Shown here in pieces: positions 1-39,516 of a stretch of 39,516 bases of DNA; the stretch's first letter is position 1; each line of letters starts with the position of its first letter. Origin of the DNA: a virus. Lineage: Duplodnaviria; Caudoviricetes. The notes under the pieces were generated by a model. The model made no database searches. It was not told the origin of the DNA and saw only the letters and a list, made by a program, of their open reading frames with translations. Made by a program: the position numbers and the translations under genes. The DNA lies in IMG/VR virus record IMGVR_UViG_3300022178_004106, positions 1 through 39,516 of that record, one strand, 5' to 3'.

Positions 1-426
1 GCCATAGATATTAACAGGGGCGATATAAAGATTCCAGAGCACAAGCTCAATGCTATACGTAACAACCCTAAAGATCAAAAAATGGTTGCCCTGTTTTTCA
101 ACAGTATGTTTTCTAGTTACGACATAACACCTGCCGACGAAAATAACTTTGCGTATCAATTACCTGATAACTCAGAGCCATACAATATTGATCTACTCAA
201 TATATATTTATTAGGCATAATGAAAGAACATCTAACAGAAAAGCAATATGAGGTAGTAAGATTATTCTACGGTTTAGACTGTAAAAAACATTCTGCCAAG
301 GAGATTGCAAAGCACATAAGTCTCACAGTTCCAACGGCTAATGTTATTGTGTCTCAAATAAAGAAGGAAGCAATCGACCATCTAATCGCTAACGTCGATG
401 CAGCGCAAGTGATTGATTACCTTTAA
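1..426 (+). CDS. Phage-encoded sigma70-like factor, 5'-truncated by the window edge
   Basis: Frame is open from base 1 (AIDINRGDIKIPEHKL, like sigma region 2.4/3.0 RAIADQARTIRIPVH). C-terminus LTEKQYEVVRLFYGLD..SAKEIAKHI..VSQIKKEAI matches the region 4 HTH. Confidence 0.8.
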   Translation, partial: AIDINRGDIKIPEHKLNAIRNNPKDQKMVALFFNSMFSSYDITPADENNFAYQLPDNSEPYNIDLLNIYLLGIMKEHLTEKQYEVVRLFYGLDCKKHSAKEIAKHISLTVPTANVIVSQIKKEAIDHLIANVDAAQVIDYL

Positions 427-440
427 GTTATGCTCAAAAT

Positions 441-451
441 ACGTAATTATA
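441..451 (+). promoter_or_regulatory. Candidate phage promoter element ACGTAATTATA
   Basis: Intergenic, ending 26 nt before the ERF ATG. A 10/11 match lies at 22591-22601 (- strand), 27 nt before another start. Confidence 0.35.
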
Positions 452-476
452 TTAATAACAAATACAAGTAAAGCAA

Positions 477-1061
477 ATGAAAAAAGAACAAACAGGAAAT
501 CTACAATTGAAATTAGCCATGATCCAAAAGGATATGAAAGCTAAAAAATCCAGGTACAACGGCTTTGGTAAATATTACTATCGAGCAGCTGAAGATATAC
601 TTGAAGCGGTTAAACCATTTTGTGTTCAACATAATGTGACCGTAACAATAGACGAGGAGATGATTAGCATTGACCCACCTATTATAAGGTCAACAGCAAG
701 TATACTAGATGCCGAGTCTGACTCTGCTATACGTACTTCTGCGATCGTTGGCGTTGATCTACTATCTAAGGGAATGTCTATGCCACAAAAATACGGTGCA
801 GCTTCTAGTTATGGTAAAAAGTATGCCTTAGGTAACTTATTCCTTATCGATGATACAGCAGACGCAGATGCATCTAATGATCACTCGGGTAAGACTGAAA
901 AAGTTACACTAACATCCAAGAAAGACCCTTTATATGCTAAAGCGCTTAAGTTTGTTGAAGGCGGAGGCGATGTAAAAGCTATAACGACTAAGTACAGCGT
1001 TTCTAAGGAAATACAAAAAGAGCTAGAAGCAGCTAAACCTATGAAAAGTGAAACACTATAA
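477..1061 (+). CDS. erf: ERF-family ssDNA annealing recombinase
   Basis: YYYRAAEDILEAVKP and QKYGAASSYGKKYAL..DDTADAD ERF signature; adjacent to an exonuclease. Confidence 0.8.
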   Translation: MKKEQTGNLQLKLAMIQKDMKAKKSRYNGFGKYYYRAAEDILEAVKPFCVQHNVTVTIDEEMISIDPPIIRSTASILDAESDSAIRTSAIVGVDLLSKGMSMPQKYGAASSYGKKYALGNLFLIDDTADADASNDHSGKTEKVTLTSKKDPLYAKALKFVEGGGDVKAITTKYSVSKEIQKELEAAKPMKSETL

Positions 1062-1813
1062 TGACAGAAACCGAACAAAGTAAAGTAGTAGAACTACTTA
1101 GAATTGATGAGGAATATTATAGCGGAGTAGGTAGGCAATATAGATCTAACTCAGATATATATAAGCTACTTAATGACCCGGAACAGTTTGGAAAGCCGGT
1201 TGAGCAGAATATCAATTTCATTATTGGCGGTTATGTTCACACGGCTATTCTCGAGCCGGATAAACTAGAAGCTAATTATCCTATATCAGAAGGATCAACC
1301 AGGTTAACTAAAATATATAAAGCCGATGTTGCAGCTAACGACGGCAAGATGATGATACTGCGTAAAGAAGTCGATAAGTGTAACCTAATGATTAACAAAA
1401 TTAAAAACAATTCAGTATGTCAATCTCTATTAACCGGTCAAGACGTTATATACGAAGAACCTGGAATCAAAAATATTAACGGAACCTGGTGGAAAGGTAA
1501 AGCCGATTGTATCAACAAAGATCAAGGGCTACTAGTAGATATAAAAACCACAGGAGATATAAACGGATTCAGGAAAAGCGCTAATACATACAACTATGAC
1601 AGTCAAGCGTACATATATAGACGCATATTTGGGCACGAATTAGTTTTCCTTGTAATATGTAAGAAGACACATCAAATAGGCATATATGATTGCTCTGATG
1701 AGTTCTACGAGAGAGGTGGCTACAAAGTTAAAATGGCAATGGAGCAGTATGAGAAGCTAATAGAAGATCCGCTGTTTGATATTAAAGATTATGTTAAAAC
1801 CGAGACATTATAA
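1061..1813 (+). CDS. PD-(D/E)xK exonuclease, RecE/exonuclease VIII-like
   Basis: SNSDI, GGYVHTAILEP, KGKADCI, VDIKTT, YDSQAYIY motifs; TAATG-coupled to ERF. Confidence 0.75.
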   Translation: MTETEQSKVVELLRIDEEYYSGVGRQYRSNSDIYKLLNDPEQFGKPVEQNINFIIGGYVHTAILEPDKLEANYPISEGSTRLTKIYKADVAANDGKMMILRKEVDKCNLMINKIKNNSVCQSLLTGQDVIYEEPGIKNINGTWWKGKADCINKDQGLLVDIKTTGDINGFRKSANTYNYDSQAYIYRRIFGHELVFLVICKKTHQIGIYDCSDEFYERGGYKVKMAMEQYEKLIEDPLFDIKDYVKTETL

Positions 1814-1884
1814 CTCTTACAGTCTGAACACGAATAAAAAATGATAATATGAATGTAAAACAATTAATAACTAAATTTAATCCA

Positions 1885-2049
1885 ATGAGAAAATCAAAAA
1901 GAACCTGCTCTGTAACAGGTATGAAAACTACAGCGAACAATTTTTACACTAACCAAACCCATGTAAAAGCCGTTGATAACATTCGACGAAACACGGGAGC
2001 AACGAAAGAACAATTAACTAACATGTTTAACCAATTACAAGCGTACTAA
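1885..2049 (+). CDS. Small hypothetical protein
   Basis: Fills the operon gap. The ATG at 1885 has an A-rich context; the track start at 1849 is an in-frame alternative. Confidence 0.6.
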   Translation: MRKSKRTCSVTGMKTTANNFYTNQTHVKAVDNIRRNTGATKEQLTNMFNQLQAY

Positions 2050-2051
2050 TT

Positions 2052-2363
2052 ATGGCAAGTATTATAAAAGCGAATATAGATCTAAATAAAATTCCAAAGG
2101 ATAAGATCTACAAAGGAAAGAAGGGTAGCTATTTACCAATAGTTATTACAATTAATGACGAACTAGACCAGTATAACAATCAAGGTCCTGTTATCGTGGA
2201 ACAAACTAAAGAAGAACGTGATGCGAAAGTTGACAAAGTTTATTTAGGAAACGTACAAGTTGTATGGAGTAACGGTACTAATGTAGACGCCGCACCAAGA
2301 GGTGACGGACAACAGCAAGCACCAGCACCGGCAGCAGCGGCAGATGACGATCTACCATTTTAA
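2052..2363 (+). CDS. ssb: Single-stranded DNA-binding protein
   Basis: Compact beta-rich core, Q/A/P linker and acidic DDDLPF C-terminal tip; located between recombinase and primase. Confidence 0.7.
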   Translation: MASIIKANIDLNKIPKDKIYKGKKGSYLPIVITINDELDQYNNQGPVIVEQTKEERDAKVDKVYLGNVQVVWSNGTNVDAAPRGDGQQQAPAPAAAADDDLPF

Positions 2364-2449
2364 TGGATCAATGCGAAATGTGCGGAGAGGTCATGACTAA
2401 GTGTGACTTTGATTATTGCGATATATGCCCCGAGTGCTTAGACGGATAA
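2363..2449 (+). CDS. 28-aa Cys-rich zinc-ribbon microprotein (not in ORF track)
   Basis: MDQCEMCGEVMTKCDFDYCDICPECLDG; start overlaps the SSB stop (TAATG); contains CxxC pairs. Confidence 0.6.
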   Translation: MDQCEMCGEVMTKCDFDYCDICPECLDG

Positions 2450-2473
2450 TAACAATTAAATTAAATAAAGACA

Positions 2474-4180
2474 ATGGAGATCAACGGATTTGCGATTGAC
2501 GAGTTCAATCAACATAAGCTTGAAGAAGGAAAGAAGCAGGGTATATGCCCTGTTTGTTCCCCTGATAGAAAACCTAAGAATGTAAAAGCAAAGTGTGCTT
2601 CTTACGATTGGGAACGTGGTCTCGGTACTTGTCATAACTGTAATAAATCATTTCAATTGCATACCTACAAACGTAAAGGCAAGGCTGAAAAAGTATATTC
2701 AAAGCCAGAACCTATTGCTATACGTGCTGAGCCCGGTATGAAAGTTGAAGATTGGTTTAAAACAAGGGGAATTTCCAAACAGACCCTCACTGACTTACGA
2801 GTTACTGAGGGGCCTGAATGGATGCCACAAACCAGCAAGACCGAGAATGTAATAAAGTTTAATTACTTCATGGGTGGTGAATTAACAAACATCAAGTACC
2901 GCGATGGAAGAAAAAACTTTAAATTATATAAGGGAGCTGAGAAAGTATTTTATAATATAGATGCAACAGTTGGATTTGAATACTGTGTAATAGTCGAAGG
3001 CGAAATGGATGTGTTAGCACTACACGAAGCCGGCATAACAAACGCTATATCAGTACCAAATGGAGCAACTCTTAACAACAACAACCTTGATTATCTTGAT
3101 AATTGTATTGATTATTTTGAAGACAAAGAGAAGATCATATTAGCTGTTGACACAGATGATGCTGGACTAGCTTTACAAACAGAATTAATAAGAAGACTAG
3201 GATCTGAAGTTTGTTTTATAACAACCTTTGAAGACTGTAAAGATGCTAATGAATATCTACAGAAGTATGGAAAAGAAAAACTATCAGAGCGTATTACGGG
3301 AGCAAACCCTGTACCAATGGAGAACGTTACGACGTTTAGGGATATCGAAGACGAAGTTACCGAGTTTGTACGCAATGGCTTTACTCCAGGATTTCAGGTT
3401 GGGCTTGAGGACTTTGATAATATCTTTTCAACTTATACCGGTCAATTTATTACTGTCACTGGTATTCCTTCTTCCGGCAAGAGTGATTTTGTGGACCAAA
3501 TGGTTGTGGGATATAACCAACGTTACAATTGGAAAACAGCGTACGCTTCGCCTGAAAATGTACCGACCTTTTTACACGCCCACAAGCTAATGCGTAAGCA
3601 TTGGCAAGGTATGCCTGAAAAAGAAGATATTGGAGGAGAGAAGTGGAATCAAATAGCAGATCACTGTAATGCAAATTACTTCCATATCGACATGGAAAGA
3701 TATTCTTTAGATTCAATCTTAAAGAAAGGAGCAGAGCTTGTTAAGCGCAAAGGTATTAAATGTTTGGTGATAGATCCATTCAACAAGGTAAGAGACATAA
3801 ATGCTGTAAGCGATGATGTCAATAGATATACCATGGATTATCTAACTAAGATAGAAGTCTTTGCTAAAAAGTATGACGTGCTTGTATTCGTTGTCGCTCA
3901 CCCTACCAAGATGTATAAGAATCAAAAGACAGGCGAAATTGAAGAGCCTACAATGTATTCTATTAAAGGAGGAGGAGAATGGTACGATGCTAGTTATCAC
4001 GGATTATTAGTGCATAGAAACTATGAGGCTAACACTGTTAAAGTAAAAGTACTTAAGTGTAAGTTTCAAAACCTCGGTACTAATGGGGCTGAATGCCACT
4101 TTACTTGGGATACAAAGAGTGGATGCTACCTCCCTCTAAGTAAACCCGAAGAAGAAAAAATGCCTTGGGAAAATGGCTAA
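2474..4180 (+). CDS. Primase-helicase (T7 gp4/Twinkle-like)
   Basis: Zn finger CPVC..CHNC, TOPRIM EGEMD and DTDDAG, Walker A GIPSSGKS, Walker B LVIDP, SF4 motif VVAHP. Confidence 0.9.
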   Translation: MEINGFAIDEFNQHKLEEGKKQGICPVCSPDRKPKNVKAKCASYDWERGLGTCHNCNKSFQLHTYKRKGKAEKVYSKPEPIAIRAEPGMKVEDWFKTRGISKQTLTDLRVTEGPEWMPQTSKTENVIKFNYFMGGELTNIKYRDGRKNFKLYKGAEKVFYNIDATVGFEYCVIVEGEMDVLALHEAGITNAISVPNGATLNNNNLDYLDNCIDYFEDKEKIILAVDTDDAGLALQTELIRRLGSEVCFITTFEDCKDANEYLQKYGKEKLSERITGANPVPMENVTTFRDIEDEVTEFVRNGFTPGFQVGLEDFDNIFSTYTGQFITVTGIPSSGKSDFVDQMVVGYNQRYNWKTAYASPENVPTFLHAHKLMRKHWQGMPEKEDIGGEKWNQIADHCNANYFHIDMERYSLDSILKKGAELVKRKGIKCLVIDPFNKVRDINAVSDDVNRYTMDYLTKIEVFAKKYDVLVFVVAHPTKMYKNQKTGEIEEPTMYSIKGGGEWYDASYHGLLVHRNYEANTVKVKVLKCKFQNLGTNGAECHFTWDTKSGCYLPLSKPEEEKMPWENG

Positions 4181-4427
4181 GAAAAAAGCAAGTATGATGG
4201 GAGCTCACATTCCCAGTGAAGAAGAAGAGCAGGCTAGACGCTGGTGTATTAATAACAATATAAGAATATCACCATCGGCTGTAGGCGCCGGTACCCCAAC
4301 AAGATGGGTGCTAGTGTTAGATTTAAACGGCAAGATAGTAAATGCTCCTGACCAAGTAAGCCGGACAGAAGTGTGGGTAAAAATGTACGAGTATTATATG
4401 TATTATTATAAAAAATCAAATCAATGA
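4173..4427 (+). CDS. Hypothetical protein
   Basis: 84-aa ORF overlapping both neighbours in the operon. Confidence 0.6.
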   Translation: MAKKKASMMGAHIPSEEEEQARRWCINNNIRISPSAVGAGTPTRWVLVLDLNGKIVNAPDQVSRTEVWVKMYEYYMYYYKKSNQ

Positions 4428-4696
4428 TGACTAAAAAACAAATGGATTCCGACGATGCAATGCTAATCGAACAATTAAAAATGAAAACAAAAGAAGTAAC
4501 ATTCAGAGATCCAATTATTGAAAAAGTATGCGATCAACTAGTAAGCAGATCCGATGTGGGATATAAAAAGTATGGTGTAACTTTAGACGAAGATTCGCCG
4601 GACTTACAGAAGTGGTTACAACACTTGCAAGAAGAATTACTAGACGCAGCTAACTACGTGGAAAAACTAAAAAGCATATTACCTAAGCATGATTAA
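4424..4696 (+). CDS. Small all-alpha NTP pyrophosphatase-like (MazG-superfamily) protein
   Basis: GYKKYG...WLQHLQEELLDAANY with an EExxD acidic metal-binding helix; directly upstream of the TS-like gene. Confidence 0.5.
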   Translation: MMTKKQMDSDDAMLIEQLKMKTKEVTFRDPIIEKVCDQLVSRSDVGYKKYGVTLDEDSPDLQKWLQHLQEELLDAANYVEKLKSILPKHD

Positions 4697-5513
4697 TATT
4701 GAGGACAAATACAGAGAGCTTATGGCAGAAGTACTCGACAGAGGAGTTGCTAAAGAAGATAGAACTGGAACTGGAACGAGATCTGTGTTCGGAAGAACAA
4801 TCAAGCATGATATGTCAATGGGCTTCCCTATACTTACAGGAAAGAAGATAAGCTTTAATGCTGCAAGAACTGAATTGCTGTGGATATTAAACGGCAGGAC
4901 AGATCTAAAGTATCTTGAAGACAATGGGGTTAAATACTGGAGACCAGATTATGAACGCTCAGGTAGAACAGATGAAACGTTAGGCCCAGTATATGGCAAG
5001 CAATGGCGTGATTTTAAAGGTGTAGACCAGCTTAAAAACCTTGTTCATGCTATACGTGCTAATCCTGACAGTCGTCGTATGATGGTTTCAGCTTGGAATC
5101 CTGCTGATATGCCGGATATGGTTTTACCTCCTTGTCATTATGCTTTTCAGGTTTATGTAAATGATGGCGTTATAGATCTAATGTGGCAACAAAGATCCGC
5201 TGATATTTTTCTTGGCCTGCCGTACGATATTGCAATGTATGGCTTACTCTTAGAGATGTTGGCCAAAGGCTCTGATTTGAAGCCTGGACAGCTAATAGGA
5301 CAGCTTGGAGACTGTCATTTGTACAACAATCATTTGGATCAAGCCAGAGAATACTTAAATAGGCCTAACAGAGCATTACCTAAGCTCGAATTAGAAAGAG
5401 GGCTAAGTTATAATCTACTAGGCGGATTAAATATCCCAGAAGATTTTGAAATTAAATTATTAATCTACAACCCTTACCCGGCAATAAAAGCGCCGCTGAG
5501 TGTTGGCAAATAA
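4689..5513 (+). CDS. thyA: Thymidylate synthase-family enzyme with Asn-to-Asp specificity change (candidate dCMP methylase/hydroxymethylase)
   Basis: DRTGTGT, ELLW, GPVYGKQWR, DSRR, LPPCH, QRSAD and HLYNNH are all present, but the sequence reads LGLPYDIAMY where canonical ThyA has LGLPFNIASY. Confidence 0.85.
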   Translation: MINIEDKYRELMAEVLDRGVAKEDRTGTGTRSVFGRTIKHDMSMGFPILTGKKISFNAARTELLWILNGRTDLKYLEDNGVKYWRPDYERSGRTDETLGPVYGKQWRDFKGVDQLKNLVHAIRANPDSRRMMVSAWNPADMPDMVLPPCHYAFQVYVNDGVIDLMWQQRSADIFLGLPYDIAMYGLLLEMLAKGSDLKPGQLIGQLGDCHLYNNHLDQAREYLNRPNRALPKLELERGLSYNLLGGLNIPEDFEIKLLIYNPYPAIKAPLSVGK

Positions 5514-5521
5514 AAATAAAT

Positions 5522-6343
5522 ATGTATTATATTTATCACATACCTAATAAAAAGATCGGAGTTACACGTGATCTTAATAAGAGGGTTACGAAGGAGCAAG
5601 GCTATACTTCAGACGAATACGAGGTTCTATTTACAAGCGAAGATATAAATTATATATCTGATATGGAGATAGAACTTCAAAAGTCTTATGGCTATAAAGC
5701 GGACTTCAATAGTTACAAAATATTATCTAATCAATTTAATAAAAAAAATAATAAAATGTCAATAAACATTACAGACCAAACAGTAACTTTTCCAGTAGGA
5801 AAAACGGATTTAAAAGAATACCTTGCTAAAAGCACAGGGTTAAAACTGTCTATAGATGGCTCTAAGGTAACTCTTAATCAAAAAGAGCAAGACTGGATAT
5901 TGAAAAATGCACGTACTTCACACTTTAGAAACTCAAGATCATACGTTTATAATAAAACGTTGTTATCATTCGTAGACGAGCTAAGGAAAGAAAAGCTGTT
6001 TAAAAAAGCTAAGGAGTCTAGTGCGGGTGACTTAGCAACTATATTTACTCCATCAAGTTTTGATCTGATACGCGAGTGGGCTGAAGAAAGAGGTATATAC
6101 AAATTAGGTGATTCTAAAACACAATACGTAAAGCTCATGGAAGAAGCTGGTGAATTAGCTAAAGCGCTTCTAACCAAGAATAATCGCGAGATAGTTGACT
6201 CTATTGGTGATATGGTTGTTGTATTAACTAATCTAGCCAAGTTAGAAGGGTATGATATAGAGCACTGTATTGATGCCGCTTACGACGAGATCAAGAATAG
6301 AAAAGGATCTATGACTAACGGAACGTTTGCAAAAACCCTGTAA
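5522..6343 (+). CDS. Fusion of N-terminal GIY-YIG-like domain and C-terminal MazG-like NTP pyrophosphohydrolase
   Basis: N-terminus YYIYHI..KKIGVTRDLNKR...E resembles GIY-YIG; C-terminus KLMEEAGEL..EIVDSIGDMVVVL..IKNRKG is a MazG-like motif. Confidence 0.7.
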   Translation: MYYIYHIPNKKIGVTRDLNKRVTKEQGYTSDEYEVLFTSEDINYISDMEIELQKSYGYKADFNSYKILSNQFNKKNNKMSINITDQTVTFPVGKTDLKEYLAKSTGLKLSIDGSKVTLNQKEQDWILKNARTSHFRNSRSYVYNKTLLSFVDELRKEKLFKKAKESSAGDLATIFTPSSFDLIREWAEERGIYKLGDSKTQYVKLMEEAGELAKALLTKNNREIVDSIGDMVVVLTNLAKLEGYDIEHCIDAAYDEIKNRKGSMTNGTFAKTL

Positions 6344-6344
6344 A

Positions 6345-6800
6345 ATGAAAAAGTTTAAAAAGAGCTCAAAGAAAAGAGGTCCAGTAAGAGCAAAGAAGGT
6401 ATCGTATGACGGTATCGACTTTGCCTCCGGGCTTGAGAAATATATGTGGGTTGCTTTAAAAAACGCAGGTATAAAATGCAAATACGAAGGTGAAACTTTT
6501 GTTTTATTAAATGGATTCCATTTTGATAACGAGGTTTATGAGAAACAAAGCAATGGCAAAGGGGATTTTAAAAACAGAGGTAACAAAAGAATATTACCTA
6601 TCAAGTATACTCCTGATTTTATTGGCGATGATTTCATAATAGAAACCAAAGGCAGAGCAAACGAATCATTTCCAATGCGATGGAAACTATTCAAGCAGTT
6701 AGTTGTTAGTCAGTTCCCTGGCATAACATTATATAAACCTTCAAACCAAGTTACATGCGACGAGACAGTTCGAATAATCCTAGAGAAGCGAAAGCACTAG
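6345..6800 (+). CDS. T7 endonuclease I-like Holliday junction resolvase
   Basis: FASGLE, YTPDF, IIETKG motifs. The ATG at 6345 is preferred over the TTG at 6327. Confidence 0.8.
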   Translation: MKKFKKSSKKRGPVRAKKVSYDGIDFASGLEKYMWVALKNAGIKCKYEGETFVLLNGFHFDNEVYEKQSNGKGDFKNRGNKRILPIKYTPDFIGDDFIIETKGRANESFPMRWKLFKQLVVSQFPGITLYKPSNQVTCDETVRIILEKRKH

Positions 6801-6925
6801 CGAGAAAAAAATACGTAGAACGCAAAATAGAAAAATGGTGGAAGTGGAGCTGGAATACAAGAGGCAAGATCAAGTATAAGGAATTAGTTAAACAACAAAA
6901 TAAACATAATATAAAATGTACATGA
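6755..6925 (+). CDS. 56-aa basic Trp-rich hypothetical protein (not in ORF track)
   Basis: MRRDSSNNPREAKALARKKYVERKIEKWWKWSWNTRGKIKYKELVKQQNKHNIKCT; its stop overlaps the next start (ATGA). Confidence 0.45.
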   Translation: MRRDSSNNPREAKALARKKYVERKIEKWWKWSWNTRGKIKYKELVKQQNKHNIKCT

Positions 6926-7074
6926 AAGAAGATGACAACAAGCCAGGATGGCTGCTAGAAATAGGTAGATACCCAGGAATATTATTTGGATTTAGATCGT
7001 ATGAAGAAAAAGATTTCGTAACTCACGTGCTATACGTGCCGTTTATCGACATAGCCTTTACAAAGTTTGTATGA
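6922..7074 (+). CDS. 50-aa hypothetical protein (not in ORF track)
   Basis: MKEDDNKPGWLLEIGRYPGILFGFRSYEEKDFVTHVLYVPFIDIAFTKFV; ATGA overlaps at both ends. Confidence 0.6.
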   Translation: MKEDDNKPGWLLEIGRYPGILFGFRSYEEKDFVTHVLYVPFIDIAFTKFV

Positions 7075-7256
7075 CAAACGACGAAATGAAAGTCCAGATG
7101 GAGACCATTAGTTTCTTTGTAGACGAAATACTTAGTGACTTTAATAGAGTCGATATGAGCGTTAAAAAAGCTGATATGCTAGCTCACATGGAATACTGGA
7201 GAGCAACATTACAAACAATTAAATACATGATGAAAGTAGATGGGATTACGAGATAA
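7071..7256 (+). CDS. Hypothetical protein
   Basis: 61-aa ORF coupled to its neighbours. Confidence 0.55.
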   Translation: MTNDEMKVQMETISFFVDEILSDFNRVDMSVKKADMLAHMEYWRATLQTIKYMMKVDGITR

Positions 7257-8208
7257 AAGAATACCTTACAAGCCGTTTGAATACCCTGAGTATTATACTG
7301 AGGGTTGGCTTAAACAAGCACAAGCATTTTGGTTACACACCGAAATATCGATGCAAAGTGATATTAAAGATTGGAACGAGAAGTTAGATGACAAAGAGAA
7401 AAACCTAGTGGGCAACATCCTGCTAGGCTTTGCTCAGACTGAATGCGCAGTATCTGACTATTGGACGCAGAATGTAGTAGGATGGTTTCCTAAATACGAA
7501 ATACAACAAATGGCTATGATGTTTGGATCTCAGGAGACTGTACATGCTGTAGCTTACAGTTACTTAAACGAAACGCTAGGACTAGAAGATTATGAAGCAT
7601 TTTTACATGAGCCTGCCACAGCCGATAGATTTGATAATTTGGTCGCTTATAGCGGTGATTCTAATATCGGTGTTGCGAAATCACTTGCGGTATTCAGCGC
7701 CTTCGCGGAAGGTGTTAGTTTATATTCTGCTTTTGCTGTCTTGTATTCTTTTCAGTTACGTAATTTACTTAAGGGAGTAGGGCAACAGATGAAGTGGTCA
7801 GTGAGAGATGAATCATTACACAGCAAGATGGGTTGTAAACTATTTCGCGATATGTGTGATGAAGACGATCAACTACTGCACTTATGTCGGGAAGACATAA
7901 TAGAAGCTGCCGAAATAATGGTTAAGCTGGAGACAAAGTATATAGATAAGATGTTTGAAATGGGTGACATTGAAGGTATATCCGCAAACGATCTTAAACA
8001 CTTTATAAAGAAAAGAACAAATGAAAAACTTGTGGAACTTGGTTACGTCGACCTGGGATCGTATTTTGCGTATGACCCCAATGCAGCGGGCAATCTTGAT
8101 TGGTTTTACCATCTTACCGGGGGCGTTACCCATACTGATTTTTTCGCGCTTAGGTCGACAGATTACTCGAAAGCAGGTGAGGGAGAAGACTTTGAAGACA
8201 TTTGGTAA
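7240..8208 (+). CDS. nrdB: Class I ribonucleotide reductase beta subunit
   Basis: Ferritin-like ligands E68, ETVH (E99/H102), FAEG, RDESLH; radical Tyr in HAVAY; C-terminal DFF..Y. Confidence 0.92.
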   Translation: MGLRDKRIPYKPFEYPEYYTEGWLKQAQAFWLHTEISMQSDIKDWNEKLDDKEKNLVGNILLGFAQTECAVSDYWTQNVVGWFPKYEIQQMAMMFGSQETVHAVAYSYLNETLGLEDYEAFLHEPATADRFDNLVAYSGDSNIGVAKSLAVFSAFAEGVSLYSAFAVLYSFQLRNLLKGVGQQMKWSVRDESLHSKMGCKLFRDMCDEDDQLLHLCREDIIEAAEIMVKLETKYIDKMFEMGDIEGISANDLKHFIKKRTNEKLVELGYVDLGSYFAYDPNAAGNLDWFYHLTGGVTHTDFFALRSTDYSKAGEGEDFEDIW

Positions 8209-8225
8209 ACTAAAAAATAAATAAA

Positions 8226-8441
8226 ATGAAAGAACAAACTTTAATGAATATGAAGCATGACATGGGCAAAATAGCCGAAGCTCTGCACAATAATATACAA
8301 AACATAGTACATATAAACACGTTAACTCAGGGCTTGTTAGAGACCATTAAATTGATGCCAGGGTACAAGGAAGCTATAGATAAATTATTAGAAAACCAAG
8401 CTAAACAACCAGACGTAGATGTGGAACAAAAATTGGATTAA
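8226..8441 (+). CDS. Hypothetical protein between nrdB and nrdA
   Basis: 71-aa helical ORF with an A-rich start context. Confidence 0.6.
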   Translation: MKEQTLMNMKHDMGKIAEALHNNIQNIVHINTLTQGLLETIKLMPGYKEAIDKLLENQAKQPDVDVEQKLD

Positions 8442-10140
8442 AGGAGATGATTACCCTGAGTGGGGTGATACAGAAGTATATAAGAAAACTATATCAGGAG
8501 GATATTTATATGATGGAGAAACACCAAAAGAAGCATACCATAGGGTATCTAAAACAGTTGCTCGTAGGTTATACAAGCCGGAAATGGCGGAAACGTTCTT
8601 CCAATACATTTGGAATGGTTGGCTTTGCCTCGCTAGCCCAGTATTATCTAACACAGGTACTGATCGGGGTTTGCCTATTAGCTGTTTCGGGATTGATGTG
8701 GCTGATAGCATCCAAGATATAGGACAAAAGAATTTAGAAATGATGTTACTCGCTAAGCATGGCGGTGGAGTTGGCGTTGGTATTAATCAAATTAGACCCG
8801 CTGGCAGTAATATAACAGGTAATGGAACATCAGATGGAGTCGTACCCTTCGCTAAAATTTTTGACTCAACAATTCTCGCAACTAATCAAGGATCTGTCCG
8901 TCGCGGAGCTGCCTCAGTTAATATCAATATTGAACATGGAGATTTCGAACAGTGGCTTGAGATTAGAGAACCTAAAGGGGATGTCAACAGGCAGTCACTT
9001 AACCTTCATCAGTGCGCAATTGTTGGTGATAAATTTATGCGAAAACTTGAACAAGGAGATGCAGATGCAAGGACTCGATGGAGTAAACTACTTAGAAAGC
9101 GAAAAGCAACTGGAGAACCGTACATTATGTTTAAAGGGAATGTTAACAAAGCAAATCCAGAAGCATATAAAGAAAATGGATTAAAGGTTCACATGACTAA
9201 TATATGTTCAGAGATTACATTACACACCGATGAAAGCCACAGTTTTGTATGTTGCTTATCATCATTAAACCTAGCTAAATATGAAGAGTGGAAAGATACT
9301 AACCTTATCTATGACGCCACGTTCTTTCTTGACGGAGTTATGGAGGAATTTATTCAAAGAGCCAAGGGGTTACGCGGATTCGAAAATGCTATACGATCTG
9401 CGCAGAAAGGGCGAGCATTGGGCTTGGGAGTCCTTGGATGGCATACGTATCTCCAAGAGAAAGGTATTCCTTTCGAAGGTTTATTATCTCAGTTTGAAAC
9501 TAGGAAGATATTTTCGCAAATCAAAATTGAAAGCGAAAGAGCCTCTATGGATCTTGCTGAAATTTATGGAGAACCTTTATGGTGTGCTGGTACTGGTATG
9601 CGTAATACTCACTTGCGTGCTGTTGCTCCCACTGTTTCTAATAGCAAGCTTAGTGGAAATGTTTCTCCGGGAATAGAGCCATGGGCTGCTAATGTATTCA
9701 CAGAGCAAAGCGCTAAAGGTACTTTTATTAGGAAAAACCTAACACTTGTTAAACTACTAGAAAAACATAACTTAAACAATGAAAAAACATGGAATAAGAT
9801 ATTGGCTGACGGTGGTTCAGTACAGGATATTGACGGGTTGGATGATATTACCGTTGGTGATCATAACATACCTGCCAAAGAAGTTTTTAAGACATTTAAA
9901 GAGATCAATCAGCTGGAACTCATTGCCCAGGCCGGATTAAGACAACAGTATGTAGATCAGTCTGTTAGTTTAAATCTTGCTTTTCCAGCGGAGGCAACTC
10001 CTAAATGGCTTAACAAAGTACACATGGAAGCTTGGAAGAAAGGTGTTAAAACCTTATACTATACAAGAACAGAAAGTGTGCTGCGAGGGGATATTGCCGC
10101 GTCCGCAATGGATGAGGATTGTCTCGCATGTGATGGATAG
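8419..10140 (+). CDS. nrdA: Class I ribonucleotide reductase alpha subunit (no ATP cone)
   Basis: PISCF, KHGGGVG, QGSVRRGA, TNICSEI active site, AVAPT, VDQSVS, KTLYY, C-terminal CLAC. Confidence 0.93.
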   Translation: MWNKNWIKGDDYPEWGDTEVYKKTISGGYLYDGETPKEAYHRVSKTVARRLYKPEMAETFFQYIWNGWLCLASPVLSNTGTDRGLPISCFGIDVADSIQDIGQKNLEMMLLAKHGGGVGVGINQIRPAGSNITGNGTSDGVVPFAKIFDSTILATNQGSVRRGAASVNINIEHGDFEQWLEIREPKGDVNRQSLNLHQCAIVGDKFMRKLEQGDADARTRWSKLLRKRKATGEPYIMFKGNVNKANPEAYKENGLKVHMTNICSEITLHTDESHSFVCCLSSLNLAKYEEWKDTNLIYDATFFLDGVMEEFIQRAKGLRGFENAIRSAQKGRALGLGVLGWHTYLQEKGIPFEGLLSQFETRKIFSQIKIESERASMDLAEIYGEPLWCAGTGMRNTHLRAVAPTVSNSKLSGNVSPGIEPWAANVFTEQSAKGTFIRKNLTLVKLLEKHNLNNEKTWNKILADGGSVQDIDGLDDITVGDHNIPAKEVFKTFKEINQLELIAQAGLRQQYVDQSVSLNLAFPAEATPKWLNKVHMEAWKKGVKTLYYTRTESVLRGDIAASAMDEDCLACDG

Positions 10141-10162
10141 TAAGCATATATGTTTACAATAT

Positions 10163-10197
10163 AAAACGCCAGTAAAATTAATTACTGGCGTTTTTTT
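10163..10197. terminator. Bidirectional intrinsic terminator between the convergent modules
   Basis: AAAACGCCAGTAA / TTACTGGCGTTTT inverted repeat with T7 on the + strand and A4 on the other side. Confidence 0.85.
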
Positions 10198-10264
10198 ATT
10201 CATTATAGTTTTTAAACATAAGCCGATACATTAGCTTATTCCAATAGCTTTTTAGTTTTTTCAT
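10196..10264 (-). CDS. 22-aa cationic amphipathic peptide (not in ORF track)
   Basis: MKKLKSYWNKLMYRLMFKNYNE; begins 4 nt after the previous stop and ends at the terminator. Confidence 0.4.
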   Translation of the reverse strand: MKKLKSYWNKLMYRLMFKNYNE

Positions 10265-10268
10265 AGGT

Positions 10269-10415
10269 TTATTTTTTTTTACAACTTCCTTTTGCGTTTT
10301 TCTTAGTTCCCGGTACTCGTTCGTATCCTTGCCAGCATTTAGCGGGAGACCCTATTATATATCCGTTATTACCCTTTATACCTAAACCTTGAGGCCCTAT
10401 TCCTTTTGTTCTCAT
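10269..10415 (-). CDS. 48-aa basic protein with SPAK and CWxGY motifs (not in ORF track)
   Basis: MRTKGIGPQGLGIKGNNGYIIGSPAKCWQGYERVPGTKKNAKGSCKKK; ATGA overlap with the upstream gene. Confidence 0.65.
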   Translation of the reverse strand: MRTKGIGPQGLGIKGNNGYIIGSPAKCWQGYERVPGTKKNAKGSCKKK

Positions 10416-10813
10416 GACTTTTTGTTTTTACTGCAAAAGCTAGACGCTGCTCCAACGCTACCAAATCCCCATTTTTTTAAAGCCATTGCTTTTCTTGTTG
10501 GCTCACCTTTCTCATCTTTCATAGCTCCTTTCATACCTGCAAATCTGCATGCAAATGAAACTCTTCTAGGGCTAGTACCTGATAAATGTCTTTTACCTAA
10601 TGTCTTTCCGGTTTCTTTCGTATAATCAGATCGCATTTTACGGTTTGATTTTTCGTAAGCAGCATTTTTAATTTTTGCTGGCGAAGGATTAACCTCAGGC
10701 ACAGCTCCGCCGGACCCATCGGCATTCATTGATATTTCCATACCTTTAGGCATACTCACGCCGCTTCGGGCATTCCTTACTCTTGTTGTTATTGGTTTTA
10801 AACAGTTCCCCAT
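10412..10813 (-). CDS. Small basic late protein (possible virion internal/DNA-binding protein)
   Basis: K/R-rich; RRVSFACRFAGMKG..KWG module; PITTRV and SPAK motifs. Confidence 0.65.
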   Translation of the reverse strand: MGNCLKPITTRVRNARSGVSMPKGMEISMNADGSGGAVPEVNPSPAKIKNAAYEKSNRKMRSDYTKETGKTLGKRHLSGTSPRRVSFACRFAGMKGAMKDEKGEPTRKAMALKKWGFGSVGAASSFCSKNKKS

Positions 10814-10818
10814 AATTT

Positions 10819-11205
10819 TTATTTAGTTGTGTTATCCCATCTTGCGTTTTTACCTCGCATGTCTATATGTGTAAATGTATTGTATCTTCCTACTCCACCG
10901 GAGCTTAGTACTTCTTCAGCCATTAATCTTTCAATCAACGTAGCTACCTCTTCAGGAGTCATACCTTCTACAGTAATATCAGCAGCCTTACCTAATACAT
11001 GCTGACTTGTAGATTTACTGCCGATGCTTTTGTTATGTTCCTCACAGCGATACGAGCTATTAATGTTTATTCTGCTTTGCGTTCTAAACCGCAGAAACTG
11101 CAATGTATCCGCTAGCCTGAATACATTTTCCATTACACTACGGGTCATCTCACACCCGCATTTGCATTGGAATTCGCTTAAATTAAAGTTTGCTGTTAAT
11201 CTCAT
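10819..11205 (-). CDS. Peptidase M15A-family endolysin
   Basis: NFNLSEFQCKCG, INSSYRC..HN, SQHVLGKAADI (SxHxxGxAxD), FTHID. Confidence 0.85.
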   Translation of the reverse strand: MRLTANFNLSEFQCKCGCEMTRSVMENVFRLADTLQFLRFRTQSRININSSYRCEEHNKSIGSKSTSQHVLGKAADITVEGMTPEEVATLIERLMAEEVLSSGGVGRYNTFTHIDMRGKNARWDNTTK

Positions 11206-11210
11206 TCTTC

Positions 11211-11366
11211 TTAATTTTTTTTATTCAAGGATACCCATTTTGTCAATGTATAACCTATGGTTATAAGTAGAAGTAATATTTTTAGCCAGTCCTCTATTCC
11301 CGTGAATGTTGTTACACCTAAAGTGCCTCCGTTTATTAAGTACAGTTTTATTTCGCTTATGCTCAT
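11211..11366 (-). CDS. Holin-like small membrane protein (not in ORF track)
   Basis: MSISEIKLYLINGGTLGVTTFTGIEDWLKILLLLITIGYTLTKWVSLNKKN; hydrophobic segments and basic tail; stop lies 5 nt before the endolysin start. Confidence 0.6.
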   Translation of the reverse strand: MSISEIKLYLINGGTLGVTTFTGIEDWLKILLLLITIGYTLTKWVSLNKKN

Positions 11367-11377
11367 GCTTTATTTTT

Positions 11378-11791
11378 TTACATTACCCCTTTTCTACTAC
11401 GTGGCTTATAGTTTTTTTCGTACTCCTCTGTTCTAATAGCGCGATCTTCTATTCTAGCAGCTCTTTTTAATAGCCTATCAGCTTTCCTATCTCTTCCTTC
11501 GTCAACCGCTTTTTTTCCTTTGTCGGCTACTTTTTCTGCCCTAGCAAATCTTTTTGTAGAACGCTTGTTGTCCATTTGTTTAGCAGGAGATGCATCCCTA
11601 GCTCCGCCGCATGGCTTACCTAGACAAGATTTTGATGAGTCACGAAGACCGTACGTAACGCCTTTAGGTGTTTCCTTAGCGTTTGGGTTTCGCTTGTTTA
11701 TTTTTGTACTTTGTGCTTTTCTTAATTGTTTAGCAGGGGAACAGGCGCCGCCTCTAGCTTTAGCTACTCTAGTTGTTATTGGTAAGTTCAT
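11378..11791 (-). CDS. Small highly basic late protein
   Basis: K/R-rich; PITTRV N-terminus and two SPAKQ motifs. Confidence 0.65.
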   Translation of the reverse strand: MNLPITTRVAKARGGACSPAKQLRKAQSTKINKRNPNAKETPKGVTYGLRDSSKSCLGKPCGGARDASPAKQMDNKRSTKRFARAEKVADKGKKAVDEGRDRKADRLLKRAARIEDRAIRTEEYEKNYKPRSRKGVM

Positions 11792-11793
11792 AG

Positions 11794-14700
11794 TTATTTA
11801 TTTTTATTAGCTTCTTCTTTTTCTTTTCTTTTTTTAGCTAGCGCAGCTCTAAACCTTTCATTTTCTACATACGCCAATGAATCTTTTTTCTTTTTGGTTT
11901 TAGCTCTTGTATTTCTAGATTTTATTTTTCTTCGCTGTCTTTTTTCCCAGTCTTCTAGGTCTCTATCATCTTGCGATAATTTAGATCTTCTGTCTTTCTC
12001 CTCCATTTCCTCTAGAAGTTTCTTCTGCTTTCTTTTTTCCTTGTTCTCTTCTTTTTTGCGCTCCTTATTTTCTGACTTTATCCTTACCTCTATTAAGTCG
12101 TTTTCCTCATTCTTAGATCCAACGTTCCAAGTCTTCCAACCTAATGCTAAAGCTATCCTTTGCCATGCAGTGTTTCTAGAATCTAGGGCTTCTGTTATTG
12201 AATTAAGTTCATCAACTACCCTAGCTGTTGGTATATTAAGTGTTCCTTCAATAAGATTACCTGCAGAAGACCACCTAGGACTTAAATTGAATTTACCGTC
12301 TATGGTCACATCCCAGCCTCTTTCGCTTATAACTTCTTTGTCAAACCTTTCTGTTTTAATAAAGTTAACTACCTTTCTTCCTTTTGATCCTACCGCTGGT
12401 GATATATTAAGTAGCGCTATAAGGGTTTTAGAATCGTCTGCTAAAAATCCTCTGTCTTCCTGCTTTTTGTATTCTATTATAGCGTTCTTTAAAATAGATA
12501 CAACCGCTCCAGGTAAACCAAATCCTCCTTTAAGAGTAGTGTCTACCATTGAATTTATAACCTGAAAAAGTTTTTTGTCTGTTTTTTCCTGCATAGTCAA
12601 ATCGCCTTCCTTTTCTTCATCGTCATTAAATCCTGGTATAAGCGCAAACATTGCGGCTTGTAGAGATGAGAAAATAGCATTTTGAATAGCCCCGTAATAT
12701 ATTATTTTACTGAAATTAGAAAAGTCACTTTGTGCTTGCGACATACCCGGCGTTCTTCTTCTGTTGTATATATCCTGAGCAGATTTTTTAATTGACCTAT
12801 TTAGCTGTATAGGTGTGTTCATGAAATTTAAAACAACCCTACCAAGTGAACTAGATTGATCTGAGGATATTAAAGCAGGATCACCTGATTGCTGTGTTTC
12901 ATCTGAAATTTTACTAAAGTCTTCAAAAGCTTGCTTTTCAGCTTCCTTCTGTGTATACTTAGGTTCTCCATCTGCACTCTTTTCTTTTAGATAAGTCTTT
13001 AACCTATTTCTATAGAAGGTAGCTCCACCTGATGCGATAGCAAAACTATCTACCATTTGTGTAGGTGTAAATCCTATTTTAAGTAAATAATTCAATGCCG
13101 CAGATGCTTTGTCCGTAGCTCCCGTGACTGCGCTGGCAAGTTCAGCCGCATTAACATCTGTTTTTAATCCTGACCTTCTTTGCTTTAATTTTGCTGAATT
13201 AAATATCATAGCGAAGTCAGACCAAAATTGCTTTTGATTAGCGAATGCTGCCGCTGCCTTCATTGGATTATTGTCACTCCAGTTTACAAAGTTTACAGTA
13301 GATAGCGTTTGTAGTAATGCAGATCTTCTGTTAAAGAACATGATAGCTCCAATTGAGTTGTTTAACCAGTTGTTCCATCTTTGCTCGTTCTTTTTCATAC
13401 CAGCAGCTCTATTCGTACCGTTTTTCATTCGGTATAGAATATCTTCAATGGCTTCTCTATGGTCTTTTCCGTATATAGCTTCTACCTTATTTAGGTTAGC
13501 CTCGCTAAAAATTAAATCGGCATTGTCAATAAACTCCTTAAGGTATTCTTTTCTACCCGCTTTTTCCGTAAAGTTATTAATATCGGACAATATGGTTTGT
13601 ACGTCCCAATAATCAGAAGGCTTAGACCATTCTTTTCTTTGAGACATTTGCAGCGCTCCTTTAGCGTAAGCTAATAGTTCAGCATCATTCTGAACATACC
13701 TAACAAGTTCTCTTTCTTGCTTTCTAGTAAGCCCAGGTATTTCGTACCCGGCTTTATTCCAAAGGTATACCCTTAGTGCTTGATCATGCGTATGCACCAT
13801 ACCCGGAATTTTTTTACCAAGCTTTTTCAGCACAGGTTTAAACTTCTTGTTAAGTGCCGCAAATCCATTTTTAAGTGATTGCTTAACTTGGTCCATTTCA
13901 TTTATACCTCTCCAGTACGGTGTAACCAAGGCATCTTGGAAAAACTTCTGGTCAGCCTCTCCCTGTCTACCTTTGCCTGCAAATGTATATTCCGTAAGGC
14001 CTCTGAAATCTTCAAGCGAAGAAGGCATCCATATTTTGAATCTGCCTTTGTTCTTACCCAGTTGACGCCCTTCTACCTCTGTTAATCTTTTTCTAGATTT
14101 TATACCGGAAGCTCTTTCGAGCATATCGTTAAAGTTTTTATTTGATGATCTACTGAATTTAACTCTAGATCTTTGTGTTGGGCCTTTAACATCAAACGTA
14201 TTAAGTATGTCTCTTACGGCCTTAGGTTGATTTTTAAAATCTACTATGGATAATTCTGTTTGTCCTTTAACGCCTTTGCCTTTAAGTGCCTTACCCACAG
14301 CTTTAACGTTGCCCATGTGATCGTCAGCAAAGTAGAAATCGTTGTAGCCATCGGCTATCTTACCAACCATCCAATCAGCTTTGGCTTGTGGCGATCCGTT
14401 ACCTAAGCCTGTGATGTTCTCTATAGGTATGTTTAGTCCTTCAGACTTTAAAAATTCGTGTATCGCTTTAGCGGAATTCGCTGGTCTTGCAGTTAAAACA
14501 AATATGTCTTTGTTGGTGTACTTGCCTTCTTTCTTTTGTGCTTCGCTAAACAATGGTCCTAGCTCGCCTTTCATTACTTTACTGAATTCACTAAAGTCAA
14601 ACTCAACACCTTGATCCAGCATTGCTTCGGATTTAGCGGCGAATTGAGCAGCGGTTAGCTTACCCTTCGTGCCGTCAGGCATAACGTATAGCACATTACT

Positions 14701-17700
14701 TTTCGTGCGGGCCAGCGTGTCGTCAAAGTCAAATACGCTAATACCCTTAGGCGTTTGAGAGTATTTAATGCTCGCTGTGTTATCTATAGCGGTCTGCTTC
14801 GTTATAGACAATTTGGTGTTAAGTATTTTGTCTATAGTAGCAATAGCAGATTCTTCATTAAACATATTAGAAGAACTTTTATCACCTAATGCGTTGGCGC
14901 TTATGTTCGTAACTTGTAGCTCAGCTACCATGTTTAAGGTAACAAATTTACCCTCTCCGGAATAATTTGATCTAGCTTTAATCCTAACTTCTGCGTCTCC
15001 CTTTAATTCTGGTAACCCCGTTCCCAAGTAATCGGGCCCCATAACAAAATTGCCTAGGTCAGCAAAAGTTATGTAATTTACGTCTTTAGAATTATACAAC
15101 GTTGAGGCAATATCAAGCCCCCCTTCGACAACAAACTTTTGTTCAGCTCCAAGAAGCAAAGGCTGTATTATCTCATGATAATACCAAGAAGGCATTTTAT
15201 ATCCTAAATTTTCTCCTTCGTCTTTTATTATACGATCTTTAGGATCTAGTTTTTTAGTATTACCATTCTTGTCTACGTACGTGTTAGTTTTAAATGATTT
15301 TTTTATTATATCTACAATGGTTTCTAATTCTTTATTTTCTTTTATTTTTTCAACCAATGTGTTTCCAAAATCAGATGGGACTGCGCTTCTGCCCACGTAT
15401 GTTTTAGCAGTATCAAACCATTTAGATATATACACAGTGGCTATTCTAGCAGTTTTCCCTCCTTTTATTTCCCAGTTTACGTTTTCCCCGTCTACCTGAA
15501 AGGCTAAGTCCGGCTTAAAAGAATCTTTTTGTACTCCTTTTTGTATTATAGAAAGTCCAGGCATTGCTCCTGCTAACTTATTAATTAAGTCCACAACAAT
15601 TTTTTCTTTGCTTTGCCAATCCTTTTTTATATACTTACTTATTGCAAGATTGATAGGCGTAACAAGGTTTTCGTTAGCCCACGCTTTTTCTTCTTGGTTT
15701 AATTTGCTAAGAAAATCGGATTGAAATTTTTTACGGGCTCTTGCGGTTCCAAAACCAGTAGACCCACGGAATTGTATAGCTAGCTCCCGTCCTCTTTGTG
15801 GCGTGACCCCTTTAGAAAACTTAATGTTTCCCCTGTCAATATCTCTTTCTATTTTTTCTATAAAGTTTTCAGCAAGCACCGCCCCCAGTCTTTCTTGATT
15901 GTTTTCAAACGCTTCACTTATATCACTAGCAGGATCTGCTAAATCAGCAGAGAATATTTCAAATGAAATTTCTTCACCCATAGCTTTAGCCAACGCTTCT
16001 TTTCTACCTCTTATTGGATTACCAGTTTCATCTAGTACTTGCGATAAAAACTCTTGATCTGTTACGGCTCTATTTACATTAGGCACTCTTCTAGTGAGCT
16101 CAGCCCCAGATGTTCTACCAGCATTATCAGTGCTAGTGGTTTCTCTGTCTATTTTTTTGCCAACCCAAGCAGGATAGGATACATATCTGCCATCTATCTT
16201 TTTTTGTATAGCTTGAGGTATTCCACCGCTTCCGTCTTTACCCATTAAGAATGTAGTGGTAAGATTTTCCAGTATGACCTTTTTGTTTTTAAGTAAAAAC
16301 TTTCTAAGCTTCAGGTCTTTTTTACCGCCCATAGCCTTTTTAAGGTCTATATCAGCCTGTTTACCCATTTCGTACTGTATCTCAGCCATAAGCGGAGTTA
16401 TTGTACGATTGCTAGATATAGCGACATCCATTCTAGTTTTTAAAGTACGGATTGTCGATTTTAGTTTATTACGGATGGCATCGATAACCTCTGTAGATAC
16501 CACGCTAGCCTCTGTGAATTTTCTAAACTTAGGTTTTTCTTTTACTTCATTTGAACTTTCTTCTGCTACGATACCTTTAGCGGCTGTTACGTCTTCCGTA
16601 AAGGTGTTTTCAGTCACTCTACCAGTCTTTAACGCACCTCTCATTCTATTACCTAGCTGAGCCATTGTATAGCCGAATAAGGAGTCGTTTTTAGCTGGAT
16701 CAAACTTCTTTATATAAGGTATAAGACTAGCTATAGTTTCGCTAACCATGTTATCCATTTCAAACCCCGGAAGATTCGTAAGATTAACTATATTGTTACC
16801 TGCTGTTTTAAATGCCTTTACTTTAGAACGGATCATGCCCGCTAAAACTTCATATATAGCCCCTTCATTAGGGTTAAAACCATCTGGATTGTTACCTATA
16901 GCGTCTAGTTTCTTTTTAGACTTTGCAGTAACATCACTTAGGCTTTGCTCATCTTTTTTAGATGCTTGCGGTGCATCAATATCAAGTTCTTTTTTAGCTT
17001 TAGACTTAGGCTTCGGCTTGGCTGCCGCTGTTTTAGGAGGATTTTCAATGTTTTCTAATTCCTCTTCTAGCTTATCTATTTTTCTGTCGTGAGTATCCTG
17101 GTCTATAAAGCCCTGCATTAGATCATCGCTTATTTCATCGATCTCTGCGTCAATAGCCTCCATCCTGTTTTCCTCTGCCTCAGTAAGCTTTCTTGACCTA
17201 GACAAAGAAACGTCTTCAGTGTCTTCAGGATTTTTAGCACTTTTCTCTACTATTGGTCTTGGCTTTTTGTTGTATTTTTGCCCAAAGTGAGCAGCTTTGT
17301 TAAAGTCCCTTACAAAGAAATACGCGTCTTTACCGGTTTTAAAGTATTCGGTATCCTTACCATTGGCTCCTAATAAGAAAGCGTTTACAAAAGCTTTTAT
17401 TTTTACTAGCAAAGGAGGATTGGGCTTAAACCCGTCAGCAAAAATATCGGACATGGCATTCAACGCTTCTTCATAGTAGTTAGATGATCCTTCGTAGCTC
17501 TCGTCTAGTCTGAATTTAATTTTAGCATATAAATTTTTATCCGTTTTTTGCAAAAAATCTAAAAGATCTTCTCCGGCCTTGTCTATTGCTTTTTGGTTTC
17601 CGCCGTAGTTTTCTTGAGCATATTTATGCAGTATTTCGTGAGCATAAATACCTACCCTACCGTTTTTAGCTGCTTTATTTATGTCTACTATTATCTTATT

Positions 17701-20700
17701 AGTATTAGGTATAGCCATACCTTCAACCACTCCGCTTTCTATCGCTTCCCTTAGAGTTTGAGTACCTCCTTTTTCAGCAGGCTGGTCCAGCAAGTCCCCT
17801 TTGCCTATTTCTTCAAAGGCAGCAATAATATCTTCTTTTGATTCAACAGTTATTACGTCTACGTCTAATCCCGCTTGTTTTGCGAAAGCAATCGCATTAG
17901 CTTTGCCTGCTTCTATTTTTTTACGATAAGCAGCTTCTTGAAATTTTTGAGCGGCTAACGCTTTTACATCGGCATCTGTAAACTTTTTATCTAAAGCCTT
18001 TAGCTCAGCCCTAGCGTTATCATAACCTATTTGCTTATTTTTACTATCTAGGCTTTCATATTGCTGTGCAATTTGCTCTATACTAGTGCCAACCAACATT
18101 TGATTTCTGTACGCGTCGTATCCTTGCGTAAGATCAAAAGATAGTTTGTTTTCAACAGCTCTTTCTTTTAATTGAGATCCTAACAAAGTTTCTCTTTGCT
18201 TGTCTAGCTTATCAAAATCGGATTTTAATTGATCTTTATAAGCTGTAAGCTTTGACGCACTCAAACCCTGATAGGCTGCCTGCATCAATTTCTTAGATAT
18301 AAGTCTTTTTTTCCTATTTATTTCTCCAAGTTCAAGGATTTGATCTGCTGGTAGCCCCCCTTTAAAAGCATCCAGTATATCTTGCTCTATTTCAACGCCT
18401 TCTTTTACAAGTTTATCTATTTCCTGCTGCACATTAGCAGGTAATTCTAAATTAAGTTCGCTTAGATTGTTTATATTTTGAATATCAACCCCTGTCAAGT
18501 TGGATATTTTATTAACTATATCTCGCATTGCAGCCTGCTGCTGCTGAGTTGCTGCTTCTGACTGCAAACCAGCTGACACTGCTTTAATAGAATTCAAAGA
18601 TGTCATACCTCCCCCCATGAAAGCTCCTTGTGCGAATGACTCTAGTCCACCTTTAAATAAGCCCTCGCGATCTGTAATGGCGTCAAAAAAGTTCTTATCT
18701 TCATCCATTAAGTATATTTCACCAAAGTTCTGCACAATAGTGGTGCCTAATTCCGAACCTCCTTCTCTAAATGCTCCTTTAACAAGTCCTTTGCTCCCGG
18801 TATATATGCCTTGACGGAGAGTTGCGGTTGGCAGCTGTTTTATACCTCTACCTATGTTCTTAAGGATAGTCATTGTACCTATTTTTTCAAAAAACACTTC
18901 CGCAAATCCAGTTAAAGCGGTATTGCTTAGCACTCTCCAATCCGCTATATTAAGCGCTTTGGTGTCTTTTTCCATTTCAGATTCCCTAATAGCTATCTCC
19001 AAGGGGTCTGCGTCGGGATTACTGTCTAGCCATTTTTTGTTAAGTAACATTCTGCTAGCTGCCTCCTTTTGAGTTATTGCATTACCCTCTAATACACCAC
19101 CGGCTCCGCTCGCAAAAAACAACGGCAGAGCTAAAGGCCCTGTTGCAGCCATAGATAAAGATGGGGCTAAGTTTACTGTAGAATTCATTAGCCAGCTACC
19201 TACATCTGTTGCATTTCTTATTTCGTCAACGTCTATAGCGTTTTGGTTATTAGCTGTTTTTGCGGCTAAATCCTGAGACAACGAAGTAGAACCTATTTCC
19301 GCGTCTAACTGTTCGGATATTTGCCTTAAAGGGACATAGTCCACACCTGGCAAAATAGCGTATTGATTTTCTCCCACATAGCTAGAAAGAGTCATTGCTG
19401 CAAAACCAATGGTCTGCCCCAGTGAACTAAACCCTAAATTTAACTGGGTCATTCTATTGTAGTTCTTTTTAAGATCAGCTATAGCTAATGGAATGGTTTC
19501 TGCCCTGTCTAGCAAGCCTATTTTTTCAGCTTTGCCCTGCATTGCCTGCACTCTACCCTGCTTGTCTAATAATTCAAGCTGCTGATTTTGTAAGCTAACA
19601 TATTCTTCTTGTGTAGGATTAGCTTCGTATTTTTCAATGGCGATATCAAATGCGTCTACGTCAGTTCTAAAATCCTCTATAGTTGTGCCTAGATTAGCTA
19701 TTGCTTTATTCTCATCAAATACCAAAGCCGTGTAATCTAATCTTTCTTCTGGGGTAAGATCTGCGATATAATTTCTAGACTTTTTATTTACTTCTTTTTG
19801 TTTTCGGTTTATATTCCAGGCTGCAAGTGTAGAATCATCTACTTCCGGTATTACGCCACCCGCTTTCCATATTTTATAATTTTCAAATTCATTTGGGTTA
19901 GAAAAGTTTTCTGGCCCTATTTCTACGGCGCTACTCCTCCCGCCCCTTGAGCTGAGCAGCTGAGCGTCCAACTCCATTTGTTTTACATCTTCAAACTCAT
20001 CAACTTGTTCCTCTCTGAATAGATCTCTTTCTTCTTTTTCAGACAGATCTTCTACTTTAGTAGCTTCTACATAATCGTTAGCAAATCCTACGCCTACATT
20101 TTTCCTAGCCTTTTCGGTGTAATTAACGTCCGCATTTTGTTTTATAAAGCTATTAAGCTTTGCTATATTTATTTTTAATTGCTCGTCAGTAACGTCCTTT
20201 CCTACTTCGGTAATATTATCGCCACCAAAAAACTCATCTACGTCCATGCCTCTTAAAAGCCCCTTCCTAAGTGCTCTAGCTTTCGTAAGCGGATTGCCAC
20301 TTAAAAGTAAATCACTAAAGCCTAAATCTTCTTCCGCTCCTTTAGTTAATTGAATAGCATCAAGATCATTATAGGTGCTAGTGGTGTCTACTGTTAAGCC
20401 AACGGAGGCTAAACGATCATACATTTTAGCAACTAGTTCATCTTCAGATAGCCCTTTTGATTCTTCAAAGGTAAAATAATACGGTGTAAGAGCATCCTCA
20501 ATTTCTTCTTGCTCTACTGATTCCGAAGAAGTATCTTCCAACACGTAATCCCCACTCGATGCTGGTGCTACTTGAGGAGTTACAGACGCATCGGTCTCCG
20601 CATCTCCGTTCTGAAAATTTTCAGTAGGTGGTGTTTCTTCAACGAGTACCGCGCCTGGGTGTTCCGCTAAAAATTTATCTAAATATTCGGGCTTTACATT

Positions 20701-20745
20701 AAATTGCTTTGCGTTTATATCTGAAGATACTTTATATCTAGGCAT
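11794..20745 (-). CDS. Giant (2983 aa) internal virion/ejection protein, polyvalent type
   Basis: Third of three ascending-size genes after the tail genes; Gly/Ala hydrophobic segments; HEILH, KKFDP sigma2-like, PDL..EIK and DFDDT HAD motifs. Confidence 0.75.
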   Translation of the reverse strand: MPRYKVSSDINAKQFNVKPEYLDKFLAEHPGAVLVEETPPTENFQNGDAETDASVTPQVAPASSGDYVLEDTSSESVEQEEIEDALTPYYFTFEESKGLSEDELVAKMYDRLASVGLTVDTTSTYNDLDAIQLTKGAEEDLGFSDLLLSGNPLTKARALRKGLLRGMDVDEFFGGDNITEVGKDVTDEQLKINIAKLNSFIKQNADVNYTEKARKNVGVGFANDYVEATKVEDLSEKEERDLFREEQVDEFEDVKQMELDAQLLSSRGGRSSAVEIGPENFSNPNEFENYKIWKAGGVIPEVDDSTLAAWNINRKQKEVNKKSRNYIADLTPEERLDYTALVFDENKAIANLGTTIEDFRTDVDAFDIAIEKYEANPTQEEYVSLQNQQLELLDKQGRVQAMQGKAEKIGLLDRAETIPLAIADLKKNYNRMTQLNLGFSSLGQTIGFAAMTLSSYVGENQYAILPGVDYVPLRQISEQLDAEIGSTSLSQDLAAKTANNQNAIDVDEIRNATDVGSWLMNSTVNLAPSLSMAATGPLALPLFFASGAGGVLEGNAITQKEAASRMLLNKKWLDSNPDADPLEIAIRESEMEKDTKALNIADWRVLSNTALTGFAEVFFEKIGTMTILKNIGRGIKQLPTATLRQGIYTGSKGLVKGAFREGGSELGTTIVQNFGEIYLMDEDKNFFDAITDREGLFKGGLESFAQGAFMGGGMTSLNSIKAVSAGLQSEAATQQQQAAMRDIVNKISNLTGVDIQNINNLSELNLELPANVQQEIDKLVKEGVEIEQDILDAFKGGLPADQILELGEINRKKRLISKKLMQAAYQGLSASKLTAYKDQLKSDFDKLDKQRETLLGSQLKERAVENKLSFDLTQGYDAYRNQMLVGTSIEQIAQQYESLDSKNKQIGYDNARAELKALDKKFTDADVKALAAQKFQEAAYRKKIEAGKANAIAFAKQAGLDVDVITVESKEDIIAAFEEIGKGDLLDQPAEKGGTQTLREAIESGVVEGMAIPNTNKIIVDINKAAKNGRVGIYAHEILHKYAQENYGGNQKAIDKAGEDLLDFLQKTDKNLYAKIKFRLDESYEGSSNYYEEALNAMSDIFADGFKPNPPLLVKIKAFVNAFLLGANGKDTEYFKTGKDAYFFVRDFNKAAHFGQKYNKKPRPIVEKSAKNPEDTEDVSLSRSRKLTEAEENRMEAIDAEIDEISDDLMQGFIDQDTHDRKIDKLEEELENIENPPKTAAAKPKPKSKAKKELDIDAPQASKKDEQSLSDVTAKSKKKLDAIGNNPDGFNPNEGAIYEVLAGMIRSKVKAFKTAGNNIVNLTNLPGFEMDNMVSETIASLIPYIKKFDPAKNDSLFGYTMAQLGNRMRGALKTGRVTENTFTEDVTAAKGIVAEESSNEVKEKPKFRKFTEASVVSTEVIDAIRNKLKSTIRTLKTRMDVAISSNRTITPLMAEIQYEMGKQADIDLKKAMGGKKDLKLRKFLLKNKKVILENLTTTFLMGKDGSGGIPQAIQKKIDGRYVSYPAWVGKKIDRETTSTDNAGRTSGAELTRRVPNVNRAVTDQEFLSQVLDETGNPIRGRKEALAKAMGEEISFEIFSADLADPASDISEAFENNQERLGAVLAENFIEKIERDIDRGNIKFSKGVTPQRGRELAIQFRGSTGFGTARARKKFQSDFLSKLNQEEKAWANENLVTPINLAISKYIKKDWQSKEKIVVDLINKLAGAMPGLSIIQKGVQKDSFKPDLAFQVDGENVNWEIKGGKTARIATVYISKWFDTAKTYVGRSAVPSDFGNTLVEKIKENKELETIVDIIKKSFKTNTYVDKNGNTKKLDPKDRIIKDEGENLGYKMPSWYYHEIIQPLLLGAEQKFVVEGGLDIASTLYNSKDVNYITFADLGNFVMGPDYLGTGLPELKGDAEVRIKARSNYSGEGKFVTLNMVAELQVTNISANALGDKSSSNMFNEESAIATIDKILNTKLSITKQTAIDNTASIKYSQTPKGISVFDFDDTLARTKSNVLYVMPDGTKGKLTAAQFAAKSEAMLDQGVEFDFSEFSKVMKGELGPLFSEAQKKEGKYTNKDIFVLTARPANSAKAIHEFLKSEGLNIPIENITGLGNGSPQAKADWMVGKIADGYNDFYFADDHMGNVKAVGKALKGKGVKGQTELSIVDFKNQPKAVRDILNTFDVKGPTQRSRVKFSRSSNKNFNDMLERASGIKSRKRLTEVEGRQLGKNKGRFKIWMPSSLEDFRGLTEYTFAGKGRQGEADQKFFQDALVTPYWRGINEMDQVKQSLKNGFAALNKKFKPVLKKLGKKIPGMVHTHDQALRVYLWNKAGYEIPGLTRKQERELVRYVQNDAELLAYAKGALQMSQRKEWSKPSDYWDVQTILSDINNFTEKAGRKEYLKEFIDNADLIFSEANLNKVEAIYGKDHREAIEDILYRMKNGTNRAAGMKKNEQRWNNWLNNSIGAIMFFNRRSALLQTLSTVNFVNWSDNNPMKAAAAFANQKQFWSDFAMIFNSAKLKQRRSGLKTDVNAAELASAVTGATDKASAALNYLLKIGFTPTQMVDSFAIASGGATFYRNRLKTYLKEKSADGEPKYTQKEAEKQAFEDFSKISDETQQSGDPALISSDQSSSLGRVVLNFMNTPIQLNRSIKKSAQDIYNRRRTPGMSQAQSDFSNFSKIIYYGAIQNAIFSSLQAAMFALIPGFNDDEEKEGDLTMQEKTDKKLFQVINSMVDTTLKGGFGLPGAVVSILKNAIIEYKKQEDRGFLADDSKTLIALLNISPAVGSKGRKVVNFIKTERFDKEVISERGWDVTIDGKFNLSPRWSSAGNLIEGTLNIPTARVVDELNSITEALDSRNTAWQRIALALGWKTWNVGSKNEENDLIEVRIKSENKERKKEENKEKRKQKKLLEEMEEKDRRSKLSQDDRDLEDWEKRQRRKIKSRNTRAKTKKKKDSLAYVENERFRAALAKKRKEKEEANKNK

Positions 20746-20777
20746 AATGTGTATTTATTTATTTTAATATTATTTAA

Positions 20778-21917
20778 TTATGGAGTTCCTGGAACGTAAT
20801 CTGGAATTTCTTGGGCTACACGGTTTTTAACTGCATCATGCCTTTTTTTACTAACCGCTATTTTTTCGCCATTAGAAAATACAAGGAAATGTTGACCCGT
20901 GTCTGGATCAAGGTCAACGTTAGTTGCTTTGTTATCTGCATGTCTAGAGGACCTGTTCTCTTTAGCCTGCTTCTCGTTATAACCCTCTTGTCCAGCTTCT
21001 CTGCGGGATGTAATTAGCCTGTCTATCAGCTTCTTTTTTATTTCCTGAACTACTTCCCCATTGTCTGGGTTTTCTTCCCACAAGGTTCCTAAATCCTCTG
21101 TAGGAAATTCGTCTTCAAAATCGTAGATAAATGACCTTAAAGCGTCTTGACTAGCAAAAGCGCTTTCCAATTCTATTCTGTATAATTTTTCAGATTGAGG
21201 ACTAACCAGATCACCTGCTTTTCGCACAGATTCGTTTTTAGTAAGTATATCCCCTCCTAATTTATAATCTTTTAATAGAGGCGGAGATGTATCATTATAT
21301 GACTTTATTTCTCCATCGATATTAAATCCTATATTACCACCATCCATTATAGTAAACGGAGCATCCATTTTTTCATCGCTAACTCCATCGCCGTCTGCAT
21401 CCTTGTGGCCATACATTGATTGATTTAGGTACATTAAAGTATTTTGTCTAGTATTTTTAGGATCGTTACCACTAGAATATACTCCCCCAACCATGCCTTC
21501 AACAAATTCCACTTTGCTTTTTTTGTATGATTTTATTTGAGACGCTAGGTTTTTAAAGCTATTGTTGACACCATTCATTATGTCTACTTGTGCCATATAC
21601 TCAGATGAAGTCGTATCGGTCATTCCAGCCAATGCTTTCGCTGCCTCAGCATATTTATTTCTTTCTGAACCTAAAAAGGTACGCATCGAGCTAGTTTCTG
21701 CCGGGGAAAACGAAGTAAAGTCCATGTCTGTTTTCATCTTGCCCATTAAAGAGGTAACCCTAGATTGGTACTTTTCATTTTCAGTAACAATATTAGGTTT
21801 TTTAAATCCCCTTGCTGTAAGACCAGAGCTCGCAAACCCTTTGCCTATTTCTACTCCCGCATTTACAAACTTTTTAGCTACTCTACCCGCTCCTGTTATT
21901 AATTGATTATTTGCCAT
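20778..21917 (-). CDS. Putative internal virion/ejection protein
   Basis: Positioned between the pilot-like and giant proteins; helical; contains DADGDGVSDE. Confidence 0.55.
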   Translation of the reverse strand: MANNQLITGAGRVAKKFVNAGVEIGKGFASSGLTARGFKKPNIVTENEKYQSRVTSLMGKMKTDMDFTSFSPAETSSMRTFLGSERNKYAEAAKALAGMTDTTSSEYMAQVDIMNGVNNSFKNLASQIKSYKKSKVEFVEGMVGGVYSSGNDPKNTRQNTLMYLNQSMYGHKDADGDGVSDEKMDAPFTIMDGGNIGFNIDGEIKSYNDTSPPLLKDYKLGGDILTKNESVRKAGDLVSPQSEKLYRIELESAFASQDALRSFIYDFEDEFPTEDLGTLWEENPDNGEVVQEIKKKLIDRLITSRREAGQEGYNEKQAKENRSSRHADNKATNVDLDPDTGQHFLVFSNGEKIAVSKKRHDAVKNRVAQEIPDYVPGTP

Positions 21918-21928
21918 AGTTTATTTTA

Positions 21929-22564
21929 TTAGCTAGGGTTTAAGAATCCTTGAACACCTTCACCCATTCCTCCGCCTGCTCCAAAGCTAGCAGCTCCTCC
22001 TATCATACTACCGACGCCTCCCAGTATAGCTCCAGTTGCCGCATCTCTTGCTTCATTTGCTGCACCTAGCCTTTGTTGAGACATACCGAGCATTGTGTCT
22101 ACCTTATCTTTTTCCGCCGCCCTAGAAGCGTATTCGCCTTGTATTTCTTGTTGTTGCAGTTGGCCAGCCATTTGCCTTTCAGCTCTTTGATTGCCGGCTT
22201 CTTGTCTACCTATGTCTGCAGACGCTGCTTGGGCCGCATTGCTTTGTGCTCCTGCCATCGATTGAGCTAAAGCTGCAATACCAGATCCTCCAGCTGCAGA
22301 AGACAGTTTATCCATAGTATTAGCAAATCCTCCCGCTTGTTGCTGAGCTTGAAATTCAGCTGCCTGAGTATTGACCGTAAGGTCTTCCATGGTATTTTCC
22401 ATGTTTTTGTTTAGGTTAGAGGTATCCGCTCCTTCCATTCTTGCTTTATTTCTGTTAAACTCTGCTTGCGCTGCCGCTTGTTCTTTTTTTCTACCTTTAC
22501 TGCCTATTATACCAGAAGCAATTCCAGTAAGTCCTGACACAACGCCTCCTATGGCTCCTATCAT
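21929..22564 (-). CDS. Gly/Ala/Gln-rich DNA pilot/ejection protein
   Basis: Gly-rich hydrophobic ends and a central Q/A coiled coil, like P22 gp7 or T7 gp14 class proteins. Confidence 0.65.
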   Translation of the reverse strand: MIGAIGGVVSGLTGIASGIIGSKGRKKEQAAAQAEFNRNKARMEGADTSNLNKNMENTMEDLTVNTQAAEFQAQQQAGGFANTMDKLSSAAGGSGIAALAQSMAGAQSNAAQAASADIGRQEAGNQRAERQMAGQLQQQEIQGEYASRAAEKDKVDTMLGMSQQRLGAANEARDAATGAILGGVGSMIGGAASFGAGGGMGEGVQGFLNPS

Positions 22565-22590
22565 ATCTTTGTATTTTATTATTATACTTT

Positions 22591-22601
22591 TATTATTACG
22601 T
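22591..22601 (-). promoter_or_regulatory. Candidate phage promoter element ACGTAATAATA
   Basis: Intergenic, 27 nt upstream of the ejection-protein cluster; matches 441-451. Confidence 0.35.
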
Positions 22602-22602
22602 G

Positions 22603-22956
22603 TTATTTACTGCTTTCAAATATCTCAGATCCAACTAAAAACAATTCAGCGTAATCTGTTGAGTCATTCTTAAATTGAGCTTCGGCATAATAGCCTTTTA
22701 ATCCACTTGTGTTAATCAAAGCTGTCTTGCTAAATAATATAAAGCTACTTGTAGTTATTGCGGAACCCACTATATTGGGTACTAAATCCGCTACAATTTG
22801 ATCCGGTATGCCTGGCCCCGTGCGAAGCACTTGCGTGATGGGCCCTATAATTAGTAAGGTTTCACCGTTAACATCGTTAGAGTAATAAGCGGTATCTCCT
22901 ACCTGCACGGAAGCATTCAAGGGCTGGTTGAAGGTGAGTGTAACTTGGTTAGGCAT
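22603..22956 (-). CDS. Small tail-associated structural protein
   Basis: 117-aa beta-rich ORF in the tail module. Confidence 0.55.
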   Translation of the reverse strand: MPNQVTLTFNQPLNASVQVGDTAYYSNDVNGETLLIIGPITQVLRTGPGIPDQIVADLVPNIVGSAITTSSFILFSKTALINTSGLKGYYAEAQFKNDSTDYAELFLVGSEIFESSK

Positions 22957-22958
22957 AA

Positions 22959-24575
22959 TTATTGGTTTTGATTATTACAGATGGTACAGGTAGCAAATGT
23001 GCTCACTTGGTTTTGGAATCCTTCGTCTATATAGTATGTAGGCGTTTCTCCACTTGCAAAAGTGCCTAAAGTAACACATAATTTCTCACCTGTTGCGGTA
23101 GACTTTATTTGTACAATATTACCAGTAGCATACGGCACATTAACTAAACTACCTAATTGGCTTTGGTTTGTCCCCCCTGACCAACCGTCAGCATCGCTAA
23201 CATAGTAGGTTGTTGCTCCTCCGCATAATGTAGCATTCCATGCACCTCCATCCGATACGTATTGATCCAAATCTAAGGCACTGGATGTGTTGGTAATTCC
23301 TACAGATGTTACATTAACTGAAAGTGTTGATGTTATAATAGTAGGCACTGTTGAATTATCCACTACAAAACTAGAACTAATTACATTAAAATCCCAACTT
23401 CCGCCGACAAGACCGCCTTGATTTGTCCAATCTGCAGGAGGAGGTATAGAATCAACTGTAAGGATACTTGTTGAACTACCCGTGACTATAACGTTAAAAG
23501 GAGAAGGCTGACTAGACCCTGGTAAAAGTGTAATAGTAGTTGCGGCGTCCGGAGTTATATTTGTATTTGCACTAGTAAAAGCAAAACTTAATGTAGAGTC
23601 AACATATTGATTTAGTGTAAACACAGATGGTTGTCCTGTTAGACAAGGAACATAAGGCGCAACAGTGCAAAAAGTATTCGCTAGATCCCCTGTTAAAGTT
23701 ACCGTGTACGTTGTATTAACTGTAACCGAAGGGAAAACGACTGGAACAACAAACGTTCCCGTGCTATCTAAAGTGCCAGAAGCATTTACCGGAGAAAATA
23801 AGCCAGAAGACGTTATATTTAACGCCCAGTTAGCACCCTCTACGCCGTTTACGGTAAAGTTTCTAGTTTCTCCTCCCGTAGGCACGGTATTGCCAACCGG
23901 GAAGGAGTATGATGTTATTTTTACAGGTGGATTATAAGTTACCACTGCGTTTGCTGTTAAGCATATATTGTCTCCGCTTACTGAGTTTCCTGGAAAAGTA
24001 TAAGCAATAGTAAAAACAACTTGCTCTATTTCCCCGTTAGCGTCATAGGACGGAACCCCCGTAATTGTATAATCACTGGCCACACCGTCTACAACAGTTA
24101 AGGTAGGCATTGTAGGAAAGTAATATGTTGTATTTGCAGTTACAGTGTATGTGCTAAAAGTTGTAGTTGTCCCATAATCTCCAGTAGCGGAATATGAAAC
24201 GCTAGGTGCCCCTTGTAAAGGAATTTTAACATTACTTACGCTACATTGGTCTATTTGTCCAGATACACTAAGTAGCGAAGGTCTAGCAAATCCTGATCCA
24301 CATATTTCAATAAATACATTGCTACTAGGCATTACCGATGGGGAATCGTATGTTATTATGCATGTAACCGTTCCGCTACCGGCATTGTTTAAAAATAATA
24401 CGCTATTGACATATTGAGGGTAAGGCAATGTAGGCGAAAAATCAGCTGCATTCAATGTATACCCTGGTAAAGGCGTTAAAAGTAACTCCGTAGTTGGATT
24501 ATTTATTGACCAATCGTTCCCTGCGGTTTCATAAAAGCTTACTACCTCAAATGTAAAGTTATATAGTGTTATCAT
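22959..24575 (-). CDS. Thr/Ser/Val-rich beta-sandwich tail appendage or adhesin-like protein
   Basis: Very low K/R content, T/S/V/P-rich Ig-like composition, Cys-rich C-terminus. Confidence 0.55.
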   Translation of the reverse strand: MITLYNFTFEVVSFYETAGNDWSINNPTTELLLTPLPGYTLNAADFSPTLPYPQYVNSVLFLNNAGSGTVTCIITYDSPSVMPSSNVFIEICGSGFARPSLLSVSGQIDQCSVSNVKIPLQGAPSVSYSATGDYGTTTTFSTYTVTANTTYYFPTMPTLTVVDGVASDYTITGVPSYDANGEIEQVVFTIAYTFPGNSVSGDNICLTANAVVTYNPPVKITSYSFPVGNTVPTGGETRNFTVNGVEGANWALNITSSGLFSPVNASGTLDSTGTFVVPVVFPSVTVNTTYTVTLTGDLANTFCTVAPYVPCLTGQPSVFTLNQYVDSTLSFAFTSANTNITPDAATTITLLPGSSQPSPFNVIVTGSSTSILTVDSIPPPADWTNQGGLVGGSWDFNVISSSFVVDNSTVPTIITSTLSVNVTSVGITNTSSALDLDQYVSDGGAWNATLCGGATTYYVSDADGWSGGTNQSQLGSLVNVPYATGNIVQIKSTATGEKLCVTLGTFASGETPTYYIDEGFQNQVSTFATCTICNNQNQ

Positions 24576-24587
24576 ATTATTATTATT

Positions 24588-27500
24588 TTATCTTGGAGTA
24601 AAGCAATCTGTGTCTAAACTATTAACAACTAAGAATTCTGTTTGAATAACATTTACCACGTTAGCCCTGCCTATACCCTGCACACTAAACTCCCTTGAAT
24701 CTACATTGTTGTCGCAATTTGTTGTATAGAAAGTGTCCATGCCCCTTATGTAGTTAAATTTTTTACCTTCCTTATCTATAAATTCTTTTAGTTGTCCTTC
24801 TTGCAAGTCTGTAACAATAGAATTAACATACCAGCCTTCTGTTTCTCTTACACGAACAGGTGTTATATTTGCTGCTTGTATTTGTGCTAATGAAAACCAC
24901 TGCGGATTTGGAGCATTTGTATTTGTGTACGAGTATTCTTTAGAGTCAGTACCACTATAGTTTAAAGTTTTGTACCCTTTAACCATAGCTGGGTTGTCAT
25001 TAAATATAGTATTAAAAGAGCTTTCGTAGTAAGGTCCAATAAGTTCAGAAGCTCCAGGGCCTACTCCGTAAAAAGTGTTATACAAAGGATTAGCTGCATG
25101 CTCATATATTAATCCGTTTTTAAATGTATAATAAACGTTGTTTATATATGTAGCTGATTCCGGCACATAGACTTTTCTTGAAGTAAATCCGTTTATATCT
25201 TCCTTAAATGACACAGTCGTGCTGGTAGTCGGTAAACTATTAACAAATTGATTACACAGCGGGTGCTTGTTAAGCCTGTCAAATGTCCCTGCTCCTAAAG
25301 TTTGTTGCCAATAAGGAGTTAGAGCGTTTAAGGATATATTGTAGTTTCTTTTCTGAACATCGTAAGATCCTATTATAGTTTTATTAACATTTAAGTTATC
25401 TGAAAAGAATGAGTGCATGCCGTAATCAGATATATCCGTTATACCGTCGCCTGACAATCTAAGTACCGAACCTCTATTGGCATCAGTGTAATACATTCTA
25501 AAACCAAATTCCGCAAATGACTCAGGGTTAGTGGCTATGCCGAATTCCCCTTGAAATGTTATAGTCTGTCCCAATACTGCTGCGTTGGATGTTAAGTTAG
25601 TGCTGCCGTCTGCATTAAATAAAGCATCTTTCTTGGCTAATATTTTCATTGACTTGTTTTCACACAGGGTAATTAAATCAGTGTCTCTTGTGTGTAGTTT
25701 CTGTATACTGCCATACTCTGGGTTTACGTCTTTAGTAATGCCTTCCGCTTGTATAAATTGATTTAAGTTATTTGTACTTGATACGGAGTTAAATATTTGC
25801 GAGAATATAAGGCCTGTGGATCTATGCTCCTCCGTGTAAGGCGCATCCAGCGTTGCAGAAGCTTTGACACCATCTCCTATTATAGGTTGGTTAAAATCGT
25901 CCCTAATGCGATCCGACTCAACACCATTTGCAAATGAATAACAATTAAACCAAGTTAAATCTTGGGTTTGTCCAAAATCACTTATGTCATAAACACCCGG
26001 AGCTTCCCAATATATATCTAATTCAGCAGCTTCTTTTGGTTCCGTTTCAAATATAGCAGGGCTAGAGCTAGAAAAAGTATCATCATTTGGGTCTGATGCT
26101 AAAAACTCTATACCCACGTATGCAAGTGGATTAGTAAAATTATATGCTGAGCCGCTGCCTTCAATAATATTTGGAAGAGTGGAAGGATTCCAAGGGAGTG
26201 CTGTTGAGCCGCCTTCAAGTTGTTTAAATGTAAGTGTCCACCTAGCGTATTGGTTTGTCTGCGCGTCCCAAGCATCATTTCCTGAAAGAGGGCCTGAGTT
26301 ATTGGTGCAGTCATAAGTAGTTCCGAGATTAAGCTGGCTATTAGTCACAACATAAACAGTCCCAGTGGGATCTTCTACGCCATTGCCTATATCTACAAAC
26401 CTAAACATAGTTCCTACTGTATTAAGCTGCTCCAGTAATCGAGGATTCCGGTCCACTATACCGTGGGCATGGCCATTTGTAGTGTTGGTTCTGCCCGCTC
26501 CGTATCCGGTAGCATCAGTTATAACTATTTTCCCTTCAATGTCTGTTCCCTGCCCCCTGCTTTCGCATTTAGGGTTAAATCTATCAATGAATATTCTACC
26601 TGTTTTACCGGTGGCATCGACCTGAGGCCAAGTCCCTCCTTCTTTCCAGAAACTGCTGTTAAATTCACTAGCGGAACTAAAGTTCCAAAGCGGGGCAATA
26701 GCTTTTCTAATAAACGTATTATTATTATTTCTAGCTGCCTGTATTTTTTCTCTTAGTATATTATCTGAGTTCACTTTAACAAAAAACCTACCAGTAAATT
26801 CTGCTTTTTTAGTATCTGTTAAGTCATATAATGTTATACCTGTACCAATAGGAACTGCCCCACTGGAAACTGTAGCAAAATCTACGTCTGGTCCAAATGC
26901 CGGAGAAACCACCATCCTAACAAATGCTTGCGTCCCGTCAAGTGAAAAAGTAGATATTTTATAATAATCACTTACTTGACCAGCAGATCCTGTTACTCTT
27001 AATTGTAAACCAGATTCAGTACGAGTTTCTGCTCCAAAAGCAACATTAAAGTCAATTTTACTGACTTGCAATTCGTTGCCTCCTTCTACTGGTGTAGCTC
27101 CTTGCCCACCGCCAAAGTCGGTAATAAGATTTCCTTTACCTAGTCTTTGTTGCGTTAAAAACAAGGGAGCTTCGTTTTCTATAGCTATCACTTTATATCT
27201 GCTTTTTTCAAAAACAGGTATATTGTTATCGTGTTCTTTTTTTAGTATCAGAAATGTTTCTTCGTCCACTTTATTTCTTTCTGCGGACGGAAATGAAAGC
27301 CATACATTGCCATCTTCTGCGTCATAGAACCTATCCAATGCCAAGTTGTAGTAATCTCGTGAAGTTTCTTTAATATAGTACTTGTAGTGGCTAAAGGATT
27401 CATAGCCAGTAAGTGTTTTATATTGGGGTGGGTTACCTATTAAACTTACTCTTATATTGTTTGCGCTAGCAGAAGATGCTTTTTCTACAACCAAAGAAGC

Positions 27501-29156
27501 ACTATTGCTCGTGAGCACAGGTGTTGTTCTGCCGTATTTATCCATATATGCCACTCCTATTTGATAGGTGCGCATTGTTTTAATTGATGGGTGTACTAAT
27601 ACGTTGTTTGTATTAACATAAGTAGGCCCTGTGTTCTCAGTGGATATAGTCCTAGAGTACAATCCAACCGACATATCTGTTTTGTAGGGAACTTTGGTAA
27701 ACGGAGTGCTTAATGTAAAATTTTGAACGTAGTTGCCATATATTAATCTATTTGCTGTTACTTCTTGAGCGAGAGCTCTGCGAGGCACATTGTCATAAGG
27801 TCTTAATAGCTGGTTGCTTTGTATTACAGAAGTTATTATTTCCGTCTTTATTTCAAAAGTGTTGTTTTGCCAACCTGCGTCTGTAGACTTAAACCCATCA
27901 ACAACATACACGTTAGCATTGTTCGATGCCTTGTAAAGTATTTCTACTTCTTCAACATCTCCTGGCATATCCGCAGGTATAAAATTAGATATAGTTAACT
28001 GCCTAGTATTGTTAGTCATACCAAGGTTATAACCCTCTTTTGGAGAATAGTCAAACTCCCCTGGCAAAAAAGCTACATTTGAAAAAGCAGAGTAAGCAGA
28101 AACCTGATTGTTCTTATATTTCCACCTTGTAGCGAATCTGGCAAACTTGAATTCAAAAAGCGGTTCTTGCTGCTCGAGTATTACGTTATATAGTTGAGGG
28201 TTTGTTGTATCCGCCCCTGTTGTACTTGGCCCCACGCTCAACACAATAACATCAGCCCCTGTTTGTGTAGCCCCTTCTTCAGGTGGAATAATCCCTGCTA
28301 TAGAGCATCTTATTTCTGCAACTTCTGAACCGGTTTCGCCTTCATTATCAAGAGTTAGTATAAGTACATCTCCCTCTCTATAAAAAGGAGGGGTCTGGTT
28401 TTGTGCCCAGGTTAATGTTTTTTCAGTACCGGTAGACACTGGAGTAGCAACTCCTGCTCCATTTAAAATCATAAAACTAGCGTCCGTAGTAGTAGATATA
28501 TTAACAATATTGCCCTCATTATCCTCCTGCGCAACTGAAGATAATGATATTGTAGGCGGATTTAATGGATACTTTTTTATTACAGTAATATCTTGCTCAA
28601 TAAAATCTCTCCCATATATTCGCGAGTGTGTGCTAAAATCAGGGGTTGAATTAACCCAATCCTTTATGGTTATACTTTTGGGCTCAGTTTGGTTATCTGT
28701 CCACATTAGTATACCCTCTATTATATTTATACCTGTTATTAAGTAATCCTTACTAAAATTAAGGATACCCTCGTCATAGTCTACTATTAACGGGGCTGTT
28801 ACTTTTGTTACGGTATTATACGAAGCTATAGCACTAATATCACCTGGGCCTGAGGCTATAAACCAATATATTTCATCTGAATTTCTGTCAGCTACAGAAC
28901 CTATACATACTGCGTCATTAATATCGTCGTCAATATAACCACTGGTCCACAAAGTTCTTTGCTGCGTAACTGGATTATATGTTTTATACCTTAGCTCTAA
29001 GTTACCTTTTATATTTTGAAAAGTACCAACCTGTGAGCTATCAGAAGAAGCTAACTCTAAATTTAAAGCATCTCTATATTCTCCGTTAGGAACAAGCCTT
29101 TCATCAAGATCTTTGTTCATTTTACCCGAGGTAAATGTGCGTATTAATTCTGCCAT
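24588..29156 (-). CDS. Tail nozzle/stabilization protein (P22 gp10/crAss-like)
   Basis: N-terminus FTSGKMNKDLDERLVPNGEYRDALN; beta-propeller-like C-terminal region (NPESFA, YYTDANRGSVLRLS); follows the ring proteins. Confidence 0.7.
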   Translation of the reverse strand: MAELIRTFTSGKMNKDLDERLVPNGEYRDALNLELASSDSSQVGTFQNIKGNLELRYKTYNPVTQQRTLWTSGYIDDDINDAVCIGSVADRNSDEIYWFIASGPGDISAIASYNTVTKVTAPLIVDYDEGILNFSKDYLITGINIIEGILMWTDNQTEPKSITIKDWVNSTPDFSTHSRIYGRDFIEQDITVIKKYPLNPPTISLSSVAQEDNEGNIVNISTTTDASFMILNGAGVATPVSTGTEKTLTWAQNQTPPFYREGDVLILTLDNEGETGSEVAEIRCSIAGIIPPEEGATQTGADVIVLSVGPSTTGADTTNPQLYNVILEQQEPLFEFKFARFATRWKYKNNQVSAYSAFSNVAFLPGEFDYSPKEGYNLGMTNNTRQLTISNFIPADMPGDVEEVEILYKASNNANVYVVDGFKSTDAGWQNNTFEIKTEIITSVIQSNQLLRPYDNVPRRALAQEVTANRLIYGNYVQNFTLSTPFTKVPYKTDMSVGLYSRTISTENTGPTYVNTNNVLVHPSIKTMRTYQIGVAYMDKYGRTTPVLTSNSASLVVEKASSASANNIRVSLIGNPPQYKTLTGYESFSHYKYYIKETSRDYYNLALDRFYDAEDGNVWLSFPSAERNKVDEETFLILKKEHDNNIPVFEKSRYKVIAIENEAPLFLTQQRLGKGNLITDFGGGQGATPVEGGNELQVSKIDFNVAFGAETRTESGLQLRVTGSAGQVSDYYKISTFSLDGTQAFVRMVVSPAFGPDVDFATVSSGAVPIGTGITLYDLTDTKKAEFTGRFFVKVNSDNILREKIQAARNNNNTFIRKAIAPLWNFSSASEFNSSFWKEGGTWPQVDATGKTGRIFIDRFNPKCESRGQGTDIEGKIVITDATGYGAGRTNTTNGHAHGIVDRNPRLLEQLNTVGTMFRFVDIGNGVEDPTGTVYVVTNSQLNLGTTYDCTNNSGPLSGNDAWDAQTNQYARWTLTFKQLEGGSTALPWNPSTLPNIIEGSGSAYNFTNPLAYVGIEFLASDPNDDTFSSSSPAIFETEPKEAAELDIYWEAPGVYDISDFGQTQDLTWFNCYSFANGVESDRIRDDFNQPIIGDGVKASATLDAPYTEEHRSTGLIFSQIFNSVSSTNNLNQFIQAEGITKDVNPEYGSIQKLHTRDTDLITLCENKSMKILAKKDALFNADGSTNLTSNAAVLGQTITFQGEFGIATNPESFAEFGFRMYYTDANRGSVLRLSGDGITDISDYGMHSFFSDNLNVNKTIIGSYDVQKRNYNISLNALTPYWQQTLGAGTFDRLNKHPLCNQFVNSLPTTSTTVSFKEDINGFTSRKVYVPESATYINNVYYTFKNGLIYEHAANPLYNTFYGVGPGASELIGPYYESSFNTIFNDNPAMVKGYKTLNYSGTDSKEYSYTNTNAPNPQWFSLAQIQAANITPVRVRETEGWYVNSIVTDLQEGQLKEFIDKEGKKFNYIRGMDTFYTTNCDNNVDSREFSVQGIGRANVVNVIQTEFLVVNSLDTDCFTPR

Positions 29157-29162
29157 TTAATT

Positions 29163-30086
29163 TTAGTGTTTAATCCATTTTGATTGATTTCTAAATACCT
29201 GTGCCATTAGGTCTGACTTAAGCTCTGACAATCTAATTTTAGCGTTTCTTCTCGCTGCTGAAGCAACCTTCTTGAATCTAGCAACTAAATACTCTTGTAC
29301 GTTAGATCTTGTAGATAGTATAGAATAAGCTATATACTTTTCTATTGCATCCATCGCAAACTTATGAACAGTCATATCCTCTGCAGTACTTAATCCGTCA
29401 CTTATGTACTTTAATGTAACTATTCTTCCTCTTATATCTGAGCTAAATCTAATTACCCCGTTTATTCTATCAATGTAAAAAGTACCGTTTGCTTGAGCTT
29501 GCTCTGGGTTTATACCGTACCTTCCGCCATAAGCGTAAAGTGCTAACAGGTCTGGATTGTTTACTAAATCCCAGTTACCGCCGCCTGCTCCCGCCAAAGG
29601 GAAATTACTTTTAGCATTCCATCTTTTCAATGTTTCTGACTCATCCGCTAAAGGTATATTACCTTCATTATCAAAAGTATACTCATAATCACTATCTTGT
29701 ATAATAGCATTTGGATTACTTGTTAAATCGGTTTTATATATTATTCTTTCTATACCTCGGCTATCTGTCCAAGACAGCTTTGTGTAATTAACATAATCTT
29801 GCGGTAACACCATATATAGCCCCGGAGGTATCTCAATTTCTATTGATTTATCCTGAGGCAGTGTATCAAAGCTAAACTCCTGGATAGCTCGCTGCGCCCA
29901 ATAAGCAACATCAGTTCTTTTTACTTTGGTTATTAGCTTATCCTGCCCAACATAGGCAACTATAAAGTTGTTTATAATATCTGTTATGCTAACAAACTGG
30001 TAATCACCGTAATTTTCATCACCACTATCCCATACGCCGTCTGCTCCTAAGTAGTATTCTTCTGGAGTTTGATTTATTAATGCCAT
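29163..30086 (-). CDS. Tail tubular/ring (adaptor) protein
   Basis: LPQDYVNYTK motif and position after the capsid genes. Confidence 0.6.
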   Translation of the reverse strand: MALINQTPEEYYLGADGVWDSGDENYGDYQFVSITDIINNFIVAYVGQDKLITKVKRTDVAYWAQRAIQEFSFDTLPQDKSIEIEIPPGLYMVLPQDYVNYTKLSWTDSRGIERIIYKTDLTSNPNAIIQDSDYEYTFDNEGNIPLADESETLKRWNAKSNFPLAGAGGGNWDLVNNPDLLALYAYGGRYGINPEQAQANGTFYIDRINGVIRFSSDIRGRIVTLKYISDGLSTAEDMTVHKFAMDAIEKYIAYSILSTRSNVQEYLVARFKKVASAARRNAKIRLSELKSDLMAQVFRNQSKWIKH

Positions 30087-30089
30087 ATA

Positions 30090-30836
30090 TTACGCTTTTT
30101 CTTGTTGGTTTGTTTGTCCTTCTATTTGGTTTGCTATTTGGTATAAACCTATATCTTTCACTAGCAGCCCTGCAAATTCTAATATTTTAATAACTAGCTC
30201 TGTTTCTTCGGACTCATGTAGCTGGAAATTTACTGATTGAGATGCGTCATACAAAGCTTCATTGTAAACCATTTGGTATGCCCATGCTGCTGGTGTGGGT
30301 TCTTTTATATAATTACATGTGACATCCGTAGTTAACTCACTATTACCATATACTCTATATCCGTTTTCGTTGGCTATAAATATTGGTCTTGAATTAGATG
30401 GTTTTGTGTAAGGTGATTGATTTATGTATATAAACTCATTAAAGTTTATTCGCTCTGCCTCAGTAGGCACTACTGTAGTCACCACTGTGTTAGGCACAGG
30501 ATATAATGACTTTGAAGTTATTGTGTTATTGTACACTATGGTTCCTAATCTGTATAAGTCAGCAGGTATAGCCCAGTGAGTTCCCCCGTATACTAAAGCG
30601 GCGTTTTTTTCGAAAATGTTTATTTTTTCGTTCAGAACATTGAGCATGTCAGAAAACTCTGTATCATTGCCCGGCACTCTACCGAATTGGTTGATGTCGT
30701 AAAAATATTGTTCAAATATATCTAATTGCGCTTGGTTTGCAAATAGATTAAATTCTTGTGGGGTAAGATACCCTCTTTGTTCTTTGTTGAGTATTGCTAA
30801 CACTCTTTGATAAACAGTATCTACGCTTACAGCCAT
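30090..30836 (-). CDS. Tail tubular/ring (head-tail adaptor) protein
   Basis: LNKEQRGYLTPQEFNLFANQAQ, IPADLY, YIKEP motifs; crAss-like position. Confidence 0.6.
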   Translation of the reverse strand: MAVSVDTVYQRVLAILNKEQRGYLTPQEFNLFANQAQLDIFEQYFYDINQFGRVPGNDTEFSDMLNVLNEKINIFEKNAALVYGGTHWAIPADLYRLGTIVYNNTITSKSLYPVPNTVVTTVVPTEAERINFNEFIYINQSPYTKPSNSRPIFIANENGYRVYGNSELTTDVTCNYIKEPTPAAWAYQMVYNEALYDASQSVNFQLHESEETELVIKILEFAGLLVKDIGLYQIANQIEGQTNQQEKA

Positions 30837-30854
30837 AATTTGTTTTTTATTTTA

Positions 30855-30898
30855 TATAGTTATAGGCCACCTTTCAGCAGCCTATTACTATAAAGGTG
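30855..30898 (-). promoter_or_regulatory. Intergenic RNA hairpin with GAAA tetraloop and a competing anti-stem
   Basis: Minus-strand UAUAGUAAUAGGCUGCU-GAAA-GGUGGCCUAUAACUAUA; the upstream CACCUUU is complementary to AAAGGUG. Confidence 0.5.
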
Positions 30899-30899
30899 A

Positions 30900-31733
30900 C
30901 TAGTTTAGTCTTTTTTCTATTGCCTTGTATATTTCCATACCTTCGTCTGTTCTAAAAAATGCAGACAAAGCAAAGTAAGGATGCTCATCAAACGGCACTG
31001 TCATTACTTTTCTACCGGTATTTCCGTATGTAAAGGTTCTTTGATCTTGTGATAAATTTAATATACCCATTTCAACAGCTTTTGCTCCGAAACTTCTTAA
31101 TTGCGTATTTTCATCCGTAGCCAATTGTATAAATAGGTTTGGATTCTTTTTAGCAAAAATCAATACATCTCTTTTTATTTCAGAAGATGATAGTTCTGTT
31201 ACAGATGCACCCATTTCAACGCGTAAGATAGCCTCTGCTTCATCAACAGTTAAACTCTTAGCTAGATTCAATGCTTGTAATTCAAACTCAATCCAGTCAA
31301 CCTCATTGCTTGCTTGTTGTGCTGGTTTGTATTCTTCGTATATTCCACTTTTTAATGCTGGGTGATACAAAGATAATAGTTTTTGTAATACTACATTTTC
31401 TTTTGGAACGTTAAGTTTACCGTCTCTAAATACAATGCGCCCCATGACCACTTGTCCTTGCTGCTCATCTACAAAGCAGGATCTTTGGTTTGTCGCGTAT
31501 CTTAGTTCTCTTTGGTAACCTAACTCTTCATCAAAATGTAATAAACTTTTTTTATTACCATGCGATGTAGGCAAGGTAAAAACCAGGGGCTTCGATCTTG
31601 TTAGCTCATATAGCCTGTCTTTAATAACCCACTCGTTTTTTGGTTTTTTTATTTCAGCAATTGGTTTAACAACTTGCTTTACTTCTTCCTGAGGAGCAAC
31701 CTCAACTTTGCTTGCTGTAGCTTTTTTAGCCAT
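30900..31733 (-). CDS. Conserved-position structural/assembly protein downstream of the major capsid protein
   Basis: 277-aa ORF directly after the MCP gene. Confidence 0.6.
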   Translation of the reverse strand: MAKKATASKVEVAPQEEVKQVVKPIAEIKKPKNEWVIKDRLYELTRSKPLVFTLPTSHGNKKSLLHFDEELGYQRELRYATNQRSCFVDEQQGQVVMGRIVFRDGKLNVPKENVVLQKLLSLYHPALKSGIYEEYKPAQQASNEVDWIEFELQALNLAKSLTVDEAEAILRVEMGASVTELSSSEIKRDVLIFAKKNPNLFIQLATDENTQLRSFGAKAVEMGILNLSQDQRTFTYGNTGRKVMTVPFDEHPYFALSAFFRTDEGMEIYKAIEKRLN

Positions 31734-31765
31734 AATATAATATAATATAAATGTTAATAATGTAT

Positions 31766-31856
31766 GACGATAGCCTGTTACTATTTAATATAACTAGCTA
31801 CTGTCGCTAATAGTAGTAATAACTACCCCCGTAGATTCAACGAGGGTAATCATTAC
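31766..31856 (-). promoter_or_regulatory. Two tandem RNA hairpins after the major capsid gene (stabiliser/attenuator)
   Basis: 17-bp stem at 31816-31856 with three G-U pairs valid only on the - strand, plus an imperfect stem at 31766-31805. Confidence 0.55.
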
Positions 31857-31866
31857 AATAAACTTA

Positions 31867-33306
31867 CTACAATGTATTTTTTAGTAATACAAAGTTGTTA
31901 GCTGCTTGAGTACACATAGTTCTTTCCGATAGGAAGTGAACATTCATTGCATCCTCGTCACTTGTGTAGTTTCCACCAACTGAACCAGTTACCCAAGATT
32001 TCAAACGTCTGTCATCAGCTTCTGAAGCTCTATAACGGATATGTAAGAAAGGTCGTGAGATGTTTTGTCCTAATTGTTGATCATATACAGTAGATGTTCC
32101 TGCTGGAACTATTACTCCTGATATATCTGAAATAAGTCCACGAGTTGTAGAATCATTTAAGTATTTCCAGTCTGTCTTGTAGAAATCGTAAGATCCTCTA
32201 CGGAATCCTGAAAATCCTAAATTCAACGCCATTTCTTCAGAGTTTTCAAATACACCGTAAGATGTACCACCTGCTCCATAAGAATTTTGTTGTGCCAACA
32301 TATTATCAATGCTTAAAGAAGTACCGCGATCTAAGAACATCATGTTCTCTTCAATCGCTCCTTGCTTATCAAGCTCTTGTAATATAGTGTCAAATTGCGT
32401 TAAACCCGTAGCGGCATCAAAATCTGGATCGTTAAATACTAGTCCTCTAGTTTCTAATGAATCAAACAAACCTTGCATACCTGAGATAGTAGCGCCCGCT
32501 GCGTCAGTGAAAGCACTTTGAGCATCTTTGGCTTCAACCATAGACATCTCTAAGTAATCTTCAAAACGAATTCTAGACTCATGCTCAGACTTTAGGTACC
32601 ATAGGTATCCTCCAGTTCCGATCTCAGTAGTAACTTCAACCCATCCGATTTGAGCAACGTCTGATCCGTTAACGGCATATTTGTCTCTTAAGATGATTGG
32701 CTTGTTACTGAAAGTTGTAAAAGAAGCGTCAACTGAATTACCAGCTAAGCTAGATCCTTTACCATACTCAGATCCATATACGAATAAGCTAAGTGGCGCT
32801 CCTGATGTTGCCCCTGCTAAAGCTGCTGGTAATTGACCATTGGCAGTATCATATACTTCAATGTTATACGTTTGTAATCCACCTGCTAAAGCCCCTACAG
32901 ACTTTACGAAAGCTTTTACTGTAGTGTTGCCTTTAGCTACTACAATTGTCATACCAGGTCCTAGTAATGGCACTTTGCCATCTGCTCCAGGAGAAGGTAA
33001 TATAATAGTTTTAGCTGCGGCTGCACCAGAAGTAGCAGTATCGTAAGCAATGTGTAGTCTTCCTTGTTCTGACCAAACTACTTGATCCGACGCCATAGGC
33101 ATCTCTGCTCCGACCATACGTAAAAATCCGGTGATTGTTCTGTTTCCATAACGCTCAATTTCTTTTTCGTATACCTCAGGTAAAAATTGTTGTGCCCAAT
33201 CCATATCCGCGAGAGCTAAATAGTTGTCTCCGAATAATCCTTTTACAGGGCGTGGTGTTAAATGTGCCAGGTTAGCTAATGTAGCTGGCGCTGTTGCAAA
33301 TGCCAT
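31867..33306 (-). CDS. Major capsid protein
   Basis: 479 aa; follows portal and scaffold; strongly biased codons; followed by hairpins; crAss-like size and position. Confidence 0.8.
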   Translation of the reverse strand: MAFATAPATLANLAHLTPRPVKGLFGDNYLALADMDWAQQFLPEVYEKEIERYGNRTITGFLRMVGAEMPMASDQVVWSEQGRLHIAYDTATSGAAAAKTIILPSPGADGKVPLLGPGMTIVVAKGNTTVKAFVKSVGALAGGLQTYNIEVYDTANGQLPAALAGATSGAPLSLFVYGSEYGKGSSLAGNSVDASFTTFSNKPIILRDKYAVNGSDVAQIGWVEVTTEIGTGGYLWYLKSEHESRIRFEDYLEMSMVEAKDAQSAFTDAAGATISGMQGLFDSLETRGLVFNDPDFDAATGLTQFDTILQELDKQGAIEENMMFLDRGTSLSIDNMLAQQNSYGAGGTSYGVFENSEEMALNLGFSGFRRGSYDFYKTDWKYLNDSTTRGLISDISGVIVPAGTSTVYDQQLGQNISRPFLHIRYRASEADDRRLKSWVTGSVGGNYTSDEDAMNVHFLSERTMCTQAANNFVLLKNTL

Positions 33307-33314
33307 AATTTTTG

Positions 33315-34478
33315 TTATTTAATGTGTTTAAATGTTTTGATTTTTAATTTTGAACCACTTCCCCCGGAATCAACAGATCTAACTGACCAACCATTCGGTG
33401 CTTTAACATCTTCGTGAACGCCTCTCGCGCCCATTTGTACGTTTTTCGAATTGGTTATACTCGTTTTCATTGCATCGGCTTTGCCTTGCTCATAAAAATG
33501 ATTTGCAATTGAATCTGCATTCATAGCTGTAAATAATCCCTTATGGTAACCCGCAGCATCTGACATTGCATTATCTTTGTCTAAGAACTTCTTGACGAAA
33601 TTGTTAATGTCACTTTGGGTCTCCTTAACAGAAGGAGCGTCTTTAACTTTAAAACGGAATTTTTTGTCCCCAACCTGATAATCAAAACCTTTGAAATCTT
33701 GGTTAAAAACGTTTTCTGTTTTGTTTAAAAACACCTCTGATTGCTTTTTAGCTAATTGAGTTGCTGTTTCGTTTTCTTTTGTATAGCGATTGAAAAATTC
33801 TACCGCTTTCTTTTGTTCAGGCGCTAATCTAGCACCTCCACGAATTTCTTCGTAATATTTATCTTTTAATCCAGTAAGATGTGCTTTAGCTTTTGCTAGC
33901 TCTTCTCTTCGGGCTAATTTTTTTCTTTTTATGTCACGCTCCTCGTCCATATCCTCGTCATAAAGAAATTTGTCTTCCATTAAGAATTCAATATCTTCTT
34001 TATCTAAATGAGGTTTTGTATCTGCGTAATATTCTTTAAGTAATTGTTCTGCGTCAAGATCCTCGTAATTTTGATTAAGCTTAACGTAGTCTTCAAGAGA
34101 TCCGCTTGTCTCGTTCATGAAGTCCACAACCTTCTGTATATTTTCTGGTAATTCAATGCCCGCGCTGGCTTCAACTACAGCTTGTTCAACCTGCTCAGCA
34201 AGTTCTTCCACTTGTTCCACAACCTCTTCTTCTGTTATCTCTTCTAAAACAGTGTCCTCGATTGCTGTTTCTAATACAGGTTCTGCTGGCGCCTCTGCTG
34301 GTGTTTCTGCAATTAGCTGTTCTTCAACTGGTTGCTCGATAGGTGTTTCTGCCACAGGCTCAGTAAATTTGCCCATGTCCAGTTTAATTGTTCCGTCGTC
34401 TCCCATTGATGTTGGGCTTGTATCCTCAACCGTGACTTCTGTTACCGGCTGTTCTGCAATTTCTTGATTTTCTTCCAT
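33315..34478 (-). CDS. Capsid scaffolding protein
   Basis: Very acidic E/P-rich N-terminus and coiled coils; located between portal and MCP. Confidence 0.65.
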   Translation of the reverse strand: MEENQEIAEQPVTEVTVEDTSPTSMGDDGTIKLDMGKFTEPVAETPIEQPVEEQLIAETPAEAPAEPVLETAIEDTVLEEITEEEVVEQVEELAEQVEQAVVEASAGIELPENIQKVVDFMNETSGSLEDYVKLNQNYEDLDAEQLLKEYYADTKPHLDKEDIEFLMEDKFLYDEDMDEERDIKRKKLARREELAKAKAHLTGLKDKYYEEIRGGARLAPEQKKAVEFFNRYTKENETATQLAKKQSEVFLNKTENVFNQDFKGFDYQVGDKKFRFKVKDAPSVKETQSDINNFVKKFLDKDNAMSDAAGYHKGLFTAMNADSIANHFYEQGKADAMKTSITNSKNVQMGARGVHEDVKAPNGWSVRSVDSGGSGSKLKIKTFKHIK

Positions 34479-34516
34479 GATAAAATATTATATAATTATT
34501 GTTACTATTATTATTA

Positions 34517-36949
34517 TTACCTAGGATCGAACCCTCCTAAGCCAAATCCTCCGTCCATTACGTCATTTCCTGCAGACTCAAAGTTTTTAGCTGGAGAATC
34601 GTTTTTTCTTTGCTCGATCATTTCACTTTGTTGAGTACCTTGTATTCTTGTGCGTTGGTCCTTGCGATCCTCCATTTCCTTTTCTTTGGCTTGATTTTTG
34701 TTTACCTCAAGACCCTTAAGCTGCATGTTATACTGGAATTCTAATCCCATTAACTCTTTCTTGGCGGCTACTTCCGTAGACATTTCTTGTTGTCTTAATT
34801 GGCCTTTGAGTTGTTCTAGTTGTGCCTTAGTTTGAAATAGAGCTTGATCTTTTTGTATTTCTGCCTGAGCAGCAACCTGTTGCGCTTGAGCATTTGCCTG
34901 GGCTTGGGCTTGTATATTAGCTTGTTGCTCTGCCTGTAACCTAGCTTGTCGTTGCTTCTGCTTAACTTTTAGCAATTGGTTTGCTAGCTTTATATTTTTA
35001 ACTTCTCGTATGTCAATAGCATCAGATAAATCTATAGATCCTTGTTGTAAAGCAACCTGAACATTGTTTTCAAGCATAGCGGATTCTTCTGCGTCGGGCA
35101 TTAGTTCAAGGGATATTCCAAAATCGTGCATGTATAAATCCGACATTTCCTCCAGGATACCTACATTAAATTTACCTATTTTGGTTATAAATGCTTCCTT
35201 AGCTGGATGATACTCTATTATATCCGATATTCTAAGTGACAAACATTCACAAAGCTCTCTTGTTAAATACAACCCAGAGTCAAGTATATGCCTTGTTGCA
35301 GTGTTTGAATTTGCTGCTGCTAATTTTTGTACACCTACTAATGCTCTAGAATCAGGTGTAGACCCGTCTCTTGCTTCATTTAATCCAGTTACATCTCTTA
35401 TCATTTGAAGATAATAGTTGTACGTAGATATTAATGTTTGTAGCTTTTGACCACCACTACCAGTAGGTACTTCTTGTATAGGTACTTTACCAGGATTCAT
35501 GTCTCCTTCTTGCGTAAATGATCTACCTATTATAGAACCTGTTTGAAAAAACATATTCAGTGCTTCCTGTGGATTGTAATTTGTGCCATTACCTAAATCA
35601 ACCTCGTTGATTCCATCAGCGTCAAGATAAACACCATCAGGTATCATTCTTTGTAACACTTGTTGTAATTTCAAGTGAGTTAACTGTACCATATCAGCAA
35701 ATCCTGTACACTTGCTTACTAATGATTCTATTCTACCCTTATACATTCTAGGGGCAGTAATAGCGTAATTCATTTTAACCTTAGACACATCGCTTTTGGG
35801 GCGCATCATGTTTTTCGCCATTTCCCATTTAAGCATAATATCAGTACCAACAATCATTACCCCTTCGTAAAGTACCTCAAGTGATCTTGACATTTTGCCA
35901 AATTGCTCCTCAAGCATTTCTACTGGTGGATCAAACTGATCGTCTCTTACTATTATCTTAGTTGCTCCTGTGGAAGTTTCTTTAACTTTGTATACTTCAT
36001 TCATGTAAGTTTTATAATTAAAGTATAAAACCTGTATGACGTTTGAATCTCTATTGTTGTTATATTCGTTGCTGACGTTAGTATCAAAGACGCCGTAATT
36101 TTGTGTTCCTTGTTGCTGGATTCTTTCTAATTGATCCTGCGTTAAATTTGGGAATTGCTTTTTAAGCTCGTTTATTGGCACGAACTTAACTTCTCCCGCA
36201 TAATATATGTCTTGAAAATAAGGGTCCTCAGTATAAGAATATACTAAATAAGCTGGATCAACGTAATCAATAGTTACTCCTTCTGATTCTGAAAAGTTAT
36301 TTTTAACAGCTCCAATACCTAAAGTAGCAAGATCCAAATAAGTTCTCCTTTTTGTTAAATCATATCTGTTTTCGTCAAGTAATGTATTAAGGGCAGTTTC
36401 CTCCGCTATTTCAATACCTTGCTTGTAAGTAAGCTGCATGTGTATGTCAAGCTCTTCTTGTGAATCGGGTAATGTTTCTGGGGGGTTTTCAAAAAGATTA
36501 ATACCAAAGTTTTCTTGCGCAAAATTGTTAAGCTCTTCCGTTTGCTTATCTCTTATTACGGATTCCATATAAGCAGATCTTTTACTTATACCGTACGGAT
36601 CTTGTGAATAAGTAGTAATATCAAAAGACCTATCAGCAATACCGTTTACAACTATATCAACAAACTTTGATAGTATAGGAACGGGTTTCCAGTCTAAATT
36701 CAAGTAAGATAAATCCCCATTAATAGAAAGTTCGTCTTTATACTTCTGCACAGGCTGTTCACCTCTTGCATATAGCCTTAAATTATGAAAAGTATTTTGA
36801 TTACTTCTATAGCGAGTTGTCCCTGTATTACTGGAAAACCATTCGTTTTGAATCGCTCTACCAACCTGTAATCCGTAACTCTCAGAAACTTTTTCTTGGT
36901 CACTTACCACCTGGCTAGGGAAAAAACTATTTACTGCATTTATCGCCAT
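34517..36949 (-). CDS. Portal protein
   Basis: 810 aa directly after TerL; IRDVTGLNEARDG motif and Q/A-rich C-terminal barrel coiled coil. Confidence 0.8.
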   Translation of the reverse strand: MAINAVNSFFPSQVVSDQEKVSESYGLQVGRAIQNEWFSSNTGTTRYRSNQNTFHNLRLYARGEQPVQKYKDELSINGDLSYLNLDWKPVPILSKFVDIVVNGIADRSFDITTYSQDPYGISKRSAYMESVIRDKQTEELNNFAQENFGINLFENPPETLPDSQEELDIHMQLTYKQGIEIAEETALNTLLDENRYDLTKRRTYLDLATLGIGAVKNNFSESEGVTIDYVDPAYLVYSYTEDPYFQDIYYAGEVKFVPINELKKQFPNLTQDQLERIQQQGTQNYGVFDTNVSNEYNNNRDSNVIQVLYFNYKTYMNEVYKVKETSTGATKIIVRDDQFDPPVEMLEEQFGKMSRSLEVLYEGVMIVGTDIMLKWEMAKNMMRPKSDVSKVKMNYAITAPRMYKGRIESLVSKCTGFADMVQLTHLKLQQVLQRMIPDGVYLDADGINEVDLGNGTNYNPQEALNMFFQTGSIIGRSFTQEGDMNPGKVPIQEVPTGSGGQKLQTLISTYNYYLQMIRDVTGLNEARDGSTPDSRALVGVQKLAAANSNTATRHILDSGLYLTRELCECLSLRISDIIEYHPAKEAFITKIGKFNVGILEEMSDLYMHDFGISLELMPDAEESAMLENNVQVALQQGSIDLSDAIDIREVKNIKLANQLLKVKQKQRQARLQAEQQANIQAQAQANAQAQQVAAQAEIQKDQALFQTKAQLEQLKGQLRQQEMSTEVAAKKELMGLEFQYNMQLKGLEVNKNQAKEKEMEDRKDQRTRIQGTQQSEMIEQRKNDSPAKNFESAGNDVMDGGFGLGGFDPR

Positions 36950-36950
36950 A

Positions 36951-39164
36951 TTATCTTTTTATTATTTTTGATGCGTTACCTTCGTGGGTATATTTCGCAA
37001 ATCTTAAATTAACAACTTGCTTCTGCCTAACATTACTAGGCCTATATAGATCTTTATTACAAGCCATTATGGCAAGCCCAGAGCTAATAGCTGCATCAAA
37101 CTTCGTCCTATTATTTATATCAAATTTAGACCAATCGTTTAACGTCTCATTAAAATACATTGTCCCGTACTCTCCTTCGTCATTAAGCCCTACGTGTCTG
37201 TCTATATACATTTCAATAGCAGCAGCGTGTGCTTGTTTTATATCCTCACTTGAATTTGGTATTCCACCTATTTCTTTCTCAGTCACAGATAACTTGTTCC
37301 ATAACTTATCTGGTCTATTCATAGAGTAACCTCTATAACCTCTTCTTTTAAAATAATACAAAAGCCTTGGCTTGTTATTTTCGCACAACAAGGGCATTCC
37401 ATAAAATACACAGGCCATAAGAACATCTTCAAAAAATATTTCAGCGGTTTGAGGCCTTGCCACATACTCTAAAAAGAAAGTACTTGGTGGAGCATCTTCC
37501 ATACTAAACTTGGTTAAACCGTGCAAAGCTCCCTTGGATCCTCTACCGTCGGTTGTACCTGATATATCGTAACTATCACAACCAAAAGCACCCATGTGTT
37601 CATTGCCAGGATGTTTAACGCCGTTCTTAATTACTTGTCTGTTTTGTATATTATATTCAGGTGTCCAAGAAATTAAAAATCTTCCTTGAGGGTTTGGTGT
37701 AAATATTACCTTGGTATCTTTAACACCGTTTTCCCAATGAAAACTACCTTTAGTTAATACATTACTGTTTCTTAGGTCTTCGTTGTAATCTATTTGTTCG
37801 TATATTTTTGCTAAATTAAATATACTGTTTTTTGTTTCATCTCTAAAAGCGTGTTCCTCTGTTCTAGGGAATTGTCGGTAAAACTCATTTAGAGCATCCT
37901 GGTCGCCTTTTAATCCTTCAACCTCATTATTCCAGTGCTCTATAACCCCGACGTCTATAACGTCTCCGTGCGGGTCCACAGTGCCTTCTGGTGGCGTATT
38001 AAATACAGCGTGCCCGTATTCATCTATAAAGCCTTCGTAATTCCATTCCATGGGAATAAACAAGGAATACAGTCCGGATCTAGTTTGACCGTTGGCATTT
38101 CTTTTAGTTACGTCTGAGCTATTATATAGCTTTTTAAAATTCTCTCCTCCTTTATCTAATGCGTTTGATGTTGATCCCATCATGCACTTGCCAATAATAC
38201 GACTACCTAATCTTAATGTTGTCTTCGTGACCCTCCAGTTGTTGAGGATGTTGTTCGGCCTTTCCCATTTACCGCTCTCATCGTGGACGAGGAGTTTAAG
38301 TTTCTCCCCATCGTACGCATTGTCCCCGGTGTTCTTCCAGTCAATGGTGGTATCGAGGCCCGTGAGTGATTCCGTCTTGTCATTCGAATCGAGTCTGCGT
38401 CGTGTGAATTTGGATGCTGGTACTCTGTATGCGAGTTCTGTCTTGGGACGGTCCATTCCGTCTTGTATTGGTTTGAAAAAAAATGGGTAGTTAACAGATA
38501 TGGGTACAACCTTATCGGTGAACATTTTCTTCGCATCGGCCCCAGATTTGGACAATATTCCAATCCGTGCATCGCTTGATATGGTTGCGAGGTTAACTGT
38601 CTCCCCTGACCCCATGAACGAAAAACCCGAACGTCTGTTCTTGAGATAACACATACCATAACATCTTCTGTCGGCTTTACAAGCTTCCCAGAATATAAAG
38701 AATAATCTGTTTGACTCTCTAAAGTCAGGTTGCCCAACGTCAATCTTGGTCCACTGCAAGTACATAAAGTGAGTACCAGTAAGGTAAGTATCCACGCCTT
38801 TATTATTGAACCAATGACCGTTTTCTCTTTTGTTGAAATTTTCATCTATATATTCCCCCCATTTTGTTTTGAATCCCTCAGGGTAATCCCTCCAATCAAA
38901 AATGCTTTTTATGCCTTTCAATTCTTTTGGGTATTCCTCTGGAGTCCATTTGTTAGTAGCTTTACTTAATTTGCCTGGAGATTTAGGCAGCGCTATCTTT
39001 AGATTTTGTATATTATAGATTTCGCCTATTTGTCCAGTCTTGCTTATAACAACAACATCATGTTCCTTGTTATAGCCATATTCCCATTTTTTACCTTTAT
39101 TAAGCCGCGTAATTGTGGTGCGTCTTATAGGTTCTATTATTTGGTATAGTTCTTGGGTATACAT
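36951..39164 (-). CDS. terL: Terminase large subunit
   Basis: Walker A-like LKNRRSGFS, Walker B LLVHDESGK, motif III GSTS, nuclease GCDSYD and FDAAISSG. Confidence 0.88.
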   Translation of the reverse strand: MYTQELYQIIEPIRRTTITRLNKGKKWEYGYNKEHDVVVISKTGQIGEIYNIQNLKIALPKSPGKLSKATNKWTPEEYPKELKGIKSIFDWRDYPEGFKTKWGEYIDENFNKRENGHWFNNKGVDTYLTGTHFMYLQWTKIDVGQPDFRESNRLFFIFWEACKADRRCYGMCYLKNRRSGFSFMGSGETVNLATISSDARIGILSKSGADAKKMFTDKVVPISVNYPFFFKPIQDGMDRPKTELAYRVPASKFTRRRLDSNDKTESLTGLDTTIDWKNTGDNAYDGEKLKLLVHDESGKWERPNNILNNWRVTKTTLRLGSRIIGKCMMGSTSNALDKGGENFKKLYNSSDVTKRNANGQTRSGLYSLFIPMEWNYEGFIDEYGHAVFNTPPEGTVDPHGDVIDVGVIEHWNNEVEGLKGDQDALNEFYRQFPRTEEHAFRDETKNSIFNLAKIYEQIDYNEDLRNSNVLTKGSFHWENGVKDTKVIFTPNPQGRFLISWTPEYNIQNRQVIKNGVKHPGNEHMGAFGCDSYDISGTTDGRGSKGALHGLTKFSMEDAPPSTFFLEYVARPQTAEIFFEDVLMACVFYGMPLLCENNKPRLLYYFKRRGYRGYSMNRPDKLWNKLSVTEKEIGGIPNSSEDIKQAHAAAIEMYIDRHVGLNDEGEYGTMYFNETLNDWSKFDINNRTKFDAAISSGLAIMACNKDLYRPSNVRQKQVVNLRFAKYTHEGNASKIIKR

Positions 39165-39439
39165 TATTTGGATCTATTTTCAGCAAATCCACCGAAGCTA
39201 GTAGTTTCAACTTCTTGCCTAGGTTTATTCTCGAGGATTCTTTCTTCCTCTTCAATACGGTTAAGTATTTCAAATGCGTCAAATATAGCTAGCTTTTTTG
39301 TAGCTGCTGCATTCTTAAGTCTGTCTGCTGAAATGTCATCGTCTGAATCCACGATGTCTTCTTTAGCTACTTTAATGAGTTCCTCTACTGCTCTGTGCCC
39401 AGCTCGGATTATATTCCTCTTCGTTTCCTTTATGTCCAT
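39164..39439 (-). CDS. Putative terminase small subunit
   Basis: 91-aa helical ORF, TAATG-coupled to TerL. Confidence 0.5.
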   Translation of the reverse strand: MDIKETKRNIIRAGHRAVEELIKVAKEDIVDSDDDISADRLKNAAATKKLAIFDAFEILNRIEEEERILENKPRQEVETTSFGGFAENRSK

Positions 39440-39515
39440 AATTGATTGTAATTGAATTGTTGGGTACTCGGTATAACCTCTGCCCGTCTATAATAAACTC
39501 GTATTCTGATGTAGG
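39372..39515 (-). CDS. 3' end of an upstream gene, possibly a GroES-like co-chaperonin (partial)
   Basis: Open from the window edge: PTSEYEFIIDGQRLYRVPNNSITINY...; EFIIDGQRLY resembles GroES EVKIDGEEYL; overlaps the next gene by 68 nt. Confidence 0.35.
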   Translation of the reverse strand, partial: PTSEYEFIIDGQRLYRVPNNSITINYGHKGNEEEYNPSWAQSSRGTH

Positions 39516-39516
39516 T

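What the first reader, a model, noticed from the sequence alone, without database searches (positions are those of the whole stretch)
4689..5513. ThyA homologue with Asp at the Asn177 position: probable dCMP methylase rather than thymidylate synthase
Seen: the motif reads QRSADIFLGLPYDIAMY, with Asp180 encoded by GAT at 5226-5228. Canonical ThyA has QRSxDxFLGLPFNIASY. The other recognisable TS catalytic motifs are intact. Established: this Asn (E. coli N177) selects dUMP, the N177D change converts TS into a dCMP methylase, and T4 dCMP hydroxymethylase has Asp at this site. Inference: the phage makes 5-methyl-dCMP (or 5-hydroxymethyl-dCMP) and may replace cytosine in its genome; automated annotation would call the gene thyA. 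An alternative is an m5dCMP-deamination route to dTMP.
Basis: partly seen in the sequence, partly recalled or inferred. Interest (0 to 1): 0.85.

Follow-up and report, generated by a model that had tools for sequence, protein, structure and literature searches.

The report
Phage dCMP methylase in swappable slot
An uncultured aquatic phage carries a thymidylate-synthase look-alike with the cytosine-selecting Asp, which likely makes 5-methyl-dCMP to shield the phage DNA from restriction; close relatives fill the same gene slot with a predicted hydroxymethylase instead, and genomes that have the slot keep short cytosine-containing restriction sites that most relatives without it have purged.

Summary
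Confirmed. ORF 4689-5513 is a ThyA homologue with Asp180 (GAT, 5226-5228) at E. coli Asn177, and Asp is present in 120 of 120 close homologues. Leu143 and Asp169 are kept, so the likely product is 5-methyl-dCMP. The enzyme class is known (Xp12), and this scan noted it before on other genomes.

New here:
(1) In relatives picked by primase, the same slot holds one of three distinct enzymes, all Asp and none Asn. One has the T4/MilA hydroxymethylase signature. The type changes at least 15 times on the primase tree.
(2) A GIY-YIG-like/MazG fusion (5522-6343) is in 34 of 34 genomes with the slot and 0 of 12 without.
(3) In the virion arm, 0 of 20 slot genomes purge a C-containing 4-bp palindrome, against 17 of 27 slot-less relatives. 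Slot genomes still purge GATATC and CATATG, whose prototype enzymes cut modified DNA.

This favours modified cytosine in the DNA over dTMP supply. Against: His147 is kept; no kinase, polymerase or deaminase was found; GATC is not avoided; nothing was assayed.

The parts
4689..5513 (+). ThyA-family enzyme, 'type A', predicted dCMP C5-methylase (E62, Y102, L146, C149, H150, R169, S170, D172, Y179, D180, H210, Y212 = E. coli E58, Y94, L143, C146, H147, R166, S167, D169, F176, N177, H207, Y209)
5226..5228 (+). GAT codon, Asp180, the base-selecting position (E. coli Asn177)
5522..6343 (+). Three-domain protein: N-terminal GIY-YIG-like (T5orf172/MUG113-like) domain (about 1-60; invariant Y5, G13, R21, E49), unassigned middle domain (about 80-165), C-terminal MazG-family NTP pyrophosphatase (about 175-273); candidate dCTPase plus nuclease
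   Evidence: in 34 of 34 slot-bearing and 0 of 12 slot-less genomes
4424..4696 (+). Small two-helix protein (KYGxT..QEExxD motif; phrog_11184; the conserved start is probably 4481). Its subtype tracks the methyl versus hydroxymethyl enzyme type; the family also occurs in slot-less relatives
2474..4180 (+). Primase-helicase; context, used as the unbiased marker to pick relatives
7240..10140 (+). Class Ia ribonucleotide reductase beta (7240-8208) and alpha (8419-10140) genes; context, dNDP supply

Best explanation
The gene encodes a ThyA-family enzyme with Asp at the base-selecting site that likely methylates dCMP to 5-methyl-dCMP, so that 5-methylcytosine likely replaces much or all of the cytosine in the phage DNA and would protect it from host restriction enzymes. 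Shown: the residue pattern; its conservation; that the slot is filled only by Asp-type enzymes of three kinds; the linkage to the MazG fusion; the retained palindromes. From established chemistry: Cys149 attacks C6, CH2-THF gives the one-carbon unit, Asp180 reads cytosine N3/N4, and Leu146 correlates with a methyl rather than hydroxymethyl product. Inferred: the neighbouring MazG domain hydrolyses dCTP to dCMP, which feeds the enzyme and removes the competing nucleotide; the GIY-YIG-like domain may cut unmodified host DNA; host kinases and host polymerase carry 5-methyl-dCMP into DNA, since none was found on the phage; dTTP comes from host ThyA, perhaps also from host deamination of part of the 5-methyl-dCMP.
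For: (a) Signature: D at 177, L at 143, D at 169 in 79 of 79 unique type A sequences. Published rules: N177D gives dCMP preference, L143 correlates with a methyl product, D169N marks 5-hydroxy-dCMP synthases (PMC13326640 passages). Five of 7 natural Asp-type phage enzymes gave 5mdC in E. coli (bioRxiv 10.1101/2024.12.05.627091 passages). Xp12's enzyme shares the PYD motif. (b) Slot exchange: of 158 primase-picked loci (records partly repeated) 58 hold type A, 82 type B, 12 type C, 6 none. Asp is in 50 of 51 unique B (1 truncated) and 4 of 4 C sequences, Asn in none, although 134 of the 150 nearest family representatives are Asn-type. Type B has D143/T147/D177 and its best solved relative is the CMP hydroxymethylase MilA (E 1e-20). 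The type changes at least 15 times on the primase tree (79 rows). (c) MazG fusion in 34 of 34 slot-bearing and 0 of 12 slot-less genomes. Xp12 also has a PRA-PH/MazG-type gene next to its enzyme. (d) Restriction footprint. Virion arm: 0 of 20 slot genomes versus 17 of 27 dereplicated slot-less relatives have a C-containing 4-bp palindrome under 0.1 of expectation; median pooled O/E 0.88 versus 0.72. Replication-arm loci: 0 of 41 A and 0 of 22 B, versus 2 of 2 slot-less lineages inside the same primase clade. Window: CCGG 54 observed / 46 expected, GATC 126/106, but GATATC 2/9 and CATATG 0/10 under a codon-shuffle null. In 20 slot genomes 10 of 14 purged sites are GATATC or CATATG; EcoRV and NdeI cut fully hydroxymethylated T4gt DNA, while HpaII, MspI, BstUI, HaeIII, HhaI and Sau3AI are blocked on both T4gt and Xp12 DNA (PMC7653180 supplement).
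Against: No assay and no modification data. His147 is kept in 79 of 79 type A sequences, whereas Xp12 has Pro, type B Thr, type C Tyr, and position 147 was the other top position separating modified from unmodified contigs (PMC8670742 section 11). Two of the 7 tested Asp-type enzymes gave no 5mdC. No nucleotide kinase, DNA polymerase or DHFR turned up in Pfam/PHROG scans of representative ORFs from the fetched slot genomes or in a P-loop scan, and no PF00383 deaminase in 89 records, whereas Xp12 has DHFR, deaminase and polymerase. GATC is not avoided in type A (O/E 1.15) although MboI/DpnII cut Xp12 DNA completely; TCGA (TaqI also cuts) is only mildly low (0.84). The pooled 6-bp test is mixed: GGCGCC, GAGCTC and GGATCC, all blocked by 5mC, are also low in type A. 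Ten of 27 slot-less relatives purge no 4-mer by the threshold used. Only two slot-less lineages lie inside the primase clade, the p-values ignore kinship, and hosts may differ. The Leu143 rule is loose: Xp12 aligns Asn there. A sister phage (MW202828) and 3 of 32 other relatives carry ThyX, so dTMP supply is selected in parts of this family.
Confidence: 0.65

Rival explanations
1. The enzyme makes 5-methyl-dCMP, but only part of the cytosine in the DNA is replaced, because the phage lacks its own kinase and polymerase and relies on pool competition.
For: No kinase or polymerase found. C-containing palindromes are still slightly low (pooled O/E 0.87-0.90; CGCG 0.79, GGCC 0.69 in type A), and several 5mC-blocked 6-mers are low.
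Against: A MazG fusion is kept in 34 of 34 genomes, as expected for dCTP exclusion. No 4-mer is purged in any of 41 type A loci.
Confidence: 0.12
2. The enzyme is still, or also, a dUMP methylase (thymidylate synthase) despite the Asp; one enzyme supplies dTMP or both products.
For: His147 and the rest of the ThyA site are intact; best solved matches are ordinary ThyA; it is the only ThyA-family gene in 43 of 43 records and no ThyX is present in 62 records; some sister phages carry ThyX. That engineered N-to-D mutants keep some dUMP activity unless the His is also removed is recalled, not from a call (search 108 found nothing).
Against: The slot is exchanged with a hydroxymethylase-type enzyme and never with an Asn-type ThyA. 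Most slot-less relatives have no thymidylate synthase of either kind (0 of 32 ThyA, 3 of 32 ThyX). This reading does not explain the palindrome pattern.
Confidence: 0.1
3. The product in DNA is not plain 5mC: type A hydroxymethylates like type B, or the base is modified further by an unrecognised enzyme.
For: Type A swaps freely with type B. GATC is not avoided, which fits 5hmC (MboI blocked on T4gt) better than 5mC (MboI cuts Xp12).
Against: Type A has Leu143 and a ThyA-like folate site, type B has Asp143. The small partner ORF splits into an A/C subtype (143 of 143 calls) and a B subtype (77 of 77), which suggests different products. No glycosyl- or carbamoyltransferase was found in the scanned ORFs.
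Confidence: 0.08
4. 5-methyl-dCMP is only an intermediate: a host deaminase turns it into dTMP and the DNA stays unmodified.
For: Xp12-type phages obtain dTTP by deaminating 5mdCTP. PF00383 is found in the Bacteroides control genome.
Against: No phage deaminase in 89 records. The hydroxymethyl-type replacement would give hmdUMP, not dTMP. It does not explain the retained palindromes.
Confidence: 0.05

Closest known systems
Xanthomonas phage Xp12 dCMP methylase (ThyA homologue, MT664984; complete 5mC substitution) and Pamexvirus/Bosavirus relatives
   Same: ThyA fold, catalytic Cys, Tyr-Asp at 176-177, Asp169; a MazG/PRA-PH-type pyrophosphatase gene next door.
   Different: Only 31% identical. 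Keeps His147 and Leu143 (Xp12: Pro, Asn). No linked DHFR, dCMP-type deaminase or DNA polymerase I. The pyrophosphatase is fused to a GIY-YIG-like domain. Trees place it among ordinary ThyA, apart from Xp12, but the AU test does not reject a shared clade (p 0.17).
Asp177 thymidylate synthase homologues of MetaGPA modified contigs (PMC8670742; bioRxiv 10.1101/2024.12.05.627091)
   Same: Same diagnostic residue and predicted 5mdCMP product; co-occurrence with pyrophosphatase and, in some relatives, ATP-dependent ligase genes.
   Different: The tested enzymes were chosen for linkage to a PF00383 deaminase, which this clade lacks (0 of 89). Whether any tested enzyme belongs to this clade could not be seen (preprint supplements closed; motif search of the eLife supplements found none).
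T4 cytosine-replacement system (gp42 dCMP hydroxymethylase, gp56 dCTPase, gp1 kinase, EndoII GIY-YIG nuclease) and MilA
   Same: Type B relatives in the same slot carry the D143/D177 signature and match MilA and gp42. The fusion protein joins a GIY-YIG-like domain and an NTP pyrophosphatase, the two kinds of activity that T4 keeps in EndoII (PMC2764454 passages) and dCTPase.
   Different: The window's enzyme is ThyA-like, not gp42-like. No kinase, polymerase or glucosyltransferase was found. Nuclease and dCTPase activity of the fusion are untested.
Canonical ThyA (E. coli, L. casei) and their engineered N177D/N229D mutants
   Same: 43-48% identity to the nearest Asn-type enzymes; all catalytic residues kept.
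   Different: Natural, fixed Asp at 177 and Tyr at 176. The mutant papers were seen only as cited in other papers (PMC50205 not held).
Elemovirus (Flavobacterium phage elemoA), Maribacter phage Panino, Cellulophaga phi38:1/Calle
   Same: Nearest cultured phages by terminase (46%) and capsid (37-45%); similar gene order.
   Different: elemoA has no annotated thymidylate synthase and purges CCGG, CGCG, GGCC and CATG. No cultured phage has a homologue of this enzyme above 49% identity among the best 60 rows.

Membership tests
Thymidylate synthase superfamily (PF00303) | Profile match over the curated cut-off with catalytic Cys, Arg-Ser, Asp169, His207, Tyr209 | tested here: met
   292.8 bits against cut-off 24.3; residues invariant
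Canonical ThyA (dUMP methylase) | Asn at E. coli position 177 | tested here: not met
   Asp180 in the window and in 79 of 79 type A sequences
Canonical ThyA (dUMP methylase) | Makes dTMP from dUMP, complements thyA | not testable with these tools
   needs an assay
Phage dCMP C5-methylase (Xp12 type) | Asp at 177 with Asp169 kept | tested here: met
Phage dCMP C5-methylase (Xp12 type) | His147 replaced, as in Xp12 | tested here: not met
   His in 79 of 79 type A; Pro in Xp12. The position is associated with modification but not shown to be required
Phage dCMP C5-methylase (Xp12 type) | Linked NTP pyrophosphatase of the MazG/PRA-PH superfamily | tested here: met
   PF03819 over cut-off; Z 9.9, rmsd 2.9, 81 residues to 1vmg; 34 of 34 genomes; substrate unknown
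Phage dCMP C5-methylase (Xp12 type) | Linked PF00383 deaminase and phage DNA polymerase | tested here: not met
   deaminase 0 of 89 records, 39 of them at least 90% complete; no polymerase in scanned ORFs of slot genomes
Phage dCMP C5-methylase (Xp12 type) | One clade with the Xp12 enzyme | tested here: inconclusive
   31% identity; apart in free trees, AU p 0.17
Phage dCMP C5-methylase (Xp12 type) | 5mC in virion DNA | not testable with these tools
   only the indirect palindrome footprint
dCMP hydroxymethylase (T4 gp42, MilA) | Acidic residue at 143 together with Asp177 | tested here: not met
   window enzyme has Leu; met by type B relatives, 50 of 51 (rule)
5-hydroxy-dCMP synthase (RB69 gp48 type) | D169N | tested here: not met
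   Asp kept in all three types (rule)
GIY-YIG nuclease domain (ORF 5522-6343, N-terminus) | Two Tyr/Gly strands, conserved Arg and Glu, beta-beta-alpha-beta-alpha topology | tested here: inconclusive
   invariant Y5, G13, R21, E49; topology fits; Atlas look-alikes T5orf172 at 0.96-0.97; Pfam T5orf172 E 0.02 for the window's domain, over the cut-off in 1 of 7 homologues tested; the fold searches were filled by the MazG domain. That T5orf172 belongs to the GIY-YIG clan is recalled

The most novel reading that the evidence does not exclude
A very large uncultured group of about 60-70 kb flavobacterial-type podophages runs a minimal cytosine-replacement system with no kinase, polymerase or deaminase of its own: one swappable dCMP-modifying gene, a single protein that fuses an EndoII-like nuclease to a dCTPase, and a small product-specific partner. 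Close relatives flip between 5-methyl- and 5-hydroxymethyl-cytosine genomes by exchanging one gene, as would be expected in an arms race with modification-dependent restriction, and loss of the slot is paid for by purging restriction sites. A DenV-like glycosylase may repair the resulting T:G or hmU:G mismatches.
Probability: 0.35. Interest if true: 0.75.

Novelty: new variant of a known kind. Interest (0 to 1): 0.5.

Why it matters
The enzyme class is known, so the Asp alone is not surprising. If the reading holds, one abundant aquatic phage group (about 12,000 stored stretches match its terminase patterns) has base-substituted genomes that annotation hides as 'thymidylate synthase', which also inflates claims of dTMP-supplying auxiliary genes. 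The methyl/hydroxymethyl exchange at one locus among close relatives gives a natural experiment on how DNA chemistry switches under restriction pressure. Retained versus purged palindromes offer a sequence-only proxy for modified genomes. An Asp177 enzyme that keeps His147 tests what is needed to turn ThyA into a dCMP methylase.

Tried and rejected
Read or assembly error: rejected. Cellular gene: a degenerate motif scan of 185,579 species genomes gave 15 MAG contigs; 13 carry other genes of the same phage module and 2 are too short to tell; the motif is narrow, so other cellular Asp-type enzymes are not excluded. Second ThyA, ThyX or PF00383 deaminase in the clade: none found; 'first look' filters may miss remote forms, and dCTP-deaminase families were covered only by the ORF scans. 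Kinase by P-loop motif: none convincing. CpG odds (0.81) and third-position base use: not informative. Pooled 6-bp palindrome test against the Xp12/T4gt cleavage tables: mixed. Independent origin of types A and C: free trees separate them, AU does not reject one clade (p 0.088). Fold search of the small ORF: no match at Z 5 or more. Middle domain of the fusion: no usable Atlas hit; DenV-like protein: no solved relative. Complex prediction of the enzyme with the small ORF: no answer. MetaGPA supplements: no clade motif found in 4 files. Sequencing runs: 24 listed, library on record for only one and no bisulfite or EM-seq label shown; Logan contigs carry no modification signal. The 32 phosphoesterase-picked control loci (28 purge a palindrome) are mostly not shown to be of this family and are given little weight. 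Literature searches found no paper on this clade's enzyme or on the slot exchange; the library lacks most subscription journals.

Full report
Observation. The ORF at 4689-5513 encodes a 274-residue thymidylate synthase homologue; residue 180 is Asp (GAT, 5226-5228) and aligns with the Asn that is invariant in dUMP-specific enzymes. Asp is in 120 of 120 listed homologues and 79 of 79 viral loci found by likeness to the query. An identical protein is in a second record, and a contig from another run matches 5076-5531 without a difference.

The genome. The window is a whole virus record, estimated 65% complete. It has a replication arm (sigma-like factor, ERF, exonuclease, primase-helicase, the enzyme, a MazG fusion, a resolvase-like nuclease, class Ia RNR) facing a podovirus virion arm. 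The nearest cultured phages are Flavobacterium Elemovirus, Maribacter Panino and Cellulophaga phi38:1-like phages (terminase 46%, capsid 37-45%). Ten of 15 MAG contigs with the motif are binned as Bacteroidetes or Flavobacteriia. The host is therefore likely flavobacterial; this is inference. Runs that hold the stretch are labelled marine, freshwater or aquatic where labelled.

What the active site predicts. Passages of PMC13326640 give three rules: Asp at 177 selects dCMP, Leu at 143 correlates with a methyl product while an acidic residue goes with hydroxymethyl, and D169N marks 5-hydroxy-dCMP synthases. The window's type (A) has D177, L143, D169 in 79 of 79 unique sequences. Passages of the mSCD preprint report that 5 of 7 natural Asp-type phage enzymes, and the Xp12 enzyme, put 5mdC into plasmid DNA. 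The Xp12 enzyme is 31% identical and shares Tyr-Asp at 176-177, but has Pro at 147 and Asn at 143. His147 is kept here, and section 11 of PMC8670742 names position 147 as the other top discriminator of modified contigs. That is the main weakness of a residue-only argument, so I looked for independent evidence.

Evidence 1, the slot. I picked relatives by primase instead of by the enzyme. In 158 such loci (records partly repeated) the position between the 84-residue ORF and the MazG fusion holds type A in 58, a short type B in 82, a third ThyA-like type C (about 36-38% identical to A) in 12, and nothing in 6. Five of the six are three records of two lineages in which a metallophosphoesterase replaces the enzyme, the fusion and the small ORF; one is cut off. 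Type B has D143, T147, D177 and its best solved relative is the CMP hydroxymethylase MilA. Type C has L143, Y147, D177. No Asn-type enzyme occupies the slot, although 134 of the 150 nearest family representatives are Asn-type. The types are interleaved on the primase tree: at least 18 changes among 84 dereplicated rows including the slot-less ones, 15 among the 79 with a fusion gene. If the slot served dTMP supply, ordinary ThyA should be among the replacements and a hydroxymethylase should not. Type B is clearly a different family; separate origins of A and C are suggested but not proven (AU p 0.088).

Evidence 2, the partners. ORF 5522-6343 has a C-terminal MazG domain (model pLDDT 86; Z 9.9 to 1vmg; weak Foldseek rows include mammalian dCTPase, E 0.012-0.03). 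Its N-terminal 60 residues have the topology and the invariant Tyr, Gly, Arg and Glu of a GIY-YIG-like domain, with weak T5orf172 matches. The fusion is in 34 of 34 slot-bearing genomes and 0 of 12 slot-less ones, one of which has a lone MazG domain. In T4, a GIY-YIG nuclease degrades unmodified host DNA and spares hydroxymethylated phage DNA (PMC2764454 passages); a like role here is a hypothesis. The small ORF 4424-4696 falls into two subtypes that follow the enzyme type without exception (143 A/C, 77 B; 6 changes on its own tree against 15 on the primase tree), while the fusion gene, which usually lies between them, does not follow (17 changes). Its function is unknown.

Evidence 3, the restriction footprint. 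A phage with modified C everywhere need not purge C-containing restriction sites. In whole or partial genomes, all 5 slot-less relatives examined have purged 4-bp palindromes (elemoA CCGG 0/12, CGCG 0/13, GGCC 0/24; MW202828 CCGG 0/26, GATC 0/202; G084 CCGG 0/32, CGCG 0/20; G083 CCGG 1/11, CGCG 0/7; G109 CGCG 1/12, TCGA 0/38), and none of 20 slot genomes has. With capsid-picked relatives that have no ThyA-family gene (0 of 32; 27 after dereplication), the virion arm shows a purged 4-mer in 17 of 27 (7 of 10 at least 90% complete) against 0 of 20. Replication-arm loci give 0 of 41 for type A and 0 of 22 for type B. A synonymous-codon null on 13 genomes agrees. Slot genomes do meet restriction: 10 of 20 purge a 6-mer, and 10 of the 14 events are GATATC or CATATG, whose prototype enzymes EcoRV and NdeI cut fully hydroxymethylated T4gt DNA, whereas the CCGG, CGCG, GGCC and GCGC cutters are blocked on T4gt and Xp12 DNA (PMC7653180, passages and parts 1-2 of 3 of supplement 2). 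For Xp12 DNA itself EcoRV had no site and NdeI was inconclusive, so this link is by proxy. Limits: only two slot-less lineages lie within the primase clade; most controls are other subclades that may have other hosts; p-values ignore kinship; GATC is not avoided in type A although MboI cuts 5mC DNA (Sau3AI does not); and the pooled 6-mer test is mixed.

What is missing. Each of 43 type A records (22 at least 90% complete) has one ThyA-family gene; none of 62 has ThyX; none of 89 has a PF00383 deaminase. I fetched 18 slot genomes that were picked by the enzyme or the primase, one more picked by terminase (G057, type B), and 3 slot-less ones. Family scans of representative ORFs (conserved clusters and larger singletons, not every ORF) and a P-loop scan showed no kinase, DNA polymerase, DHFR, glycosyltransferase or carbamoyltransferase in slot genomes. 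Xp12 carries DHFR, deaminase and polymerase near its enzyme (same layout in AXL1, PMC9206674 passages). So phosphorylation and incorporation would rest on host enzymes or on an unrecognised phage protein. This is inferred and is the largest gap.

Mechanism. Most likely: RNR and the MazG domain channel cytidine nucleotides to dCMP; the enzyme methylates it; host kinases make 5-methyl-dCTP; host polymerase builds 5mC DNA that resists most C-sensitive type II enzymes; dTTP comes from the host. I put extensive 5mC substitution at 0.65, partial substitution at 0.12, retained dUMP activity at 0.10, another C5 product at 0.08 and a pure dTMP route at 0.05.

Comparison and novelty. It works like the Xp12 dCMP methylase (named as such in PMC5175136 passages) but is not shown to be of that clade and lacks its deaminase and polymerase. 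The class is published, and seven earlier notes of this scan reached the same residue-based reading on other genomes; these are unchecked AI notes and add no support. A word search of the scan's notes for the hydroxymethylase and palindrome findings returned nothing. Searches found no paper on this clade, on the methyl/hydroxymethyl exchange or on the fusion. The primary mutant paper was not held, and the preprint's supplements, which list the seven tested enzymes, were closed and may bear on novelty. Verdict: real, likely a dCMP methylase, a new variant of a known kind; interest 0.5, carried by the swappable slot and the footprint rather than by the Asp.

Noticed in passing
L313:15810-16313 and homologues (phrog_624, weak PF03013); outside the window's record: A DenV-like (pyrimidine-dimer glycosylase family) gene is in 32 of 34 slot-bearing and 0 of 12 slot-less genomes. 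Xp12 has an HhH-GPD glycosylase two genes from its enzyme. Possible repair of deaminated 5mC/5hmC; confounded by clade and by incomplete controls.
   Followed up: partly
L232:7949-8587 (type B, 82 of 158 primase-picked loci): Predicted dCMP hydroxymethylase of about 213 residues in genomes with no recognisable sugar transferase or kinase: candidate plain-5hmC phages.
   Followed up: partly
L230:7954-8760 (type C): Second ThyA-like Asp177 lineage with Tyr at 147 in the same slot; a natural comparison for the role of His147.
   Followed up: partly
P0122-P0271: 15 of the 150 nearest 50%-identity ThyA cluster representatives have Asp at 177, 10 of them with His147 kept, scattered over the tree: the switch seems to have arisen many times.
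   Followed up: partly
L082:4140-4742 and homologues: Gp88-family gene (PF17338) in 7 of 11 type A, 3 of 3 type C and 1 of 5 type B genomes; ATP-dependent DNA ligase in 4 of 11, 2 of 3 and 5 of 5.
   Followed up: no
L090:15673-17223, L102:3714-3968, L096:18089-18685: Relatives carry GroEL, GroES and a second GroES-like gene as core genes; this part is missing from the window's record.
   Followed up: no
window 11794-20745 (-): 2983-residue virion-arm protein with no Pfam or PHROG match; by position a candidate internal virion (cargo) protein.
   Followed up: no
window 24588-30836 (-): Weak matches to crAssvirus muzzle and tail-ring families, suggesting a crAss-like tail.
   Followed up: no
G057:57718-58501 and G035:64937-65902: The GIY-YIG-like/MazG fusion matches in two pieces: two open frames in G057, one longer frame in G035.
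   Followed up: no
L212 (CBDICL010000005.1, 117 kb) with L209 and L220: Three type A modules lie on three contigs of one Flavobacteriaceae MAG; mis-binned phage or infected-cell bin not resolved.
   Followed up: no
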